The notes under the pieces: generated by a model
The model's database searches: none
What the model was told of the DNA's origin: nothing
The model's input: the letters and a program-made list of their open reading frames with translations, nothing else
Part shown: piece after piece, positions 1 to 64,000 of the stretch
Position numbering within the stretch: the stretch's first letter is position 1
Layout of the letters: each line of letters begins with the position of its first letter
DNA from: Trypanosoma brucei
Taxonomy: Eukaryota
Direction of reading: 5' to 3'
NCBI GenBank assembly: GCA_000002445.1
Contig: CP000071.1
Span: forward strand, 1,920,001 to 1,984,000
DNA length: 64,000 nucleotides
Program-made: the position numbers and the translations under genes

Positions 1-3000
1 ATAAACAGAAGTCGCCCACATTCACAATTTCTTATCCGTTCCCTTTTTCTCTTTTTTTGTTGTTTATTTTATTAATCTTTATCCTTTCCTTGTTTCATTC
101 GCCTCCTTGCGCGATTTCTTTTCCTTTTTCTGTATTTTTTCAATAATACTTGGAACCACAATAAAAAAGCCCAGAAAAAAAATAAAAAAGAAGGGCACAC
201 ATGTTTAAGTTTTCACAGATGAATAAAACAAATCGATAAAATATATTAAAATGAAAATACGAAACAAAAGAGAGATGTATAAATAAAAATAGAGAAGGAA
301 AAATGGAGAGTAAGTAAATTGGTACGTAAATAAATAAATATATATATATATATATAAAGGATGAGATGTCAATAAATAGAAGTGGATGGACGAATGAATG
401 AACGTATGGTAAAACTAAAACAAATAAATCAAAGTAACAAACTCTATACGAAGGTGTGCCCGCCTAACATAAAAAAAAAAGTAAAAAGCAAAAATATAGA
501 AAGTGAAACGACAAATAAATTTAATTAAAAACGGTGAAAAACAAGGAAAGAAAAAGATATATATATATATATATAACGAATCGCTCACGTTTCTTTACTT
601 ACTTCTATTTATTTTACATTTTCTGCTCTACCTACCCCTTAAAAATTATTACTGGGCATCTTTCTCTTTATTTTTCTTCCTCTTGTTTCTTTTCTCCATA
701 CAAAATAAAAATCGTAAAAATAAACCACATATACATATATACATATATATAGTAATTACACAAACCATAAATACGAATGCCCAAACAAATAAACAGATGT
801 GTAAAATAAATAAATAAATAATGTCTCTTTGGCTTGCTTAATTTCGTTTTCTTTGGTTATTTGCATGGTTTTCCTCCTCTTTTTAATAATTCACGTCGGA
901 CATCACATCATTAAAATAAAACAGGGAGGGGAATTTTATAAGGCAACGACTTGCAAACATATGAATAAGCCCATAAAAAAAGATTTTTTTTCACCTCTTA
1001 AACGGTTATATAACCGAACAATCAATCAACCAATTACTATATATAATAATAATAATAATAAAGGAATAAATAATGTATATTACATTTTAACACGGGGGTC
1101 TGTGAGTTTTACTACCCGCTAAATGCACATGAATTTGGGATGTTGGTTGTTTATTTTGTGATTTTTTTTGTCTTCTGTTTTTTTTTGTTGTTTTATTTTA
1201 AACTTGTCGACGGCACACAGTAGAGAAGTGAAATAAAATGGAATAAGCAAAAGGAAATAAAGGAATAAAATAAAAAACGAATGAAATAAATGAAGAAATA
1301 AAATGACTGAATAAAGACAATTTTTTTTTTTAAAGGAATAGAAGGGGAAAAAAAAACTGTGCCCACGCGAGGTACATATTTCCCCTCCTTTTCTTTGTAT
1401 CTTTTGCGTACCCCTCTACTTTAAATCATCATAATCGTAATCATCACACTCATAATAATTATTATTACTATTACCATTATTTTGTGCGGCATGGAAAAAA
1501 AAAAACGTTTCTTCCCATTTCCATAACCTCAAAGAAGAAAACTTCACCATCTTAAGTTCTCATTTCTTTCTTTCTTTCTTTCTCTTTCTCTTTCTCTTTA
1601 ATTCATGCATTTACATTTTCATATGCAAATGTAAATGTAAATGTAAATGCATACCTTTACTCGCTCCTCCATTCTTTCATACAACTAAATAAGCTCTCAC
1701 ATGAAAAAGGAAAAAAAAATGATAAATAAATAAATAAGTAGACAAATAAATTAAAAAAAGGAAGAGGAATAAGAGGGGGGGGAAAACAAAAAAAAAAGAA
1801 GGGAACCGGAGTGATTACTATGCTTCATATCTCTTACAAAAAGGGAAAAAAAAAGATGTCATCATCGCCATCATATTAATGTTGCATTGTAAGTTTGTCA
1901 GACATGCGCATTCATCCAGTCGCTCATTTGTTTATTTATTTATTTATTTATGTTCATGTCGTTTTCTTCTTATTTCTATTTACATTAAATTTGTACATTT
2001 TAATATGTTGGCATTATGCACACGTCAAGTCATGAGTGGAAAGAGCAACAAACATTTGAAGTCATTCCTCTAACTTCTTTTTTTTTCTCCCCTCTTTCTT
2101 TTCTTTTTTTTCTTTTAGCTTTAATTTCATTTAAATTATTTTCACATGCTTCTTAGCGATTTCACATCTGTTTTCACCTTGTTCTTTTTTTAAAAAAAAT
2201 AAAATAAAATAATTGGTTGAAAAATGGAATATGGCCCAATTAATTGAGTTTTAACTGAGAAAGGAAATTGTGTCGGCGCAAACTAAAGCCAAACAAATTA
2301 ATTAAAAGGAAAAGAAAAGAAACCAAATAAACACGATCGCTCATCCAATAATAATAATAATAATAAGTGAGAAAAATAAGCGCGAGAGTCACACAAACAA
2401 ACAAACAATCACATGCTGCCCAATCACAAAATTTACACCTTTTTTTTTTTACTTTACTTTTCTTTTCGTTCACTTTTAATTTTTATATTTCATTCCATCA
2501 TTTGTTCTTTTTTTTTTTTCTTCTTTCCGTTTTATTTTCATTACTTTTTTGTGTTGCCTCGGCAGTCAATGGCAAATATTTTTCTGTTAATGATTTTTTC
2601 TTTACTTGTAAGTATGGGAGTATGTGCATTCATATACTTATTCTTCTCATATATATATTTTTTAAAAATATTATCATCTCTCATATGCACTCACAAGATA
2701 AAAAATAATAAATAAATAAATAATACAAAATAAAATATTTTTCTACTTTTCGTTTCCCCCCTTCCTCTTTTCCTGTTGCCATCTTTTTATTGACACAAAA
2801 AACAAAAACAAAACAAAAGGGGAAAGGGGGAGGGGGAGGGAAGAACAAAAAAAAAGGAGGGGGAGGAGGAGGAGCAGAAGGAAAAAAAAAAAGGAAAAGA
2901 AAGAGAAAAAAAAAAAGGCGCCAGTAACGAAATGGTGCGGAAGAAAGGAAAGAAAACTAAAAAGAGAAAGGGGAAATACAAAGGAAAAGGAAAGGAAAAG

Positions 3001-3119
3001 GATTTTTATTTTCTAAAATAATGATAATAATGATAATAATAATAATGGTGGAGGAAAGCGCTGCATTGCAAATAAATGAAAGGAATCGTAAAGAAAAATA
3101 AATGGGACAAAAGGTAAAA

Positions 3120-3150
<31 letters not shown>

Positions 3151-5041
3151 GCAAAGAAATATTCATGAATATACATATAATATAAATACAACAAAATATT
3201 CGTCCCGAATGGCCCAGCCGTATTAAATAAAGTCGTTGTCATCATCATTGCTATTATTATCGTGATTACCGTGCATTATTCGTCAATATTTACTTTTCAT
3301 TTCTCTTTATTGTTATATTTAATGCTGGAAGATTTTATTTTATTTTATTCCTTCTTAATTTTCACACACGGCACATCCCACTCCCGTGATTATTTATTTT
3401 GTCAATCACATATTCCCCTCCCCTCCAGTAATACGCGTAAATGTTACGTTAATTATTTGGTGTAATGCCATGGAGGATGGGGGAAAGGAGAAAAAAGAAG
3501 TGAAACCAAATAACAAAAACAAAACAAAAACAAAAACACAGAGATAAGAAGAAGAGGAGCAAATATGTAAAACAAAGGAGAGGGAAAAAAGTGATTTTTA
3601 AACTAAAAGAAATAAAAGAAATAGATAAAGAAGGAGAACAGTGCTGCATTACACTGTTTTGGGGAAGAAAAAGTTTTAAGGAGAGCTTCATGCAGACACA
3701 CATGAAACACAAACAAAATAAAAAGGCAAAAAGAAAAAAAAAAGACAAATGTTTGAGTCGAATAAAATAAACAAAAAAAATCAAAAATGGTGATGATGAT
3801 GATGATGATGATAGTAGTAGTAGTAGTAGTAATAATAATAATAATAATAATGACAGTAAAAAAAAAAAAGAGGATGAAGGGAATGTAATGTAATGTAACG
3901 TTGTCAGTCCAGTTGCAAAAAATAATAATAATAATAATAAACACGGATGGCTCATGACTGGAAGAAAGAGTAGGAAAAGTGTAAAGTCAAATACAAACAC
4001 AAACACAAATAAATACAAAATAAGCGAGAAAGGGAGGGAGGGAAAGCATTTTACTTCTCGATAGAATAAAAGTAACAAAGTTTAAAAGTAAAAGTCAAAA
4101 AAAAAAAAAGCAAACCAAAGCAGCAACAAAAAAGGATGGAGGTACTAACAGGAAAAAAAAAAGAAATATACCAATAATAATAATAATAATCATAATCATA
4201 GTAATACCGGTGAATCCCACACCTCCTCAAAAGCATACAAACACAAAATTTCCACATCATTCCTCAAATTCCTCCTTTTTTTTTTTTACCGCCACGGTGT
4301 GCGGTTTCAGTTGTCCGTCATTCGTACAAATTAAAGGTTAAAGTAAAAAAAAACAAAAAAGTCATAACTGAATGAGCGAATGTGAGATGGCTACAATATA
4401 GAAAGCGGGAGGATGAGGAAGAGGGATACAACACACAAAAACAAACAAATAAATAAAGGCAAAGGCAAAAATAAATAAATAAATATATATATATATATAT
4501 ATATATGCACGTTTGTTTATTTATCAGCGTGGATGTATGGGAACTGATAGTGTGGAGGGAGAAATGTAAATAAAAATAATAATAATAATAATAATAACGA
4601 ATGGAGTGAATGTTTTTTCCCCTGTTTGAATACGCGGCAAGAGAGAAAAGGGAGGGGAAAGCACGGGAGCACTGCAGGAATATATTGTAGAAATATTATA
4701 AGCATTCACATTTACATATTTTAAATGCATTCGTGTGCGCTCGCTCCCTTATTCCCTCACACATTTTCTCTGTTTTGCGATAGTATACGACGTATATGAA
4801 AGACTAACTAGCCGAACTCCTCTCTCTTTTCCTCCCGGTAAATGATGCTTTTCCCTTCCTTTTTTTTTCTCTTCTGCTGTTGTTGCTGTTTTCGTCTTCA
4901 GGTCATCTTTCCTTTGATAAACTGCTTCATCAGATAGGTAAATGTACCATCATGCGTTTTTTTCTTTGAATTTTCGAACGCACCCGTAAGACTTTTCTCT
5001 CTTCAATATACATGCACAGATGCATATTCGAATGCGTAAAT

Positions 5042-5083
<42 letters not shown>

Positions 5084-5249
5084 CCATGTTTTCCCTGCGT
5101 GATAGCAACAACAACAGCTACCATAATTATAACAATAATAACAATAATATTATTATCGTTGCCACTGCCCTCTTCCTTGTCTTTTTCCTTACCCACTGCT
5201 AACTCATCTCAGTGCCACAACTTACTTCTTTTGCTTGTTTCGTCAATTC
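1..5249. other. ORF-free, AT-rich low-complexity tract downstream of the last minus-strand gene. It is either a long 3'UTR/intergenic region or the end of the transcription unit. It carries many (TA)n, (AAT)n, (GAT)n and homopolymer runs.
   Basis: Every six-frame ORF here translates to low-complexity K/N/I/F/Y-rich peptide. Microsatellites lie at ~339-356, 557-576, 3125-3150, 3788-3842, 4484-4506 and 5053-5081. No conserved domain is recognisable. Confidence 0.6.
3788..3842. repeat. Compound trinucleotide microsatellite (GAT)7(AGT)6(AAT)8.
   Basis: Direct read of the sequence. Confidence 0.9.
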
Positions 5250-7250
5250 TCAACCTACACGCATGGTGGGAGTCGGTGTTACGTGTTGTAACCGCTCTGC
5301 AGTGATGGGCACTTGCATCGGAACTTGAGCACCCGGCATATAATACATGACGGTGGATTGCGGTTGGGGGGTTGGTGGGCACATCACCGCCGGCTGAAGT
5401 TGCCGGTTGGGACCCAAAATAACAACTTGCCCTCCAGCGGTTGGTCCAGCGGGAAGCGGAAAAAGCGGTGTTGCGTAAAGTCCCTGTTGAACTCCAAAGC
5501 TGGGGGTTGGTGCGGTGTACGGTTCTGAGCTGTAGAGGCCGGGCGGTGACATAACAAGTGAAGGAGCCCCGGCGCATGTACCAAAGGCCTGAGGGAGTTT
5601 GGAGGAGATGAAACCGCTTGTGTATGCCTGCTGCTGTTGCTGTTGTTGTTGCATAAACAGCTGCTGCTGAAGCGCTTGCTGCTGTTGCTGTTGTTGTAGG
5701 AATAGTTGTTGCTGAAGGTCATGTTGTTGCTGTTGTTGCTGAAATTGTAGTAGTGACTGCTGGTGAGGGTGTTGCTGGCTGACTGCTAAAGGAGGGGTTG
5801 GTGGTAGATGTGCGGTTTGGGGACTTGCATCGCCACTTACCGCTTTACTGCTGTTACTCGCCTGCTTACCAGAAGAACCACGACGAGCTAAACGCTCAAT
5901 GCGGTGGGCGGAATCTTCCGCTACTTTAGCGAGCAGCGGGATACCCTCACAATCAGGAAATGGCATCGTCGTATGAGTTTGCTGTGCCGCCCAAGCCGCA
6001 GCCTCTTTGGTGGTGTACGTAATGAATACGACGTTTCGCTTCTTGTTTGTTGAGCATTGGGCCGTATCGCCATGAATGGACACTTCCACTACCTGCCCGT
6101 ACTTGCTGAAGTGGGACACGAGGTCCTCTTTTTTGGCGCTGAGTGGAACGTTCCGTACGAATGTTTTGTTCGTTGGAGCCCCTGGTCGGTAAGCGGCGTT
6201 GGGTTTAGCCACTCTCACGGTGATGGTCTCACCACAGAAGATTGAACCGTTGAGCGCCTCAACCGCGCGCTGAGCGTCGCAGAGTCGAACAAACTTCACA
6301 AATGCGATCCCACGACTTCTCCCGGTGTGAATGTCCAGCATCACCTTGGCGGACTCGATGCTTCCAAATGGAGAAAAGAGTTCGTGTAGGCCGCTGTCCG
6401 TCACACTGTGCCGCAATCCCGATATGAAGAGGTTGCTGCGAATTGCATCTTCCGAGCAATCGGGGACTCGTTGATGGTTGTTATCTTTGGTCCCCTGAAC
6501 ATCCTGATGTTGAGGTTGCCCCCCATGGTGCTGTTTCTTGGGAGGACATGTTAGAGACTCGTCGACGCTACTGCTCATCAACTCGCCGTTCCCAAAGGTG
6601 GGATACGTCACACATCCAGACGACCACAGATAGTGACTCGACTGATCATCGTCTGCGCCTTCACTCTCGGCAGCGTCGTTGATATCCAGCGGTCCATCTT
6701 TCCATCGGAGGCATGCGAACACGTTTTGAGAGTCCGGGCCACTAAGCAGCTCCGATACCTGGCACTGATGCGCAAAGGGAGATGGAGGGTTCACCGATGG
6801 CACGCCCCCTACAGGCACCGCGAACTCCATTCGATGTCCCAAGCTTACATCGCTGCCGCATGGAGATAGGGTTGCCGTACCAGCTAGAGGAACGCAGCCT
6901 GCGGCAATGGCATGATTTGAGACTGTGGTGGCAGGTTTAGGAACACCGACCGCGGTGGGAATTGGGGTTTCCGGCGTGGTAAAGGGTGGTTTGGTGGCGG
7001 CATGGCTTCGAGTGCATTGGGTCGACGGGCTGTCCGTCTGGTTGGGAGCGTCCCAGCTGTCACGCATCATTAACAAATCGCTGGGGGTTAATATCGGTAG
7101 AGAGGGACTCCCACCAGCAGTGGAGGGACTCATGTAACGCTCACCAGATCGTGACGGATTCATAGAGGGGTACCAGCAGAAGTCTTCGATCCCTACCGCG
7201 TTGCTTTCCAGCGAGGGTAGATCTTTGCAGATGACTTGGTGGTCTGTCAT
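5250..7250 (-). CDS. DRBD13: RNA-binding protein with two central RRM domains and a Q-rich C-terminal region; DRBD13-like.
   Basis: RRM RNP motifs: 'RGIAFVKF' within 'LFISGL...FGSIESAKVML...'. A second RRM runs from 'TFVRNVPLSAKKEDLVSHFSKYGQVVEV' to 'NVVFITYTT'. The long poly-Q stretch, '...QQQQQQHDLQQQLFLQQQQQQQALQQQLFMQQQQQQQQ', is encoded as CTG/TTG on the plus strand at ~5630-5760. The ORF-track start at 7274 is GTG; the first ATG is the complement of 'cat' at 7248-7250. The symbol is from memory of the synteny, not a search. Confidence 0.8.
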   Translation of the reverse strand: MTDHQVICKDLPSLESNAVGIEDFCWYPSMNPSRSGERYMSPSTAGGSPSLPILTPSDLLMMRDSWDAPNQTDSPSTQCTRSHAATKPPFTTPETPIPTAVGVPKPATTVSNHAIAAGCVPLAGTATLSPCGSDVSLGHRMEFAVPVGGVPSVNPPSPFAHQCQVSELLSGPDSQNVFACLRWKDGPLDINDAAESEGADDDQSSHYLWSSGCVTYPTFGNGELMSSSVDESLTCPPKKQHHGGQPQHQDVQGTKDNNHQRVPDCSEDAIRSNLFISGLRHSVTDSGLHELFSPFGSIESAKVMLDIHTGRSRGIAFVKFVRLCDAQRAVEALNGSIFCGETITVRVAKPNAAYRPGAPTNKTFVRNVPLSAKKEDLVSHFSKYGQVVEVSIHGDTAQCSTNKKRNVVFITYTTKEAAAWAAQQTHTTMPFPDCEGIPLLAKVAEDSAHRIERLARRGSSGKQASNSSKAVSGDASPQTAHLPPTPPLAVSQQHPHQQSLLQFQQQQQQHDLQQQLFLQQQQQQQALQQQLFMQQQQQQQQAYTSGFISSKLPQAFGTCAGAPSLVMSPPGLYSSEPYTAPTPSFGVQQGLYATPLFPLPAGPTAGGQVVILGPNRQLQPAVMCPPTPQPQSTVMYYMPGAQVPMQVPITAERLQHVTPTPTMRVG

Positions 7251-8704
7251 TTCCCTTTTCTTTTCTTTACACACCCTTGTTTTCTAGGTGCAACCAAACA
7301 GCCAACGGGTCGTCAGGGTGGCAGTCGTGCCTCCGTTTGTAATATTTCGCTGAAGTCCTCTCTTCCTTCCTGCTACTTCGGGATGCGCGTGTAGTGGTGA
7401 AGATCGACACGTCAACTTCTTTTGGAACGAGCTCACCTCCTTTTCTTTATTCTTTCTTGTAACTTTCTTTACTTGTTTGCTCGCTGAAAGTGTTTTTTCA
7501 CCTGAACTTTTAATTACCTACGTATTGGGTTGCAGGTTTTGGTTGTGTAAAGGGGAATCAGTCGAAAATACAAAAAGAATGAAAAAAGAAAAAAAATTGA
7601 AATGTACTAGCTGCTAGCCGCATTAACCGATGACGGGGACAAGCGGAAGATGGTTAACACCTCCAGCTTGCAATAGGTTACGGAAACCCACAAGCACATC
7701 TAAACAGACTGTGTGTGCACACAAAGTATAAAAACAATTATGCGGCATGTGTACAACTAATACATGAAAGTTTTCTGGCAACGAAAGCGCCATCCGCAGA
7801 GGCACTGATACACTATTGACCATGGGCTCACTACACCCCGGCCACGGCATACATTAATACATACAAAGTGTGACGCAGTGGTAGGGACTGAAAAAGAGAA
7901 AATATGAAAAAAAAACAATAGCAGTGACAGTGACAGTACAGGCGGGTAAAAGCAGTATGAATAGGTAAAAAGGAGGAACCGAATGAATGAAAGAGAAGTG
8001 TGTGGTTGGCGTGATTGAACCGCTGTTGGGCGCCCCTTCGGTCCATTAGCCCCATCACCTCTACTTGCACCCTGTTCACCACCACAATACATAATATCAT
8101 CCGTGTTAGACATAAATATGCGCGATGTGCGTAAAGAATCGCGAAAATGTACGACACTGTTTACATCAAAATTACACTCATTCCTTCCTAAGGCACAAAC
8201 CAAGCACCACTACTCCCCTCTCCCTTTTCCGTCTTTCTCTGTCATGAATTTGTCTCCTCCTTGTTTCTTTTCTTTGTTGATTATGCTTCTTTCACATTCT
8301 TTTATTCTCTCTTCTCCCTGACCTGGCATTCACGTTTGGCTTGGCTCATGAAGACTATACATTGAGATGTGAATGAACGGTACACATACACGCATCCGTT
8401 GTCCTCCTTCCTCCTTTCACTCCGATATCGCAGTCGGTTGCCCTGTTCTGCCATGGATCAATTACCCTTCCTTCTTGTCACCCAAACCCTCACACTTCCC
8501 CCCAACACACACACACACCTGTCCACGTATTCATTCTTAACCCATTCTGCTAGCCGCAGCCCGCATACTGGTAGGCTTTACTTATTTAATTTGTTCCCTA
8601 TACACACCAATACCACTTCATTACGCGCGGTGACAACTGAAAGGGAAGAAGTGGGGGACAGCGCGCTGGCAGGAGGAGGGGTTTTTGTACAGACCAAGAT
8701 TTTC

Positions 8705-10528
8705 CTAAGGTGCGAAGGCTGCCGTATCAGTGGAGGCTTTAGAGATCTGCGATTTATCCAAAGTGATCTTGGGGACAGAGCCCGTGTCCAAAGAACCCTT
8801 ATTAGAATCCGCTGCGCCATCGGCATCTGGCATCGTCATCATGCGGATGGCCTTTACGGAGAGTCGCTTGTCAACCGACGCCTCTAGGTAGTACTCATTG
8901 AGGCAGTTTACCATCTCCTGCAGTGTGATGGTAGATTCTTCGATGGGAATACCGTACTGCAGGAAGCGGTCAGTGAGCAACCGCGGCTTCAACGTCTCAA
9001 GGTCAGTCGTGAACTCCGCCGAAAGGAACAAGGGGACAGGAATAGTTGTCTTTTCCATAGCAAGGTCACGCTGCGTTCGTGGAGATATGGCGAGAGTTGT
9101 TTGCCGTCGCTTCGGCAGCTCCGCCGCCCGATCGTTGAAGAACTTTGAAATGAGGCGCACCATTGCAGGAGGAAGGGCCCACCAGCGCGTTCGGTTCTCG
9201 TCACCATCGAGGACCGATTCCTCCATAGTTTCATTGGCATCAAAACTGGCATTGGAAGAATGACTGTCAAGGAAGGACAGTTTGGAAATACTGATGAGCC
9301 GCGACCCCGCGCGCATCATGGGTGGGACGTAATCCTCACCGTGCTCCTTAAGGAAGCGGAAACGTCGAGGGAGCGGCTGCGGCTGCGAAATGGTGCGGTA
9401 TGCCCGGCGAAGACATTGGTATGTAAGTTTTATTTCCTTTCGGGGCTCAGTGGTGCTCTCCTCCTCTTCGTTGCGGGCGTCAGCATCGATCTGGAGCTTT
9501 ACCGCCAGAGCAATAATCCCGCGAGCCTCAGCAGGTGTCAACTCAACGCTGCGGATACGCAGCCGGTGGAAATCGGCGGGCGGAACAATAGGGAGCTTAC
9601 CAGGGAGCGGGACTTTTTCGTTTTCTTCTTCGGGGTCTTCCAACTCGGCGAATTCTTCCTCATCCTCCTCATCGTCGTTCTGTTTCTTTCCTTCAGGCTC
9701 GCCCTCCGGTGAATCCATGGCATCGAGGAGGTGCTTCCAGTTAAGGATAATATTACGGTACTCAACATCCGTTTCAGCCATGCGGCGGGCAATCTCCACG
9801 TCCGTTTTGTAGTTGAAGTAGACAAGCTCAAGAAAGGTGTTGACAGAAATTGTACCGTTGGAGCGCTTCTTTGGCCGCTTCGCCGCTATTCTCTCAATCA
9901 ACTGCTCCTGAAGCACAGGGAATGGGGCATTAAGCACCAGACTGCGCATTGATACCCATCCGGAGGCATCACCGTCGAGATAATTGAAGAGATATTTCAT
10001 ACGGAAGTAGTCATCGGCGTAGTAGTTGGCCACTTCATTCTGGTTCTTATCGCAGAGGTCGTCGATAATGTTCATGACATTAGTACCAATGTGGGTGTCC
10101 TCCACACAAAACCGAACGACATTCTTGTTAGCGCGCAACATTCTAATGATGGGGCTCGCGCTGCATACCGTCACAAGTGGGTTGTTGCTCACGTCAATGC
10201 TTCGAATCGATTGATGGTCCTGCAGGATCTCGGCAAGTTCAGAGACAAATTCATCCGTGACGTGGCAGCCACTGAACGAGACACGGCGGAGCGAACGGCT
10301 GCAAAGTACAAGCGGCAATACGGCCAAGCAACCCTTCGCACCGAGAACACACTTGGAGCAGTCAATCACACGGTGCTTATCCCAGTCGCGTGGTGCATCA
10401 CTGAGTAGGAGCGAGACGTGCCTCTGACGGTTAATTCCCATCTCCTCGCAGATCTGTGCGTAGCTCGCGCGTGGGGACTTGCGGTCAAACCGTCCCAACA
10501 TCGCGTCTACCCTCTGCATCGTCGTCAT
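8705..10528 (-). CDS. Leucine-rich-repeat protein of the ribonuclease-inhibitor-like LRR class, with an acidic linker; conserved hypothetical.
   Basis: A 607 aa ORF with an ATG start at 10526-10528. LRR consensus: 'LRRVSFSGCHVTDEFVSELAEILQDHQSIRSIDVSNNPL'. Coding-like composition. Confidence 0.7.
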   Translation of the reverse strand: MTTMQRVDAMLGRFDRKSPRASYAQICEEMGINRQRHVSLLLSDAPRDWDKHRVIDCSKCVLGAKGCLAVLPLVLCSRSLRRVSFSGCHVTDEFVSELAEILQDHQSIRSIDVSNNPLVTVCSASPIIRMLRANKNVVRFCVEDTHIGTNVMNIIDDLCDKNQNEVANYYADDYFRMKYLFNYLDGDASGWVSMRSLVLNAPFPVLQEQLIERIAAKRPKKRSNGTISVNTFLELVYFNYKTDVEIARRMAETDVEYRNIILNWKHLLDAMDSPEGEPEGKKQNDDEEDEEEFAELEDPEEENEKVPLPGKLPIVPPADFHRLRIRSVELTPAEARGIIALAVKLQIDADARNEEEESTTEPRKEIKLTYQCLRRAYRTISQPQPLPRRFRFLKEHGEDYVPPMMRAGSRLISISKLSFLDSHSSNASFDANETMEESVLDGDENRTRWWALPPAMVRLISKFFNDRAAELPKRRQTTLAISPRTQRDLAMEKTTIPVPLFLSAEFTTDLETLKPRLLTDRFLQYGIPIEESTITLQEMVNCLNEYYLEASVDKRLSVKAIRMMTMPDADGAADSNKGSLDTGSVPKITLDKSQISKASTDTAAFAP

Positions 10529-11281
10529 GGTTGCGGAAGATAATTACTTCTCCAAATAAAAATCCTTCCTTCTTTTGTCGCCTCTGCTCTTTGTTCGCTC
10601 TTTTTTCACGCACTTCTCAGGAAATGCTTTGCCGTATTATCTAGTTTATTTGTGTGATATGGCGGCTTTCCTTCTTATGAGTGCTTCTTTGATTCTTGTT
10701 AGTTTCACTCGTGTTCACTTGATTCGGTCTGTTCACCTTGGTGCAGTCGATGCTTTAGTAGTGCAGCGGGTTTCAATTTAAAAAACGTGACGGTGCATAC
10801 GTGAAATAAAAAAAACAAAGGTAACAAAGAGAAACAGAGTAGTAAGATAACAGGACGGAATCAAAGCAAAACACTCCATGGACGTCAAGGGTCAAAACGC
10901 CCGGTAACGCCTACGAACAATATAGCAGATGAAAATACTTGCCATAGAGGGAAGGTTGCGCTCGTGCCACCGCTTTGATGTTGTCTGTTGCATGGAGGAG
11001 CACACACTGAAAAACAGCAGCTCACGGTTAATCCATCGGCCCTTGTGCACGTGTTTGTGCGGGGAAAGCAAAACGAAGAAAACTGACCGCATGAGAGGAA
11101 GACAACGCTGAACCGTCCACAATCCTCATTGCGTTGGGTACACCTTACACGTTATCTTTGCTTAGACAACATCCGTCACGAGCGGTAAACCACGAAACTC
11201 TGCAAGCAGACCGACAAACCGCGGAGAAGCAATCTCTTCTCTTTTTCTTTTTCTCATCCTCACAGACGCAAAATGTCCCCA

Positions 11282-12814
11282 TCATTGTCCCATAAAGAGA
11301 GACATCATTGTGTCGACAGTTCCATCTACCCCGGCCTCACCACCGCATGCCAGCATCAGCCAACGCCTCATTGCCTCAGGTGCAACGGATACCGTCCCAA
11401 CATGCCCGGCAGACCCCGTAGGGAAGAAAACATACTCCAACAAATACTGCAAAAGTCGTGGACCCAAGAAACTGCAGTCCGCACCGCTACTGCGCTGCAA
11501 CCACATTTCCCAGTCCCCTCTCCACCCCGCAGTAATTCCATCCAGCGGCGCCACTTCCTCTTCCTCGTTACAGGCAACAGCGGAAGCAGTAGCACAGGAT
11601 CCGCCACGATCTCCACCATCACTCTCCGTATAATTACCAACCTCACCACCGCCACCCAACCCAGCTGTGCCGGGTGCAGTCAGTCGCAGTTCATTCTGCT
11701 CGTCTCGCAGAATCGCAGCGCCTACAGTGTACGCGATACAATAAAACAAAGATTCCATTGGTGGAAGCACGAGTAACTCCACGGGCACCCCATGAGTAAG
11801 CGATGCTGCAGAAGAAGATGGGAGAGACACCAGACTTGCTACGGTGGCAGCGGCATCGGAAACACCATCAAAAAGGGCGCTGTCTTCACCAGCGCTGAGT
11901 GCCTTCACAGCATGCGTGTACGCCGCGGCCTTAGCGGCAATCTCAATGCACACGCGAAGCCGTTTCTCCTCCACAGCTTTTTCCTTTGCCTCCTCCTCCT
12001 CCTCGTCTGTACATTTACTTGTGCCGTTGCCCACAGCTGCTGTTTGCTCATCTTCAGTGCGCTGAATTAGCTCGTCGACCGCAGTGGCGGCGGCCTGAAG
12101 CATCAATAACGCTATTTTACTTTCCTTGGCCACATCTTCACTGTTACTCCCGAAACCGTCCACGTCGCTGGCTTCCTCACCGCCACGGTGACCCTCCTCT
12201 AGGCTGTTGTCACCCTTTGCCTTTCGCTTCCCATTGCCGCTGCTGCCGCCGCAACTACCACCCGGCGCTGAAGGCATTTTTTTCACGCGGCAATAATCCA
12301 CAATACTGCAGATACACGGGACATATATCCACCCCGGGAGCTCGTTACCGTCACCGCCGGATCGCGGACCGCTCGGATGCAATAACCGTTCCATTGCCAT
12401 GTCATCCTGTGGCCCCGAACTCACAACATTTCGCCACGCCTCGATGTTAAGTGATGGTTGCTGCCATCGAGACAACGAATGCTCCACCTGCGCTGCCTCA
12501 TTGATGGTGGAAAGAACCGCATCCGTGTTGGACCGGCCGCACAAGTTGTTAACGTCACCGGTTGCCAACAGGGACGCGGCGTGTCGAAGCGTTTGGAGCA
12601 GTTTGTTGCGTCCCTGTTGAATGGCGCGACAACGACGCAGAATATCGGCTCGCGCAAGTTGAGTAAGCTCATCTGCACGTGTGAGCACTTGACGGGAGCG
12701 GATGCGTTCGCCAATGACGGCGACCCGCTGATAGAGTTCTGATTGCGTTTTGTTGGCGCGGTGCAGCACGGCATCTAACTCTTGGAGAATAAGCTCCGCC
12801 GGGGCGGCAGCCAT
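11282..12814 (-). CDS. Hypothetical protein of ~510 aa; coiled-coil/alpha-helical, no recognised domain.
   Basis: The long ORF 11282-13195 starts with GTG in the track. The in-frame ATG at 12814 ('MAAAPAELILQELD...') is preceded on the mRNA strand by a polypyrimidine-rich stretch (12830-12960). That is where a trans-splice acceptor would be expected. The earlier in-frame ATGs ('HMMSF') encode low-complexity F/L/Y/S peptide. Confidence 0.55.
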   Translation of the reverse strand: MAAAPAELILQELDAVLHRANKTQSELYQRVAVIGERIRSRQVLTRADELTQLARADILRRCRAIQQGRNKLLQTLRHAASLLATGDVNNLCGRSNTDAVLSTINEAAQVEHSLSRWQQPSLNIEAWRNVVSSGPQDDMAMERLLHPSGPRSGGDGNELPGWIYVPCICSIVDYCRVKKMPSAPGGSCGGSSGNGKRKAKGDNSLEEGHRGGEEASDVDGFGSNSEDVAKESKIALLMLQAAATAVDELIQRTEDEQTAAVGNGTSKCTDEEEEEAKEKAVEEKRLRVCIEIAAKAAAYTHAVKALSAGEDSALFDGVSDAAATVASLVSLPSSSAASLTHGVPVELLVLPPMESLFYCIAYTVGAAILRDEQNELRLTAPGTAGLGGGGEVGNYTESDGGDRGGSCATASAVACNEEEEVAPLDGITAGWRGDWEMWLQRSSGADCSFLGPRLLQYLLEYVFFPTGSAGHVGTVSVAPEAMRRWLMLACGGEAGVDGTVDTMMSLFMGQ

Positions 12815-13276
12815 TCCACGCGTAGAGCACACTAATTGCCTTACACAACCTACTAGTAAGGAAGGCAGGCCCAAGAGGCAAGATGAAGAGAGTACATAGA
12901 GAAAGAATGCAACAAGGGAGGGGGTGGAATAAAGAAAAAAAACTTTCAGGAGAGTCTTCAGCGTACCAACCCAACATTGAGTTAACGAGCGTTCACACAC
13001 AACGGAGTCTGGAGGAACGAGCGTCGCACAGAGTAAGGGTGACGCAATAGAAAAGAAGCTCATCATGTGCCAACGAACATAAACCAGGTCAATGGCCCCA
13101 GCATGTTGCAAGTGATACAGGTAGAGAGACCAACTAGCAGGTCGGTTGCTGATACCAATCGTACGTGCGGCGGTTGATAAACCCCCGTGCAACACAGGGG
13201 TTCAGTGTGGTGAAGTGATGGGTAAACGCAAATAACTGCGCTCCAGCACAAGGTACTGGGGTCTCCCATGTGTAAA

Positions 13277-13771
13277 TTAGTAATGATAGCCACTAGATGA
13301 TGATCCCATGCCTGTTTTGGTGTTCCCAAGCCGCTGCATATCACACACAGCCCGCAGCACCTCTTCCCTCGAAGTTTCCAATACCATTCCGCCCATCACC
13401 ATTTCCATCAGAAGTAACTGCACCTTGTCAGAATGAAATATGAGATCAAGCTCGCACACATTTTCAAAGGTACGATCAAGTACTTCCACGAAAACCTGAA
13501 TGAGGTCTAATATCGCCAACTGAGACTCGCTACTATCAACAACAAATACAAAACAGAGCGTAGCATAGTGTCGGTACACAACGCGAGTGTCGGGTGTTGG
13601 CCACTCGCGGAAGTTGTCGACAAAGTTGCACAAGTCGGCACCACGACGGGAAATCAGGGAATGAACACGCTGCACCAGCTCCTGCTGCACACTAAGTGGA
13701 ATCTCCTTCTCATACACATTCAGGAGCCGGATCTTCCCGACCATATTAATTATTATAACAGCCTTAATCAT
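13277..13771 (-). CDS. Adaptor protein complex sigma (small) subunit; closest to AP-3 sigma.
   Basis: 'MIKAVIIINMVGKIRL...IYRHYATLCFVFVVDSSESQLAILDLIQVFVEVLDRTFENVCELDLIFHSDKVQLLLMEMVMGGMVLETS'. From memory this lines up almost residue-for-residue with clathrin-adaptor sigma chains, AP-3 sigma pattern. The track start at 13831 is GTG; the first ATG is at 13771. Confidence 0.85.
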   Translation of the reverse strand: MIKAVIIINMVGKIRLLNVYEKEIPLSVQQELVQRVHSLISRRGADLCNFVDNFREWPTPDTRVVYRHYATLCFVFVVDSSESQLAILDLIQVFVEVLDRTFENVCELDLIFHSDKVQLLLMEMVMGGMVLETSREEVLRAVCDMQRLGNTKTGMGSSSSGYHY

Positions 13772-14608
13772 TGTTGAAATATGTATTCCCCCTCCTTTTC
13801 CTCCTCCCTCGATGCAAGTTGATGGCGACACAACCTTGCACTGTCACTAATTTTGGGGATTTGAAGTGTCCCTTGCTACGGGGGCACAACAAACACAAGA
13901 CGATGTACACCTAAATTATTGTACGCCATGAATGAAACGACAAGAATTAAGCAAGCGCGCAAAAATGAAAGAAAAGTAGTAGACTCACCCAAAAGCGAAC
14001 GCATAAAACAACACGTACGCACATAAATTTGTTCATGTTTAGTTGTTGGTGGACACACGCAATGATGTGGAGAGAAGAAACACCATTCAGAGTGCTACAC
14101 ACACACACAACGCGCTGAAACACATGCACGCCCCGCACAGAGAAAACCAGGAAGGAACCGTATTTGGACTGGAAAAAAAAGGGAAAAAGAGGCAGTGTCT
14201 CACGTTGCGCGAGGTCACTCAGTGGCAAGGCAGTTGGCACAAATGTCCTCCACCTCGTAACTCTCACAGTAAAAAACAAACATAATAGACGCAAACAAAC
14301 ACATAAAAATTATGGCTGAGCGAGAGTAAGTAACAAGTTTCATAGAAAAATACAAGAACTCAACGAGTGTTAGTGAGTTTGTGGAGAAATCAAACATGAA
14401 TCCAGGTACTCGCCTGTATTCCTGGACGGCAACAACAAAAGCCCCAAGAGAAACCCATCCAATAAGACATCCACCAGAACCTGCGCCAGTGCAGCGGTGC
14501 GTAAGGGCAATCACGTAATGGTGTTTTATTTTATTAAAACATCTTCAGAATTCAGCGGTAACGAGTTATTACGTTCTTCTGCCTTGCACACCCACAATTC
14601 AAATGAAA

Positions 14609-14629
14609 ACACACACACACACACACACA
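14609..14629. repeat. (CA)10 microsatellite in the intergenic region between the AP-sigma and RecQ genes.
   Basis: Direct read of the sequence. Confidence 0.9.
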
Positions 14630-14720
14630 TCGTTGGGTTACAACCGCAACGATTCTGCACACCCGCCTGCTAAAAAAAGTGACTTCTGATCTTGGAAGGA
14701 TAAGGCTATGAACTGGCATC

Positions 14721-17700
14721 TCACTGCGAATCAACTGTGAAGACTTCTGGGGGAGTATCACGTCTCGGCTTTTGAAGAACCGGATCAGGTGAAGCCCATG
14801 GCACTACACCTGCCGGAGGCCCTAACGCGTTAAGCTTTAGGGATTCATCGCACATCTGCATTAAGTAGTCCACACTCATAATATCTACTTTGGGCTGCTG
14901 CTCTTCCGGGTGCGGTAGACACGCGTTCCCGCCCCGCGAGGCACACTCGAACGCGGTTGCTGATGGAGATTGTCTGTTTGATTGCCCTGGAAGTGGAAGC
15001 GGGGTTGCCATTTGCGTATAACTTGATAAAAGTTCTGGAGATTCGGCCAATGGGGTGCGGCGAATCGGCAACTCACACTCATTTAGCGTGTTACCCTCCA
15101 GCGTGGGGTTATTCAACAGCTGCTGGCTCGGCTGTGGCTCCGCATTTGTAGGTGCTGCTGCCATCATCTTGAACATCGTTTTCTTTGGTGCTGACGGCCT
15201 TCCCATCGGCACTGGAGGCGCTGATCCAGTGGGCAATGATCCCTCTCTGACGGGGTCTCCGCCTGGCGACCCCTGCTGGTATGGAGTCGTCACAGACGTC
15301 TTCTGCGGGGTGACATCTGAATCTGATGGCGTGACTGAACCCTGAAGCAGTGGGGGCTTGTTGCCTTTCCATGGGGTATGCTCTCCCGTATTTTCTTCAC
15401 TTTCGTCAACAGTTCGACCCGCACTCGGCGATCCACGTGAGAGGCGGTGCCGGTCCGCTATCACAGTAGTCGTCTGTAACAACATGTCCTCCTCCAACCC
15501 TGTCAACAAGCCGACATCTCCAATGTGCTCATTACGGAACTTCCTGTACAGTCGCAATATATCGACACCAAACTTTTTCACTTTGTTCTTACCAAAGCCT
15601 TCCAAATCGCTGAACTGGCTCACAGAACCCCACCCTTGCTCGGTGAGCGTGGCTGCCAACGTTTCCATAGTCTTCCTACTCATCACGTGGTACTTCCGAC
15701 CTCCATCAGAGTTCTCAGCCAGCTTTCGCAAAAGCGCTTCCAGCTCCAAAAGAAAGGAAGCCTTAATGTTCTCCAACTGTGCGTCAGCAAGTGTGAACGA
15801 TTTAGATCCCAACGCATTCGCACTTTTGCTTTTACTTGTACGCCTTTTCCCCTTGTCGCGAAGGGGGCCTGCGGCAGCGCCCGTCACTCGAGATGGGAGT
15901 GCCGGTGGCGACTCAGTCGATCGATCACTGGAGTTGTTATTGGCTCGACTGCGCTTCCTTCCCAGTTGTTGTATCACTTCCACACAAGAAGGCGACGCCT
16001 GTGATGAGGAAGAATTCGCTTCGGAAAGGCTTGAAGCATCGCCATCGGTGACGTCATCAATAACAACGGTGTTGTTACTAGACCTGCCAGTCAAAGAAGT
16101 GGAAGCTAAACCCTCACAGTCGCCCAGAATAAGCTCATTATCACGGACCCCTTTCCGCTTAGATGAAGTTCTAGCAACAGCATGTCTGCTGGATCGTAGT
16201 TGTGGTCTTCTGGCCTGGTCATCCGCTACATCATCATCATCCTCATCATCTTCAAACTGCTCCCCACTACCCCGTCTAGTTGAAGCGGACTTTCGGTTGC
16301 GCCCTGCGTCCTTTTTATTCGACTTACCCTTGCGTTCACCAACGGCCACCGCATCGGAAGCGATCGTCGACTCACGTTCCCTATTAGCTCGCACGCGTTT
16401 CTCACCCCGTACGACAAGTTGAATCTTCCGTTGTCCCGTCTTCATACTGTTCAAAATTTTGATGCCCTCTGAATCCCCTGGGTCAAGGTATGCGCATACT
16501 CCGAACTCTGTCAGCCGCTCGAATCGCGCCTTAAACACTCCTAGAGTAATACCCTCATTCAATACACGTCCCAGTAACACCTTGGAGTGACGTGAACCTT
16601 TCCGATACTCTGGCGGGGCACCCTTCTGTCGTAGGCGTCTCTCCACAATGTTCCCGACGTCCGACGTGCCGCGGTATACTGCAATTAGCTGTTTTTGAGT
16701 TAGAGAGCCAATGTATATGGTAATGTTGAAGAAGTCTATAAGAATACTCGTGACGTCGATCATCTCAGGTTCCCATCCCTCCTCTTTCCTGCTTGCGCAG
16801 TTATCACATATCTCCACATCCCCAGGTGCTGTTAGGCAAAAGTGATCGCTGACATGCTCACCAAAGTAACTCAACTGTTGCATTCTCCGGCAATGTACAT
16901 CATTCAAGGTGTAACCCACCATATGGCACAACGAAAGCATAGAAGTTTGAGAATCTTTTGAACCGCATATCATCTGTTCATGGCGTTGCCTGTCACCCGC
17001 TGCAAAGAGTAAGAAGCACTTTGATGAAAGTCCATCGCGGCCCGCCCGTCCACTCTCTTGATAGTACCCCTCAATGGACTTGGGCATAGCCGCATGGATG
17101 ACAAAACGCACATCGGGCTTGTTGATCCCCATACCAAACGCAACCGTCGCGCAGAGAACCTGCAGCTCGTCCCTTGTCCACTGCTCCTGCTTTTCATTCT
17201 TCTCAGATGCGTCAGCGTGGTAATAAGATGCGCGGATACCCTCTTTCCGTAGAACTGCTGCCATCTCTTCGCAGTCCTTCTTGGAAATACAATACACGAT
17301 GCCACAAGACCGTGGGGGGAAATTTTTCTTAATAATTTCTGCCACGGTAGATCCCGCCTTACTTGTAATTCTCTGCACGGAGTACTTAAGGTTATGTCGA
17401 TTAAATGAACCCTTGAACGAGACGGCATTGTGAAGGCCAAGTGTCTGTATGATGTCCCTCTGCACCGTGTCAGTTGCTGTGGCGGTGAGTGCGGAAATAG
17501 GGACTTGGGGAAAGTGGTGCTTCAGTGCCGCCAACTTACGGTAATCCGGACGGAAGTCGTGACCCCATTGCGAGACGCAGTGCGCCTCATCCACAACAAA
17601 TCGGTTCAATAGTCCACGGTTTTCGAGGCTTTTGAGTGACTGCACGAAATGGTCGCTGCGGCCGAAGTATTCTGGTGTTACATACACAAGTGTGCAAACA

Positions 17701-19367
17701 ATACGGCCCGAACTCCACTCATTAAAGAGGTCTCGCCTTGGTGCATCTAAGGTCTGACCAGTTAACGCCATAGCTGGAAGGTCATAGGCGCGGAGCGCGT
17801 AGACCTGATCCTGAATCAGAGAAACAAGGGGGGATATTACAATGGTGACTTTCGCCGGATTTGGTAACAGCGCCGGTAGTTGGTAGCAGAGAGACTTGCC
17901 TCCTCCGGTTGGCAAGAGCACGAACACGTCACGATTGGCCATACATGCATTCATAATCTCCAACTGAAGGAAACGGAAATTGTGGAGACCGAAAACATCA
18001 ACCATGGTTCGACGCAGCTCTTCCGACCACGGATAATGCTCCCCGGAAAACTCCCCCGTGGACGCTTTAGCGATGCTAACAGGGTCCTGGTTGGAACCGT
18101 GCAGCGATGCGTCCAGAAGCTCCCTCTCACATGATTCCCACGTGAAGCGATTTGGGTTATTGCCTCCTTTAAACTGAGCGGAGTAAACAGCTACCTTGCC
18201 TTCAACCACTTCTTCTGTGGCTGTGCGCAGTGCCCCTACACCAGAAAATACTTCACCACCCCGTCCCGCTGCAGCAAATGCATCGTGAGCACCATTTCCC
18301 TCACCGAATGCACCACCACTGGACTCCACTACTGATGGAAGCTGGTGGGGTGCGACACCACGCTCCCCGCTATGGGTGAAGGCCGCCCCAGCGTACCCCG
18401 GAGAGGGCGATACAAATACAGGAGCGGAGACCTGAGTAGGCACTGCCGCTGAATAAAAGCCATTAGAATCAAGCGGAACGCGTGTGCCATTCGCACCACT
18501 TGCAGAACTCAAAGTGCCAGAAACAGAACCGGGGGGTTTACTACTTGTGGCAACGACGTGAGGAAGAGAGACATTGGGGTTACGTCCTAGAAGCTCTCGC
18601 TGCCGTTGTCTTAGGTTGGCGAATAGCACCTCTAGTGCCGCCAATTTGCGGTCAGCCTCCTCCACGACCTCGCTAGTGTCACACTCCTCATTCTCCCGTA
18701 ATAGCATATCATCACGGTATCTCCTTTGACGGTGGATTTCCTCTATCACCTCCGACAAATTTGCCTTCAATTCCGATAGCGGTTGTGCTGAAGAGCCCAC
18801 AGAGGGTGCAGGAAACGAAGGTAAGGAAGAGGAAGCGACAGGCCTTCCCCCGTCAGAACCCTGCAGTGCCACATCAGTCTGCACTGTAAATCGTTCAGCA
18901 TTCCCTCCGCCACTGTTAAAAGATTGTTTCTGAGTATTTGCAGTCGCAACACACCTTTTCACATCATGCGGTACAGTCGGTCTTCCTGCCACTTCAACGC
19001 TTGTGGAGGCGGTGGCGAGAGCGGCAACCACACTTGTAGTTCTCGCCGCGGTAATAGTTGCACTACCAGCAGTAGCCGCGATGGCATTAGAATTGGTATT
19101 AACAGGATCTACTGTAGTGTTGGGATCCGGATAAACGCACACACTCTGCGTCATGTCGCAAGCATGATTCGTGGGAGCCGGAAAAGCACCGGGACCAGCG
19201 GCAAACAATTTCCGTGCCCCTTCCTCACGAGGCTGCGGGTTCGACTCACTACTGGATTGTACAGGCGGTAGACCACGAGGTAGTGGGTCGTTCTTCACTA
19301 GGGCCGCCGTGGCGCTGACTACAAGTGGGCGCCACTTATCCAAGACGCAACTTAAATCTTTGTCCAT
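14721..19367 (-). CDS. RecQ-family ATP-dependent DNA helicase; large, with long low-complexity N- and C-terminal extensions.
   Basis: Helicase motif I 'LLPTGGGKSLCYQLPAL', DEAH box 'FVVDEAHCVSQWGHDFRPDY', motif VI 'QESGRAGRDG', RecQ-C/Zn region 'CDNCASRK'. The track start at 19400 is TTG; the first ATG is at 19367 (MDKDL...). Confidence 0.9.
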   Translation of the reverse strand: MDKDLSCVLDKWRPLVVSATAALVKNDPLPRGLPPVQSSSESNPQPREEGARKLFAAGPGAFPAPTNHACDMTQSVCVYPDPNTTVDPVNTNSNAIAATAGSATITAARTTSVVAALATASTSVEVAGRPTVPHDVKRCVATANTQKQSFNSGGGNAERFTVQTDVALQGSDGGRPVASSSLPSFPAPSVGSSAQPLSELKANLSEVIEEIHRQRRYRDDMLLRENEECDTSEVVEEADRKLAALEVLFANLRQRQRELLGRNPNVSLPHVVATSSKPPGSVSGTLSSASGANGTRVPLDSNGFYSAAVPTQVSAPVFVSPSPGYAGAAFTHSGERGVAPHQLPSVVESSGGAFGEGNGAHDAFAAAGRGGEVFSGVGALRTATEEVVEGKVAVYSAQFKGGNNPNRFTWESCERELLDASLHGSNQDPVSIAKASTGEFSGEHYPWSEELRRTMVDVFGLHNFRFLQLEIMNACMANRDVFVLLPTGGGKSLCYQLPALLPNPAKVTIVISPLVSLIQDQVYALRAYDLPAMALTGQTLDAPRRDLFNEWSSGRIVCTLVYVTPEYFGRSDHFVQSLKSLENRGLLNRFVVDEAHCVSQWGHDFRPDYRKLAALKHHFPQVPISALTATATDTVQRDIIQTLGLHNAVSFKGSFNRHNLKYSVQRITSKAGSTVAEIIKKNFPPRSCGIVYCISKKDCEEMAAVLRKEGIRASYYHADASEKNEKQEQWTRDELQVLCATVAFGMGINKPDVRFVIHAAMPKSIEGYYQESGRAGRDGLSSKCFLLFAAGDRQRHEQMICGSKDSQTSMLSLCHMVGYTLNDVHCRRMQQLSYFGEHVSDHFCLTAPGDVEICDNCASRKEEGWEPEMIDVTSILIDFFNITIYIGSLTQKQLIAVYRGTSDVGNIVERRLRQKGAPPEYRKGSRHSKVLLGRVLNEGITLGVFKARFERLTEFGVCAYLDPGDSEGIKILNSMKTGQRKIQLVVRGEKRVRANRERESTIASDAVAVGERKGKSNKKDAGRNRKSASTRRGSGEQFEDDEDDDDVADDQARRPQLRSSRHAVARTSSKRKGVRDNELILGDCEGLASTSLTGRSSNNTVVIDDVTDGDASSLSEANSSSSQASPSCVEVIQQLGRKRSRANNNSSDRSTESPPALPSRVTGAAAGPLRDKGKRRTSKSKSANALGSKSFTLADAQLENIKASFLLELEALLRKLAENSDGGRKYHVMSRKTMETLAATLTEQGWGSVSQFSDLEGFGKNKVKKFGVDILRLYRKFRNEHIGDVGLLTGLEEDMLLQTTTVIADRHRLSRGSPSAGRTVDESEENTGEHTPWKGNKPPLLQGSVTPSDSDVTPQKTSVTTPYQQGSPGGDPVREGSLPTGSAPPVPMGRPSAPKKTMFKMMAAAPTNAEPQPSQQLLNNPTLEGNTLNECELPIRRTPLAESPELLSSYTQMATPLPLPGQSNRQSPSATAFECASRGGNACLPHPEEQQPKVDIMSVDYLMQMCDESLKLNALGPPAGVVPWASPDPVLQKPRRDTPPEVFTVDSQ

Positions 19368-21149
19368 AGGACAAAACACTAAAAAATAAGTAATACACAA
19401 ACTTTATACAACGACACAATACCAACCACAACCTCAAAATAAACTTGCGTATCGCTGAGAGGCGGAGTGATGTGAGCGCTGAGGCGCAAATATATAGAAA
19501 GAGGGTTAAAAAATCCCTTTCCCACAGGTTCACTGACTCCCCTCTCCAGCCAATGTACTCTTTTTTCTTTTCTGTACCCCTTCCCTAATTATGTCGTAAG
19601 GGTTGCCTACACACACACGGGTAAACAGACAGGTGATTACAAGATGGGTAAGGGTGAGAAACGAAGTTCAAATATAAACGCGTCGACGGCGGGGCACCTA
19701 ACACAAGGGCAGTATTGAAGATAATCAATGAATTCTGTGGACAGATGGAACGCAGGAAAAAAAATAAAACCAAGACATATGTAGACTGCTGCCACTGTAG
19801 GCAGGACTCTTCCTCTCCCTCTCTGTACACATTCTCTCCCATTACCCCCTACCGCTTTCCTTTTCACATACAGACACGCTTGTGAGGCGCAAAACACAAT
19901 TAGAAGAAAGGAACGGATTTACACATACACACGTAATGATCATCACCTCAGCTTAGCTGAACTCCCCGCACCCTCCAGTAAAGAATCCGAAAAATGCGTA
20001 TTTTTATCGTACCTCGAATATAACGATTGCGTTATGACCAGTAGCGATAACATCAACAACACGGAGGTCCCAGTCACCGGCAGCTCTTTTGGTAATAACA
20101 GGGAAAGAAAACACAACAAATAAATAAATAAAGTACGAACAAGAAGAATAGCATTTCCCTTTCTTCCAGCGGCTTATGGGCATCAGGAGAGGAAAGACAA
20201 TGGAAACTCCCCCAATGAAAGATGGCGGAAGCGTTGCACACACACAATCGTAAACGGGCATATACTCCTCCGTGTCTGAAACAGAAAGAACGACAAACAG
20301 ACAAGTAAAGCGATGTTATTAAGCCTACCACCGCGACAGCAAGCAGAATATATATATATATATATGAAATAGATAGACCGGTACGCCCACAGAGACAAAT
20401 AAAATTACGCCCACACACCTATTGACGGTAAAGCAACACTATAGTGATGTAATTAATGTTTACAAACCGACGTCTACGTACTAGGGAACAAATTTGATGA
20501 CAATAAAAGGTGTGTACCTCAATGGAAATGAAAAAAAAATAAGTAAAAGCACATATTTGCCGCGTAACGGAAACTGAATCATCTCGACCACATGCCTTCG
20601 CGCCTCTTTCTTTGCATTCGCATGAAACGAGAGAAAGGTTCACAAACATGTTGAATTAACTTTAGGGGAAAGAACGAAAAAATGTACAGACAAATAGGTG
20701 GTCGGTACACCCTCTCAGACATCCCTTCACACACGTGAACAGGTGCGAAGAGGCGTGACGACGACGGTAAACAAAAATAACACTGCACAGGGATCTAACT
20801 CAGGGGAAACGGAAGAATCATATTAGTGATCACAAAAAAAAATATCTTTCCCATTTTTTAGAGAAGCGAAGGCGCACAATGGTGAATGCCCGCCGAACGT
20901 AACCCACGGTGAGAATACCCTAAAGCGAATCCAGGAATACTCAAGGATATATAGACAGAGAAAGAGAAGCACAGAGACGTCTTTTTTTTTTTTTCACTCC
21001 TTGCAAACCCTTCAGTATCCGCTTCCCTCCTCAGATTTTCCTCCCCACAATCCTCTTGCACCTCCCATTGGGTGCAGGCATACAAATGCACAATGAAAAG
21101 AGGGATGAATTTTCCCAACCTTTTGTTCCGCTTCCTCACGTTTGGATCA

Positions 21150-22793
21150 TTAAGAAGCCTCCGGCGAGGTCTTGGCACTACCCCAAACACAAGAACCACG
21201 GAGCATGACATAAATCCCGACCGCAAACATCAGACTTCCAAGGAGAAACCCGACGGAAAGCATGAAGACACCCGGCGTTATATCTTCACAGTCCGGCATG
21301 GCAGTTAGCGCAATGTCGAGCATAAAATTACATTCCAGCAGCGGTCGACCTATTGAAAGTGCAACACTGACGTTACGCGACCGTGCAGCCACACGTACGA
21401 CTTCGATAGAGACGTTCTTTGCCCTGCCCTCCGTACAATTGGCCGCACACTCCACTACCGTGCAAGAATTTCCGGGAGTAGGGCATGAACCAACGAAGGC
21501 CTTCACCCGTGTGTCCTCCAGTACTGTTGCTGTGATGCCAAAGTTTGGACACTCATCGGATGAGGTGATATTCTTTCCACAAGTCAGAACCTTCACGGGA
21601 AAAGTACCACCCACATTCCTAGCTGCCGCATGACTTACAAACCCACTTGCTATGAAAGAAGCAGGGGCGTCAGGGGATATGTCGCTAGATCGCGTGTTCG
21701 GCTTACCGTTTCTGTCTTTGAGGTAACCAGAAGGCACATAACCATCATAAGATACACTTGATCCCGAAAAACGACTCATACTTGGGCCACGCATATCCAG
21801 ATTATCACAGTTATCAAGCAAATAATTGCAAGCCTCCCTACAAATGCCAATCTCCGCGTCTGTCACTTTCTTGTTAATAGCATCAGGGCGAAACTTGCTA
21901 TTGCATAATGGGATTCCGTACCACTGGATAATGCCAGGCTTTCGCTCACGGTGAAGTGCAATCTCGCCACACACAGATGAAGAAGCATAGCTCAACAGGA
22001 ACAAAACAGCACCGCCAACTGAAAAAACAAGCCCGAAAACGAAATATGCACAAGCGAAGCATTCGGGCACTATCAAAGGACCTCGGCGACAGCAAGCAAG
22101 AATAACCATCGGAGCCATCAACGCAATACATACGGAACCCACCGCATAAGAAACAACAGGTAACAACTTAATATAATCTCCCGCTCTACCTCTCAACATT
22201 TCAACAACACGAACGGCGTTTTCCGATATATCATAGAAAAAGCTCACATCAACACCATCAGCGTATGGCTCTCTATTTCCAGAGGTCCAGTTAGACGCAA
22301 AATCAATAACTTTTTCCGCAGTGCAGTTCACAACATTCAACGGATTCATCAATGTTACATCGAGAAAATAATTTGAGGTTGCCCACAACTGCTTCACCCC
22401 AAAGAACACAAATGCAGCAACACCAAAAGCCCATATTAAAGCAAACATAATCCACATCCAAAGGCAGCAACGTTGTTCCTTACCTCCGTCCTTAGAGGAA
22501 GGCTTGCAACGGGAGGAACACAGGCATGTAAGAAAGCAAGATATGGGGAAAGCAATTAACACAGCCACGAAAAGGAAAGCACAGAGAGCAGGCATTGCTA
22601 ACATACGCCACTGCGCTAAGATACGGTCGGTATCCATAATGCACGTAAGAGGGTCATTTCGAGCACTGGGCCCATCCCAGACATTGTCACAGTGAAGATT
22701 TGGAAACTTGGAGTTTCCGCATTGCGTAACTGTTAACAACAGCACCAATAACACTGCAGCATAGAAAGAGCTGCCAGTGGTAACGGAGGACAT
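21150..22793 (-). CDS. Array copy A, 547 aa: signal peptide plus 5-TM (pentaspan) Cys-rich membrane glycoprotein. It is the most divergent paralog.
   Basis: ATG at 22791-22793. N-terminal 44 aa 'MSSVTTGSSFYAAVLLVLLLTVTQCGNSKFPNLHCDNVWDGPSA' is identical to copies B-D. Hydrophobic helices lie at ~aa 65-90, 108-132, ~205-228, ~235-262 and the C-terminal 'FMLSVGFLLGSLMFAVGIYVML'. Conserved motifs: 'CLCSSRCKPSSKDGGKEQRCCLWMW' and 'ALSIGRPLLECNF'. Several N-x-S/T sequons. Confidence 0.8.
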   Translation of the reverse strand: MSSVTTGSSFYAAVLLVLLLTVTQCGNSKFPNLHCDNVWDGPSARNDPLTCIMDTDRILAQWRMLAMPALCAFLFVAVLIAFPISCFLTCLCSSRCKPSSKDGGKEQRCCLWMWIMFALIWAFGVAAFVFFGVKQLWATSNYFLDVTLMNPLNVVNCTAEKVIDFASNWTSGNREPYADGVDVSFFYDISENAVRVVEMLRGRAGDYIKLLPVVSYAVGSVCIALMAPMVILACCRRGPLIVPECFACAYFVFGLVFSVGGAVLFLLSYASSSVCGEIALHRERKPGIIQWYGIPLCNSKFRPDAINKKVTDAEIGICREACNYLLDNCDNLDMRGPSMSRFSGSSVSYDGYVPSGYLKDRNGKPNTRSSDISPDAPASFIASGFVSHAAARNVGGTFPVKVLTCGKNITSSDECPNFGITATVLEDTRVKAFVGSCPTPGNSCTVVECAANCTEGRAKNVSIEVVRVAARSRNVSVALSIGRPLLECNFMLDIALTAMPDCEDITPGVFMLSVGFLLGSLMFAVGIYVMLRGSCVWGSAKTSPEAS

Positions 22794-23350
22794 TGTTTCA
22801 CGTGCAAGTATATTACTTATACCTTTTTGTCTTCATTCCAACAACATAGGAGGAAAGCAAAAGTGATATAAAGTAAAGTGGGAATGTTGGAGACAACAAA
22901 TACAGGTATGTATGTATTCATAAACATGTGCATATATTCACAATAAAATACCGGTGTAGTAATTTAGCCAAGGCACAAGCAAATACTAGCAGTAACTCCT
23001 CGTTGATATAATCATCAGGAGACACATGCGTATAAAAAAACCACACGCAAATCATATGGAATTGCAAGTAGTGCCAATAAGGAGCGACAGCGGTAAGGCG
23101 CCTGAGCATAACCACATATTTCATTACACCCAAACTTCTAGAAGGGAAATTATCCTCCTACGAGCTGGGCGATGACTACATGCCGGCTTAACACCAACCC
23201 AAGTAGAAACCTCCACATACACACACACACACACAAAGAGGGAAAACAAACCTGCACTGAACATCGTGTTGACATGTGGTAACAGCGACACACTTAGGGT
23301 GCCGGATGGGAAAAACACATCCCCGGATATAGATATATTTAAAAAAGAGA
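22794..23350 (-). repeat. Conserved ~550 bp upstream block of the array unit (copy A). It is presumed to hold the 5'UTR, the polypyrimidine/trans-splice acceptor region and the distal 3'-processing region.
   Basis: Near-identical to 25432-25990, 28136-28690 and 30765-30954. The mRNA strand is pyrimidine-rich 60-110 nt upstream of the ATG. It contains a shared (CA)8-10. Confidence 0.7.
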
Positions 23351-23646
23351 AATGAGGACATCACTTTTCGACAAGTCACATAATCTAAGGGTTGACAGTC
23401 CGTATCTTCTTCTGAGAGGAGCTTTTTTTTCCTTTTATTCCATATTGACAGGGAAAGTAAAAACATATCGATGTATTTACATGAAATGTCTCACCTTACA
23501 CAGACAAAGTATGATGACGACACGGACAGAAACTACTAATAAAGCAATAAAAATCAAATATATAACATGTAAACTCGGGAAAGTACACACAACAAGGATC
23601 GGAGTATTCCAAGGCATCCCATATAAAATAAACACATTCACTACCC

Positions 23647-25431
23647 TCATTCTCGAACGTATTCCTTATTCTCCCTCAAATCCCCTTCATCTTTTAGTTT
23701 GTTGCAACCTTCTGGATCACTCCAAATACAGGAACCACGAAGTAGTATATAGATGGACAGCGCAAACATCATACCACCCAAGAAAAGGGCAGCCGAAAGC
23801 ATCATCGCACTACCAAAGAAATCTCCACAGTGGGGCAGAGCTGTCAGCAAAGTATCAAATATGAAGTTGCATTCCAGTAGCGGGCGACCAATGGAAAGTG
23901 CAATACTTACATTAGTTGCTAATCCCGCAACGGTGACAAGTGTACCCGCCATACCTTTAGCTTCATCTCCCCTACATTTCTCTGCGCATTCTTGCAGAGT
24001 GCACGCCCTGCCATCACCTGGGCAAATCAGATAACCCCCCTTAACCTTTGTGTCACTAATGACAGCGGCAGTAAAACCAAAACTCGAACATTCAGTGGCA
24101 TCCTGAAGACCTTTTCCACATTTGAGCGGTTTATTGTTAGGACCAAGCGGCAGGCCTAGAAACTGAGAAGTTGTAGCGGGTATTAAATTCCCGCTGCCAG
24201 GAAAACGGGACTGCAACGCGTCGGCCCCAGCTGCACCAAGAGTAACATTGGCTTTATTACTGACGTTGCTGGTAACTCCGGGTATGTTGGGTCCAAATTT
24301 AGCTTCCAACTCCTTTTCGTTTTCAAAGTCCTCTGGTTTCATGTCGGGTGGGAGAGCCTTTGGGTCCAATCCGGGTGGGAGATTCCTTCCAAGAAGGGCA
24401 GCCACTCCTCCCACACCAGTTATATCACCGAGTTGTGATGTGTCATTATCACAGTACTCGAGAATTTTTGTACATGCCTTCTGCGACACATCCTTCTGGG
24501 CATTGAAAATCATCTCGTTAAGATTCGCAAAATTAAACTTTTCTTGACACATGGGTAAAGCATACAGCTGAATCAATCCCGGGCTCCGATCGTAGTGCAA
24601 AGCAACTTCACCACAGATAGTGCCGATGACGTACGACAACAGAATCATGAGAAAACCAAGCGCCATAAACAGGATTGCAAATAGCCAATATACACACGAG
24701 AGCAACCGCGGTAACCACTTGCTACAGCAGCGGAAGTAAGCGAACACAAACATGGGAACCATCACTAAAATCGCAAAAGTTCCGATGCAGAAGGAAACAG
24801 TGGGGATCCAGCGCATATACTGCTTGTAAGCTGCCCTCCCCTCATCAATATAACCCCTAGCAAGACCAAGAACACTATCTATCGTTTCGCGACTAATTCC
24901 CTCCTGTAACGACTGATTTTTACCCCAGTCAAACGCTAATTTAAGAATCTTATCTGCAGTACAGTCTAGGAAATTTATTGGATTTTCCACCGTTTTCATT
25001 ATGAGGGTAGTGGCAGCTGTCTCAAGCTGCCGGGCTCCAAAGAACACAAATGCAGCAACACCAAAAGCCCATATTGAAGCAAACATAATCCACATCCAAA
25101 GGCAGCAACGTTGTTCCTTACCTCCGTCCTTAGAGGAAGACTTGCAGCGGGAGGAACACAGGCATGTAAAGAACCAAGATATGGGGAAAGCAACTAATGT
25201 TGCCACGAGTAATAGAGCAGCCAAGGCTGGAACAAAAATATCCTCCCAATGAGATAAGATACGTTTCTTGTCCTTAATGCACGTAAGAGGGTCATTTTGA
25301 GCACTGGGCCCATCCCAGACATTGTCACAGTGAAGATTTGGAAACTTGGAATTTCCGCATTGCGTAACTGTTAACAACAGCACCAATAACACTGCAGCAT
25401 AGGAAGAGCTGCCAGTGGTAACGGAGGACAT
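23647..25431 (-). CDS. Array copy B, 594 aa: pentaspan Cys-rich membrane glycoprotein paralog.
   Basis: ATG at 25429-25431. Same N-terminus and TM pattern as copies A, C and D. Large second extracellular loop (~280 aa) with a conserved Cys framework. Confidence 0.85.
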   Translation of the reverse strand: MSSVTTGSSSYAAVLLVLLLTVTQCGNSKFPNLHCDNVWDGPSAQNDPLTCIKDKKRILSHWEDIFVPALAALLLVATLVAFPISWFFTCLCSSRCKSSSKDGGKEQRCCLWMWIMFASIWAFGVAAFVFFGARQLETAATTLIMKTVENPINFLDCTADKILKLAFDWGKNQSLQEGISRETIDSVLGLARGYIDEGRAAYKQYMRWIPTVSFCIGTFAILVMVPMFVFAYFRCCSKWLPRLLSCVYWLFAILFMALGFLMILLSYVIGTICGEVALHYDRSPGLIQLYALPMCQEKFNFANLNEMIFNAQKDVSQKACTKILEYCDNDTSQLGDITGVGGVAALLGRNLPPGLDPKALPPDMKPEDFENEKELEAKFGPNIPGVTSNVSNKANVTLGAAGADALQSRFPGSGNLIPATTSQFLGLPLGPNNKPLKCGKGLQDATECSSFGFTAAVISDTKVKGGYLICPGDGRACTLQECAEKCRGDEAKGMAGTLVTVAGLATNVSIALSIGRPLLECNFIFDTLLTALPHCGDFFGSAMMLSAALFLGGMMFALSIYILLRGSCIWSDPEGCNKLKDEGDLRENKEYVRE

Positions 25432-25990
25432 TGTTTCACGTGCAAGTATATTACTTATACCTTTTTGTCTTCATTCCAACAACATAGGAGGAAAGCAAAA
25501 GTGATATAAAGTAAAGTGGGAATGTTGGAGACAACAAATACAGGTATGTATGTATGTATTCATAAACATGTGCATATATTCACAATAAAATACCGGTGTA
25601 GTAATTTAGCCAAGGCACAAGCAAATACTAGCAGTAACTCCTCGTTGATATAATCATCAGGAGACACATGCGTATAAAAAAACCACACGCAAATCATATG
25701 GAATTGCAAGTAGTGCCAATAAGGAGCGACAGCGGTAAGGCGCCTGAGCATAACCACATATTTCATTAAACCCAAACTTCTAGAAGGGAAATTATCCTCC
25801 TACGAGCTGGGCGATGACTACATGCCGGCTTAACACCAACCCAAGTAGAAACCTCCACATACACACACACACACACACAAAGATGGAAAACAAACCTGCA
25901 CTGAACATCGTGTTGACATGTGGTAACAGCGACACACTTACAATGCGGTATGGAATAAAGGTATTGCCGAATATTTTTTAAAAAAAGAGA
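25432..25990 (-). repeat. Conserved upstream block of the array unit (copy B).
   Basis: Sequence identity to 22794-23350 and 28136-28690. Confidence 0.7.
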
Positions 25991-26287
25991 AAGCAGTAAA
26001 CAGGGAGCAATTATTTTATACCGCAACGCAATCGAAAAGTAGAAGGTTAACTCTTTCTTCTAGTTGAATTTTAGTCCTTTTTTTCCCGACACACTAATAG
26101 GTCGAGAAAAAAATAATTACGTCCGTATTTACATGAAATGTCTCACCTCACAATCGTCCCGTGAATGCGACGCAAGCAAAAACTATTAATAAAGCAATAA
26201 AAATTAAATATATGACGTGTAAACTCGGGAAAGTATACACAACCCGAATAACAGTACTCCGGGGTGTCCCATATAAAACAAACACGT

Positions 26288-28135
26288 TTACTGTTCTTCT
26301 TTCTTCCCATACCCTTCACAGTCATTGGTCTCTTCATGATTATTATTATTTTTTTTTCCGCAATCCTCTTCATCCTCATCCTCATACTCCTCTTCTTCGT
26401 CTTCATCTTGACTTTTCAAATTAGTCCAAATACAGGAACCACGAAGTAGTATATAGATGGACAGCGCAAACATCATACCACCCAGGAAAAATCCAACAGC
26501 AAGCATCATCGTGCTGCCAAAAATGTCGGCACAGTTAGGCAAAGCTGTCAGTACGGTATCAAATATGAAGTTGCATTCCAGTAGCGGACGACCAATGGAA
26601 AGTGCAATACTTACATTAGTTGCTAATCCTGCAATAGTAACAAGTTTATTTGCCATTTCCTTAGCTTCATTCCTTCCACAGCTAGTCGCACATTCTTGCA
26701 GAGTGCATGCCCTGCCAACCTCTGGGCAGACGAAAAGCTTCCCTTTAACCTTTGTGTCACTGATGACAGCAGCAGTAAAACCAAAACTCGAACATTCAGT
26801 GGCATTCTTAAGATCCTTTCCACATTTCAGGTACTTCTCAGATGAATGAGGTAATGCACGGTAAAGCTCAGAGAGTTTAGCGTGTGCTAGGTCCCCATTG
26901 CCTTCACGAGGGTACCGCAACCCACCAGTCCCAGCTGCAACGAGAGGGAAATCACGCCGGGTGTTAGGATTACCAGCGACTCCGGGTATGTTGGGTCCAA
27001 ATTTAGCTTCCAATTCTCTTTCGTTTTCAAAGTCCTCTGGTTTCAAGTTAGCTGGTAGAGATTTTGGGTCCAATCCGGGTGGGAGATTCCTTCCAAGAAG
27101 GGCAGCCACTCCTCCCACACCAGTTATATCACCGAGTTCAGATGCATCTCCATCACAGTACTCGAGAATTTGTTCACATGCCTTCTGCGACACATCCTTC
27201 TGGGCATTGAAAACCATCTCGTTAAGATTGGCAAAATTAAACTTTTCTTGACACATGGGTAAAGCATACCATTGAATCAATCCCGGGCTCCGATCGTAGT
27301 GCAAAGCAATTTCACCACAGATGGATCCAACAGCGTACGACAACAGAATCATGAGAAAACCAAGCGCCATAAACAGGATTGCAAATAGCCAATAAACACA
27401 CGAGAGCAACCGCGGTAACCACTTGCTACAGCAGTGAAAGTAAGCGAACACAAACATGGGAACGATCAAGGAAACCGCAAAAGTTCCGATGCAGAAAGAA
27501 ACAGTGGGAACCCAATGTACGTATTGTTCATAGGTTGCCCTCCCCTCCCGAACATAACCCCTAGCAAGACCAACAACACTATCTATCGTTTCGCGACTAA
27601 TTCCATTCTGTAACGGCCGCTTTGCACTCCAGTCATACGCTAAATCAAGAATCTTATCTGCAGTACAGTCTAGGAAATTTATTGGATTTTCCACCGTTTT
27701 CATTATGAGGGTAGTGGCAGCTGTCTCAAGCTGCCGGGCTCCAAAGAACACAAATGCAGCAACACCAAAAGCCCATATTAAAGCAAACATAATCCACATC
27801 CAAAGGCAGCAACGTTGTTCCTTACCTCCGTCCTTAGAGGAAGGCTTGCAACGGGAGGAACACAGGCATGTAAGAAAGCAAGATATGGGGAAAGCAACTA
27901 ATGTTGCCACGATAATGAAAGCAGCAGCAACCGGAAATGCAATCTTCTGCCATTGGCCTTTCATGAGATCTGCATCTTTCAGACACTTCATAATTTCATT
28001 TTGAGCACTGGGCCCATCCCAGACATTGTCACAGTGAAGATTTGGAAACTTGGAGTTTCCGCATTGCGTAACTGTTAACAACAGCACCAATAACACTGCA
28101 GCATAGAAAGAGCTGCCAGTGGTAACGGAGGACAT
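26288..28135 (-). CDS. Array copy C, 615 aa: pentaspan Cys-rich membrane glycoprotein paralog with an acidic C-terminal tail.
   Basis: ATG at 28133-28135. TM helices lie at ~66-90, 111-133, 211-233, 244-270 and 555-580. Tail: 'QDEDEEEEYEDEDEED'. Confidence 0.85.
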   Translation of the reverse strand: MSSVTTGSSFYAAVLLVLLLTVTQCGNSKFPNLHCDNVWDGPSAQNEIMKCLKDADLMKGQWQKIAFPVAAAFIIVATLVAFPISCFLTCLCSSRCKPSSKDGGKEQRCCLWMWIMFALIWAFGVAAFVFFGARQLETAATTLIMKTVENPINFLDCTADKILDLAYDWSAKRPLQNGISRETIDSVVGLARGYVREGRATYEQYVHWVPTVSFCIGTFAVSLIVPMFVFAYFHCCSKWLPRLLSCVYWLFAILFMALGFLMILLSYAVGSICGEIALHYDRSPGLIQWYALPMCQEKFNFANLNEMVFNAQKDVSQKACEQILEYCDGDASELGDITGVGGVAALLGRNLPPGLDPKSLPANLKPEDFENERELEAKFGPNIPGVAGNPNTRRDFPLVAAGTGGLRYPREGNGDLAHAKLSELYRALPHSSEKYLKCGKDLKNATECSSFGFTAAVISDTKVKGKLFVCPEVGRACTLQECATSCGRNEAKEMANKLVTIAGLATNVSIALSIGRPLLECNFIFDTVLTALPNCADIFGSTMMLAVGFFLGGMMFALSIYILLRGSCIWTNLKSQDEDEEEEYEDEDEEDCGKKNNNNHEETNDCEGYGKKEEQ

Positions 28136-28690
28136 TGTTTCACGTGCAAGTATATTACTTATACCTTTTTGTCTTCATTCCAACAACATAGGAGGAAAGC
28201 AAAAGTGATATAAAGTAAAGTGGGAATGTTGGAGACAACAAATACAGGTATGTATGTATTCATAAACATGTGCATATATTCACAATAAAATACCGGTGTA
28301 GTAATTTAGCCAAGGCACAAGCAAATACTAGCAGTAACTCCTCGTTGATATAATCATCAGGAGACACATGCGTATAAAAAAACCACACGCAAATCATATG
28401 GAATTGCAAGTAGTGCCAATAAGGAGCGACAGCGGTAAGGCGCCTGAGCATAACCACATATTTCATTACACCCAAACTTCTAGAAGGGAAATTATCCTCC
28501 TACGAGCTGGGCGATGACTACATGCCGGCTTAACACCAACCCAAGTAGAAACCTCCACATACACACACACACACACAAAGAGGGAAAACAAACCTGCACT
28601 GAACATCGTGTTGACATGTGGTAACAGCGACACACTTAGGGTGCCAGATGGGAAAAACACATCCCCGGATATAGATATATTTCTTAAAAG
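28136..28690 (-). repeat. Conserved upstream block of the array unit (copy C).
   Basis: Sequence identity to 22794-23350 and 25432-25990. Confidence 0.7.
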
Positions 28691-28979
28691 AGAAAGCAGT
28701 AAACAAGGAATTTTTTTCCACAGCTAATTTAGGGAGAAAAAGTCAATGTTTTCTTCCGACCGAAACATATATTCCCTTTTTACCCATACTGACAGGGAAA
28801 GTAAACACATATCTCTGTATTTACATGAAATGTCTCACCTCACAATCGTCCCGTGAATGCGACGCAAGCAAAAACTATTAATAAAGCAATAAAAATTAAA
28901 TATGTAACGTGTAAACTCGGGAAAGTACACACAACCCGAATAACAGTACTCCGGGGTGTCCCCCATCCAGTACACGCAA

Positions 28980-30764
28980 TTATTTCCTTGCAGGGCTTTT
29001 GTCAGACTCCCTTTTGTTCTCAGAGTCCTTCTCTTCATCTTCATCCCATCTTTTCAGATCACTCCAAACACAAGATCCACGAAGTAGTATATAGATGGAC
29101 AGCGCAAACATCATACCACCCAAGAAAAATCCAAGACCAAGCATCATCGTTCCCCAATACAAACCGTCACAGTTAGGCAGAGCAGTCAGTACGGTATCAA
29201 ATATGAAGTTGCATTCCAACAGCGGGCGACCAATCGAAAGCCCAATGCTTACATTAACTGCGAGTTGAGCAGCACCCACAAGTGTTTTTGCAATGTTTTG
29301 TGCGTCCGGAACTTTACACTTATCTGCACAAACTTGCAGACTGCAGGGTCTGCCACCATCCGGACAAACCATATAACCCCCCTTAACTTTTGTTCCACTG
29401 ATGACCGCGGCGGTGAAACCAAAGGTTGAACATTCTTCTTTGCTTCCAACCCCCTGGCCACATGTCAGCATCTTATTGCTAGGGCCAAATGGCAGTTGGG
29501 GGAACTGAGTCGCCTTGGCACCAATTACATCCCTCATGTTCCCCGGTAGTGAACCATCAGGGGGAACGCTGCCTTCATAGCGGCGTGGAATCTTCTCCTT
29601 ATCATTAACTCCTGGGATATGTGACTCCAATAAGCTGTCCAAACCCTTTTCGTCTTCAAAGTCCTCTGGTTTCACTCCAGGTGGGAGAGCCTTTGGGTCC
29701 AATCCGGGTGGGAGATTCCTTCCAAGAAGAGCAGCCAGCCCTCCTGTGCCGGTTTGATCACCGAGTTGTGATGTGTCATTATCACAGTACTTGAGAATTT
29801 CTTCACATGCCTTCTGCGACACATCCTTCTGGGCATCTAAAATCATTTTGTTAAGATTCGCAAAATTAAACTTTTCTTCACACATGGGTAAAGCATACCA
29901 TTGAATCAATCCCGGGCTCCGATCGTAGTGCAAAGTTATTTCCCCGCAGACGAGACCGAAGGCATACGCCAACAATAGAATTACTAAACCAAGCGCCGTA
30001 AACAGGATTGCAAATAGCCAATATACACACGAGAGCAACCGCGGTAACCACTTGCTACAGCAGCGGAAGTAAGCAAACATAAACATGGGAACCATCACTA
30101 AGACCGCAAAAGCTCCGATGCAGAAAGAAACAGTGGGAACCCAATGTACGTACTGATCGTAATACCCTTTCGCCATGGTAATGTAACTCCTCGCCATGTC
30201 AACGGTGCTATCTATTGTTTCCCGGCCAATTCCCTCCCGCAGTGGCTCTCCTGTCCTCCAGTCATACGCTAAACCAAGAATCTTATCCGCGGTACACCTG
30301 AGGGAATTCAGCGGTCTGTTAACCCGGTGAGATAGCAAATCGTCCAACGTTATCTTAAGCTGCTGTGCTCCAAATAAAACGAAGACAGCAACACCAAAAG
30401 CCCATATAAAAGCAAACGCAATCCACATCCAAAGGCAGCAACGTTGTTTCCTACCTCTGTCCTTAGAGGAAGGCTTGCAACAAGAGGAACACAGGCATGT
30501 GGAGAAAAAGGTCAGTGGAAAAATGACCACGATTAAGGCGAGAAGTAAACCAGCCAAAACTGGTAACAAAATATCCTCCCAATGAGATAAGATACGTGTC
30601 TTGTCCTTAATGCACGTAAGAGGGTCATTTTGAGCACTGCGTGTAGTCCACAATTTCTGGCAGCCGAGATTTGGAAACTTGGAATTTCCGCATTGCGTAA
30701 CTGTTAACAGCAGCACCAATAACACTGCAGCATAGGAAGAGCTGCCAGTGGTAACGGAGGACAT
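28980..30764 (-). CDS. Array copy D, 594 aa: pentaspan Cys-rich membrane glycoprotein paralog.
   Basis: ATG at 30762-30764. Same architecture as copies A-C. The N-terminal ectodomain segment differs ('NLGCQKLWTTRSAQ'). Confidence 0.85.
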   Translation of the reverse strand: MSSVTTGSSSYAAVLLVLLLTVTQCGNSKFPNLGCQKLWTTRSAQNDPLTCIKDKTRILSHWEDILLPVLAGLLLALIVVIFPLTFFSTCLCSSCCKPSSKDRGRKQRCCLWMWIAFAFIWAFGVAVFVLFGAQQLKITLDDLLSHRVNRPLNSLRCTADKILGLAYDWRTGEPLREGIGRETIDSTVDMARSYITMAKGYYDQYVHWVPTVSFCIGAFAVLVMVPMFMFAYFRCCSKWLPRLLSCVYWLFAILFTALGLVILLLAYAFGLVCGEITLHYDRSPGLIQWYALPMCEEKFNFANLNKMILDAQKDVSQKACEEILKYCDNDTSQLGDQTGTGGLAALLGRNLPPGLDPKALPPGVKPEDFEDEKGLDSLLESHIPGVNDKEKIPRRYEGSVPPDGSLPGNMRDVIGAKATQFPQLPFGPSNKMLTCGQGVGSKEECSTFGFTAAVISGTKVKGGYMVCPDGGRPCSLQVCADKCKVPDAQNIAKTLVGAAQLAVNVSIGLSIGRPLLECNFIFDTVLTALPNCDGLYWGTMMLGLGFFLGGMMFALSIYILLRGSCVWSDLKRWDEDEEKDSENKRESDKSPARK

Positions 30765-30954
30765 TGTTTCACGTGCAAGTATATTACTTATACCTTTTTG
30801 TCTTCATTCCAACAACATAGGAGGAAAGCAAAAGTGATATAAAGTAAAGTGAGAATGTTGGAGACAACAAATACAGGTATGTATGTATTCATAAACATGT
30901 GCATATATTCAATAAAATACCGGTGTAGCAATTTAGCCAAGGCACAAGCAAATG
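30765..30954 (-). repeat. Truncated conserved upstream block of the array unit (copy D). It ends at the stop codon of the Mus81-like gene.
   Basis: Identical to the other copies for ~190 bp. It then diverges exactly where the upstream gene's CDS ends (30955). Confidence 0.7.
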
Positions 30955-32799
30955 CTAGCAGTAACTCCTCGTCAATATAAATTTTGTTAGACACAAATAT
31001 ACTTCTTTTTGTGGCTTCGTCAGGCGATGTATATCTGGGTCAGCGTCGCAGGCATCTACTCCTTGGTATTTCAGCCGGCGCCACAGCCCCAACAGAGAAC
31101 CATACTTCGACGCGAGCTGAATTGCCAGAGGTGCAGAGCAACCCCTTATACACATAAGCATGCGGGGAAATGTAGTCCGAGCCTGGATATCCTTTCTTAT
31201 TTTGTTGATGTATTGTAGGCATTCAGTGCAGTTAGTTACCAACGTTTCTGGGCATTGTTCCATTTTAGTTTTGCACAGTATTGAGCCTACTGACTTCCCA
31301 AGGCTACGGAGAAAGGTGGCTGTTTCAGACAAATGACGTGTCCACACGACACGGAAACGTGGAAGAGACGCAAGCGAGGCACAAGCAGAAAGAACCCGCC
31401 GTCGCTCCTCAACCGTGATGGACTCCATTGTTCCCTCCACAACCCACACAACAGAACGGAAAGGGGACGATGACAGCAGTTGCCGCTGCTCGTAGTAACG
31501 TGAAGAGGTAATGCTGGCACAAAGATCCTTTACTGTTTTCCTTTCCACCACAAGGAATGAGATTTTTTGCGTCTGTCCGTACATTGCCCCTTCACGAAGA
31601 ACAGTGCAACCGGCAGCGTTGCGGCATTGATAATCCGGCACGTTCGCCGAGTTTGCTGAGCACCCAACATTAGGTGAATTGATTCCTATCATAAAGTCTC
31701 CGCACGGGAGGGTGCATGAAACACTAGGCGCGCCGGCGCGGGAACATACTTCGATTAGGTTTTCGTGTGCACCCTTGATGCGTTCGCGGTTATCAACGAG
31801 AAGGTGCCAAGAATAGTTGTTGGAGCAACCCTCTTCTTTAGGCGTCTCGTTTTCATCAGCATCTATATCAGTAGTATTTGTCGGCATGCTGGGTGTTGAA
31901 TGCACCAGCTTCCTTTCCCTCTGCTGGGAGGCAACAAACTCCTTTGGAGTTCCTAGAAGTCGGCCCTGTGGTTCTGACCCTCCTTCCGCCAACGAAGTAG
32001 TTGGTGCAATGTCGGTGTTGGGTGAACGGAACAACGTCCTGAGGCGTTGACCGTGTCGGATCATATCGCTTACTGTTGAAGTGTGCCCTGCAGAGCTCAT
32101 AGATCTGGAGCACCTTTCCGAATCCTCCCTGAGGTGGGACAACACCTCAGCTTGAGAATCAGGAACATATCGTGGTTTCGGTGAAGTCTCCGCAAGCTTA
32201 GAGGCGCCGTGTTTACGGAGCCTCGCGATGAGATGCACTTTGGTTCCACTACCCAAGAGGCCTTTGGACAAACATCGATCGCGCAGCTCCCTCCAACTGA
32301 GTTTTTCCTCCGGTAGTGGCTCACCACTTTGACAACCGGTGGTTGAAGAATGCATTAAACTCGTACCCGCTTCCCCACGAGAGTTATGGAGCTGGTCAAA
32401 GTGCCAGTCAGAATTGCCACTCCACACTGCCGGCTGGCCAGAGAGTAAAGGGGGACCACCTTCTGTGCGCTGCATTTTAAAACAGCGGAATGGCGAGAAG
32501 GGGAAGCTAACGGACCTCCTCAGCGCAGCAACAGAAACCTCGCCGTCTCGTGCAAGCATTTCATCATTCGTAGAGTTGTCATCGCCCAAAACTTCTCGAC
32601 CGTGGCGGGGGGCCAACATTGCGCAGAACGCTTCCGTCGCACGAACGGCCTCTGGACAACTGCCATGAAGCTGCGTCCCAGCGGCGCCACTGCTAATTGG
32701 CAGTGGATATCGCCTCAACGCGGCGCAAAATTCTGGAAAGCGCTGAGGCCATCTACGCTCAATATACGAGGCAATTCTTTCGTTATGGCTGTTCGGCAT
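30955..32799 (-). CDS. ERCC4-family structure-specific endonuclease with a SAP-like motif and C-terminal HhH region; Mus81-like.
   Basis: ERCC4 catalytic motifs 'LLVDNRERIKG' and 'FLVVERKTVKDLCASI'. SAP-like 'LSWRELRDRCLSKGLLGSGTKVHLIARLRKHG'. The ~614 aa size fits Mus81 rather than XPF. The track start at 32829 is TTG; the first ATG is at 32799 (MPNSHNER...). Confidence 0.65.
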   Translation of the reverse strand: MPNSHNERIASYIERRWPQRFPEFCAALRRYPLPISSGAAGTQLHGSCPEAVRATEAFCAMLAPRHGREVLGDDNSTNDEMLARDGEVSVAALRRSVSFPFSPFRCFKMQRTEGGPPLLSGQPAVWSGNSDWHFDQLHNSRGEAGTSLMHSSTTGCQSGEPLPEEKLSWRELRDRCLSKGLLGSGTKVHLIARLRKHGASKLAETSPKPRYVPDSQAEVLSHLREDSERCSRSMSSAGHTSTVSDMIRHGQRLRTLFRSPNTDIAPTTSLAEGGSEPQGRLLGTPKEFVASQQRERKLVHSTPSMPTNTTDIDADENETPKEEGCSNNYSWHLLVDNRERIKGAHENLIEVCSRAGAPSVSCTLPCGDFMIGINSPNVGCSANSANVPDYQCRNAAGCTVLREGAMYGQTQKISFLVVERKTVKDLCASITSSRYYEQRQLLSSSPFRSVVWVVEGTMESITVEERRRVLSACASLASLPRFRVVWTRHLSETATFLRSLGKSVGSILCKTKMEQCPETLVTNCTECLQYINKIRKDIQARTTFPRMLMCIRGCSAPLAIQLASKYGSLLGLWRRLKYQGVDACDADPDIHRLTKPQKEVYLCLTKFILTRSYC

Positions 32800-33554
32800 T
32801 AACACATCAAAGAGCAAGTTTGCATGCAAAAGACCTTCCCGTCCACCTTATACAAAAATGGATGTTCCCGCTTTTGACTGGCCTTTGAACGACGGTCAAC
32901 GCTGGCGCCTTCCATTAGCCCGCAGAAGCGGGAAACGTTTGTGAGAATAAGAAGCAAAAAGGAATGGGATCAGTGCAATGTACAAGAGCAACAAAACGCA
33001 TGTTGGGCGGGTGAGTGAATGGACAACACAAACACGAAGAATCACCATTCACTTTTCACACACTCAGGCACACCAACGGAACAGACGTGATAGTAGATTG
33101 CTATTCGTTAGACAAAATAGGGACAGAAGAAAGGCAAAGGGGGACAAGATACGATCTCAGTGCTCTGGAAACTTGCTGATTCTCTTTTTTCTTTTCGGAC
33201 ATTTCTTTCTTTTTTTGTGCATATACCTCTCTCCACAACCAATCTTTACTGACCCATTCCCATTCGCTCCCACTTCCTTTTCTCACGTCTTCTACATTGT
33301 CCTTGGCTCCTTCACCTTCCCTCCCCTGGCTTCTGTCCCCCCCCCTACGCGTTAGGTGTGCTTAACAAGGGCTAAGTTAAAATAAAATAATGGTGATAAC
33401 AAGAAATACAAATAAACAAATAAATATATACGCTAAACGCACTTTGCCTATTTTATTACTTTTTTATTAAAAAAAAAAAAATAACTCCGTTAATTTACTT
33501 TTTGTATCCCTTTTCTTAGTTAAACACCTTAGGCTCCACCGAAAAAGAGTGAAC

Positions 33555-34067
33555 TCACACGCGTTCGCCCTTGAGACCATCCTTCCAGAAGTAGAAGGTG
33601 GGTGTCTCACCATCCCACTTGCAGAGGACAATCATGCCATTGTCGGGGTCCTCCTCATTACCCTCAGGAATGAAAAACTGATACTCATCAATTTCCTTTA
33701 TCACCTTCTTCACGAAGGCGGCGGCGTTAGTCTGGAAGGCCTTCTTTGCGCCCTCATCCTCAATTTTCTCCAATAGCTGCTTCATGTAACCACGAATGTG
33801 GGCCATGTAGGAGCCCTTGTCATAGTTCGTCTCAGTGTAGCGGTTATTGTGAACCACATCAATGACGCGCTGCTTCCCGTCGTCCACGTCACCCGCCGCA
33901 CCCTCGCCGGCATCCTCATCAGCATTAGCAGAAATACCGTAGTCCTCACCACCAATCTCAATGTAGCGGCCTTGTACGGCGTACACGATCTCGTCCAACA
34001 AATCCATTGGCTTGTCGTTGTCGCACACGACTTCGGCATTTGTTAAGATATCCCTGAAGATCTTCAT
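33555..34067 (-). CDS. TCTP1: Translationally controlled tumour protein (TCTP), the downstream of two paralogs, 170 aa.
   Basis: Full-length TCTP signature: 'MKIFRDILTNAEVVCDNDKPMDLLDEIVYAVQGRYIEIGGEDYGISANADED...IDVVHNNRYTETNYDKGSYMAHIRGYMK'. ATG at 34065-34067. Paralog numbering is inferred from gene order and remembered T. brucei annotation; it is uncertain. Confidence 0.9.
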   Translation of the reverse strand: MKIFRDILTNAEVVCDNDKPMDLLDEIVYAVQGRYIEIGGEDYGISANADEDAGEGAAGDVDDGKQRVIDVVHNNRYTETNYDKGSYMAHIRGYMKQLLEKIEDEGAKKAFQTNAAAFVKKVIKEIDEYQFFIPEGNEEDPDNGMIVLCKWDGETPTFYFWKDGLKGERV

Positions 34068-34200
34068 TCTGGCGAAATTGCTTTATTGTCTATAAGCGTT
34101 GGTAAGCTCCTACATACAACGGGGCAAAACAAAAAGGGATAAGAAGATATCAAAGGAAATAAAGAAGCTAGCATAAAGAAACGTGTTAGAAGTGATTTCG
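34068..34200 (-). promoter_or_regulatory. Shared 5' flank of the TCTP paralogs: 5'UTR plus polypyrimidine tract, with an inferred trans-splice acceptor. Duplicated at 35678-35810.
   Basis: 133 bp identical between the two copies. The mRNA strand reads 'tttctttatgctagcttctttatttcctttgatatcttcttatccctttttgttttgcccc...ag' upstream of the ATG. Confidence 0.5.
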
Positions 34201-35164
34201 TAGTTTTCCAATGGAAAGTTCTCCCTGAAGACACCCGTCCACATCTTTTTTCTTTCCTGCTTTGAATGCACCGTCTCCCATTATATTCTATCTTTATTTC
34301 CTTCATTTTTTAAAAAAACCACACGGTTACTTCTTTTCTGTGTCTTTCCCCCTTTATTTTTTCTCGCTCTATCTCCCTCCTTTTAAATATTCTTTTTTGT
34401 TTTATGGACTGTTTCTCTCCGGTGCACCTGGTGGGAGAACAGTGCGTCACTTTGAACTCCTCACGCGATCACCTCTTCCACAGCCGTATCCATTAACCTT
34501 CACACTACGAAAGTTAATTTCCTGTAACTCCATCTATTAAGTCAGTTTCCGCGATGTTCATATTAAGTTCCCCTTATTTGACAGCGTTTCTTTTTTTTTT
34601 ACTTTTCTTCTTCTGCTCTTAGTTTCAGCAGTAATTAAACATTTTACCTGCTGCCAGCGAATTCACGAATAAAGGAATCACCGAAGAAGGGTGCACAAAC
34701 CTCTCAACTCACACGTGGATGAGCCTCATCTTTTATTTGTTCCAGGTATCTTATTCACCGTCATTGCTCGCCTCCACGTGCACACGCACGCATTCCTTGA
34801 CAGATTCCTTTCTTCTTTTTCAAGCACTGGTATAGAGGCTGAGCCAAACAGACACAGACAGAGAGGAAAGAAACCCAGCATTCTCGCCTATATTAATCCA
34901 TCTTCAGCTTTTCCTCATTCTCCCTTACTTATTATCTTCATCCGCTTCTCTTCTCCCCCACTCTTACAAGCAGAGCGGACCGTGCGCGTTGCGGAAACAC
35001 AAGTGATCGGTAAAATAAAAAAAGTGAAAACAATCCCTCTGAAGTACAAGGAATCTTCAAAACAACAAGCAGGATGAATGGTGAAAACAAAGTGGGCGAG
35101 GACGAGAGAATTAAAGATGACAGTCGCCATAAAGCAACATTAGATTCACTTAGCAACAGCGAAC

Positions 35165-35677
35165 TCACACGCGTTCGCCCTTGAGACCATCCTTCCAGAA
35201 GTAGAAGGTGGGTGTCTCACCATCCCACTTGCAGAGGACAATCATGCCATTGTCGGGGTCCTCCTCATTACCCTCAGGAATGAAAAACTGATACTCATCA
35301 ATTTCCTTTATCACCTTCTTCACGAAGGCGGCGGCGTTAGTCTGGAAGGCCTTCTTTGCGCCCTCATCCTCAATTTTCTCCAATAGCTGCTTCATGTAAC
35401 CACGAATGTGGGCCATGTAGGAGTTCTTGTCATAGTTCGTCTCAGTGTAGCGGTTATTGTGAACCACATCAATGACGCGCTGTTTTTCGTCAGCCACGTC
35501 ACCCGCCGCACCCTCAGCGGCATCCTCATCAGCATTAGCAGAAATACCGTAGTCCTCACCACCAATCTCAATGTAGCGGCCTTGTACGGCGTACACGATC
35601 TCGTCCAACACATCCATTGGCTTGTCGTTGTCGCACACGACTTCGGCATTTGTTAAGATATCCCTGAAGATCTTCAT
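35165..35677 (-). CDS. TCTP2: TCTP, the upstream paralog, 170 aa. It differs from the downstream copy at 5 residues.
   Basis: Identical except L23V, G54A, D62A, G64E and G84N. ~135 bp of 5' flank is identical to the other copy and the 3'UTR is completely different. Paralog numbering is uncertain. Confidence 0.9.
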   Translation of the reverse strand: MKIFRDILTNAEVVCDNDKPMDVLDEIVYAVQGRYIEIGGEDYGISANADEDAAEGAAGDVADEKQRVIDVVHNNRYTETNYDKNSYMAHIRGYMKQLLEKIEDEGAKKAFQTNAAAFVKKVIKEIDEYQFFIPEGNEEDPDNGMIVLCKWDGETPTFYFWKDGLKGERV

Positions 35678-36198
35678 TCTGGCGAAATTGCTTTATTGTC
35701 TATAAGCGTTGGTAAGCTCCTACATACAACGGGGCAAAACAAAAAGGGATAAGAAGATATCAAATAAAATAAAGAAGCTAGCATAAAGAAACGTGTTAGA
35801 AGTGATTTCGTAGCTAAATTAAAAGTGAGGCAGTCGAGTACGGTGGTGGGAAAGTCGCAAAAGAGATTGGGAATAAAATTCTTCAGTACTGTGCACAACC
35901 ACGGCTATGCTTCATCTTCCTCCCCGCCCCCCCACGCTTCTCTTAACACCACCATGGCGCCGACTGAATTACATGACTTATGTTGGAATAATAGGAAGGG
36001 GAGACAAAAGACCAAGCAGTACCGTATCAAACTAATAAGTGACCGATAGCCTTCTCTCACTTTCCACTTTTCCAGCCCTTCCTTCCCTCAGGCATTATTT
36101 GGTTCCGTTTCGTTAGTTTTAACTTCTCACCTTCCGTACTGTTCTTGAGAAGGGGAGCGCGGATTTTCCTAAACCCGAGCTTCACTGCTGTTAACACA

Positions 36199-37458
36199 TT
36201 AGCAAAACACTCGCTGCACATCGTCTGTAATAATGTAGACGAGTGGCTCCCCCTTGCTTCCACATGCACCTAATACATGCGGCGAGTTTGGATGGAATGA
36301 CAGTGACATCACGGCACCCGTACGGTATGAGCGCTTTACAATCTCCTTAGGCGGACACGTGGTGTCGCGTGCGTCCCACAAGCTAATCATATTGTCCTTC
36401 CCTCCTGCGGCAAGGAGACCCGGGACATGCGGAGAGGCGGAAAACGTCGTATCCGCCTCATGGACTTGCATCTGCCATAAGGCCTCCGCGTTCATACGCG
36501 CCTCAAACGCTGCCCAGTTGCCTGTGCTCGTTGATGCGTATAACACTCGGCCCCCGCTATGGGGGTCAAACTCCACGTGCTCAACCGTGCTACCGGTAGC
36601 AAAGCGAAGGGCTGCGCTACTGGGGCTGCGACAGTCGCGCAGCACCATCGTTGCATCGAAGCCACCAGAAAGCAAAAGATTGGCTTCGCTACGATGCCAA
36701 TCAAGACTCTGGACTTTCTCTGGTTCAGTATACGTCCCGATACAGCTGGAAGTGTTGAGGTCCCACATCTTAATAGTCGTGTCAGCACTACCTGAAGCGA
36801 GTATATGCTGCGCGCACGTGTTCCACCTCACACAAATAACTGAATCCTTATGTGATCCCTCCTGCAGCAGGCTGCTCTTCACCCTCTTCCTGTAGTTGTC
36901 TTCCCACTTGACGCACCCACCCAACAGACACGCCGGCTCCACAGCATCCATCACATCAAGGTTCCACAATTCAACAAATGGACGCATCGTTCCCACGGCA
37001 CAAATTGACATTGTTCCGTCCGTCAACCACGCGGTGCTAAGAGGGAAAGCGGCGACCTCCATGTCGTGGTGTACGTAAATGTTGTTTTCGGGCTCGTCAT
37101 AGACATACAACTCTAAGCGCGGTTGCGCGGCGTCAGCGAGTGCGGTAGCAAAGACGAGGTCCGTCTCTTTGAAGTTCGTGTCGTTAATCTCATCTTCGTC
37201 ATCGGACTCCACCTGCTCCAAAATAGTGTCGGCCCCGCCACCGAAGCACATCCCACCCGTGTCGCCAGCGTCATCGCTACTCGCATCGCCACTGTCTGCT
37301 AAGTTCGTGCCTTCATGAGGAATCGTCTCGTCTTCTTCAACGCCGAGTTCCGGGTTTCGCCTCCGCAACTTTGCTCGAACCGTATCAATATCATCACCCG
37401 TACGGATTGGGATGGGCTTCATGCCACCCTTTGGTACCCACGAAAGGGACGTAAGCAT
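36199..37458 (-). CDS. WD40-repeat protein, PWP1 (periodic tryptophan protein 1)-like.
   Basis: N-terminus 'MLTSLSWVPKGG' and an acidic segment followed by WD repeats ('...SGSADTTIKMWD', '...AGGKDNMISLWD') match the PWP1 family layout as I remember it. ATG at 37456-37458. Confidence 0.7.
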   Translation of the reverse strand: MLTSLSWVPKGGMKPIPIRTGDDIDTVRAKLRRRNPELGVEEDETIPHEGTNLADSGDASSDDAGDTGGMCFGGGADTILEQVESDDEDEINDTNFKETDLVFATALADAAQPRLELYVYDEPENNIYVHHDMEVAAFPLSTAWLTDGTMSICAVGTMRPFVELWNLDVMDAVEPACLLGGCVKWEDNYRKRVKSSLLQEGSHKDSVICVRWNTCAQHILASGSADTTIKMWDLNTSSCIGTYTEPEKVQSLDWHRSEANLLLSGGFDATMVLRDCRSPSSAALRFATGSTVEHVEFDPHSGGRVLYASTSTGNWAAFEARMNAEALWQMQVHEADTTFSASPHVPGLLAAGGKDNMISLWDARDTTCPPKEIVKRSYRTGAVMSLSFHPNSPHVLGACGSKGEPLVYIITDDVQRVFC

Positions 37459-37894
37459 CCCCTTTAACTTGGTTACGTCACACCCTTCTCCTCCCTGCTG
37501 CGATTACCTGTCTGGGTGACAGCCTCAGCTATTCCTTTATTTAGTTTTCCCTTTCCGCTGACAAACCCCGCCACCACAACGTGCTTCAAGCACACACACC
37601 ACAAAAGCAAAAAAAAAAAAGGGAAATCACAAATTAGTAGGGCAAAGAATGAGTTTCACTTCATAGCCATAGACAACACAAGAAGCTCCGTATACACATA
37701 AGATAAGAAGAGAACAGCGGCTCGTAGAAAAGTTGAAGAGGGGAAGTAGGACTTGTGCGCCGTGTGTGGCGTGTAACAAAACCAAAAAGTTTGCCCAGCG
37801 TCGTCAGCGAATCCTTTCTCATCTCACCAAGTCAATGAGCACAGGGTAACCTTCAAAGGGCAGCTCCCCGCCGCCATGGAGCTACGAAACAGAA

Positions 37895-39079
37895 CTAAAG
37901 ATTAGATGACAACAGCGGCAACCTCTCCGCCACACGCCGCCCCAGAGCAATGAGCCTTCCACAACATTCCCGACACATCCTGCACATCTGCGATGACTTT
38001 GACCCCACAACAAAACGAGCGGCGCCACCATCACTATCATCCTCACCCCATTCCCCAAGGTTGCTACACTCAGAAGCATCAACACCAGTAACGTAGCTAT
38101 GGGGTGACGGTTCTCCCTTTCCATTAGTTTTCCCCACCATCCCGCTTTTGCCGCCCGAGCCTGTGCTGGTACTACTGACCTTCCCTTCGCTGTGTAGTTG
38201 AGCCGTGCAGTCAGTGAGAGAGGCGGGAGGATGGCGTATTATGAAGTCACGAAGCCTTTTTGCCATGCGCATTTGTGCAGCCAATACAAGACGCCGCACC
38301 AGCCGCGGTAGATGCCCCATTGGGTGCACAAGCGAGACACAGCTCATTTGGCACCCCTCACAACCTCCTGTTACTTTCGTGGGCTTTGCCAGCATGGCGA
38401 AAAATATCAAACGTGCCCGTATGTACTTCGCGCGCCGTTCGTTGCAAAGATCCACGCGATCGGGTGGTGTTGACAGACCCTTCAACCACACTGTGCCATC
38501 AGGCTGCACCTCCTCCGCCACAGCCATCTCCAAGTCACGACTACGGACAAATGGTACGGGAGAGCGAATAACCATATAGTACAGCCCCACACGTCGCTGG
38601 CCGGGCTGCAGTTGCAGCAAGTTTGCGTCCGCGACGTCCGTTAGCGTGCTAACAGGGGCAGTTGCTGGCCGAGGCAAGGTCCGCACGAAGCGAAGTTTCG
38701 ACGCGCAGTCGTCCCACTGGCATCGTTTGGATGCATGCATATACAAGGGAAGAGCGGATGGTGGGCATGGAAGATGCGTCCTCACGAATATCATATCCAT
38801 CGGAGACTCCTCCGTTGGTCTGCTATAGAGGGAAGTGTTAGAATCACTGTCATGAGCAATGGGACGGAACCCGGAACTCACGGGATCCTGCATGAGGAGT
38901 TGTGCGACGTCTGTGAAATCAACGGCAGCACAATAAACGTCAACATCCTTGCTTCGGGAGGCATTGTTCTGTGATGCTCGGCCGGCGATCGTCGCGGGGT
39001 CAGCGCCAACAGTGGGCTGAGGATGGGTGTGGACGACAGGTGCTAACTGTGCCACAGGCATGGCACGCCCTCTCAACAT
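37895..39079 (-). CDS. Hypothetical protein, 394 aa, no confidently recognised domain.
   Basis: ATG start at 39077-39079. Coding-like composition with no low complexity. Lies between two well-supported same-strand genes. Confidence 0.55.
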   Translation of the reverse strand: MLRGRAMPVAQLAPVVHTHPQPTVGADPATIAGRASQNNASRSKDVDVYCAAVDFTDVAQLLMQDPVSSGFRPIAHDSDSNTSLYSRPTEESPMDMIFVRTHLPCPPSALPLYMHASKRCQWDDCASKLRFVRTLPRPATAPVSTLTDVADANLLQLQPGQRRVGLYYMVIRSPVPFVRSRDLEMAVAEEVQPDGTVWLKGLSTPPDRVDLCNERRAKYIRARLIFFAMLAKPTKVTGGCEGCQMSCVSLVHPMGHLPRLVRRLVLAAQMRMAKRLRDFIIRHPPASLTDCTAQLHSEGKVSSTSTGSGGKSGMVGKTNGKGEPSPHSYVTGVDASECSNLGEWGEDDSDGGAARFVVGSKSSQMCRMCRECCGRLIALGRRVAERLPLLSSNL

Positions 39080-40006
39080 CTGTAGTTTTTGGCCCTAGCG
39101 GGGCACCGAAGGGAATACCCACAAGTTCCACGTTGTGTTTCTCCGTGCGTAGGAGGGCGGGGGGCTGGCGACAGATTTCCGGAGGAGGGAAAGCAAAACT
39201 CGGCTCCCGGTGGAGCACCCTCTGCTAATGTATATCTGAGTCTAATTAGATATTGCATATAAACCCCCAGCCGCGCACGAGAGCACGCGTTGACTCATTG
39301 TGGTGAGAATGATTAGAATAAGAGGAAATGAAGGGAAACAACAAAAACAAAAAGGGAGCATAAAGCGTCAAGTACAGGCACGTTGACAGACTAAACTTCA
39401 AATACTGTCCTCAGACACAACTCGGGAGCTGCCATATATTAACATCATCTTGTCGATGCACAAAAACTGCTAAACCACTCAGGGAGTGAAAAAGTGTGGC
39501 CACGCCATGCATTGCATAATGTGGTGTGCCTCTACATAACTCCACATCACCCACTTGTGTTTGGTTCCCAAAAGATACCTGTCCATCGCCCGACTTTCGC
39601 AGGGGAAAGAAGTGGCGTTGGGAGTCAACGCAGCATGGGGTAACGGATATACAGGATGGAACCCTGTACAACAAAAGGAAAAGATGAAAAGCAACTCTAA
39701 AGCAACTTACAAATTGCGCATGCATCCAGACCAGCACGCTACCTGCACCCTTGCCATACCACCTCACACACGATCGTGGCCCTAGAAAGATGAACCACAC
39801 GCATATTTGACAGGGCATTTAACTCTTCCGATGTGACCCCCATCGACAACCGCCCATCCAATAGCTTTCTTCTTGTTGTGCCACTCCTTCTCATTTACTG
39901 ATACACAATCCTTTCCACCGCTTCTCACGGCGTAGCCGTGGTGACGGGGCTGTAACCTCCACACTTGCACACTCGGTGGTACCTCCCCGGGGCGCGTGCA
40001 AAATTG

Positions 40007-43000
40007 TTAAACAGTCCTCCCCACTGTGGATGCCGTAACAGAAGGTTGCAGCTGTGTTTGTTTTCTCATGCCATCCACCATCCAGTCGCTTGTGGGCATC
40101 AGATCAGGAGATATCATGCTTGGTTTAGGTATGACAACTGGAGGTAGCACAGAGCGCGCGAAGCACGACGAGTAGTCAAACTTTCTCCTCTTCTTCATTT
40201 CCTCTTGCCGCCGCTTGTATTCGTCCATCCGCTCCGACAAGCGGCGCCTTGTTTCAAGGGCCAGTCGCAGGGTACTCGAGGTCGATGGCCCCAAAGCCTG
40301 TTGATCAAGTTCCATTGAGAGGTCTCCATCTCCAGGAAGTAATCCCTGTAGTTTCCGCCGGAACGCACCCCTGGCATACCCATATGGCCGCACTTTATCC
40401 AACCGCGAAGTTAAGGAAACCAACACAGCTTTTGCCCGGCTGGCGTCATGCACTTCACTGGAAAAATGGGACCTTGCGCTGCCCTTCCCTGACAAACTTC
40501 CACGCAACTCTAAGGCACTAGAGCACCCCAAAGAGTGGTTTCCCGCGTTGGTAGGCGATTCGTCACCCGCACTGCTCGTTGTACTGGAGGCTGCACGAGA
40601 TCGCGGATGAGAGTGGGACCGGCGAGTCTGCCCTTGGGGAAGCGCAGTCTGTTCACTACCCAGTGGGGCACCAGAGCAGCTGGCCCCCTCAGAGATCACT
40701 GGTACAGTCTGCGGACAAGTAGGTTGTCCTGCCAACTGTTCCATACTGTCCTGTATTGAGGAGGAAGGAGTAGTGGGGCAGGCCACATCCCCTTGAACGG
40801 CAGTAGCCTCTGTCAAGAAGAAGGAAGGGACAGATGGCGTTCCTGGCGGCATGATTGTGGTGGCCACCACACTCACACGCTTTCCCCGCGACAAGGGGAC
40901 GGAAGCGCCGTCCTCCGCAGCGGCAGCGCCCACGTTCATTATGCTCTGGAAACTGTTTTCTGGCTTCATAATGCTCTCTACCAACACCTCCTCCATGGTG
41001 TTGCAGTTTTGTTTCCCCTCAACGAACGACGGTTCACCCGCGTATGTAGTTACGTCTTCGAGGTCCCACCTGTCCCGACCAAATACCCCCACAAGCAAAA
41101 CTTTGTTAAAAGACCACCCAGCTGGCTGCAAGCCGCTGTTGGAGAGGGAAGGTTTCCTCAGGGCATCCTCAATACGAAAGAGGCGCACCTGACGGTCAAG
41201 GGAGCCGACGATAATAAAACGGTGCCCCTGAAAGGAAAACACCTCGAGGGTTGTGACCTCATCGGAAGCGCCCGAGAAAGCAAAACGACGCACAACGAAC
41301 TGCTGCAGCTCTGCCACCGGCGTTGTGACTGCATGCAGGTCGAAACCACATACCCGGCCTCTTGAATCACCGTATATCATTAAGCCATCGTCGGAAATGA
41401 AAAGCGCTTTGCGAATAAGGCAATCGAATCGGCGAATCAAACGCAGATGGCTTATTACCGTCTGAGTAACAAATGAGTAGATGCAGAGCACACCGGTGTC
41501 AAGGACGGCCACAATCAGATTCTGCCCCTGCTCGTTTACATAGGCAAGTTGCAGTACGGCACTTCTTCTTGCTTCACTTTGCTCCCCAAGCCGACACTCA
41601 GCTATCGGATGTCCGCCTCCAATACTGTATACATACAGTGTTCCATCCCCAGTACCTATGCAGAGATACGTATCACGTGCCACACAGCACGCCGTTATAG
41701 AAGTAAGACCAGGAACCCGAAATACCACTGATTTGGATTCCTCCACCCCACTCGGAAGAACCTTTCGACTATACGTAGTTACGCGGCACGTACGTGCCGC
41801 CCAAGCTATCAGCTTACTTTGGTGTGAAAATGTAAATACATCGGAGTCAAGTTGGTCGGAAGCATCTTGTACCAGCATCTCTGATTCAAGCGGCGCGTAC
41901 GTCTCTGGATCCCATGTTATCAGAGAGCAGTCTTGGCCCCCGGTAACAAGCCTCACCTGCGAGCTTGTCGACCAAGAACAGGACGCAACAGTGGCATGGC
42001 TCCTTGAGATATCGCCCATGCGTACGGCATGGGAGACAACCACATGACGCTTCATCTCCCCCGTGGTGAGCTTCCAAGCGCGCCAAGTTCCTTCATCAAA
42101 CGTATGTACCATCAAGGATGCTTTATGTATGACGGCAGCCACAACACCACCGCTGTGTGAGCACGGCTGGCGGCTATCCCTCACGGCAGCACCCCGGTGC
42201 TCAGCGACTTCCCCATCGTCTTCCTCAACCATATTTCCGAACTCTGCACCCGTGGACTGCGCGGTGGCCCCCTCACAACGCTGGCGGCGAGTGCGACTTG
42301 CAGAGGAACTTGAATCCTTACTCTTTGAAGCGGCATATAGGACGGGACCACGTAAAGCACAAATAAGAGTAGAGTGGAACGGATGCCACGCAACAACGCC
42401 ATCGGAATCCCGCTCACTGCGTTCCATCATTTGCCTTGAAAAATCAGAGGCAGTGAAATTGGATTGGGGCTCCGGTTGCTGTATAGTCGCGATAGACTTA
42501 CTGGCGTGTACCTCGTACACTTTGATGGTCTTATCCGCCAACAATACCGCCAGGCGGCCCCTATGTGGGTGCATAGAGGCACTAAGAATTTCCTGCGATT
42601 CAGGGGGGAAACTACGAAACGGATCACCGTGGCGGCCAATCACCCACACCGAGACCCGCCGGTTGACATGTACAGTGATGAAGTACTTTGAAGGCGGTAT
42701 CCACTCCATAGACCTAATGGCTCGCATCTGGTGACCAATTCTACGGGGCTCTCCCGCAGGTTCAAAAGATGGTCCAACAGGAAGGCGGTAGACGAAGCCA
42801 TCAGCGCCAGCGGTGAAGATAGAGGTCGCATAAGATGAATAGAACAGTCCTGACACCATCTCCTTGTGCATAGTAACAAGAAACTCCAGTCGCACAGGTT
42901 TGGTGTTCGCTCCCGAGAGCAGTGCACTTGCACGAACATCAGCACTCACATCAAAGGCACCCACCTTTCCTTCCGCCGTCCCGAAGCAAAACATGCCTAA

Positions 43001-44359
43001 GTGTGGCTCGAACCAAGTTGCTGTGGGATTCAAGAAACCAACAACAGGTTTGGCAAGAACCTTTTTAGGAAGTACGTCCTTCTGCGCATCACGGCGTCGA
43101 CGATGAAACATTATTGATTGCTCATTTTCACGTAATCTAATACGATACAACCCACACTCTCCTGGCCGCATTCCGTAACGCTGAACATCTTGAGCGGAGG
43201 GCTGATTCACTTCGTTGCAAGCAGTTAGAAGGGACTCGCAACCTACATATTTCTGAATGATGTCACCACTCGAAAAATCCAAAAGAGTCAGCTGATTGTT
43301 TGTGGTCGAAATGAGAATGTAGTCTTCATCCATTAGTAGGTACATACCAATTACCCACGACGAGCCAGTGTTAAACAAGTTGCGCACGAACGCCCCCGTG
43401 GCAGCACTCCACACTTTAACAAAACCATCTTTACTACTCGTAATAATAAATGCACTAAGCGGTGCCACCAGCACATGATCTGGGGACTGAAGGTGAATTT
43501 CATATTTCCATAGAGCTTTCCCGTCACGCTTCTTATCCTTCCTCGCCCTCGCCCAGTCAGGCCACCCCTCGTTATCCTTCCTCGAGTCTTTCGAGTACCG
43601 CCCAGAACTCACTTTGTCGCAGATTTGCGTGTAAGAAATTGTTTCATCACCGAAGTCGTGGGAGTGTTCGTAGTCCCGCACAAAGTTATTCGTAATATCG
43701 CTCCACCGTACCAAGCTGTGCGTTCGTGTTTTCTTCTGCAACAGTTCAATCAAACCAGCAGACGCCTGCTCCACCATCTGAGTATGCCGCCCTTTACGAC
43801 GCACCCTCATGATGGTGGCACTCTCACTTCCTTCCGAAGAGTGTTCATCCTCTTCATCCTGACTATGAAGGGAGCCACTGCGGGACTCCTTGGAGTCATT
43901 CAAAAGTAGTTTGAGAAGCTCCTTATTACTCAGTTCACACGCATCCCACAGCGCATCATGCACATCAAGACGGATGGACAGGGAATTCACCCACTCCTCC
44001 ACCTCTTTAATGTATTCCTTCCAGTTACTATCATATGACATGGTTAGTGTTAGATCCATGTTTACGTCTTCATCCGGATCACCACTGCAGTTTGCAACAT
44101 TTAGCCTGGCGTCGATAATTCCCACCACGAAGTGAATTGTCCACTCATTTGTTAACGCGGGGTCCCCGTCATCCGAAATGCTGTACTTGGAAAAGCACTG
44201 AAACAGACGCCTAAACTGTTCCACACCCATGAGTGAACCCCATGACTGTGTCGACGTGAGTATCTGATTTGGCGCGTACCGCGCCGCCAACCTGGCGCCC
44301 AGTCTTATACTAACTTCCTCCTCCTCATCTTTTGAAGACTCCATCCGCATCGTCACCAT
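40007..44359 (-). CDS. Large WD40-repeat-containing protein of 1450 aa with multiple beta-propellers; function unknown.
   Basis: ATG at 44357-44359. Repeated WD-type blades occur throughout, e.g. 'GFVKVWSAATG', 'VISHLRL...', '...LITWD'. Long uninterrupted ORF. Confidence 0.75.
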   Translation of the reverse strand: MVTMRMESSKDEEEEVSIRLGARLAARYAPNQILTSTQSWGSLMGVEQFRRLFQCFSKYSISDDGDPALTNEWTIHFVVGIIDARLNVANCSGDPDEDVNMDLTLTMSYDSNWKEYIKEVEEWVNSLSIRLDVHDALWDACELSNKELLKLLLNDSKESRSGSLHSQDEEDEHSSEGSESATIMRVRRKGRHTQMVEQASAGLIELLQKKTRTHSLVRWSDITNNFVRDYEHSHDFGDETISYTQICDKVSSGRYSKDSRKDNEGWPDWARARKDKKRDGKALWKYEIHLQSPDHVLVAPLSAFIITSSKDGFVKVWSAATGAFVRNLFNTGSSWVIGMYLLMDEDYILISTTNNQLTLLDFSSGDIIQKYVGCESLLTACNEVNQPSAQDVQRYGMRPGECGLYRIRLRENEQSIMFHRRRRDAQKDVLPKKVLAKPVVGFLNPTATWFEPHLGMFCFGTAEGKVGAFDVSADVRASALLSGANTKPVRLEFLVTMHKEMVSGLFYSSYATSIFTAGADGFVYRLPVGPSFEPAGEPRRIGHQMRAIRSMEWIPPSKYFITVHVNRRVSVWVIGRHGDPFRSFPPESQEILSASMHPHRGRLAVLLADKTIKVYEVHASKSIATIQQPEPQSNFTASDFSRQMMERSERDSDGVVAWHPFHSTLICALRGPVLYAASKSKDSSSSASRTRRQRCEGATAQSTGAEFGNMVEEDDGEVAEHRGAAVRDSRQPCSHSGGVVAAVIHKASLMVHTFDEGTWRAWKLTTGEMKRHVVVSHAVRMGDISRSHATVASCSWSTSSQVRLVTGGQDCSLITWDPETYAPLESEMLVQDASDQLDSDVFTFSHQSKLIAWAARTCRVTTYSRKVLPSGVEESKSVVFRVPGLTSITACCVARDTYLCIGTGDGTLYVYSIGGGHPIAECRLGEQSEARRSAVLQLAYVNEQGQNLIVAVLDTGVLCIYSFVTQTVISHLRLIRRFDCLIRKALFISDDGLMIYGDSRGRVCGFDLHAVTTPVAELQQFVVRRFAFSGASDEVTTLEVFSFQGHRFIIVGSLDRQVRLFRIEDALRKPSLSNSGLQPAGWSFNKVLLVGVFGRDRWDLEDVTTYAGEPSFVEGKQNCNTMEEVLVESIMKPENSFQSIMNVGAAAAEDGASVPLSRGKRVSVVATTIMPPGTPSVPSFFLTEATAVQGDVACPTTPSSSIQDSMEQLAGQPTCPQTVPVISEGASCSGAPLGSEQTALPQGQTRRSHSHPRSRAASSTTSSAGDESPTNAGNHSLGCSSALELRGSLSGKGSARSHFSSEVHDASRAKAVLVSLTSRLDKVRPYGYARGAFRRKLQGLLPGDGDLSMELDQQALGPSTSSTLRLALETRRRLSERMDEYKRRQEEMKKRRKFDYSSCFARSVLPPVVIPKPSMISPDLMPTSDWMVDGMRKQTQLQPSVTASTVGRTV

Positions 44360-44867
44360 TTTCCTACCTTTTTCGTCCGTCTTCTAATCTGCTTCACAAT
44401 TATGCGTGTATATAGACAAATGTAATTTGTTTTTTTTTCTCTTTGCAAACTTCCTTTGGTAACTACGTAGCCGCCACAATCTTTCTGTTTAAAATAGAGA
44501 GACGGCAGCACACAGTGACCGGTTCGTTACAAATACTTGTGACTGCCCAACTAAAACCAAAATTATAACAAACAATCGTCGTTGTAGCTCGGTCACTACT
44601 ATAGGTGGAGGACGGGGAAAAGAGCTGCATGTAATGACTGCCAAAGGGAGCGGCACAGACACAAGCGTATTAGTGGTAAGTGAGTGAAAAAGTGTATTTC
44701 ATTAGTATTTAGCTACAGAATCTTTGCACGACCGCCTACTGATTTCAACCGAATCAGCTACCCCAAACCCAACTCTCATACAGACGCACAGACATATACG
44801 TATACATGTGTATAGACAAGCAGCATATTTAAAAGCAGGCAAATGCGGATGTCAGCACCACAACGCC

Positions 44868-46418
44868 TCAATCAGATATCTCCTCTGCCATCCGCAGTCG
44901 CGAATGTGACTTTTGTAAGCGACTCATGAACTTCTTCTTAAAAACTATATCGTTGGGATGCAGTAGCAACGCATCCACAGCCTCCCTATTCTGCAGCAAG
45001 TAACGCATCTCCTCCACACCGCCCGCCCATTCGCCATGTACAAAGAATACCGGAAACACAGCGTGCTCCTCATGCCGGCGGAATACGGCCTTGCGTAGAA
45101 GCCTCTGCCATGAATGAAAATCGTCCAACGGTAATTTGAGAGGAGGTCGTGAACCATCCTTTGCACTGCATTCGCCCGTGTCGGTCACGGCATCACTGCG
45201 ATCTGCGCAAGAGCAAGAAGAGTGACCCTCATTACTAGAGTTATCACACCCTGCCGCCCTACCCTGTAGAACCGCAAGACCGCTCTCCACCTCACCATTT
45301 TGCACGGCAGTGCACATCATACTTGTGAGGTCGTCGACTGACAACACATAAGGCACGATTCGTCGATGAGCAAACGCCTTTAACCACTTTCTCTCTATGA
45401 AAGCACGCTGCCGCTCTACGTCCTCCTCGCACCGAAACTGTCCAGGGGGGCCACGCCCATATATATCGCACTCGGCTTCATTCCCATTGTTACTCCTACT
45501 GCCACCTCTTTCATAACTCCCCTGACTCAAGTTGTAATTCCTACCGTAAATCACGACCGCGAGGTGTGGCTTCAAAATGCATTCCCGGAACCAACGTTGC
45601 ACACACTCTACAGCCACGAGCTCACGCTCAGCCGCAACGAAGTCAACGTCAGGCACCGCTTCCGACGCCTGTGTAATCTGGAAACGAAGAAGCGTCTCAC
45701 TCTGTCGCTCATTAACCGAACGAACGAAGCGTGCAATCCGGTGCTGCAGCTCACCTCTCACCTCATTCTCTCCCCTTTCCTCAACCTTTCCACATAGCTC
45801 ATCACCCACACGGTACTGCCCAGAGGCTGCAGTACCCGAAGTGGTGAGAGATTTAATGTCCACGCACACACCGCACACTTTTTGAACACGGTTGAACCGC
45901 GACACGTCGAACCGACCGCTCCACGCGACCGATAGGCGGACGGCAGCGACGGGGACCTGCAATCCCTGCGCAACCACGCCACGGTACTGATCCCTAAGCC
46001 GGTAGTCGTAATGAGAAAATCCAACAAGAAGGTCCGGGTTGACACTACCATCACATGGGAGTGGTGGCAATGGCGAGTCGAAGACAGCTTTTATGCGCTG
46101 CAGACGCTGATCATACAAAATATCGAGTGGGGTACGACCAGTGGTAGGGTCTACCTCCTCGTAGCACCAACCTTCACCCGAAGGCGCAGCCGCGGTCGCG
46201 GACGCCACATCACCACTGCTGCTGGTGCCACTAACCCCACTATCTCTGATGTCCCCATCAGCACTCGTCACACCACCTTTGCCCACACCACTTCCATCGA
46301 AGGAAATCCCACATTGAGACAGTTTCAACGGTAGGGAAGACCGCAGCTTCGACATTCCATGTGTGAACCGTGATGTCGGTAGTGTGACGGTGCGCGCAAG
46401 GAATAGTCGCCACGACAT
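44868..46418 (-). CDS. Hypothetical protein of ~517 aa with a degenerate C-terminal glutaredoxin-like segment.
   Basis: The ORF extends to 46625 through a (GT)n tract that would encode (CV)n, which is implausible. The preferred start is the ATG at 46418 (MSWRLFLAR...), immediately 3' of the microsatellite. C-terminal 'VFPVFFVHGEWAGGVEEMRYLLQNREAVDALL' resembles the Grx 'FIGGxxIGGxDDLxxLxxxGxLxxLL' motif but lacks CxxC. Confidence 0.55.
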   Translation of the reverse strand: MSWRLFLARTVTLPTSRFTHGMSKLRSSLPLKLSQCGISFDGSGVGKGGVTSADGDIRDSGVSGTSSSGDVASATAAAPSGEGWCYEEVDPTTGRTPLDILYDQRLQRIKAVFDSPLPPLPCDGSVNPDLLVGFSHYDYRLRDQYRGVVAQGLQVPVAAVRLSVAWSGRFDVSRFNRVQKVCGVCVDIKSLTTSGTAASGQYRVGDELCGKVEERGENEVRGELQHRIARFVRSVNERQSETLLRFQITQASEAVPDVDFVAAERELVAVECVQRWFRECILKPHLAVVIYGRNYNLSQGSYERGGSRSNNGNEAECDIYGRGPPGQFRCEEDVERQRAFIERKWLKAFAHRRIVPYVLSVDDLTSMMCTAVQNGEVESGLAVLQGRAAGCDNSSNEGHSSCSCADRSDAVTDTGECSAKDGSRPPLKLPLDDFHSWQRLLRKAVFRRHEEHAVFPVFFVHGEWAGGVEEMRYLLQNREAVDALLLHPNDIVFKKKFMSRLQKSHSRLRMAEEISD

Positions 46419-46446
46419 CTGATTGTCCTTTTGCTTCCCTTTGTAG

Positions 46447-46447
<1 letters not shown>

Positions 46448-46526
<79 letters not shown>
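46448..46526. repeat. (CA)n/(TG)n microsatellite, ~39 units.
   Basis: Perfect dinucleotide run visible at 46448-46526. Confidence 0.95.
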
Positions 46527-46528
<2 letters not shown>

Positions 46529-47087
46529 GCAAACAAACAAGAGGAACGGACGCAGGAAGGGTAGCAAGCCTGTATACAAAGAAGGTCACAAATAAAATAA
46601 GACGAAAGCATCCGGACGAGCACATAAACGAGGAGGGAAGGTCGGTCTAGGTGAAAAGTAATGATGAATGATATTTGATGGCTCCACAGCCCTACAATTA
46701 TTCAATACTGATAACGGCACCAACAAAAAAAAAATTGACCGCCTCTGTTAGCCGTCATCATACATACACCGTGTGTAGCAGAACGATAGACATTCCGCGC
46801 TATCATGACAAATACATCTCCCTTGCTCGGACACACGCCACAACAAAGAAATAGTGAAGGAATCAAATCAGTGCACCGACCCACATATTTGCAAGAAGGG
46901 TAAAGAAACAACGATGGAATGCCGACACCACAACAAATATACCCAAAACCTGCGGACAAATGAGAACGTCACGCCCATGCACATTCAACAACACATACAC
47001 AACCTATATGTGCCGAAGTGCTACCGCCAGCTGGGGCGGTGCAACCAACGACACGATTAACAAAAAGAGAAACGGGAACCATCAAAT

Positions 47088-48389
47088 TTATTCCGTTTCC
47101 CCCAGTATCCACGGATCTTGCAAAAGCTCCTCAACCGTTGGCCGCTGAATCGGATCACGCACTAAGCAGCGGCGCATAAAGGCTAAGCAACCCGACGTTG
47201 CCTCGGTTACAGGAAGTTCTGTTGGTCCCTCTGGTGATTGGGCAATCATCATAATTGCCGCTGCCGCGTTGGCCTGGCTCGGCCACGGTGGTTTTCCCGT
47301 GTGCATCTCAGCTACTGTACAACCCACCGACCAAACATCCGCCTTGTAACTATACCCACCAGCCTCACCCGTCACGTCTACCACTTCTGGTGCCATCCAA
47401 TATGGTGTTCCTATCACCGTTCGACTCTGTGCCACCGCATCCGATAACCGACGGGCGGCACCAAAGTCCACCAGTTTAATTTGTGCCTCACGCTCTGGGT
47501 CACAGGAAGTGTCTACAAGTATGTTGTCGCCCTTAATGTCACGGTGAATGATGCGTTGGGAGTGCAAGTAGAGCAGCCCACAGAGAAGCTGTCGCGTCCA
47601 ACGGCGAATAACATTGGGAGGAAGTGGTTTAAACTTCTTCACGAGCGCAGAAAGAGAGCCACCACCAATATACTCCATGAACATGCAAATAGCGGAGTTT
47701 GTTGGATCGAAGTATACGCCCTTGAAGGTGCAGAGGTTCTTGTGACTAAGGCGTTGCATCATGTTAATCTCGCGCGATAGCGAAACGAGCTCCTTCACAC
47801 TAAACGTTCCAGTTTTATTACCAACTTCTACACACTTCACGGCGTAGAAAGCACCGCTATCAAGAAGTCCAAGAAACACCGAACCATACGTCCCCCGTCC
47901 GATCAGCAATCCCTTGCGCCACGTACCAAGCTCAGAAGAATTCGCGGTTTGAAGCATCTCAGGCGTAATGCCCTCAGGGTTGAGTGTTGTCAGAGCGGTG
48001 TATTTTGCCTCTTCCTCAGGTGATGCCCGCAGCGTGCCCTCATCCAAACTTTCTTGCGTACTAAATTCATGCTTAACAGTCGAAAGCGGCGTGGGCGATT
48101 GTATGGGAGGAAATCTAGTGGAGCTAGTTCCGAGAGGTTCCTGGGGATTGTGGCTGGTGTTCGGTGAAGGCTTGAGAGTCGAGCTCGCCCTGGCACTCCG
48201 CTGTGTGGCGTTTGCACCACTGGGTTTCGAAGCTTGTCCGACATTCGCGGTCAAATTTTTTTGCGGGCTTGACGTCCCCTTCTTCTTCGTCCCACATTTC
48301 GAGCAGAATTTTGCCGTTGATTTCGTGAAGGGAGCGCCACAGTGATCACACACGGGAGGTTTCCCTAACGTTGCAGGTGTGCAACTCAT
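47088..48389 (-). CDS. Serine/threonine protein kinase, STE (STE11/MAP3K-like) group, with an N-terminal zinc-ribbon-like Cys motif.
   Basis: Glycine loop 'IGRGTYGSVF', VAIK-like 'YAVKCV', 'HRDIKGDNILVD', 'DFGAAR' and 'GTPYWMAPEV'. N-terminal 'CDHCGAPFTKSTAKFCSKCG'. The track start at 48410 is TTG; the first ATG is at 48389 (MSCTPATLG...). Confidence 0.85.
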   Translation of the reverse strand: MSCTPATLGKPPVCDHCGAPFTKSTAKFCSKCGTKKKGTSSPQKNLTANVGQASKPSGANATQRSARASSTLKPSPNTSHNPQEPLGTSSTRFPPIQSPTPLSTVKHEFSTQESLDEGTLRASPEEEAKYTALTTLNPEGITPEMLQTANSSELGTWRKGLLIGRGTYGSVFLGLLDSGAFYAVKCVEVGNKTGTFSVKELVSLSREINMMQRLSHKNLCTFKGVYFDPTNSAICMFMEYIGGGSLSALVKKFKPLPPNVIRRWTRQLLCGLLYLHSQRIIHRDIKGDNILVDTSCDPEREAQIKLVDFGAARRLSDAVAQSRTVIGTPYWMAPEVVDVTGEAGGYSYKADVWSVGCTVAEMHTGKPPWPSQANAAAAIMMIAQSPEGPTELPVTEATSGCLAFMRRCLVRDPIQRPTVEELLQDPWILGETE

Positions 48390-48806
48390 TTCACCGCAGA
48401 AGAAAAGCAACCCACAGGGGCGAATAAGACGTGTAGTCAGGCACTGTTGACCCCTAGATGTTTTTCTTCTGTTTGACTGGTTCCCTTACCACACACTGTC
48501 TACAGAAGCGGTGGTAAACTTCGGAGACGGGTTTCCTTTTATTAATACGAGCACACGAACCAAAAAAAAATAAAAAAAGGAGGAAACACATCAGAAAACG
48601 AATGGAGCACTACCGGCAACAGGGAACCCACAAAATGGTCCATAATACACCAACGGAGACGGCTATCGGGGAAGCCACTTACGCTTATGAGCATCCCTGC
48701 AGTGAGGGTACAATAGGTGGAGGAAGTATAATGTTGTGAAACGATATGACCAAAACAACGACTTCAATAGCAAAGGGAAGACATAGGACATGAAAAGAAA
48801 AACGGG

Positions 48807-50099
48807 CTAAACGACCGATCCTTGTGGCACGTTGCCACCGGCACCCTTACGTTGCATATCCATTCCATCATCCTGGGGATTCCTGTTATACCACTGGACC
48901 GCGGCGTGGCGCTCCAAAATGAGTGCTGCACGCTGTCGCCGACATGTGGCATCTCCTCCCACCGATGTAGCATTGTCGCCATTAACGTTGTACTGGTCCA
49001 TGCAATGAGTCCGCTGCACAGCCTTGGCCCACTCCACTTCCTCAGACGTTGGAACGAAAGCCTCATGACACGCCGCAATCTGCGATGGCCGCAGCACCAC
49101 CCGTCCGTCAAACCCAAAAGCACGACACCGCTGCATATCATGACGGAAGCCAATAGAGTCGGAAACATCACTGAATCCACCGTCGAAGAGATACATCCCG
49201 TGCGCCTTGGCCGCAGTCATGACCTGACAAGCACTGTGAAGCGCTGGGAGCGAACGAACATGCTTCAGTTGGGTGGCCTCAACATCTTCGGAAAAGTTCA
49301 AGCTACCGGAGCGTTTTTCGCTATTAACGCTTGGGTACTGCATTTCATACGCGAGTTCTTCACGGTCGACTATGGCATACCGATAGTGCCCCTGTGCGCA
49401 AACCGCAGATGCCTGTAGCACGGACAAGGGTGTGTTGAATGCTGCCCATAGTTTGTGACTGGGGTGGATGAACTCCTGAACCAACTCATATGTGTTTGCC
49501 GTAACCGATGGCAGCACCACGCCCTCAATGAGGTCACCCAACACGCCAACAAGCTCCATGTCAAGGAATCCTCTTGCTGCATCAAACTCCGGAGAGTTGA
49601 CACGCACAACCCAGCGTGCTCGTCCTCCATTGAAAATTTGACCCACCGTCCCCTCCCCACTTTGTGTCTTCCACTCACCGTCGTCACTGCACCCTTCCAT
49701 GTGGTCTCCCCGCACACTTTCGCGAAGAAAACGCAGGAGACGATCCCGCGCTTCCGAAGCTCCACCGCTGCGGTCGCTTCCGCCAAAAACGCCACGTGTT
49801 AAGTCGAGCATTACGACATCAGCGACTACATCATACCGCTTCTGTCGTCGGAGCGCATCCTTAATATCACCTGCAGGGACAACAAGCACACTACGAGGGC
49901 ATGCATTGGGGTTAGTGTGAATGGGTAATTGGAGGTTTTCGGTGTTTTCGGCTCCACTGCCGCGGCTGCTTGTCTTCGCCGATGCCGTTTCCTGGTTGGA
50001 AACAGCAGCACACCACGCGCTATATCCGTCCTGCAAGCGTTTGAAACAGCCGAAGACGCCGGTGGCTGCAGGACAGCGAAGAGGGTAACATTTCCACAT
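48807..50099 (-). CDS. HpcH/HpaI aldolase / citrate lyase beta subunit-like protein.
   Basis: 'RSVLVVPAGDIKDALRRQKRYDVVADVVMLDLTRG' and 'FDGGFSDVSDSIGFRHDMQRCRAFGFDGRVVLRPSQIAACHEAF' match the CitE/malyl-CoA-lyase fold motifs as I remember them. ATG at 50097-50099. Confidence 0.7.
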   Translation of the reverse strand: MWKCYPLRCPAATGVFGCFKRLQDGYSAWCAAVSNQETASAKTSSRGSGAENTENLQLPIHTNPNACPRSVLVVPAGDIKDALRRQKRYDVVADVVMLDLTRGVFGGSDRSGGASEARDRLLRFLRESVRGDHMEGCSDDGEWKTQSGEGTVGQIFNGGRARWVVRVNSPEFDAARGFLDMELVGVLGDLIEGVVLPSVTANTYELVQEFIHPSHKLWAAFNTPLSVLQASAVCAQGHYRYAIVDREELAYEMQYPSVNSEKRSGSLNFSEDVEATQLKHVRSLPALHSACQVMTAAKAHGMYLFDGGFSDVSDSIGFRHDMQRCRAFGFDGRVVLRPSQIAACHEAFVPTSEEVEWAKAVQRTHCMDQYNVNGDNATSVGGDATCRRQRAALILERHAAVQWYNRNPQDDGMDMQRKGAGGNVPQGSVV

Positions 50100-51561
50100 T
50101 TGTCTCCTCTCCTCCCCTCAACAGCTTTAAGATCCCAATGCCGCTTTTCTTAAATAACTATACCCTCAATCCCTGTACACGAGGCTGTGCGACGGTGCCT
50201 ATAAGTTTGGGAGGTTTAAAATGTATTTACCACGCATCTTCGCAAGAAGGAGTAAAGGCAACAAAAAAAGACAAAAAAAGGAGAGAATGAAACAGGTCAC
50301 AGCAGGACCCTGTGTGAGACCCCGTAAATTTTTAAAAGGGGGCTCGCAATCAGATTGCAGCTGCTAAACCCAGGTAGTGGAAAGAGCACAGTAACTCGTC
50401 CGCCACAACTACCCCCGCACGCTGCGCTCTTCCCGGAAAACAAAAGCCTTTGTGAGGTGCCCTATACACCCCAAAGGTACAGCGAAGTAAATATGACCAA
50501 AAATAGCACACACACGCAAACATATACAAATACACATACACACACACACGCATACCTCCCGCCCTGACGGCGCGGCACCACATCCCGTTTCAGCCCTCTG
50601 GTCCACAGCCGCTTTCCACCGTGTTGGTTGGCGGCGGGCATAGGCACACTGCCCTCTGCTTTTCCTCACGACAACCAAGGGAATGGAAGGGGAAGGAAAG
50701 GAAAGGAAGGGTTAAGAAAGAAAGCAATGAACCTTTCCCCTGCAACAAGAAAAAAAAACAAATATGCTTGCATCATTGCTCTGTTTCTCGTGTTCTCGTC
50801 TATCTTCTGCGGGACACAAGATACTTCATCAATGTGTACAAGTCACAGGCAGTTTGTGGTTACTAGCAGTAACCGTCACACTAAAGTCATCCCCAGTAAA
50901 CGACGAAAACCAAAAAGGGACGAGACGCTTGCATACGGTAAGCTAAAAGGTTCAATTCGGGGGGCCCAGGTTTGTAGTACGAACGAGGTGACACATCTCC
51001 GGTAAAGGGGCCACTTGGTAAACCACCTCCAGTAGTCAACAAATGAAACGTACGCCCAACACGCGGCCAATGCAAAACGCGCACGTGAACTAAACCAAAG
51101 GTCCAGGAGAAAAAATGAAAGATACATACCTATATTAAAAAAACTAAGGAAATGTTGGCCTCGTCTCGACCCCTCCTAAAGACACTTTGCGAAGCGGTAC
51201 TCCGATATTGCACTTCATTAAAAAAAGGGGCCCCAAATAACAACAACAGCAACATTATGATCTACATCAGTTGGTTTATGTCGCCCCACAAGTGTACACA
51301 TACAGACTCGTGTGTTTATGTGTTAGCGCTTCGACTTCACTAGGCCCTGTCAATCACTTGCACTCTTTTCTCACCCCTTTACATTCCCAAGTGCTGATGG
51401 ACAATACCAAAGATGAAATGAGCCAATCAAAAGTAGGTAAACGTTGCCCCTTCCCCCCCCCCGCACAAGCGGCTGCGGGCCCAAGACCACCTCGCTTGCC
51501 AGACTCACCTTTCCCCTCACACAACCCGTTAAAACCAGTGCACTCCGTTTTATCACCATCG

Positions 51562-54500
51562 CTACACCATACCGGAAAGAAAACATGGAATCTCCCCAAA
51601 GCATATCGTCGGACCGCAGAAGCCGTCCAATATTTTGAGTGAACCCATTGACGCGGCCGTCGCCTCCGGTGATAATTGAGCACTGGGCTCACTATCTGTA
51701 TCGCTTGCCCCACCGAAGCCAAGGCCAAAGAGGCCCAACTGCTGCTGTTGCTGCCGGTATGCATCCTGGAGCGTCTGCCAGCGGTGTGCCCACTGCCAAA
51801 GCGTCCACGGTATGAAGAACTTGCACATTTCGCGGCATAGTGCCGGGCTCGCTTGAACAGGGACGCGCGCCGGGATCCCCATGTTTCCCCGAAACTGCTG
51901 CTGAAAGTCAATTAATTCCCGAGCCTCCTTCATCACATCCTTGATATGCGACCCCCGCATAAACTCATTTTCAGAATAACTATAAAGGAGCTCAGCCTTG
52001 ATATCCTCCGCATCGAATATCTGCTGCCGCACCGCATTGCGCACCTTCTTACGCATTGACTGCAGCTTCTGTATATGTAACAAAAAATCCTCCACGTCAC
52101 TGGAAGCACTCTCTTTGCGCTCCGGTGGAGATCCTCCAGAAACATTGTTGCCGTTACCCGCGCTCGCGCCGCTGCTGTTGGGCACCGTCAGGGACGTTAG
52201 TCGGACCAATGCGTTGATGGCCCCACTAAAAGGACCACTTGGTTGACCCCGTGGAGACGGACGGTTGATGGGCACCGGGGGAAAGGGTGCAGCCGTTGCC
52301 TCTGCCGTCTGAGGGGTTGCCGCTACTGTAGCGGCAACGGTAGCAACGGAGCTTCCTAAACTAGAGCCAACATCAGAGTCCTTCCAAAAATAGAAGAATA
52401 TCCCCATCGTGCTAGCGTAAACCAGCGGCGATACCCCAACCCCCACCGGTACCGTCAAGGGCTTCGTTATGTCTTTCATTGAAGGGCCATTGCGGAGCGG
52501 CCCACCGTATGCACTAAGAAGAATATGGGGCATGTGATTGTACGTTGCCACGTGGACGTCGCAGGCCTTATCAATACCCTGGAAACCGAAATCGATAGGC
52601 TTCACATCGCTGTTAACTGTTTTCCCTCTTCCAGGACAAGCCCCCGCAGCACCAGCAGCAGCCGGTACTATGAGGGATGGCAATGTAAGACCTGCCAGAG
52701 CTGCCACAACACATTCAACGGATTCCGTCCGGTTTGGCATTGCAACAACAGGGTCTGAGAACTGAAGAAGAAATATTCCATTTCCTCGCTCACAAGAGGA
52801 CATTGCAACATCAGGAAGCACCAAATCACCACCACAGTCGAGGCGTTTCGTTAGTATAGCACCCTGCGTGGAAGTTGTATCCGAGTTGTTGTTCAGGAGT
52901 GCCGCCCCATTAGACGGCGTGCCCTCTTGCCGGGATGTTCCCAATTGCGCTGCACCACGTAAATACGAACTCCACTCCTCCTGCACTTGTTGCTGCTGAA
53001 CTTGATGGGCTTCCCGGTGCGGCTGTGCGGGGGTTGGGGGAACGCCCTTCAATTCCAGCACAATCAGCGGAAAAGTTGGTAACGGTGGGTTATCATCGTG
53101 CAACGCCCCTGAACAAACGTGATTATCCAACTCCATAACGTGAAGCGACATCCGCAACTGCGGTTCATCCAGCGGAATTGATATAAGTCGTCTGTCTCGG
53201 CCCTTACCTCCAGTCAAATATGTTCGTTGCATAAACTCAAGGCAGTACGATGAAGCGTCGTTGGGCGGTCGCACAAGGCGGAGAACGCCCCACTGCCCAA
53301 CAGGGAGTGTATGTTTAGCCTTTGATGTCTGAGGAGGCAGCGACCGCTGCGCAGCAAACAGCTCCCGCATATCAAACCCGAAGGGTAAAAATGTTAACTC
53401 GCAGTAGACACCCTCGCACAGCAGCTTCTCCATACACGCCTCCTGCAGTTTGCCCTCATCACCATAGCATCCGGTAAGATTACGAACACTCTTAACCTCG
53501 TCACCACTGGACATCACCAGTGGAATGGGAGCAACAAGCATAGATGTGCCTTCGCCACTGCCAGAAGCGCTGTTGTTGGAAGTGGTATTGAAACTTCCTG
53601 AGGTGTGAAGAGTTTTGGTGAGTGAATTCCAACAATCCGGAGATTGCTCCAAAGATTTGTCAATGGCGCCTAGCAGTTTACTCACATTAACCACATGCTC
53701 CTTCACGCCCTTGTCGATACCTTCATACTGCTTAACCGCACGAGAATCTGCGGACGCCGGGGTTATAACGTTCTTCACGGTGTCTGCATCGAAACCAACG
53801 GACTCAAGGGCCCAGCGTATGGACTCCGGTCGGAGGAGAATTCCCTCCATCATCTCCAGCTCCAGTGCCACAGCGAGCATCAACTCCTGTCGCATCACCC
53901 GTGCCCACAGCCCTTCCCATATCTCATCACACCTCACAAAGCAAGTCGATTCCCTACGGAGGTGAGACATCTCCTTAGAAAGAAGCAGCTGCATGTTAAA
54001 AATAGATTCCATGCCGTCGTCAAAGTTACTATCAGCCATGGACTGGAGGCTGGTGCCGCTCAATGCCGAGCCGTCGGGTGGAGCGTGCAACTGCTCGTCC
54101 AAGCACTGTTCTAAATCCTCCTGTATCATTGTTCGCTGCCGTATGGCACGAATGCCTTCCAGCAGCAGCAGCTTCTCACCTGCACACTTGGTTACCTCCG
54201 CCGCCAAGTCTTTCAGCCGCTGCTTGATTTCCATAGCGTGCGCATCGCGAAGCACAGGCTGACTGTTCTCCTCGGCGAGTTGGGCATTACAGCACTTCAT
54301 TTTCTCCACAGTAAGCTTCATTTCTTCAATATCCTTCTTTCTGCGTTCGACAACGCTGTTGATGTACTCGGTTTGCTCACGCTTTATATCTTCCTTGACC
54401 CGCTGCAGATAATCATCATGAGCCTGATAGTGGTTCTGCAAGTGACGCTCCGTCAGTTTGGATATTATGTGGTCACGGATCCTAGTTCGCTTTTTCCTAC

Positions 54501-57021
54501 CAAGCGGCAGCAGCCGGAAATTCGACGCTTCTTCCAGTGAATACTCCACCAGAGAACCGTCGCTCGGCCTCGTCGACGAGGTCTCCGATAATAAACCCTC
54601 CGTTCTATCAGTGGAATCTTTGCTGAAGTGCGCAAGCCGGACCTCTTTACACAGTAGCATGTACTCCTCCATAGACTTGCGGTACTTTATGGCCCGCTCC
54701 TCAACGTCAGGGTCCTTAAGATCCTCAAACACAGCAACAAGGTCATCGGTGGCGTTAAGAAAGTTGCGGGACCTCACTGAGGCGTGCCGCAGTTGCTCGG
54801 CAAACTTCAGGGCCCCAAGAGTTTCTTTCGAGGCGCACGGTGACACATGAGCAAGGACGAGCACCCTGCCGTGCTCCAAACACGGCCGCAACAACCGTGT
54901 TAACTTTGAATCACGATAGGGCACGTGGTTAGAATGTTGATAAAGAGCCAGCAGTACCGCAGAGAACGCAGACAGAGATTTGTTTATGTACTGTGCCTCC
55001 CGCAGTTCAGTCCCCTCCACCTTCGATTGCTTAACGCACTCCGAACCAGCTAGGTCAACAACCGCTACGTACGAGTACGCGCTAGTTAGATATGTAGAGC
55101 TTGCTGAGCTGGTGCTATGACCACGAGTGGTAGTATTGGAGCATCCCCCATCAGCCCCTGTCGCTAGGGGGGAGGGAAGAGCTGTGGTAAAGCCGTCGAG
55201 CACCTCTGTCAACTCAAAGTGCAGCTGCAATATAAATATTGCGTGCGAGCGAGAACTTACATCGTTGCACTGATGAGCTTTTGTCACACGGTTGCGCGCT
55301 GCCATTGCATAGCAACGGTGGAAATCCGAGACAGAGTTGATACGTACTCCACCCCCTACTCGTGATGCACCGTCGTTCCCTTCTGCATCGGGACAACCGC
55401 CCCCATATCCCCCTCTACGCCCCGCATAGAATGCGGGTTCGTTGAGTTTCTGACAAAAAGCATCCAGCCCCGCAATATCCCCCAAAATGGGTATACGACG
55501 CTTCGTTGGATGGAGTAAGTCACGGAATTCATCCAAATACAACTCTACACCATAGAACGTTAAATCCTTCAATGTAAGCAGGGAGCCATGGGCACTTTTA
55601 TCGACGGATTTCTCCCGAAACGTTCCCGTGGGATTGGTGGCACGTTTGGTCACAAAGGGATGTTTGGCCATCAGTCCCTCATTTCGGTCAATTTGCACCA
55701 CGGAACCGCATCGATCAAGCAAAGAAAGCACAAGCCGAGGCAGCAATCCGATGCCCTCACTACAGACAAACTCCCTTCCACCTCCCTCTCCGGCCCCCTT
55801 CCCACAACTTGTAGCTTCCCCGAAACTGGCAAAGTTCTTTGGGCGATGGCTAGTTTGGGGACTGAGTTCACGAACATTCGAAGAGTCTACCTCCGCCTGG
55901 GATGAACTCGATAACTGTGAGCTTGCTGTTCCTTCACCTACGCACTCCAACCCGAGTGCCTTGCTCGTGATACGCTGTGAAGATACATCAACAGAGGTGG
56001 GGGTGCTGCTTGCATCCAACCTAGTGGTACCCGTTGGACGGCCGCCAGAGTAAGCCGATGCACTTGGTCTCGGTGTCGATTTCACGTCACGCCCAGAAAG
56101 TGGCAACAGTGGCTTCTTCACCGTACGTGCCGTCCGCTGCTTCCCTAATGGAGACACAGCTGAGCGCAGAGGCGAGGGAGATGGCCGTTTCCCTGATGCA
56201 CTTCCTATGACGCTATACGTTTTTCCGCTACCAGTAGGGCCGTAGCACACAATAGAAATGTTTTGCGCAAGGAGAGCCATGTCAACAAACTCAAGCACAC
56301 TCTCCTCAAAAACCTCTTCCTGTGTGGATTCCTCATTGTGGATGAAATCGAACCTAAAATGGTCCTCTCGGGCGGCACGGGCGCTACGGTGCATCGAAAC
56401 ATCCGGCGTAACAGCCCTTCGGGTAGGCTGCGCGGTGGAGAAGGTAAAGCCACTGATGTTGTGAAAGCTGGGAACTGGACTGTTGCACTCCACACCGCGG
56501 GCCCTGTCAGCCGCCAACTGCTCGTCCGACAGCAGCTCTACTGGAGTGCTCAGTGACATGGGCGGCAGTAGCCAAGGGGAAGTCCTCGGTCGAGAAGGTG
56601 ACTTCTGGACTTGATCACAGCTCTTCAGAAAGCGTGGCGGACGGTGCTGGGTTCGTTTCGGTGTGCACGGCGTCGATCGACATCGTGAACCGAACAGTAC
56701 ACAGGGTGATGTTGGCGTGCCTTCCATCGATCCTACAGTTCGGGTCGGTGATATGACGGTTCGACCATATAGAGGCTCCCGTACTGACTTGCCAATGCTT
56801 ACAACAATATTCTGCTGATCGAGACACCACACGCAGCGTTTTTCGTTCGATTCCCCTAAATACTCCAAAACAGGCCGGGTGCGAACGTGCATTACCGGTT
56901 CAACTATCCGACGCTGCTTTCCCTCGGTACCATATCGTCCCCGGTTAAACTCCCGGGGAGTCACGGCGACGCTGCTGGGTGCTGCCGCGGAGTCGTCAGT
57001 CGTATTAGCTCCACGTCGCAT
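51562..57021 (-). CDS. Kinesin-like protein of 1819 aa. The N-terminal motor domain carries large low-complexity loop insertions, followed by a long coiled-coil/tail.
   Basis: P-loop 'IVCYGPTGSGKTYSV', switch I 'SSRSHAIF', switch II 'VDLAGSE'. There is a ~330 aa S/T/P-rich insertion between the P-loop and switch I. Coiled-coil-like segments follow the motor. ATG at 57019-57021. Confidence 0.85.
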   Translation of the reverse strand: MRRGANTTDDSAAAPSSVAVTPREFNRGRYGTEGKQRRIVEPVMHVRTRPVLEYLGESNEKRCVWCLDQQNIVVSIGKSVREPLYGRTVISPTRTVGSMEGTPTSPCVLFGSRCRSTPCTPKRTQHRPPRFLKSCDQVQKSPSRPRTSPWLLPPMSLSTPVELLSDEQLAADRARGVECNSPVPSFHNISGFTFSTAQPTRRAVTPDVSMHRSARAAREDHFRFDFIHNEESTQEEVFEESVLEFVDMALLAQNISIVCYGPTGSGKTYSVIGSASGKRPSPSPLRSAVSPLGKQRTARTVKKPLLPLSGRDVKSTPRPSASAYSGGRPTGTTRLDASSTPTSVDVSSQRITSKALGLECVGEGTASSQLSSSSQAEVDSSNVRELSPQTSHRPKNFASFGEATSCGKGAGEGGGREFVCSEGIGLLPRLVLSLLDRCGSVVQIDRNEGLMAKHPFVTKRATNPTGTFREKSVDKSAHGSLLTLKDLTFYGVELYLDEFRDLLHPTKRRIPILGDIAGLDAFCQKLNEPAFYAGRRGGYGGGCPDAEGNDGASRVGGGVRINSVSDFHRCYAMAARNRVTKAHQCNDVSSRSHAIFILQLHFELTEVLDGFTTALPSPLATGADGGCSNTTTRGHSTSSASSTYLTSAYSYVAVVDLAGSECVKQSKVEGTELREAQYINKSLSAFSAVLLALYQHSNHVPYRDSKLTRLLRPCLEHGRVLVLAHVSPCASKETLGALKFAEQLRHASVRSRNFLNATDDLVAVFEDLKDPDVEERAIKYRKSMEEYMLLCKEVRLAHFSKDSTDRTEGLLSETSSTRPSDGSLVEYSLEEASNFRLLPLGRKKRTRIRDHIISKLTERHLQNHYQAHDDYLQRVKEDIKREQTEYINSVVERRKKDIEEMKLTVEKMKCCNAQLAEENSQPVLRDAHAMEIKQRLKDLAAEVTKCAGEKLLLLEGIRAIRQRTMIQEDLEQCLDEQLHAPPDGSALSGTSLQSMADSNFDDGMESIFNMQLLLSKEMSHLRRESTCFVRCDEIWEGLWARVMRQELMLAVALELEMMEGILLRPESIRWALESVGFDADTVKNVITPASADSRAVKQYEGIDKGVKEHVVNVSKLLGAIDKSLEQSPDCWNSLTKTLHTSGSFNTTSNNSASGSGEGTSMLVAPIPLVMSSGDEVKSVRNLTGCYGDEGKLQEACMEKLLCEGVYCELTFLPFGFDMRELFAAQRSLPPQTSKAKHTLPVGQWGVLRLVRPPNDASSYCLEFMQRTYLTGGKGRDRRLISIPLDEPQLRMSLHVMELDNHVCSGALHDDNPPLPTFPLIVLELKGVPPTPAQPHREAHQVQQQQVQEEWSSYLRGAAQLGTSRQEGTPSNGAALLNNNSDTTSTQGAILTKRLDCGGDLVLPDVAMSSCERGNGIFLLQFSDPVVAMPNRTESVECVVAALAGLTLPSLIVPAAAGAAGACPGRGKTVNSDVKPIDFGFQGIDKACDVHVATYNHMPHILLSAYGGPLRNGPSMKDITKPLTVPVGVGVSPLVYASTMGIFFYFWKDSDVGSSLGSSVATVAATVAATPQTAEATAAPFPPVPINRPSPRGQPSGPFSGAINALVRLTSLTVPNSSGASAGNGNNVSGGSPPERKESASSDVEDFLLHIQKLQSMRKKVRNAVRQQIFDAEDIKAELLYSYSENEFMRGSHIKDVMKEARELIDFQQQFRGNMGIPARVPVQASPALCREMCKFFIPWTLWQWAHRWQTLQDAYRQQQQQLGLFGLGFGGASDTDSEPSAQLSPEATAASMGSLKILDGFCGPTICFGEIPCFLSGMV

Positions 57022-58049
57022 ATATGTTGATGACTACCTGGTTCCGGCGGTGGAAAAAAGAATATTAGTAAAAAAAAGTACATATGCTTATAGGTGGCGA
57101 CGACTAGCAGCAATAGTGACGAGGAAGGTGCAAAAATTGCTCGCCCCACTCACTTACAAAAAACGAGTACAAAACCTTTGTCTCCAACGGCTTCGAGTTC
57201 CCAAATGCCAAAAAAAAAAAAAAGATCCCCTTACATCCCCTCAAACGGTCACATGTCACAGAAATGTGTAATATATGCATATACATATATTTGCTGAAAC
57301 CAACACAATGAAAAGGGGGAAGCGGTGTATAATTTTCGCGACAGTTGTGGGTGTGTGAGCATGTAAATGGAGTCGCTGTCTCCTGTTGAAAGGGGGGAAA
57401 TTTGTATCAAATTTCAAGTGGGGAGGAAACAAGCCACAAACACGCCGGTGTGAGGATGAAACCAGAAGCTTAACCAGAAACAAAAAAACGAGGGAATATA
57501 TATATATATATATATATGTATACAGAGGGGTGGTGGGGAAATTGCTGCCACTTAATAGTGAAAGCAATACACTAAACTTAATGCTGCATTACGAAGGTGC
57601 GCTGCAAAAGAAAGAAAATACGCGTGATGACAAGAAAAAATAGTAAAAGAAACTCAGCATAGAATAAAGGTATGACAGGAGGGAAAACGTGTAAAAAAGA
57701 GAACCCGAAAGCAGGAGTGGGGGAAGAAAGCACACGAGGTTTACTCGGTCTGTTGGTGTGCATTGAGCACAATTATTCATTTCCCGCCCCTTGGTAACCT
57801 TCGGTTCCACTATCCCTTTCTTCTGAAGACGCGCATCCCGCCCTTCTCTTGAGCATAGTAACTTTCCACACCAACCCGGGTAACGAGGTCTTGAAGAGTT
57901 CAATGTTAACCACGACAGAAAGAAGAGGATATATAAGCCCAAAATGCACCGCAATTAAGCGCTTTTCAACGACAGAAAAGTAAAATGAACCAACAAGTGA
58001 AAGTCAAAAAAAGAAAACTAAGAAAAAGAAAAGAGGGAAAACGAAAAGC

Positions 58050-60716
58050 TCAGCAACGCTCGAAGACCTTGTACAGCTCATCCACAGAAACTACCGCCTG
58101 CACGGTTCCGTCGACCAGCGCGTCACACGGAGGCACAAAGAAGGTTGAGTTCGTCGCGCACGGCAAAAGGCCAAAGCGAATGGCATCACAAAATGGAGGA
58201 ACATCATCTTGCCGAATACCATCCTTTATTACATTCGGCAGCCACGAGCTGTGCAGCTGCACACCATACAATGTCTCTGCAATGTGCCGAGCTATGGCAG
58301 TGAAACACTCAATCTCCCCGGCATTATACGGAACTTCTGCTGCAAGCCGCCATATAAAAAGAGGCACAGCCCGAAGCGGGGGTGGCCACGAAGTGCCCAT
58401 AGAAAGTGGAAGCGCGATCAGGTGGCCATCAGCACTGATTTCCACGGCAAAGTAATCCTGCAACATGTAACGCCAGTTGCAGAGGCGGCGCCCCAAGCGA
58501 GACAGAAGAGAACCCGGTCCTCCGTCAGCGCGCTTTTGTGAAGGTGGAAGCTGAACGTCATTCTGTAGTGCAAAGGAAAGCAAATCTGACAAGTGTATAG
58601 GCTCCTCAAACGACAACTGAGGCACAGCAGAGAGAGAGGGGGTGGCCCACCGAAGGAAAATTCGCTGATACACGACGTGCCGGACGAGCCGTAGGGAATC
58701 AACAACGTAAAGTGTCGTACCCGATTGGGCGAAGAAGAGGTGCCCCTTAAGAACACCAACGTAGGCCAAATTCTGAAAAAGGGATTGAGCAGTTTGTGAT
58801 GTACCCGCGCGAATGTTCGATACAATGGTCGACACACTAGTGAGCAAAAGAAATCCCGCCTCCTCCTGGCTCCCAGCCGAATCAGCGCCCTCCACCATGC
58901 GCACAGCGGCATCCCCCGTCGATGCAGCCGCCTTGTTATCTTCAGCGGCGATATAATCCGACGCGCCGCACCCCACGCCCACCCCTGCGGTATCTATTAC
59001 AGAACTCACCACATCCTGAACCTCTTTTCTATGCTTCTTGAAATGCTCTATTGTGTACTCCACTTCTTCACCATCCTCATCGGTGGTATCTAACAGCAAA
59101 ACTGGGGTCATGGAAAGAGTCCCAGTGCTTTGGTTTTCCGACCAGCCCCTGGCCCCACTCCCGCTGCTGGCTTCGGCATCAGTCACGGTGGTTACTGCAG
59201 GGCTGGATGATGCAGCACACGTCAAACCCGAGGGAGCCTTACCATCATCGGCGGTTCTCGCAACCTGAAAATTTCCCCCAGTAGCTGTATCTTGAGATTC
59301 CATGGACGACCCAGTACCCGCACTGCGGACCTGTGCGTCACCGCCTCCACCTGCGCGCTCCTCAATGGACTCACTACGCAGCGGAGCATCTCCATTGCCC
59401 TCAGCGGTCGGCTTCGGCCGGCGCACGAAGGCGTCGAGCGCGCCTCGCTGTGGCTCCACCCGCACAAGTGAACAAGGTGCCACAGCAGCCACACCACCAC
59501 GGGCACCAGTGGGTAATGGGTTAAACGGCGAGGTTGAGGAATGAGGCTGCATCGGCTGGTTGGACCGTTGACTCTCCCTATCGCCTAGCATAACCGCCTT
59601 GGAGTGAATCTGCCGAATATCCATCTGCCTGCGAGCCGCAGACGCCTGAAGAGCACCCTGAACGCATTCGGACAGTTGCGATACAATTATTTCTTCATCA
59701 AGAAGACAGACCTCATGTTTTGTTGGGTGAATATTCACGTCCACCCTGTCAGGTGGCACCGTGACGAAGAGGACGGTAAACGGGCGGTTCCCGCGCACCA
59801 ACACACCACTGTACACTGCGTCAAGAGCCCGGCGAATGGCCGTACTGTCCACCAGCCGATTGTTGACGAATACGCAAAGATACGATTTACGGCTAGCGAG
59901 TGTTATATCGCTGGTGTAACCTGTGATAAGGAAACGCCCTTCACCCGATGGTCCAGACGTTGCCAGCACACTCTCTGGCGTGCAGTTATCTTCGCTAGGT
60001 GATTCACCGGTGCAACGAACCTCACACAGGCGGGAAGCGACCTCCCCACCCCAGTGCTGACGGATGTTCGCCAATGTGTTGGAATCCTTGGGGAAACACA
60101 CACAATTCTTTGTAACACCAGCAACACTACCATCGGAGCGACGGCACGAGAACGCGACGCTCGGGAAGGCTAGTGCATAGCGAGAAACCACGTCTTCAAC
60201 ACGGCTACACTCCTCAGAAGGCCGACTGAACGCCCGCCGGCGGACAGCAGCATTGTAAAACATCTTCTCCGCTCGTATACATGTCCCCGGATTTCCGGCA
60301 CATGGCTTCGGTTCCTCCTGCATCCGCCCGTCGACATAGTGGCAGCGCCACGCGACGGTGTCATTGTGGCGCATCGTGGTCACAGTTACTCGTGCCACGT
60401 ATGAAATCGAGCACAGTGCCTCACCACGGAACCCAAAAGAACGAATGTTATTCAGTTCATCAAAAGCGCGTAACTTGCTTGTGGCGTAACGTTCGCACAG
60501 CAATGGGAGATCACCAAAACGTATACCATGACCATCGTCTGTAACCTGCAGCAATTCTAAGCCACCATCCTGAACAACCACCTGAATGCACGTACTACCC
60601 GCATCCAGGGAGTTTTCCAATAACTCCTTCAGTGCAGCACTTGGACGCTGAACCACTTCGCCAGCGGCAATACGGTTGATAACATCTTCTGGTAGCCGCT
60701 CAATACCCCTCATCAA
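58050..60716 (-). CDS. MLH1: DNA mismatch repair protein MLH1 (MutL homolog).
   Basis: N-terminal GHKL ATPase signature 'IERLPEDVINRIAAGEVVQRPSAALKELLENSLDAGST...DDGHGI'. C-terminal dimerisation region. ATG at 60714-60716. Confidence 0.9.
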   Translation of the reverse strand: MMRGIERLPEDVINRIAAGEVVQRPSAALKELLENSLDAGSTCIQVVVQDGGLELLQVTDDGHGIRFGDLPLLCERYATSKLRAFDELNNIRSFGFRGEALCSISYVARVTVTTMRHNDTVAWRCHYVDGRMQEEPKPCAGNPGTCIRAEKMFYNAAVRRRAFSRPSEECSRVEDVVSRYALAFPSVAFSCRRSDGSVAGVTKNCVCFPKDSNTLANIRQHWGGEVASRLCEVRCTGESPSEDNCTPESVLATSGPSGEGRFLITGYTSDITLASRKSYLCVFVNNRLVDSTAIRRALDAVYSGVLVRGNRPFTVLFVTVPPDRVDVNIHPTKHEVCLLDEEIIVSQLSECVQGALQASAARRQMDIRQIHSKAVMLGDRESQRSNQPMQPHSSTSPFNPLPTGARGGVAAVAPCSLVRVEPQRGALDAFVRRPKPTAEGNGDAPLRSESIEERAGGGGDAQVRSAGTGSSMESQDTATGGNFQVARTADDGKAPSGLTCAASSSPAVTTVTDAEASSGSGARGWSENQSTGTLSMTPVLLLDTTDEDGEEVEYTIEHFKKHRKEVQDVVSSVIDTAGVGVGCGASDYIAAEDNKAAASTGDAAVRMVEGADSAGSQEEAGFLLLTSVSTIVSNIRAGTSQTAQSLFQNLAYVGVLKGHLFFAQSGTTLYVVDSLRLVRHVVYQRIFLRWATPSLSAVPQLSFEEPIHLSDLLSFALQNDVQLPPSQKRADGGPGSLLSRLGRRLCNWRYMLQDYFAVEISADGHLIALPLSMGTSWPPPLRAVPLFIWRLAAEVPYNAGEIECFTAIARHIAETLYGVQLHSSWLPNVIKDGIRQDDVPPFCDAIRFGLLPCATNSTFFVPPCDALVDGTVQAVVSVDELYKVFERC

Positions 60717-61256
60717 AAATTTTTTATTTCCCTTAAAACGAAAAGTAGGGGGAGAATACCGGAAATATATATATATATATGTAGATAGATGTAAATGTGT
60801 GAAAGAGCGGTTCGAACGAAGACAAACACGGTGGTGAATGTAACAATAACGTCAATGCGCAGTTTTTAAAGTGTATAATGGAACAAATAGAGGTCGGAAG
60901 GACACAAATTGCGCCGCATCGTGCTACATTGAAATACGCACACCAACTGAACGGCAACACTTACGAGCGCGAACATTATGTCCGAATTATCCTGCCACCG
61001 TGTGCCGTTTGCCATCCTCAGTTAAAAAGCCTTCACTAGCTGTATGTCGGAAACCATGCACGGCCGCGCTCCATTCCAGTGAGACATGTATCAGGAAGCG
61101 AGTAGTAACCAACAGTAAAATGAAGAGCACGGTCTCTCTCGTTGCGTAACATTCTGCAGGTAGGATAAAATGCATACCCATATCTAAGAAGGTACCACCC
61201 ACCAAAGTTAAAAAATCAGTGAGCGCACGATTGCCACCAGACAAACGAGCACTGGC

Positions 61257-62117
61257 CTATCGGAACATCCTTCCAACACAGTAAAGCAGAAATTGATGGA
61301 GACCAATCTTCTCACAGTGTCCAGTCGTGATGCTCCTGAAGAGCTGCATTCCCGATTCGATATCTGGGACGTCACCGATTCTGACCGCCAGCTTGGAAAA
61401 GTCATCTGCATCCAGAAAACCGTCCCTGTCCCTGTCATACAGGCGAAACTGCATCATCACACAGTTATACTGCTGTTGAGACATTCCATAGAGCACACTA
61501 GGATCGGGACGGTTTTTGCTTAACCATGAAAGAAATTCTTCAAGACACAGCGTACCAGTTCCGTCTTCATCCATCTCGCGAAACATTCGGTCGATGTCAT
61601 CGTCAGTCCTAGCGAAGTTCAACCACCTGGCAAGGCGCCCCATCTCTTCACGACACAGATGCCCGCTCTCATCGCTATCAAAGAAGACAAACAATGCTAC
61701 GATGGAGTCGTATTCCTCTTGCGTGAGGCCGTACCGAAGCCACGGCGTATCTGCAACAGATTGTTGTCTCGACCCTTGACATGTAGACTGCGCATTCGTT
61801 GTAGATGGCGCTTCGGTACTGCCCGACCAACTGGCAGTGGGGCAAGTGTGTGAATCACTTCCTTCACGTCTGCCGGTCCAACCGCACGACGAACAGCGCA
61901 CAGGCAGGTTTTGCGCGAGGTTCACTAGGCTCCTGTGCGGCTGCTTTGTGCAATTTACAGGGGCACGGCACACGGGACACACCCTTGGGGCTCCAATGCA
62001 CTCTTGGCAAAAAATGTGACCACACGGTTGCAACTCCACGGGTTTTTTCCAGGAATCCAAACAAAGTGCGCAGCAGAGCTCGTCAGGGCAGTTAGTTGCC
62101 AGCATAAATGAAGTCAT
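61257..62117 (-). CDS. RING-finger (C3HC4) protein with three EF-hand calcium-binding motifs.
   Basis: RING 'CALCLDSWKKPVELQPCGHIFCQECI...CPVCRAP'. EF-hand loops 'DSDESGHLCREE', 'DEDGTGTLCLEE' and 'DRDRDGFLDADD'. ATG at 62115-62117. Confidence 0.8.
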   Translation of the reverse strand: MTSFMLATNCPDELCCALCLDSWKKPVELQPCGHIFCQECIGAPRVCPVCRAPVNCTKQPHRSLVNLAQNLPVRCSSCGWTGRREGSDSHTCPTASWSGSTEAPSTTNAQSTCQGSRQQSVADTPWLRYGLTQEEYDSIVALFVFFDSDESGHLCREEMGRLARWLNFARTDDDIDRMFREMDEDGTGTLCLEEFLSWLSKNRPDPSVLYGMSQQQYNCVMMQFRLYDRDRDGFLDADDFSKLAVRIGDVPDIESGMQLFRSITTGHCEKIGLHQFLLYCVGRMFR

Positions 62118-62970
62118 CGCTGCTCCCTGTAGCGAACAAATGGAGGGAAAACGAGACTCTTACAGGTTGGGGAGTGAATTTCCGCAAAGGAGTAAAAAAA
62201 AACACTTAGGTTACCAAACCGCAGGGGTTCGGCGTCATCAAGATAGAGGGTTTGATTGCAAAACAGTCTTTCCCCATGAGATCCAAGAGGCCATTCACCA
62301 CATCCAAGGCATTACAAAGTCCAACGAACACACCGTGAGGGCATGCAAGTGAGTCGAAGGTTGCCCAATCACCTGAGTTTCACCAAAGTCTCAAACGACG
62401 CCAGGGTCCCACCAGGCCTACGCGCTGACTGTTTGCACCACAGTACCGCACCCACATAACGTGTGCAGAGCACCTTTAAATTGAGCGAGTCCATCTGTTC
62501 AGCACTGCCGCCGGCCCCAACGGAGTGCGGCACGTAACCCACATTTAGGAAAAGTACTTCGAATCCTTGGATGGGGGATAGGCATGAGCAAGCACCCTCT
62601 CTCTTACTCTTTGCGGGGTTTCCCCTTGATCCACGTAAACCCGCCACCTAACTCTATTTCCACTGAGCCCCCCACCCTCCTCAGTTATTGAAGCACCGAA
62701 CATCCCACGGCAGAGGATCCCAGAGTTCATGGCCGGTAAATCAAAAGAGAGAGAGGGTAAATGATCTAAAAAGTGCCGTGACAGTGTAGGAGCGCAAAGA
62801 AAGTAAAGCACAACATTAAAACAATGTAACAAAAAACGGACAGTAGATAGCGAGCTGTACGATAAAGAAAAACACCCCAGCAGTGCTACACACCGAGGAA
62901 CACAACACGATGCTTCACTGTGGATCCACCATTGTCCAATCTTAGCAGCCTCCCTCAACCCCGGCAGATG

Positions 62971-64000
62971 CTATCGAAACCGGAGCATTTTGATGGATTT
63001 ACTGTCCCCGTACGAACCCGGTGCAGAGTACTGGTACATGGAATACCAATGGTTGACGAAGGACCATATCTCCATATCCCACGAAGGGTCAAGCCGCTTC
63101 ACGGCCGTGCGTTGACACCGCGGGGTGTGGTCTTCCAGCACCGTCCCTTGAATGGCTGCTAAACGATCTCCTCCTTCGCACTCCGCCCTATGCGCAGCTT
63201 CATTTGCCGTCGCCACTGCGGCTAGAAGTGTATTAACCATAAATGGGGAGGTTAGGGTAAAGTGAAAGGAGGGATGTTGCTGCTGCCCGTCCTCCTTTTC
63301 AGCGTTTGGCCGTGTACCAAAAACCTCAGCGACGTTTTCAATTAGCCCCCTCTTTGGCACGAACGCAGAAAGAAGCCCCGCCGCTCCGGTTGCCCGGCGT
63401 TGTACGACATCACAAACGGTCTCCACTACATTTACCATTGTTACCTCGTCAGCGACCACAACGTTGTTTTCAACAGCTGCTGATGATGCTGATAAAACGC
63501 TTTCGTAAGCAAGACAGCGAGTTGCAACGGAGGTGAAAACAAGGCTCAGTTTTTCGGCTGTGACGGGGCTGACGGTCGTCACGAAGGGCGCCATGTTCGA
63601 TATGACAGCGCTGCACATTGGACTAAGCAGCCGTATAGAGTGATGTGGCATTAGCAGGAAGTAGCATAGTGTGATGACTATAAGATCATTGTAAGTCCCA
63701 ACAAAGGTGTCAAAACTGAACGGGATTGACTCGCGGAATGGGGTATTGCACTGGAGGCAGAAGCTGCTAGACCCAGTAAGTCGCATAAGAATAAACAACA
63801 CTAGCTGCAAACGGGAAGACAACCGCGGACTCCTTCTTGCGTCTAGAGCGTAGTCAACCAAAGGCAAAATGTATTTCAATGTAACCTGTTCGCACCCAAA
63901 AGCCTGTGAACAAGCCGGTGACAAGTCAATGAGGCGCCACAAAAGCATCATTGACTCATTCGAAGCTGCAAAACGACGCTGTGAGTCAGGTAGATACGTG
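62971..64000 (-). CDS. Hypothetical protein, probably truncated at the window edge.
   Basis: The ORF from the ATG at 63951 gives 326 aa. The same frame stays open from 63952 to the window end with no stop, so the true start may lie beyond 64000. No domain recognised. Confidence 0.5.
   Translation of the reverse strand, partial: TYLPDSQRRFAASNESMMLLWRLIDLSPACSQAFGCEQVTLKYILPLVDYALDARRSPRLSSRLQLVLFILMRLTGSSSFCLQCNTPFRESIPFSFDTFVGTYNDLIVITLCYFLLMPHHSIRLLSPMCSAVISNMAPFVTTVSPVTAEKLSLVFTSVATRCLAYESVLSASSAAVENNVVVADEVTMVNVVETVCDVVQRRATGAAGLLSAFVPKRGLIENVAEVFGTRPNAEKEDGQQQHPSFHFTLTSPFMVNTLLAAVATANEAAHRAECEGGDRLAAIQGTVLEDHTPRCQRTAVKRLDPSWDMEIWSFVNHWYSMYQYSAPGSYGDSKSIKMLRFR

What the first reader, a model, noticed from the sequence alone, without database searches (positions are those of the whole stretch)
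21150..30954. Tandem array of four pentaspan membrane-protein genes with concerted evolution of the flanks and divergent ectodomains
Four head-to-tail paralogs start at 22793, 25431, 28135 and 30764 (unit 2.63-2.70 kb). They share an identical 44-aa signal-peptide N-terminus and a ~550 bp upstream block. Copies B-D also share a ~200 bp 3'UTR block. The long extracellular loops differ extensively, and copy A diverges over its entire 3' half. Homogenised regulatory and leader sequence with diversified surface loops is the signature of gene conversion plus diversifying selection. That pattern is typical of parasite surface-protein families. I could not match the conserved motifs ('CLCSSRCKPSSKDGGKEQRCCLWMW', 'ALSIGRPLLECNF') to any named family from memory.
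Basis: seen in the sequence. Interest (0 to 1): 0.75.

Follow-up and report, generated by a model that had tools for sequence, protein, structure and literature searches.

The report
Trypanosome Tweety/Prominin-like surface protein array
The four tandem genes are Trypanosoma brucei Tb927.8.6700-6730, an already catalogued bloodstream-stage surface-protein array (Fam72/ESP24) patched together by gene conversion, and I find that they are distant, apparently unreported relatives of the animal Tweety/Prominin five-pass membrane proteins.

Summary
Four head-to-tail minus-strand genes (547, 594, 615 and 594 aa) encode proteins with a signal peptide and five TM segments. Upstream DNA and the leader are near-identical, the rest of each gene is a mosaic, and copy A is an old paralog with an overwritten 5' end.

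The window is T. b. brucei TREU927 chromosome 8. Much is already published:
- The array is Jackson's tandem array 75, with concerted evolution shown and 4 copies against 3 in T. b. gambiense.
- It appears under family number 72 in the cell-surface phylome.
- Tb927.8.6730 is ESP24, abundant in the bloodstream-form surface proteome, GFP-localised over the entire cell surface, and about 6-fold bloodstream-enriched.

Gene conversion is supported: dS is about 0 in converted tracts, and a run test gives p<=0.0002 for every pair. Diversifying selection is not supported. dN/dS is 0.37-0.47 overall and 0.26-0.72 in the loops among B-D, and the most divergent stretch aligns with a segment predicted disordered in copy A.

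The parts
21150..22793 (-). Copy A, last gene of the array in transcription order (547 aa; XP_847500 / Q57TU3; inferred Tb927.8.6700). It is an old paralog whose 5' end (upstream DNA plus about 130 codons) has been overwritten by the B/C type.
   Evidence: AF2 model of this copy has pLDDT 84.8
23647..25431 (-). Copy B (594 aa; XP_847501 / Q57TU2; inferred Tb927.8.6710). It is a mosaic: D-like in codons ~31-60 and C-like in codons ~76-180. Its sequence cluster has no T. b. gambiense member.
   Evidence: Jackson 2010
26288..28135 (-). Copy C (615 aa; XP_847502 / Q57TU1; inferred Tb927.8.6720), with an acidic C-terminal tail. Detected with 138 spectra in the bloodstream surface proteome.
28980..30764 (-). 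Copy D, first gene of the array (594 aa; XP_847503 / Q57TU0; Tb927.8.6730 = ESP24). Surface-localised and bloodstream-enriched.
   Evidence: the coordinates chr8:1949017-1950801(-) and the 594 aa length match
22794..23343 (-). Homogenised upstream block of copy A, 96-100% identical to the block upstream of C and mostly 99-100% to B's. Contains the polypyrimidine tract / splice-acceptor region.
   Evidence: (D3, D8, D9)
25432..25985 (-). Homogenised upstream block of copy B.
28136..28686 (-). Homogenised upstream block of copy C.
30765..30995 (-). Upstream region of copy D. Only these proximal ~230 nt match the other copies. It runs into the last ~40 nt of the ERCC4-nuclease CDS (stop codon at 30955-30957).
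   Evidence: (D8)
22986..23026 (-). Relic copy of the 3' end of the ERCC4-nuclease CDS (...ACGAGGAGTTACTGCTAG) inside the A-B spacer. It marks the original duplication breakpoint. Equivalent relics lie at 25628-25668 and 28328-28368.
   Evidence: (D8)
28803..28962 (-). 3'UTR block downstream of copy D. It is 94% identical to 26111-26270 (downstream of C) and 65% to 23461-23620 (downstream of B). It is absent downstream of A.
   Evidence: (D7)
30955..32829 (-). Upstream neighbour and array boundary: an ERCC4-domain nuclease with a sub-threshold SAP-domain match (Mus81-like). It is not part of the family.
14721..19400 (-). Downstream neighbour and array boundary: a RecQ-type helicase.

Best explanation
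SHOWN. The locus is the T. b. brucei TREU927 chromosome 8 array Tb927.8.6700-6730. It encodes four paralogous glycoproteins with a signal peptide, five TM helices, the N-terminus outside and the C-terminus inside. There are two short basic, Cys-rich cytoplasmic loops and two extracellular loops of about 80 aa and 240-310 aa carrying about 16 conserved cysteines.

The proteins form a divergent kinetoplastid branch of the Tweety (TTYH)/Prominin pentaspan superfamily. In the model, TM2-TM5 continue outward as a helical extracellular bundle, as in TTYH. The kinetoplastid branch adds an N-terminal Cys-containing segment and an extra Cys-rich subdomain with a disordered insert in loop 2.

The array arose by tandem duplication of a unit whose upstream breakpoint lay in the last ~45 nt of the neighbouring ERCC4-nuclease gene. 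It is kept as a mosaic by repeated gene conversion or unequal exchange. That process has homogenised the trans-splicing/5' region and the first ~130 codons across all copies, including the anciently diverged copy A. The remainder evolves under purifying to relaxed selection.

FROM THE LITERATURE. Copy D (ESP24) and copy C are abundant in the bloodstream-form surface proteome. ESP24-GFP covers the flagellar pocket, cell body and flagellum. ESP24 is about 6-fold higher in bloodstream than in procyclic forms.

INFERRED. By analogy with TTYH2, which passes lipids between lipoprotein particles and the membrane through a membrane-open hydrophobic cavity, and with Prom1/Ttyh1, which bind cholesterol and bend membranes, these proteins most likely handle outer-leaflet lipids at the parasite surface. 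That could mean lipid exchange with extracellular carriers, stabilising curved membrane, or both. The differing 3' flanks, especially that of copy A, probably give the paralogs different life-cycle expression.
For: Identity:
- All four proteins match TREU927 entries XP_847500-847503 exactly.
- The published coordinates and length of Tb927.8.6730 match copy D.

Topology: hydropathy and sequon positions; AF2 model with pLDDT 84.8 and pTM 0.78, built without templates.

Superfamily placement:
- The 87-sequence family profile hits solved TTYH2 at E=3e-8 in two collinear stretches (TM1-TM4 and pre-TM5/TM5). It also hits TTYH1 at 4e-5 and TTYH3 at 3e-3.
- hhalign of the family profile against a TTYH2 profile gives 92.9%, E=3.6e-7.
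- The nine best Foldseek hits are all TTYH, with probability 0.98-1.0, and the next hit has 0.06.
- Bridging members: P0141 (Apiculatamorpha, Prokinetoplastina) is a full-length family member (hhalign 100%, E=8e-47) and passes the Pfam Tweety cutoff (42.4 bits against 31.8). P0042 passes the Pfam Prominin cutoff (36.1 against 34.3). P0033 hits both families.

Gene conversion:
- dS is about 0 in the leader, cytoplasmic loop 1 and TM2, against up to about 1-2 elsewhere.
- Upstream blocks are 99-100% identical over most of their length.
- The run test gives p<=0.0002 for every pair.
- The ERCC4 relic is present in every spacer.
- Concerted evolution is published in Jackson 2007 (PMC1855330) and Jackson 2010 (PMC2854126).

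Surface location and stage: Gadelha 2015 (PMC4587319); Urbaniak 2012 (PMC3344917).

Functional analogy: Sukalskaia 2025 (PMC12328215); Bell 2024 (PMC10659291).
Against: - None of the four window proteins reaches Pfam's gathering score for Tweety (best 17.4 bits against 31.8) or Prominin (12 against 34.3).
- Foldseek TM-scores to TTYH are low (0.27-0.40), and its E-values are only 3e-3 to 8e-2.
- The hhalign match to TTYH2 covers only 103 columns, and the TTYH2 alignment used was shallow, vertebrate-only and partly fragmentary.
- No functional experiment exists for this family.
- The Urbaniak quantification rests on two peptides. Paralogs share peptides, so spectral counts per copy are approximate.
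Confidence: 0.6

Rival explanations
1. One reading: a parasite-specific surface-antigen-like family whose exposed loops are driven apart by diversifying (immune) selection, while gene conversion keeps the regulatory and leader sequence uniform.
For: The loops are the most divergent parts and the proteins are surface-exposed in the bloodstream stage. A 14-codon patch at the tip of loop 1 has 12 non-synonymous and 0 synonymous differences between B and C. Jackson 2013 reports accelerated rates in the T. congolense copies.
Against: dN/dS is below 1 in all sizeable regions and pairs, and synonymous divergence follows the same mosaic. The EL1-tip signal has p of about 0.05 before any multiple-testing correction. 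The most variable stretch aligns with a segment predicted disordered in copy A. There are only 4 copies, in a chromosome-internal locus that is syntenic from T. brucei to Leishmania. A free-living kinetoplastid has a full-length member.
Confidence: 0.12
2. Prominin-like membrane shapers: the proteins mainly stabilise or generate curved membrane (flagellar membrane, flagellar pocket, nanotubes) and drive extracellular-vesicle release, without carrier-to-membrane lipid transfer.
For: Prom1 and Ttyh1 both induce vesicle and tubule formation (PMC10659291). Several family members score on Pfam Prominin, and one passes the cutoff. The Cys-rich TM1/cytoplasmic-loop-1 junction resembles that of prominin (that resemblance is from my own knowledge). 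ESP24 is present on the flagellum and flagellar pocket.
Against: ESP24 is spread over the entire surface and is not concentrated on curved domains. Extracellular loop 1 is about 80 aa, far below the >300 aa used to define prominins. Structural matches are to TTYH. This view is not exclusive of the best explanation.
Confidence: 0.2
3. Anion channel: the proteins form Ca2+- or swelling-activated chloride channels, as TTYHs were first annotated.
For: Only the historic annotation of the TTYH family (reference list seen).
Against: The channel role of TTYHs was later refuted by structural and functional studies (PMC12328215). In the model of copy A, apart from the poorly modelled signal peptide, the only membrane helices are the five peripheral TM helices, with no re-entrant or pore-lining element.
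Confidence: 0.04

Closest known systems
Tweety homologues TTYH1-3 (Pfam PF04906; solved structures 7P5J, 7RTT, 9QNR)
   Different: Sequence identity is about 10-12%. The window proteins fall below Pfam's Tweety cutoff. They have a cleavable signal peptide and a conserved N-terminal 'C..W.GPS..N..C' segment. Loop 2 is much larger (about 240-310 aa) and holds an extra Cys-rich subdomain and a disordered insert. APOE binding, the Ca2+ site and dimerisation were not tested.
Prominins (CD133; Pfam PF05478)
   Same: Pentaspan 2+2+1 topology, a signal peptide, a Cys-rich TM1/loop-1 junction and a large glycosylated second extracellular loop. One family member passes the Prominin cutoff and several score at E of 1e-4 to 1e-6.
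   Different: The proteins are about 550-615 aa, against a 799-position Pfam Prominin model. Loop 1 is only about 80 aa. The sequence similarity is confined to TM1-loop-TM2. The near-invariant TM5 tryptophan of prominins has no conserved counterpart in the family consensus.
Trypanosome family number 72 / tandem array 75 / ESP24 (Jackson 2007, 2010, 2013; Gadelha 2015)
   Same: It is this locus. The proteins are identical in sequence, the copy number matches, and concerted evolution, surface location and bloodstream enrichment are already published.
   Different: Those papers list the genes only as 'hypothetical'; Gadelha's table gives no Pfam motif for ESP24. I found no paper linking them to Tweety or Prominin.

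Membership tests
Tweety / TTYH (Pfam PF04906) | The protein scores above Pfam's gathering threshold (31.8 bits) | tested here: not met
   Best window protein is copy D at 17.4 bits, E=0.0019. The family member P0141 passes at 42.4 bits and is a full-length homolog of the window proteins.
Tweety / TTYH (Pfam PF04906) | Five TM helices in a 2+2+1 pattern, N-terminus extracellular, C-terminus cytoplasmic | tested here: met
   Hydropathy, a signal peptide, basic short loops and all sequons in the predicted outer loops; helices in the AF2 model.
Tweety / TTYH (Pfam PF04906) | Profile-level sequence homology to bona fide TTYHs | tested here: met
   hmmsearch of the family profile against the PDB: TTYH2 E=3e-8, TTYH1 4e-5, TTYH3 3e-3, with collinear stretches. 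hhalign against a TTYH2 alignment: 92.9%, E=3.6e-7, but over only 103 columns.
Tweety / TTYH (Pfam PF04906) | TTYH fold: an extracellular helical bundle formed by extensions of the TM helices | tested here: met
Tweety / TTYH (Pfam PF04906) | A wide hydrophobic, lipid-filled cavity open to the outer leaflet; a homodimer formed through the extracellular domain | not testable with these tools
The feature is described in PMC12328215.
Tweety / TTYH (Pfam PF04906) | Binds apolipoprotein or lipoprotein and accelerates lipid transfer | not testable with these tools
   Requires biochemistry (PMC12328215).
Prominin (Pfam PF05478) | The protein scores above Pfam's gathering threshold (34.3 bits) | tested here: not met
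   Copies B and C score 12.0 and 10.3 bits. The family member P0042 passes at 36.1 bits.
Prominin (Pfam PF05478) | Two large extracellular loops (>300 aa in the Bell et al. curation) | tested here: not met
   Loop 1 is about 80 aa and loop 2 about 240-310 aa. The criterion comes from PMC10659291.
Prominin (Pfam PF05478) | A near-invariant tryptophan in TM5 (human W795) | tested here: inconclusive
   The four copies have a Trp just after TM5 ('RGSC-x-W'), but the 87-sequence consensus there is 'GQK-x-F' with no conserved Trp. No residue-level alignment to Prom1 was possible.
Trypanosome family number 72 / ESP24 (Tb927.8.6700-6730) | Sequence identity with the deposited genes and their chromosomal position | tested here: met
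   Exact-sequence look-up returns XP_847500-847503 on the 2,481,190-bp TREU927 chromosome. The published coordinates and length of Tb927.8.6730 equal those of copy D.
Variant or diversifying parasite surface-antigen family | Excess of non-synonymous over synonymous change in exposed regions | tested here: not met
   NG86 dN/dS is 0.26-0.72 in the loops among B-D and 0.37-0.47 overall. There are only 2-4 of about 40 windows with pN>pS. The single patch has p of about 0.05, uncorrected.
Variant or diversifying parasite surface-antigen family | Lineage-specific, expanded, often subtelomeric | tested here: not met
   There are four copies between housekeeping genes. The locus is syntenic in T. congolense, T. 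vivax, T. cruzi and L. major. Homologs occur in a free-living prokinetoplastid.

The most novel reading that the evidence does not exclude
Fam72/ESP24 proteins could be the trypanosome counterpart of TTYH2. On this reading they are surface, flagellar-pocket and endosomal devices that dock host lipoprotein particles (LDL/HDL) and unload lipids and sterol into the parasite membrane. That would give a molecular handle on how bloodstream T. brucei acquires host lipids, which from my own knowledge it cannot make in sufficient amounts and for which no lipoprotein receptor gene has been identified. The paralog-specific tip of loop 1 and the variable insert of loop 2 would then tune binding to different host apolipoproteins.
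Probability: 0.12. Interest if true: 0.8.

Novelty: new member of a known kind. Interest (0 to 1): 0.4.

Why it matters

What is added here is a family assignment for one of the more abundant 'hypothetical' multipass proteins of the bloodstream trypanosome surface. It belongs to the Tweety/Prominin superfamily, whose animal members have recently been tied to lipoprotein-to-membrane lipid transfer and to membrane bending.

That turns an unannotated surface family into one with specific, testable hypotheses about lipid scavenging from host lipoproteins, vesicle and nanotube formation, and sterol binding. It also shows that the superfamily reaches into kinetoplastids, including a free-living prokinetoplastid. 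ESP24 is an invariant, exposed, bloodstream-enriched protein, which gives it some practical interest as a diagnostic or drug-delivery target.

Tried and rejected
- AF2 on the four paralogs alone gave an unusable model (pLDDT 42.8). It was replaced by the run on the 87-sequence alignment.
- The word-indexed homolog search found only T. brucei-group, T. congolense and T. theileri proteins, even with the profile. The exhaustive HMM search was needed to see the family.
- Single-sequence searches against the PDB and Pfam gave only sub-threshold or spurious hits: Dynein_AAA_lid, Radial_spoke and DUF2207_C. I treated these as noise from TM or acidic low-complexity segments.
- The afdb50 fold library was not available.
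- Literature searches for 'ESP24/Fam72' were swamped by human FAM72.
- UniProt accession searches found nothing.
- The Gunasekera 2012 supplements hold none of the four gene IDs.
- The Shimogawa 2015 surface proteome is not held.
- I considered that the divergent loops reflect positive selection. I rejected this as a general explanation on the dN/dS results and kept only as a weak lead for the EL1 tip.
- I considered an anion-channel role and rejected it because that role has been refuted for TTYHs.
- The plus-strand ORFs overlapping the genes (for example 21262-21633 and 26457-26849) are antisense by-products of the six-frame ORF listing, and I did not pursue them.

Full report
OBSERVATION

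The region holds four head-to-tail ORFs on the minus strand:
- A, 21150-22793 (547 aa)
- B, 23647-25431 (594 aa)
- C, 26288-28135 (615 aa)
- D, 28980-30764 (594 aa)

Start-to-start spacing is 2638, 2704 and 2629 nt. Transcription runs from D to A.

Hydropathy shows a signal peptide and five TM segments in each copy. The two short internal loops are basic and Cys-rich ('CLCSSRCKPSSKDGGKEQRCC' and 'RCCSKWLPR'). All N-glycosylation sequons and about 16 conserved cysteines lie in the N-terminal segment and the two predicted outer loops, of about 80 aa and 240-310 aa. The 'pentaspan' description is correct.

- The first 44 residues are identical only in A, B and C, apart from F/S at position 10. 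D diverges from residue 34.
- The ~550-nt upstream block is 99-100% identical over most of its length only in A, B and C. D is the first copy, and it shares only the proximal ~230 nt.
- The 3' block is 94% identical between C and D but only 65% in B.
- Copy A falls to about 50% nucleotide identity from around codon 135 onward.

IDENTITY OF THE LOCUS

All four translations are exact matches to T. b. brucei TREU927 proteins XP_847500-847503 (Q57TU3 to Q57TU0) on the 2.48-Mb chromosome 8. Published coordinates for Tb927.8.6730 are chr8:1949017-1950801(-), 594 aa, and they fit copy D. Accession order then makes A-D Tb927.8.6700, 6710, 6720 and 6730.

The flanking genes are a RecQ-type helicase at 14721-19400 and an ERCC4-domain nuclease with a sub-threshold SAP-domain match at 30955-32829. 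The known tandem TCTP pair follows.

WHAT IS ALREADY PUBLISHED

Jackson 2007 lists this locus as tandem array 75. It is syntenic in T. brucei, T. b. gambiense, T. congolense, T. vivax, T. cruzi and L. major. Mean Ds is 0.77 and Dn 0.37. An orthologous tree is rejected and a concerted one is not.

Jackson 2010 reports, as I read the table row (its header was not visible), four copies in T. b. brucei against three in T. b. gambiense, with a significant recombination test. My cluster look-up agrees, since copies A, C and D have gambiense counterparts and B does not.

Jackson 2013 lists the family under number 72 in its rate-test table, and Gadelha 2015 labels it Fam72.

Gadelha 2015 found Tb927.8.6730 (207 spectra) and 6720 (138 spectra) strongly enriched in the surface-labelled bloodstream proteome. 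They also detected 6710 (7 spectra) and named 6730 'ESP24'. [quoted passage not shown]

Urbaniak 2012 gives log2(procyclic/bloodstream) of -2.61 for the protein and -0.9 to -3.0 for the mRNA. It is therefore bloodstream-enriched to about the same degree as ISG75.

GENE CONVERSION VERSUS DIVERSIFYING SELECTION

Nei-Gojobori estimates by topological region show that synonymous divergence is itself mosaic. dS is about 0 in the leader, cytoplasmic loop 1 and TM2 for all pairs, but 0.5-1.9 in the loops. For A against B-D it is saturated over most of the gene.

Copy B is D-like in codons ~31-60 and C-like in codons ~76-180. A GENECONV-style permutation of polymorphic sites gives p<=0.0002 for the longest shared run in every pair.

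Each intergenic spacer carries a copy of the last ~45 nt of the ERCC4-nuclease CDS ('...ACGAGGAGTTACTGCTAG'). This fixes the upstream breakpoint of the original duplication unit. Gene conversion or unequal exchange is therefore well supported.

Diversifying selection is not supported:
- dN/dS is 0.37-0.47 overall and 0.26-0.72 in the loops among B-D.
- pN exceeds pS in only 2-4 of about 40 windows per pair.
- The most divergent, indel-rich stretch (EL2b) corresponds to residues 338-396 of copy A, which AF2 predicts to be disordered (pLDDT 39-45).

The one exception is a patch at the tip of loop 1, codons 164-177. It has 12 non-synonymous and no synonymous differences between B and C. Fisher p is about 0.05 before correction, so this is only a lead.

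FAMILY PLACEMENT (THE NEW PART)

Single-sequence searches gave only sub-threshold hits: Tweety E=0.0019, and Prominin E=0.056.

An exhaustive profile search found 139 cluster representatives, 114 of them at E<=1e-10. Most have a signal peptide plus five TM segments and are about 500-600 aa long. Named members come from T. congolense, T. vivax, T. theileri and T. melophagium. There is also a fifth T. brucei paralog on chromosome 11.

Evidence from the 87-sequence alignment:
- Its profile hits solved TTYH2 (E=3e-8), TTYH1 (4e-5) and TTYH3 (3e-3). There are two collinear stretches, covering TM1-TM4 and the pre-TM5 'L-D/E-C' segment plus TM5.
- hhalign against an alignment of Pfam-annotated TTYH2 sequences gives 92.9%, E=3.6e-7.
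- AF2 on the alignment gives a confident model (pLDDT 84.8, pTM 0.78, no templates). TM2-TM5 continue as long extracellular helices.
- Foldseek's top nine hits are all TTYH, with probability 0.98-1.0, although TM-scores are low.

Bridging members close the chain:
- P0141, from the free-living prokinetoplastid Apiculatamorpha spiralis, is a full-length family member (hhalign 100%, E=8e-47 over 458 columns). It passes Pfam's Tweety threshold.
- P0042 passes Pfam's Prominin threshold.
- P0033 scores on both families.
- The chr11 paralog scores on Prominin at 6.8e-5.

I conclude that this is a divergent kinetoplastid branch of the Tweety/Prominin superfamily. It is not a canonical member of either Pfam family. 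The window proteins fail both gathering thresholds, and loop 1 is far too short for a prominin.

I found no paper making this link. Bell et al. do mention putative prominins in 'excavates'.

MECHANISM

Shown: topology, fold class, mosaic evolution and, from the literature, surface location and stage enrichment.

Inferred: function. TTYHs are no longer regarded as anion channels. [quoted passage not shown] It accelerates lipid transfer through a hydrophobic cavity that opens from the outer leaflet. [quoted passage not shown]

The most economical reading is that these trypanosome proteins handle outer-leaflet lipids at the parasite surface. The bolder reading is that they help unload host lipoproteins. 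It is attractive because the proteins are abundant, exposed and bloodstream-enriched, but nothing tested here supports it directly.

Copy A has an unrelated 3' flank and does not appear in the bloodstream surface-proteome tables searched. It may serve another life-cycle stage. This is also inference.

VERDICT

The array is already catalogued and localised. The added value here is the superfamily assignment and the hypotheses it opens.

Interest is moderate (0.4). Novelty: a new, divergent member of a known kind.

Noticed in passing
window 1-5000: An AT-rich stretch (GC 0.28-0.29 over the first 4 kb, against about 0.50 elsewhere), full of short A-rich and AT low-complexity repeats and with no long ORF. 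Its nature is unknown; it could be a long UTR or intergenic region, or a degenerate element.
   Followed up: partly
window 33555-34067 and about 35132-35680 (minus strand): A tandem pair of TCTP genes (Pfam PF00838, E=1.6e-46). A 300-nt stretch spanning the 3' part of the coding region (33522-33821 vs 35132-35431) is 95% identical between the two copies. This is a second, smaller tandem duplication just upstream of the array.
   Followed up: partly
window 14721-19400 and 30955-32829 (minus strand): The array is bracketed by two recombination/repair genes. One is a RecQ-type helicase (DEAD, Helicase_C, RecQ_Zn_bind and HRDC domains). The other is an ERCC4-domain nuclease with a sub-threshold SAP-domain match (Mus81-like). 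This is probably coincidence, but it is curious for a locus shaped by gene conversion.
   Followed up: no
window 22986-23026, 25628-25668, 28328-28368 (compare 30955-30995): Each intergenic spacer keeps a relic of about 40-45 nt from the 3' end of the ERCC4-nuclease coding sequence, including its stop codon. This fossil marks the breakpoint of the first duplication.
   Followed up: yes
P0017 cluster (XP_828270.1 / Q4FKA7, T. brucei chromosome 11): A fifth, unlinked 570-aa paralog of the family exists in T. brucei. It matches the profile at E=3e-121 and Pfam Prominin at E=6.8e-5. Any knock-out experiment would have to take it into account.
   Followed up: partly
P0012 (3193 aa) and P0055 (1869 aa) from the representative library: P0012 contains about six consecutive pentaspan units (nine matched stretches). 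P0055 carries one family unit inside a much longer protein. Both are most likely gene models read through or fused, in P0012's case through a tandem array of this family in another species. That would imply tandem arrays of the family are common.
   Followed up: no
window 21150-22793 (copy A) and its 3' flank 20290-21149: Copy A has a downstream region unrelated to those of B-D. None of the Gadelha 2015 supplementary tables I searched lists it, whereas D, C and B have 207, 138 and 7 spectra. This suggests different stage regulation.
   Followed up: partly
window copy B 24901-24942 / copy C 27605-27646 (codons 164-177, tip of extracellular loop 1): A cluster of eight changed codons (12 non-synonymous and 0 synonymous nucleotide differences) between B and C, inside an otherwise recently converted tract. 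The same positions also differ in D. Uncorrected p is about 0.05.
   Followed up: partly

What the first reader, a model, noticed from the sequence alone, without database searches (positions are those of the whole stretch)
21150..30764. Predicted prominin-like topology: signal peptide, 5 TM, Cys-rich small cytoplasmic loops, two extracellular loops
Hydrophobicity read by eye on copy C gives a signal peptide at 1-25 and TM helices at ~66-90, 111-133, 211-233, 244-270 and 555-580. The short loops between TM1/TM2 ('CSSRCKPSSKDGGKEQRCC') and TM3/TM4 ('HCCSKWLPRL') are Cys-rich, so they are candidate palmitoylation sites. The large TM4-TM5 loop (~285 aa) carries N-glycosylation sequons and a conserved Cys framework. 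An N-out, C-in pentaspan with a Cys-rich first cytoplasmic loop is the prominin (CD133) arrangement. Our proteins are smaller, with a short first extracellular loop. This is a topology resemblance only, not a homology claim.
Basis: inference. Interest (0 to 1): 0.5.

Follow-up and report, generated by a model that had tools for sequence, protein, structure and literature searches.

The report
Trypanosome surface proteins related to Tweety/prominin
Four tandem Trypanosoma brucei genes encode a five-pass cell-surface glycoprotein (already catalogued as Fam72/ESP24, function unknown) that turns out to be a distant relative of the animal Tweety/prominin membrane proteins, which suggests testable roles in lipid handling or membrane shaping at the parasite surface.

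Summary
The window is T. brucei TREU927 chromosome 8. Coordinates 21150-30764 (- strand) hold four tandem paralogues of 547-615 aa, probably Tb927.8.6700-6730. Each has an N-terminal signal-like segment, five hydrophobic helices, two Cys-rich short loops and a 270-aa Cys-framed loop. One correction: TM5 lies at about 541-566, not 555-580.

The T. brucei copies themselves fall below both Pfam cut-offs and lack prominin's large first loop. I file them as a divergent kinetoplastid branch of the Prominin/Tweety superfamily, closest to TTYH.

The genes are not new. They are Fam72/ESP24, enriched in the bloodstream-form surface proteome and GFP-localised to the flagellar pocket, cell body and flagellum, and annotated hypothetical. 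I found no paper making the Tweety/prominin link. Function is inferred only: outer-leaflet lipid handling, or membrane bending.

The parts
28980..30764 (-). Paralogue A, 594 aa, 65.4 kDa (XP_847503 / Q57TU0; probably Tb927.8.6730 = ESP24)
   Evidence: ORF. Exact match to a T. brucei TREU927 protein. Molecular weight. The gene ID is inferred from accession order and from the array papers.
26288..28135 (-). Paralogue B, 615 aa, 67.7 kDa (XP_847502 / Q57TU1; probably Tb927.8.6720).
   Evidence: AF2 model ma3e58b24e3d4 has pLDDT 83 and pTM 0.73.
23647..25431 (-). Paralogue C, 594 aa, 64.7 kDa (XP_847501 / Q57TU2; probably Tb927.8.6710)
21150..22793 (-). Paralogue D, 547 aa, 59.1 kDa (XP_847500 / Q57TU3; probably Tb927.8.6700). 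It is the most divergent copy: 43-47% identical overall, with a shorter EC2 insert and a different second cytoplasmic loop.
28061..28135 (-). Copy B aa 1-25: signal-peptide-like hydrophobic N-terminus (MSSVTTGSSFYAAVLLVLLLTVTQC)
   Evidence: KD peak at 4-25. Identical or nearly identical in all four copies. Cleavage was not tested.
27944..28060 (-). Copy B aa 26-64: N-terminal ecto-segment carrying the family motif C35-x3-W-x-GPS-x2-N-x4-C51
   Evidence: C35, W39 and C51 are 90-92% conserved in 86 sequences. pLDDT is about 96.
27866..27943 (-). Copy B TM1 (aa about 65-90)
27806..27865 (-). Copy B cytoplasmic loop 1 (aa 91-110), Cys-rich (LCSSRCKPSSKDGGKEQRCC). A candidate palmitoylation site. 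This region matches the Pfam Prominin and Tweety profiles.
   Evidence: 5 K/R in this loop. The family averages 14.9 Cys per 100 aa here. Pfam sub-threshold hits cover this region. It aligns to the TTYH2 loop CTCCCRRDH..QQESCC.
27734..27805 (-). Copy B TM2 (aa about 111-134), continuing as a long extracellular helix to about 165
27509..27733 (-). Copy B extracellular loop 1 (aa 135-209, about 75 aa), a helical hairpin
   Evidence: The family mean length is 76 aa.
27437..27508 (-). Copy B TM3 (aa about 210-233)
27407..27436 (-). Copy B cytoplasmic loop 2 (aa 234-243, HCCSKWLPRL)
   Evidence: the family averages 13.3 Cys per 100 aa and has no sequons here.
27326..27406 (-). Copy B TM4 (aa about 244-270)
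26516..27325 (-). Copy B extracellular loop 2 (aa 271-540). It has 12 conserved Cys (273, 295, 320, 327, 438, 448, 470, 477, 482, 486, 521, 535), sequons N444 and N507, and a low-confidence, variable, Pro-rich insert at about 331-432.
   Evidence: C273, C521 and C535 align with Cys of TTYH2.
26438..26515 (-). Copy B TM5 (aa about 541-566)
   Evidence: It aligns with TM5 of TTYH2.
26291..26437 (-). Copy B cytoplasmic C-terminal tail (aa 567-615), strongly acidic and variable between copies
22906..23205 (.). A 300-nt intergenic block upstream of copy D. It is 100% identical to 25548-25847 and 28248-28547 (upstream of copies C and B) and marks a homogenised 5' flank of the array unit (period about 2.63-2.70 kb).
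   Evidence: the repeat finder families D1 and D3.

Best explanation
SHOWN. The region is a four-copy tandem array on T. brucei chromosome 8, published as array 75 and Fam72, and probably Tb927.8.6700-6730. It encodes paralogous membrane glycoproteins. Each has a signal-like N-terminus, a small disulfide-bearing N-terminal ecto-segment and five TM helices. Each also has two short, basic, Cys-rich cytoplasmic loops, a helical first extracellular loop of about 75 aa, a second extracellular loop of about 270 aa with 12 conserved Cys, and a cytoplasmic tail. The family is widespread in Kinetoplastea. By profile, fold and transitive Pfam evidence it is a divergent branch of the Prominin/Tweety superfamily, structurally closest to the Tweety homologues (TTYH). 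Published proteomics and GFP tagging place ESP24 (Tb927.8.6730) on the whole bloodstream-form surface: flagellar pocket, cell body and flagellum.

INFERRED, at about 0.35-0.4. By analogy with TTYH, the long helices that extend TM2-TM5 above the membrane, together with a disulfide-stapled helical flap after TM4, would form a membrane-proximal hydrophobic groove open to the outer leaflet. Lipids or sterols could move through that groove between the parasite plasma membrane and extracellular carriers such as host lipoproteins. The Cys-rich cytoplasmic loops would be palmitoylated and help partition the protein into ordered or curved membrane. The variable, disordered insert in loop 2 would be the most exposed part.
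For: Identity. All four ORFs match T. brucei TREU927 proteins exactly. The array is described.

Topology. Supported.

Family size. An exhaustive HMMER search found 139 representatives at 50% identity with E<1e-3. They include T. congolense, T. melophagium, a T. brucei chr 11 paralogue and the prokinetoplastid Apiculatamorpha.

Homology.
- The 86-sequence profile against PDB sequences puts TTYH in the top seven places: TTYH2 at E 5.2e-8, TTYH1 at 4.7e-5 and TTYH3 at 2.7e-3. The match is collinear over TM1-TM4 and over the pre-TM5 helix plus TM5, with three aligned Cys.
- The Foldseek top 10 are all TTYH1-3, with probability 0.96-1.0.
- Family member P0141 passes the Pfam Tweety gathering score (42.4 against 31.8 bits; profile 36-330 of 431). 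It has the family's 12-Cys framework and matches a Trypanosoma-only profile at hhalign probability 98.6%, E 1e-15.
- Member P0042 passes the Pfam Prominin gathering score (36.1 against 34.3 bits) and matches the same profile at E 2e-60.
- In all, 11 of 86 members hit Prominin and 3 of 86 hit Tweety at E<0.1.

Surface location. ESP24 is 72.7-fold enriched, and Tb927.8.6720 33.8-fold enriched, in the surface-labelled proteome. The GFP fusion is on the flagellar pocket, cell body and flagellum (PMC4587319 supplement).

Mechanistic analogy. TTYH has a hydrophobic cavity with a disulfide-stabilised E3-E4 flap (PMC8361169). TTYH2 accelerates lipid transfer from APOE lipoproteins (PMC12328215). The genes for the T. 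brucei lipoprotein receptors remain unidentified (PMC9719944).
Against: - The T. brucei copies are far below both Pfam thresholds on their own: Tweety 17.4 bits, Prominin 10-12 bits.
- A Trypanosoma-only 20-sequence profile does not reach significance against solved TTYH (E 0.033 and 1.2). The sequence link therefore depends on the broad profile and on bridging members.
- Foldseek TM-scores are low (0.3-0.4) and E-values modest (1.5e-3).
- I could not read the model coordinates. The hydrophobic cavity, the disulfide pairing and any dimer interface are unverified.
- ESP24 was not scored in endosomes, whereas TTYH2 acts in endosomes.
- The family also occurs in non-blood-dwelling kinetoplastids, so a role specific to host lipoproteins cannot be ancestral.
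- No functional data (RNAi, lipid assays) were found.
Confidence: 0.7

Rival explanations
1. Same fold and family, but the working function is prominin-like membrane shaping. The protein would sort to and stabilise curved, sterol-rich membrane and promote the nanotubes and extracellular vesicles that bloodstream trypanosomes shed, rather than transferring lipids.
For: Prom1 and Ttyh1 both induce protrusions and extracellular vesicles when expressed (PMC10659291). Bloodstream T. brucei releases nanotubes that break up into VSG-positive vesicles (PMC8406259 abstract). ESP24 is on the flagellar membrane as well as the cell body. The Cys-rich cytoplasmic loops fit raft or curvature partitioning.
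Against: Vesicle induction by Prom1 and Ttyh1 was shown by overexpression only. ESP24 is spread over the whole surface and is not concentrated at protrusions. I could not obtain the trypanosome vesicle proteome. The conserved Trp of prominin TM5 has no counterpart here.
Confidence: 0.25
2. A lineage-specific kinetoplastid pentaspan whose likeness to prominin/Tweety is convergent: the same topology and Cys-rich loops, but no common ancestry.
For: The T. brucei sequences alone give only sub-threshold Pfam hits. A Trypanosoma-only profile is not significant against solved TTYH. Identity to TTYH in structural alignments is 9-13%. Matches between TM-rich proteins can be inflated by composition (bias 16.5).
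Confidence: 0.07
3. A surface receptor, adhesin or antigenic decoy. The large Cys-framed loop 2 and its variable insert would bind a host or vector ligand, with the pentaspan core serving only as an anchor.
For: The loop-2 insert (aa 331-432) and loop 1 are the most divergent parts between paralogues: 14-59% and 21-79% identity. The insert is predicted to be disordered. The protein is exposed on the whole surface. TTYH authors also considered a receptor role.
Against: dN/dS is about 0.4 in every region, with no sign of positive selection. The family is conserved across kinetoplastids with very different hosts. The most conserved parts are the membrane-proximal ectodomain and the Cys framework, not the tip.
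Confidence: 0.15
4. An anion channel, as Tweety proteins were first annotated.
For: Only the historical annotation of TTYH as Cl- channels (mentioned).
Against: Structural and functional work on TTYH refuted the channel role (PMC12328215; PMC8361169). Nothing here indicates a pore.
Confidence: 0.03

Closest known systems
Tweety homologues TTYH1-3 (Pfam PF04906; solved structures 7p5j, 7p54, 7rtt, 9qnr)
   Different: The T. brucei copies score only 17 bits against Pfam Tweety. They have a signal-like N-terminus plus a conserved Cys-W-GPS-N-Cys ecto-motif. Loop 1 is shorter (about 75 aa). Loop 2 is much larger (about 270 aa, against about 120 aa per extracellular domain quoted for Ttyh), with 12 conserved Cys and a disordered insert. 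Dimerisation, the Ca2+ site and the lipid cavity were not verified.
Prominin-1/2 (CD133; Pfam PF05478)
   Same: Signal peptide plus pentaspan N-out/C-in topology, a Cys-rich first cytoplasmic loop and a large glycosylated second loop of similar size (about 270-280 aa). The Pfam Prominin profile (positions about 85-227, covering TM1, the loop and TM2) matches 11 of 86 family members, one of them above the gathering score. Ttyh has been proposed as a distant prominin homologue.
   Different: Loop 1 is about 75 aa rather than more than 250-300 aa. The proteins are 550-615 aa against a Pfam Prominin profile that alone spans 799 positions. The Pfam match covers only about 18% of that profile. No conserved Trp was seen in TM5. 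No solved prominin chain was among the listed PDB matches, and the AlphaFold libraries were unavailable.
T. brucei Fam72 / ESP24 (Tb927.8.6700-6730), as already published
   Same: These are the same genes. They are tandem array 75 of 'hypothetical proteins', Fam72 of the cell-surface phylome, and ESP24 of the bloodstream surface proteome, with localisation to the flagellar pocket, cell body and flagellum.
   Different: Those papers give no family assignment or Pfam motif, and six TM segments are predicted in the proteome table. The link to Tweety/prominin, the five-TM-plus-signal reading and the structural model are added here.
Tetraspanins / peripherin-2 / claudin-like four-helix membrane proteins
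   Different: They have four TM helices, not five, with both termini cytoplasmic. Their scores sit at the level of generic helical bundles. Sequence signal is a single marginal sub-threshold Pfam Tetraspanin hit in one family member (E 0.0094).

Membership tests
Tweety (TTYH, PF04906) | Five TM helices, N-terminus outside, C-terminus in the cytoplasm | tested here: met
   Hydropathy and AF2 helices agree. Family-wide positive-inside and sequon-outside statistics support the orientation. Surface labelling of ESP24 is consistent. No dedicated topology predictor was available.
Tweety (TTYH, PF04906) | Sequence match to the curated Pfam model above the gathering score (31.8 bits) | tested here: not met
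   The best window copy scores 17.4 bits, E 0.0019, over residues 68-133 only. Family member P0141 passes at 42.4 bits, and P0033 scores 24.1 bits.
Tweety (TTYH, PF04906) | Significant profile match to solved TTYH sequences | tested here: met
   With the 86-sequence profile, TTYH2 scores E 5.2e-8, TTYH1 4.7e-5 and TTYH3 2.7e-3. With the Trypanosoma-only 20-sequence profile the matches are not significant (E 0.033 and 1.2). The result therefore depends on profile breadth.
Tweety (TTYH, PF04906) | TTYH fold: a TM bundle whose helices extend into an extracellular helical domain with the same connectivity | tested here: met
Tweety (TTYH, PF04906) | Membrane-proximal hydrophobic cavity covered by an E3-E4 helical flap held by two conserved disulfides | tested here: inconclusive
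   Two helices follow TM4 (286-298 and 301-326). Conserved Cys at 273, 295, 521 and 535 are present, three of them aligned to TTYH2 Cys. Model coordinates could not be inspected, so the cavity and the pairings remain unverified.
Tweety (TTYH, PF04906) | Homodimer through the distal extracellular domain, with a Ca2+ site | not tested
   Only a monomer was modelled.
Tweety (TTYH, PF04906) | Facilitates lipid transfer between lipoproteins and membranes | not testable with these tools
   This needs lipid-transfer assays.
Prominin (PF05478) | Signal peptide plus five TM helices in a 2+2+1 pattern, with small cytoplasmic loops under 25 aa | tested here: met
   Cytoplasmic loop 1 is 20 aa and loop 2 is 10 aa in the T. 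brucei copies. The criteria are those stated in PMC10659291.
Prominin (PF05478) | Two large extracellular loops (more than about 250-300 aa each) | tested here: not met
   Loop 1 is about 75 aa (family mean 76). Loop 2 is about 270 aa (family mean 199).
Prominin (PF05478) | Cys-rich first cytoplasmic loop | tested here: met
   There are 5 Cys in 20 aa in copy B, and 14.9 Cys per 100 aa family-wide.
Prominin (PF05478) | Sequence match to the curated Pfam model above the gathering score (34.3 bits) | tested here: not met
   Window copies score 10-12 bits (E 0.06-0.18) over TM1-TM2 only. Family member P0042 passes at 36.1 bits but covers only profile positions 85-227 of 799.
Prominin (PF05478) | Near-invariant Trp in TM5 (human W795) | tested here: not met
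   No Trp reaches 70% conservation anywhere in or around TM5 in the 86-sequence alignment. The Trp of the 'RGSCxW' motif lies after TM5 and appears only in the Trypanosoma-subset consensus. No direct alignment to prominin TM5 was possible.
T. brucei Fam72 / ESP24 | Identity with the published genes Tb927.8.6700-6730 | tested here: met
   The ORFs match TREU927 chr 8 proteins XP_847500-847503 exactly. The flanking RecQ and ERCC4 genes and the array descriptions agree. The one-to-one mapping of copies to gene IDs is inferred from accession order.

The most novel reading that the evidence does not exclude
The Fam72/ESP24 proteins are the trypanosome's own Tweety-like lipid-unloading machinery. 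Exposed over the whole bloodstream-form surface and flagellar pocket, they would dock host LDL/HDL particles, or other carriers, and let cholesterol and phospholipids slide through a hydrophobic groove into the parasite membrane. That would make them the missing molecular component of lipoprotein lipid scavenging. The genes for the biochemically described T. brucei lipoprotein receptors have never been identified (PMC9719944).
Probability: 0.15. Interest if true: 0.8.

Novelty: new member of a known kind. Interest (0 to 1): 0.45.

Why it matters
Invariant multi-pass proteins exposed over the whole surface of bloodstream trypanosomes are few, and this one has been 'hypothetical' since the genome was published. 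Placing it in the Prominin/Tweety superfamily gives it a fold and a short list of testable activities: lipid or sterol exchange with carriers, membrane curvature and vesicle or nanotube release, and palmitoylation-dependent sorting.

It also extends a family best studied in animals to deep-branching kinetoplastids. That helps in asking what the ancestral job of prominin/Tweety proteins was.

If the lipid-transfer analogy holds, it would bear on how a sterol-scavenging parasite strips lipids from host lipoproteins, where the receptor genes are still unknown. It would also point to an invariant, surface-exposed target.

Tried and rejected
- **Word-indexed protein searches.** Three searches, with a single copy, the 4-copy alignment and the 86-sequence alignment, returned only T. 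brucei-group proteins. Only the exhaustive HMMER search revealed the family.
- **AF2 on the four paralogues alone.** The model had pLDDT 44.6 and was unusable. I discarded it in favour of the 86-sequence run.
- **Narrow profiles against PDB.** The 4-copy profile found nothing. The Trypanosoma-only profile was not significant for TTYH. I report this as a limitation.
- **AlphaFold-database fold search.** The afdb50 library, which would have allowed comparison with the human PROM1 model, is not installed. P0042 against PDB found no prominin chain.
- **Pfam scans of 60 family members in batches.** Most of the scanned members give no hit. The prominin and Tweety signal is limited to a minority of members.
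- **Naming the organisms of distant members.** They come from unnamed metagenome or SRA assemblies.
- **Literature.** I found no paper linking tweety or prominin to trypanosomes. A search for 'Fam72' was swamped by human FAM72 papers. The Szempruch 2016 vesicle proteome and the Shimogawa 2015 surface proteome are not held.
- **Readings rejected.** The anion-channel reading is refuted for TTYH itself. The tetraspanin or claudin reading fails on helix count and on weak scores. Positive selection on exposed loops is not supported, since dN/dS is about 0.4 in every region.

Full report
**What is there.** The window is Trypanosoma brucei brucei TREU927 chromosome 8. All four ORFs in 21150-30764 match deposited TREU927 proteins exactly (XP_847500-847503, UniProt Q57TU3-Q57TU0), on a contig of 2,481,190 bp. 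They lie on the - strand, as does every other long ORF in the window. That is the pattern of a trypanosomatid polycistron.

The four copies are:
- A: 28980-30764, 594 aa
- B: 26288-28135, 615 aa
- C: 23647-25431, 594 aa
- D: 21150-22793, 547 aa

They repeat with a period of 2.63-2.70 kb. A RecQ-type helicase (14721-19400) and an ERCC4/MUS81-type nuclease (30955-32829) flank the array.

The literature knows the array as tandem array 75, 'hypothetical protein Tb927.8.6700'. It has four copies in T. b. brucei and three in T. b. gambiense (PMC1855330, PMC2854126). It is also Fam72 of the cell-surface phylome (the label is in the PMC4587319 supplement), with tandem positional homologues in T. congolense and T. 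vivax (PMC3605285).

**Checking the observation.** A 19-residue Kyte-Doolittle scan gives the same picture in all four copies: an N-terminal hydrophobic segment at about 4-25 and five strong segments. In copy B these are at 65-90, 111-134, 210-233, 244-270 and 541-566. Everything else agrees.

I had no TMHMM or SignalP, so I tested orientation statistically on an 86-sequence family alignment.
- K+R density is 1.50, 1.53 and 1.86 per 10 aa in the two short loops and the proximal C-tail. It is 0.80, 0.89 and 0.79 in the N-terminal segment and the two long loops.
- N-x-S/T sequons occur at 0.9-1.5 per 100 aa in the proposed external parts and 0-0.33 in the proposed cytoplasmic parts.
- The two short loops carry 13-15 Cys per 100 aa.
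- Twelve Cys in the large loop and two in the N-terminal segment are 79-100% conserved.

This is what an N-out, C-in pentaspan looks like, with disulfide-bonded ectodomains and palmitoylatable cytoplasmic loops. Signal-peptide cleavage remains inferred. If the first segment is not cleaved, the orientation of the rest does not change.

**Finding the family.** Word-indexed searches found only T. brucei-group sequences. An exhaustive HMMER search with the four-copy profile found 139 cluster representatives at E<1e-3, 52 of them at E<1e-30. Named members come from T. congolense, T. melophagium, a second T. brucei locus on chromosome 11 (XP_828270, 570 aa) and the prokinetoplastid Apiculatamorpha spiralis. 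Many others are from unnamed assemblies. The family therefore spans Kinetoplastea. It is defined by an N-terminal C-x3-W-x-GPS-x2-N-x4-C motif, a CC-x2-C-type first cytoplasmic loop, a 'CGE...R-PG..QWY.VP.C' stretch after TM4 and a fixed Cys framework in loop 2.

**Relationship to Tweety and prominin.** Four lines of evidence converge.

1. *Pfam.* The T. brucei copies give only sub-threshold hits. Prominin scores E 0.056-0.18 (residues 71-166 against profile 96-200), and Tweety scores E 0.0019 (residues 68-133 against profile 41-102). Across the 86 aligned members, 11 hit Prominin and 3 hit Tweety at E<0.1. P0141 (Apiculatamorpha) passes the curated Tweety cut-off with 42.4 against 31.8 bits, covering profile 36-330 of 431. 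P0042 passes the curated Prominin cut-off with 36.1 against 34.3 bits, although only over profile 85-227 of 799. Both are unambiguous homologues of the T. brucei proteins. A Trypanosoma-only 20-sequence profile that contains neither of them matches P0042 at hhalign probability 100%, E 2e-60 over 441 columns. It matches P0141 at 98.6%, E 1e-15 over 317 columns. P0141 also carries the full 12-Cys framework.

2. *PDB sequences.* The 86-sequence profile searched against all PDB sequences puts Tweety homologues in the first seven places: TTYH2 at E 5.2e-8, TTYH1 at 4.7e-5 and TTYH3 at 2.7e-3. The match has two collinear stretches, TM1-TM4 and the pre-TM5 helix plus TM5. The family Cys at the end of TM4 and the two Cys before TM5 align with TTYH2 Cys. 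The Cys-rich TM1-TM2 loops also align.

4. *Secondary structure.* The model mirrors the published TTYH plan. TM2, TM3, TM4 and TM5 continue as long helices above the membrane (H105-165, H181-233, H239-280, H489-569). Two short helices after TM4 (286-298 and 301-326) sit where TTYH has its disulfide-stapled E3-E4 flap.

**Caveats on the homology.** The Trypanosoma-only profile is not significant against solved TTYH (E 0.033 and 1.2). The direct sequence link therefore needs the broad profile or the bridging members. Foldseek TM-scores are low (0.3-0.4). I could not inspect coordinates, so the cavity, the disulfide pairs and dimerisation are unverified. The AlphaFold-database libraries were not available, so I could not compare directly with a prominin model.

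**Membership.** The proteins work like, and are very probably related to, Tweety/prominin proteins. As members they are outliers.
- Against Tweety: topology and fold are met, the curated sequence threshold is not, and the cavity and dimer are untested.
- Against prominin: the signal peptide, the 2+2+1 pentaspan pattern and the Cys-rich first loop are met. The two large (more than 250-300 aa) extracellular loops, the conserved TM5 Trp (criteria from PMC10659291) and the Pfam threshold are not met.

I therefore file them as a divergent kinetoplastid branch of the Prominin/Tweety superfamily, nearer to Tweety. Features specific to this branch are the N-terminal Cys-W-GPS-N-Cys segment and a much enlarged loop 2 with 12 Cys. 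In T. brucei copies A-C, loop 2 also carries a Pro-rich, low-confidence insert (about 331-432) that is shorter in copy D.

**What is already known about the protein.** In the bloodstream-form surface proteome of Gadelha et al. (PMC4587319), Tb927.8.6730 is ESP24. It is 72.7-fold enriched after surface fluoresceination. Its GFP fusion localises to the flagellar pocket, cell body and flagellum, one of the few validated proteins found on the whole surface. Tb927.8.6720 is 33.8-fold enriched. Both are listed as Fam72, 'hypothetical', with no Pfam motif. This independently supports a plasma-membrane protein with large exposed loops. I found no paper that connects these genes, or trypanosomes in general, with Tweety or prominin. 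One preprint does mention prominin-like sequences in 'excavates' without detail.

**How it most likely works.** The shown steps are surface location, pentaspan N-out topology, the TTYH-like fold and the conserved ectodomain Cys framework. The mechanism is inferred. TTYH proteins have a wide hydrophobic cavity rising from the outer leaflet, and TTYH2 speeds lipid transfer from APOE lipoproteins to membranes (PMC8361169, PMC12328215). By analogy I propose that the trypanosome proteins offer outer-leaflet lipids or sterols a hydrophobic path between the parasite membrane and extracellular carriers. The Cys-rich cytoplasmic loops would be acylated for lateral sorting. I put this at about 0.35-0.4.

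The main rival, at about 0.25, is prominin-like membrane shaping. Prom1 and Ttyh1 both drive protrusions and vesicles, and bloodstream trypanosomes shed nanotubes that become vesicles. A receptor or decoy role for the variable loop-2 insert is possible, at about 0.15. However, dN/dS is about 0.4 in every region and shows no sign of positive selection. Convergence without homology (about 0.07) and an anion-channel role (about 0.03) are disfavoured.

**Evolution of the array.** The copies are mosaics. B and D are identical or nearly identical over codons 1-134 (dS close to 0) but only about 25-58% identical beyond that. A 300-nt upstream block is 100% identical in three units. This indicates gene conversion of the 5' end together with its upstream flank. 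The ectodomain loops and the C-tail are left free to diverge.

**Verdict.** The genes and their surface location were already known. The family assignment appears to be new and gives a long-standing 'hypothetical' surface protein concrete, testable functions. It is a new member of a known kind and of moderate interest (0.45). The most novel reading that remains open is that these are the parasite's lipoprotein lipid-unloading proteins, where the receptor genes are still unknown. I give that a probability of about 0.15.

Noticed in passing
window 22906-23205, 25548-25847, 28248-28547; CDS 5' ends at 22608-22907, 25246-25545, 27950-28249, 30579-30878: The array units are mosaics. A 300-nt upstream block is 100% identical in three units. 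The first ~134 codons of copies B and D are identical or nearly so (dS close to 0), although the rest of the two proteins is only about 25-58% identical. This looks like gene conversion confined to the 5' end and its upstream flank.
   Followed up: partly
window 21150-22793 (copy D): Copy D is a distinct subtype. It is 43-47% identical to the others, and its second cytoplasmic loop is CCRRGPLIVPE instead of xCCSKWLPRL. Its loop-2 insert is shorter, and it carries more sequons (6 against 2-5).
   Followed up: partly
window 1-4500: A long AT-rich stretch (GC 0.27-0.31, against about 0.50 in the rest of the window) lies downstream of the last - strand gene (RRM protein, 5250-7274). The only ORF over 200 aa in it is a TTG-start ORF at 3449-4078. 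There is a purine-rich 37-nt repeat at 2807-2899. It may be the end of a polycistron or another non-coding landmark.
   Followed up: no
window 46448-46527: A perfect (CA)40 dinucleotide microsatellite.
   Followed up: no
window 14721-19400 and 30955-32829: Two DNA-repair genes bracket the surface-protein array. One is a 1559-aa RecQ-type helicase (DEAD, Helicase_C, RecQ_Zn_bind, HRDC). The other is a 624-aa ERCC4-domain (MUS81-like) nuclease.
   Followed up: no
protein P0012 (3193 aa, EukProt gene model; not in the window): A single gene model contains nine matched stretches of the family profile. It is probably a tandem array of several family genes fused by gene prediction in another kinetoplastid.
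   Followed up: no
protein P0017/P0152 (XP_828270, T. brucei chr 11; not in the window): T. brucei has a further single-copy paralogue of 570 aa on chromosome 11, annotated only as 'transmembrane protein'. It is about 33% identical to the chr 8 copies and gives a sub-threshold Pfam Prominin hit (E 6.8e-5). Any knock-out study of the array should take it into account.
   Followed up: partly
window 26291-26437 (copy B C-terminal tail): The cytoplasmic tail of copy B is extremely acidic (DEDEEEEYEDEDEED...) and unrelated in sequence to the tails of the other copies. The tails are the least conserved part of the proteins, at 21-43% identity.
   Followed up: no

What the first reader, a model, noticed from the sequence alone, without database searches (positions are those of the whole stretch)
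30765..30994. Stop codon and last codons of the Mus81-like nuclease gene lie inside the array's conserved upstream block; only a 190 bp intergenic gap
The sequence 'ggcacaagcaaatgctagcagtaactcctcg' is the same element found upstream of copies A-C (there 'aaatactagc', TAT in the stop-codon frame). In copy D's unit it supplies '...LTRSYC*' and the TAG stop (complement of cta at 30955-30957) of the ERCC4-nuclease gene. Homology to the other units ends at about that point. So the duplication boundary of the array coincides with the 3' end of the nuclease gene. The nuclease's 3'UTR and copy D's splice-acceptor region must share ~190 bp, which is very compact for this genome type.
Basis: seen in the sequence. 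Interest (0 to 1): 0.5.

Follow-up and report, generated by a model that had tools for sequence, protein, structure and literature searches.

The report
Nuclease gene tail copied into array spacers
In Trypanosoma brucei chromosome 8, the last 13 codons and stop codon of the MUS81 repair-nuclease gene were caught up in the repeat unit of the neighbouring four-copy membrane-protein gene array. This is an ordinary footprint of tandem duplication and gene conversion at a gene junction that was already unusually tight in the ancestor.

Summary
The window is T. brucei TREU927 chromosome 8. The 190 nt between the MUS81 stop (TAG, 30955-30957, minus strand) and the ATG of array copy D (30764), plus the last ~42 nt of the MUS81 coding sequence, recur upstream of copies A-C (218 nt, 96.8% identity, E 2e-101). 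The match is 18/18 nt through "TRSYC*", then 14/24, then nothing.

The direction implied by "supplies" is wrong. MUS81 ends at the same residue in ten other trypanosomatids (…LTEFLLAEEYC*), so the tail is ancestral and the array unit captured it. The TAG is intact in all three relics; the only nearby change is the base after the stop.

The tight junction is also ancestral: 174 nt in T. cruzi, 197 in T. rangeli, 278 in T. grayi and 294 in T. theileri. It was not caused by the array's expansion.

Mosaic identity along the units, and variants shared among copies within each subspecies, show continuing gene conversion whose upstream edge lies inside the MUS81 tail.

The gap holds a 47-nt polypyrimidine tract and only three AGs, 22-37 nt before the ATG. 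This predicts a MUS81 3'UTR of only tens of nucleotides.

The array is already described (Tb75/Fam72). Interest is low.

The parts
30955..32799 (-). MUS81 (ERCC4-family) nuclease CDS, 614 aa. It is Tb927.8.6740 by gene order (inferred) and by the name 'DNA repair protein, putative'.
   Evidence: ORF list. Pfam ERCC4 E 1.4e-19. Identical to XP_847504.1. A profile of the orthologues hits solved human MUS81 4P0P at E 2.5e-9.
30955..30996 (-). Last 13 codons plus TAG of MUS81, the part that is homologous to the array spacers. 30955-30972 is an 18/18 match; 30973-30996 is a 14/24 match.
   Evidence: The C-terminus is conserved in position in orthologues.
30765..30954 (-). 190-nt intergenic gap between the MUS81 stop and the copy D ATG. 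It must hold both the MUS81 3'UTR with its poly(A) site and copy D's polypyrimidine tract, splice acceptor and 5'UTR.
   Evidence: It is 93-100% identical to the equivalent stretch upstream of A-C.
30811..30857 (-). 47-nt polypyrimidine-tract-like stretch (pyrimidines interrupted by single purines).
   Evidence: using the definition in Kolev et al. 2010 (PMC2936537). Its function is inferred.
30787..30803 (-). The only three AG dinucleotides in the gap (G at 30802, 30794 and 30787). These are the candidate spliced-leader acceptor sites and give 5'UTRs of 37, 29 or 22 nt.
   Evidence: Identical in all four units. Use as acceptors is inferred, not mapped.
28980..30764 (-). Array copy D, 594 aa, XP_847503.1 (Tb927.8.6730 by order). 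Multi-pass membrane protein of cell-surface family Fam72 / array Tb75.
28328..28369 (-). Relic of the MUS81 tail in the spacer upstream of copy C (…TRSYC* with TAG intact).
25628..25669 (-). Relic of the MUS81 tail upstream of copy B.
22986..23027 (-). Relic of the MUS81 tail upstream of copy A.
26288..28135 (-). Array copy C (615 aa).
23647..25431 (-). Array copy B (594 aa). Absent from T. b. gambiense DAL972.
21150..22793 (-). Array copy A (547 aa). It is the most divergent body (41-45% aa identity to B-D), but its 5' end and upstream block are identical to those of B and C.

Best explanation
This is a duplication footprint kept fresh by concerted evolution.

1. In the ancestor of Trypanosoma, MUS81 was already followed at about 170-300 nt by a single membrane-protein gene (Fam72) on the same polycistronic strand.
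2. In the T. brucei lineage that gene was tandemly duplicated. The proximal breakpoint of the repeat unit fell about 42 nt inside the 3' end of MUS81. Every internal spacer therefore carries a non-functional copy of the last 13 codons and the stop.
3. Frequent short-tract gene conversion among the units has since kept a block from about -208 to about +100 relative to the ATG nearly identical in all four units, while the rest of the units diverged. This block covers the final 18 nt of the MUS81 tail, the gap with its polypyrimidine tract and AG acceptors, the 5'UTR and the signal-peptide codons. The upstream edge of this homogenised tract lies within the MUS81 tail.
4. Inferred: the block is the RNA-processing module. 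Trans-splicing of each array copy is coupled to polyadenylation of whatever lies upstream. Because the MUS81 stop lies only 153 nt before the first acceptor AG, the module unavoidably overlaps the end of the MUS81 CDS. MUS81 must then be polyadenylated within a few tens of nucleotides of its stop.
For: Shown:
- Homology of 218 nt at 96.8% (E 2e-101), plus an in-register 14/24 extension and then an abrupt loss of similarity.
- The MUS81 C-terminus and stop position are conserved in T. cruzi, T. rangeli, T. grayi, T. conorhini, T. theileri, T. melophagium, T. congolense, an unnamed Trypanosoma sequence, T. vivax (in the correct frame) and Leptomonas seymouri.
- The gene after MUS81 is the orthologue of the array gene in T. 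cruzi and T. theileri. The T. grayi and T. rangeli genes align with the family. Stop-to-ATG gaps are 174, 197, 278 and 294 nt.
- T. theileri serves as a control. It has its own 3-copy array whose shared upstream block is 165 nt long. With a 294-nt gap, that block stops 130 nt short of MUS81.
- Signatures of gene conversion: C and A are 100% identical from -300 to +130 but only 27-60% identical later in the unit. D and B are 97-100% identical at +130 to +190, where D and C are 40-67% identical. Variant sites inside the block are shared among paralogues within a subspecies and differ between subspecies. T. b. gambiense has three copies.
- Published work already classes this array (Tb75, Tb927.8.6700) as a moderately variable tandem array. 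The same study reports gene conversion as widespread in T. brucei arrays and notes that terminal flanks of arrays match the internal spacers but are curtailed (PMC1855330). A second paper gives 4 copies in T. b. brucei against 3 in T. b. gambiense (PMC2854126).

Inferred:
- Processing signals: a 47-nt polypyrimidine tract, then the only three AGs of the gap.
- The median poly(A)-to-splice-site distance is 142 nt, with half of cases between 123 and 178 nt (PMC2936537). The stop-to-first-AG distance here is 153 nt.
- A listed mRNA length of 1954 nt for Tb927.8.6740, against a 1845-nt CDS, is consistent with very short UTRs. That value is blank in the authors' 'Filtered mRNA length' column, whose meaning I could not find in the paper (PMC4285177).
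Against: - The distal breakpoint could not be found. The first ~626 nt of the spacers have no detectable match downstream of copy A, so the full duplication junction is not reconstructed.
- The 24-nt weak part (58% identity) could in principle be microhomology at the junction rather than diverged homology.
- No splice-site or poly(A)-site data for these genes could be retrieved, so the processing-module step is inference.
- The direction of individual conversion events at the MUS81 stop is unresolved (see the rival explanations).
- The T. congolense locus, the closest outgroup with an array, could not be fetched.
Confidence: 0.8

Rival explanations
1. The array block overwrote the nuclease's end. 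Conversion from the relics (A-C) into the MUS81/copy D junction ran through the stop codon. On this reading, the present last codons, stop codon and 3'UTR of T. brucei MUS81 derive from the array rather than by direct descent.
For: - The last 18 nt of the CDS are identical to the relics.
- A second T. brucei haplotype (the T. b. equiperdum assembly, and two Logan contigs from runs ERR7929162 and ERR7929163) has TAA instead of TAG. Five of its 11 differences over 1931 nt lie in the stop and the next 20 nt. That pattern looks like a short conversion patch in one of the two lineages.
- The T. brucei tail (TRSYC) differs from the genus consensus (AEEYC).
Against: - The length of the tail and its Y-C end are ancestral.
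- The Arg at -4 is shared with T. congolense and T. vivax, so the tail residues need no special origin.
- The relics themselves must originally have come from MUS81.
- Any such overwrite would be stop-to-stop and synonymous in the 18 nt, so it changes nothing in the protein.
- The TTG (MUS81) versus TCA (relic) difference at codon -6 is fixed in all three assemblies. Conversion therefore does not reach further into the CDS.
Confidence: 0.15
2. The block is identical because of purifying selection on a shared cis-regulatory or processing element, not because of gene conversion. On this reading, the overlap with the MUS81 tail reflects a functional element that spans the stop codon.
For: The block contains the polypyrimidine tract, the AG acceptors and the 5'UTR, which are functionally constrained. 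The 60 nt before the ATG are invariant across all ten sequences from three subspecies.
Against: - Selection does not explain 97-100% identity over more than 300 nt that includes synonymous sites of the signal-peptide codons.
- It does not explain the pairwise mosaic along the units.
- It does not explain variants that are shared among paralogues within a strain but differ between strains.
- The T. cruzi, T. rangeli and T. theileri gaps show no sequence similarity to the T. brucei block beyond being pyrimidine-rich.
Confidence: 0.04
3. Chance similarity or an assembly artefact of a repetitive locus.
For: The locus is repetitive, and copy number differs between assemblies.
Against: E 2e-101. The same junction and relics are present in three independent assemblies, and the MUS81 side of the junction also in two Logan contigs.
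Confidence: 0.01

Closest known systems
T. brucei tandem gene arrays evolving in concert (Jackson 2007, BMC Evol Biol 7:54; array Tb75 = Tb927.8.6700)
   Same: It is the same locus. The published pattern matches: coding bodies diverge while flanking blocks stay near-identical, gene conversion often spans start or stop codons and UTRs, and the terminal flank of an array matches the internal spacers only over a curtailed length.
   Different: In the passages I retrieved, that paper takes the curtailed match to mark the extent of the UTR. It does not mention a match running past the intergenic region into a neighbouring gene. Here the match ends about 42 nt inside the neighbour's coding sequence, because the junction is only 190 nt.
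Partial-gene relics at the boundaries of tandem or segmental duplications (general genome biology; from my own knowledge)
   Same: A fragment of an intact neighbouring gene's end is repeated with each unit. Homology ends abruptly at the breakpoint. The fragment has no coding role.
   Different: The relic's stop-proximal 18 nt are kept identical to the live gene by continuing homogenisation. The relic has not simply decayed.
Coupled trans-splicing and polyadenylation in trypanosomatids (Kolev et al. 2010, PMC2936537; earlier work by LeBowitz and by Matthews recalled from memory)
   Same: The poly(A) site of the upstream gene is set about 120-180 nt upstream of the downstream gene's splice site by the shared polypyrimidine tract. 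The gap here has that architecture.
   Different: The stop codon lies only 153 nt before the first AG. The predicted 3'UTR is therefore at the very short end of the reported 10 to ~6000 nt range. No mapping data were available to confirm this.
PGK and hexose-transporter arrays of T. brucei (chimaeric copies made by gene conversion; cited in PMC1855330)
   Same: Mosaic paralogues within a short array. Different 3' flanks are associated with stage-specific expression. Copies B-D here are listed as up in bloodstream forms (Nilsson et al. 2010, Table S2).
   Different: In those examples, as described there, no neighbouring unrelated gene is said to be involved in the conversion tract.

Membership tests
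MUS81 / ERCC4 (XPF-family) structure-specific nuclease (the upstream gene) | ERCC4 nuclease domain | tested here: met
   Pfam PF02732, E 1.4e-19, residues 345-509.
MUS81 / ERCC4 (XPF-family) structure-specific nuclease (the upstream gene) | Catalytic GDX(n)ERKXXXD signature | tested here: met
   G377, D378 … E429, R430, K431 … D435 are invariant in the 10-sequence alignment. The sequence reads CGDFMIGI … VVERKTVKDL.
MUS81 / ERCC4 (XPF-family) structure-specific nuclease (the upstream gene) | Specific similarity to solved MUS81 rather than to other XPF-family members | tested here: met
   Every nuclease hit of the profile is MUS81: human-type 4P0P, 2ZIX and 9F98 at E 2.5e-9, and 2ZIU at E 3.6e-4. 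The only other hit is a 55-aa chain of nuclear protein Hcc-1 (2DO1), matching profile positions 175-215. Orthologues are named MUS81 in UniRef.
MUS81 / ERCC4 (XPF-family) structure-specific nuclease (the upstream gene) | C-terminal tandem helix-hairpin-helix domain that includes the last residues | tested here: inconclusive
   The HMMER alignment to 4P0P stops 45 profile positions before the end, with 51 residues left in the chain. The lengths are compatible, but the tail itself is not aligned.
Concertedly evolving tandem gene array of T. brucei (sensu Jackson 2007) | Head-to-tail paralogues on one strand with alignable internal spacers | tested here: met
   Four copies with a period of about 2.63-2.70 kb. 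The spacers are 90-100% identical.
Concertedly evolving tandem gene array of T. brucei (sensu Jackson 2007) | The flank of the first copy matches the internal spacers only over a curtailed length | tested here: met
   The match runs from 30765 to about 30996 only. The remaining ~610 nt of the spacers have no counterpart upstream of D.
Concertedly evolving tandem gene array of T. brucei (sensu Jackson 2007) | Mosaic similarity or gene-conversion tracts, and paralogues more alike within than between genomes | tested here: met
   Sliding identity profile. Shared variants within subspecies. No formal GENECONV-type test was run.
Concertedly evolving tandem gene array of T. brucei (sensu Jackson 2007) | Copy-number variation by unequal exchange | tested here: met
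   4 copies in TREU927, 3 in DAL972 and 3 in the T. b. equiperdum assembly. Published as 4 versus 3 (PMC2854126).
Partial-gene relic at a duplication breakpoint | The fragment is homologous to the end of an intact adjacent gene whose end is ancestral | tested here: met
Partial-gene relic at a duplication breakpoint | The reciprocal (distal) breakpoint is identifiable in the flank of the last copy | tested here: not met
   No significant match between the spacers and the region downstream of copy A. The flank has been replaced or has diverged, so the junction cannot be fully reconstructed.
Trypanosomatid intergenic processing module (polypyrimidine tract, AG acceptor, coupled upstream poly(A) site) | Polypyrimidine tract followed by the first AG upstream of the ATG | tested here: met
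   A 47-nt tract at 30811-30857. The first AG has its G at 30802.
Trypanosomatid intergenic processing module (polypyrimidine tract, AG acceptor, coupled upstream poly(A) site) | Experimentally mapped spliced-leader addition and poly(A) sites | not testable with these tools
   The per-gene tables were not held as text or did not contain these genes. The only datum is an mRNA length of 1954 nt that is blank in the authors' filtered column.

The most novel reading that the evidence does not exclude
Gene conversion driven by the surface-protein array repeatedly rewrites the stop codon, the last few codons and the whole (roughly 20-30 nt) 3'UTR of a DNA-repair nuclease gene. The end-processing of MUS81, and possibly its expression, would then be tied to the array's shared splice module. 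The TAG/TAA polymorphism, with a cluster of five differences in 20 nt at the stop, would be a visible trace of such an event.
Probability: 0.15. Interest if true: 0.35.

Novelty: new member of a known kind. Interest (0 to 1): 0.15.

Why it matters
- The finding gives a clean, datable marker for how this array grew: the proximal breakpoint lies 42 nt inside MUS81.
- It is a worked example showing that the 'curtailed terminal flank' rule, used to guess UTR limits in trypanosome arrays, can overshoot into a neighbouring coding sequence when the junction is tight.
- It predicts an exceptionally short MUS81 3'UTR whose poly(A) site depends on the downstream gene's polypyrimidine tract. That matters for anyone tagging or knocking out Tb927.8.6740 or Tb927.8.6730. 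A C-terminal tagging cassette for MUS81 would separate copy D from its splice signals. In addition, homology arms taken from this region match three other places in the array.
- Beyond that, it is ordinary genome mechanics.

Tried and rejected
- Distal breakpoint: MAFFT and word-size-7 BLAST of the spacers against the region downstream of copy A and the whole window found nothing beyond (TG)n and low-complexity hits.
- Non-coding RNA in or around the gap: a permissive Rfam scan of 28000-33600 gave no match.
- Per-gene splice and poly(A) data: Siegel 2010 has no supplements held as text. The Kolev 2010 and Vasquez 2014 supplements lack these gene IDs. Nilsson 2010 gives only the regulation direction. 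Fadda 2014 gives one mRNA length that is blank in its filtered column.
- T. congolense locus: the protein is not on record for context look-up. The exact 614-aa TREU927 protein is also not on record.
- T. vivax: the contig ends 129 nt after a frameshifted gene call, so it was usable only for the tail.
- Logan contigs as possible transcripts: both end 23 nt after the stop. That would fit a poly(A) site 130 nt before the first AG. However, they carry no spliced leader or poly(A) run, one is chimaeric, and the library type is unknown. I did not count this as evidence.
- Alternative donor for the TAA-haplotype patch: none in the window or in the fetched loci.
- Identity of the array protein: only a sub-threshold Pfam Tweety hit and no PDB sequence match. 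I did not pursue this because it does not bear on the finding.
- The idea that the relic preserves an older MUS81 tail: by eye, the relic's codons (M C L L M I I S) are no closer to the genus consensus than the live gene's codons are.
Full report
**Identity of the window.** All large ORFs lie on the minus strand. The nuclease ORF and array copy D are identical to T. brucei brucei TREU927 proteins XP_847504.1 ("DNA repair protein, putative", which UniRef names MUS81) and XP_847503.1 ("hypothetical protein, conserved"), both on a 2.48-Mb contig. In the direction of transcription the gene order is: WD40 protein, TCTP, TCTP, MUS81, array copies D-C-B-A, RecQ helicase, AP sigma chain. The TCTP genes are Tb927.8.6750 and Tb927.8.6760 (PMC5992589). 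The array is listed in the literature as Tb927.8.6700 (array Tb75, four copies) and as Fam72. By position the nuclease is therefore Tb927.8.6740, which carries the same product name in Fadda et al. 2014.

**Checking the observation.**
- ORF 30955..32829 (minus strand) ends …LTKFILTRSYC, with TAG as the complement of 30955-30957.
- Copy D starts at 30764, so the gap is exactly 190 nt.
- Repeat family D7 places the same element upstream of A, B and C.
- On the coding strand, the four upstream regions align cleanly from the ATG back through the gap and into the nuclease CDS.
- BLAST gives 218 nt at 96.8% identity, E 2e-101, covering window 30980-30765.
- In fixed register, the 18 nt ACGAGGAGTTACTGCTAG (T R S Y C stop) are identical in all four units. 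The preceding 24 nt match at 14 positions. Only 54 of 63,976 window 24-mers match the relic that well. The next 6, 10 and 20 nt match at 2, 0 and 2 positions.
- Homology therefore ends near 30996, about 42 nt (13 codons plus the stop) inside the CDS.
- The TAG is intact in A-C. The g/a difference at 30954 is the first base after the stop.

**Which way round?** I aligned the T. brucei protein with nine Trypanosoma orthologues. Eight of them end at the homologous residue: …LTEFLLAEEYC in T. cruzi, T. rangeli, T. conorhini, T. theileri and T. melophagium; …LAEEYY in T. grayi; …LAREYS in T. congolense; and …LTEDYC in an unnamed sequence. The ninth, the T. vivax gene call, is frameshifted. The correct frame reads …LTEFLLSRHYV*, and Leptomonas seymouri reads …LTEFLLAKDYY*. 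The T. brucei C-terminus and stop position are therefore ancestral. The array unit captured the MUS81 tail, and the three spacer copies are relics.

**Is the compact junction a consequence of the array?** No.
- The gene directly after MUS81 is the orthologue of the array gene in T. cruzi and T. theileri: 32-40% identity over the N-terminal ~330 aa and 40-49% over the C-terminal ~140 aa. The T. grayi and T. rangeli genes align with the same family.
- The stop-to-ATG distances are 174 nt (T. cruzi), 197 (T. rangeli), 278 (T. grayi), 294 (T. theileri), 196 (T. b. gambiense) and 190 (T. b. brucei and the T. b. equiperdum assembly).
- L. seymouri has no such gene between MUS81 and RecQ.
- T. theileri is a useful control. 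It has its own three-copy array, and the upstream block shared by its copies is about 165 nt. With a 294-nt gap, that block stops 130 nt short of MUS81. In T. brucei a ~232-nt block cannot fit into 190 nt, so it overlaps the CDS.

**Why is the block so similar when the genes are not?** The copies differ strongly in their bodies. A is 41-45% identical in amino acids to B-D, and D is 63-66% identical to B and C. Yet the stretch from about -208 to about +100 is 93-100% identical between D and the others. The identity profile is a pairwise mosaic: C and A are 100% identical from -300 to +130 and again from +250 to +340, but 27-60% identical elsewhere. D and B are 97-100% identical at +130 to +190, where D and C are 40-67% identical. 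Variable sites inside the block are shared among paralogues within one subspecies and differ between subspecies. Examples are TTTTGC in all four TREU927 units against TTTTAC in all three T. b. equiperdum units, and the G/A at 30929. The base after the stop is C in both D and A of T. b. gambiense. This is the signature of continuing gene conversion, which has been reported as widespread in T. brucei tandem arrays (PMC1855330). Copy number also varies, with B missing in DAL972. The difference at codon -6 (TTG in MUS81, TCA in the relics) is fixed in all three assemblies. Homogenisation therefore reaches the last 18 nt of MUS81 but no further.

**Anatomy of the gap and the inferred mechanism.** On the coding strand the gap contains a 47-nt pyrimidine-rich tract at gap positions 98-144 (window 30857-30811). 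The only three AGs of the gap follow it, at positions 153, 161 and 168, giving 5'UTRs of 37, 29 or 22 nt. Published T. brucei values are: median 3'UTR 388-400 nt (range 10 to ~6000), median 5'UTR about 90-130 nt, and median poly(A)-to-splice-site distance 142 nt with half of cases between 123 and 178 nt. With 153 nt from the stop to the first AG, the MUS81 poly(A) sites are predicted within a few tens of nucleotides of the stop. This step is inference. The only supporting datum is an mRNA length of 1954 nt against a 1845-nt CDS, and that value is blank in the authors' 'Filtered mRNA length' column. In the internal spacers the same rule places the poly(A) sites of copies D, C and B around the relic. 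The homogenised block thus corresponds to one complete processing module.

**A second haplotype.** The T. b. equiperdum assembly and two Logan contigs carry TAA instead of TAG. Five of the 11 differences over 1931 nt fall at 30955, 30954, 30950, 30943 and 30936. Such a cluster suggests a short conversion patch in one lineage. This keeps open the minor rival that relic-to-MUS81 conversion has crossed the stop codon. Because any such change would be stop-to-stop, it would not alter the protein.

**What could not be done.** The distal breakpoint was not found. The T. congolense locus was not retrievable. No splice-site or poly(A)-site maps could be read. Rfam finds nothing in the region.

**Verdict.** It is explained by an ancestral, tightly spaced gene junction, a tandem-duplication breakpoint inside the last 13 codons of MUS81, and concerted evolution of the array's 5' module. 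The array and its mode of evolution are already published. As far as I could find, the relic of the MUS81 tail is an unreported detail. Novelty is small and interest is low.

Noticed in passing
window 30936-30957; L006 about 11843-11870; L009 1906-1931; L010 2383-2408: A second T. brucei haplotype has the MUS81 stop as TAA rather than TAG. Five of its 11 differences over 1931 nt are packed into the stop and the next 20 nt (30955, 30954, 30950, 30943, 30936). No alternative donor sequence was found in the window or in the fetched loci.
   Followed up: partly
L009 and L010 (Logan runs ERR7929162 and ERR7929163): Both contigs end at the position equivalent to window 30932, 23 nt after the stop. 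This could be a poly(A) site 130 nt before the first AG, or only an assembly-graph branch. The first 515 nt of L010 are an unrelated coding sequence with a coiled-coil look, joined to the MUS81 5' region at window 32824. This looks like a chimaera or an engineered locus.
   Followed up: partly
L001 (T. cruzi GCA_003177095.1, PRFC01000042.1) 341-21824: In this T. cruzi assembly a whole ~9.66-kb unit is tandemly repeated: MUS81, the Fam72 gene, a 134-aa ORF, the AP sigma chain, a 485-aa gene and TCTP. It therefore contains complete extra MUS81 copies, unlike T. brucei, where only the Fam72 gene and a 42-nt MUS81 tail are repeated.
   Followed up: no
L002 (T. theileri) 12245-19547: T. theileri has an independent three-copy array of the same gene (851, 485 and 482 aa). 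The N-termini and a 165-nt upstream block are identical among the copies. The first copy has a long internal insertion.
   Followed up: partly
window 21150-30764: Copies B-D carry an insertion of about 100 aa (roughly residues 335-430) that is absent from copy A and from the T. cruzi and T. theileri orthologues. B-D share about 610 nt of 3' spacer, whereas A has an unrelated 3' flank. Tb927.8.6710-6730, but not 6700, are listed as up in long slender bloodstream forms versus procyclic forms (Nilsson 2010, Table S2). This suggests stage control acting through the 3' spacer.
   Followed up: partly
window 28980-30764 (and copies A-C): The array protein gives a sub-threshold Pfam hit to Tweety (PF04906, E 0.0019, 17.4 bits against a cut-off of 31.8) over residues 68-133. 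A profile of nine orthologues finds nothing significant in the PDB by sequence. No structure prediction was attempted.
   Followed up: no
L008 (Leptomonas seymouri) 9100-10475: MUS81 is followed directly by the RecQ helicase gene, across a 1376-nt gap with no ORF longer than 80 aa on the coding strand. The Fam72 gene at this position is therefore either specific to Trypanosoma or lost in this lineage.
   Followed up: partly
L007 (T. vivax GCA_019425475.1) about 2500-2969: The T. vivax MUS81 gene call is frameshifted near its 3' end. The conserved C-terminal ~75 residues (…TTFPRMLMCIRGCSS…LTEFLLSRHYV*) are in another frame.
   Followed up: yes
window 1-4000: The region is very AT-rich (28-29% G+C, against about 50% elsewhere). 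It has only short low-complexity repeats and no convincing ORF, and the GC skew changes sign. It lies at the downstream end of the minus-strand gene cluster and could be a long intergenic, termination or strand-switch region.
   Followed up: no
window 46448-46538, and about 28556-28577 with the equivalent positions in the other spacers: A long (TG/CA)n microsatellite lies at 46.45-46.54 kb. A shorter (TG)n tract lies inside each array spacer, and its length differs by one repeat in the spacer upstream of copy B.
   Followed up: no
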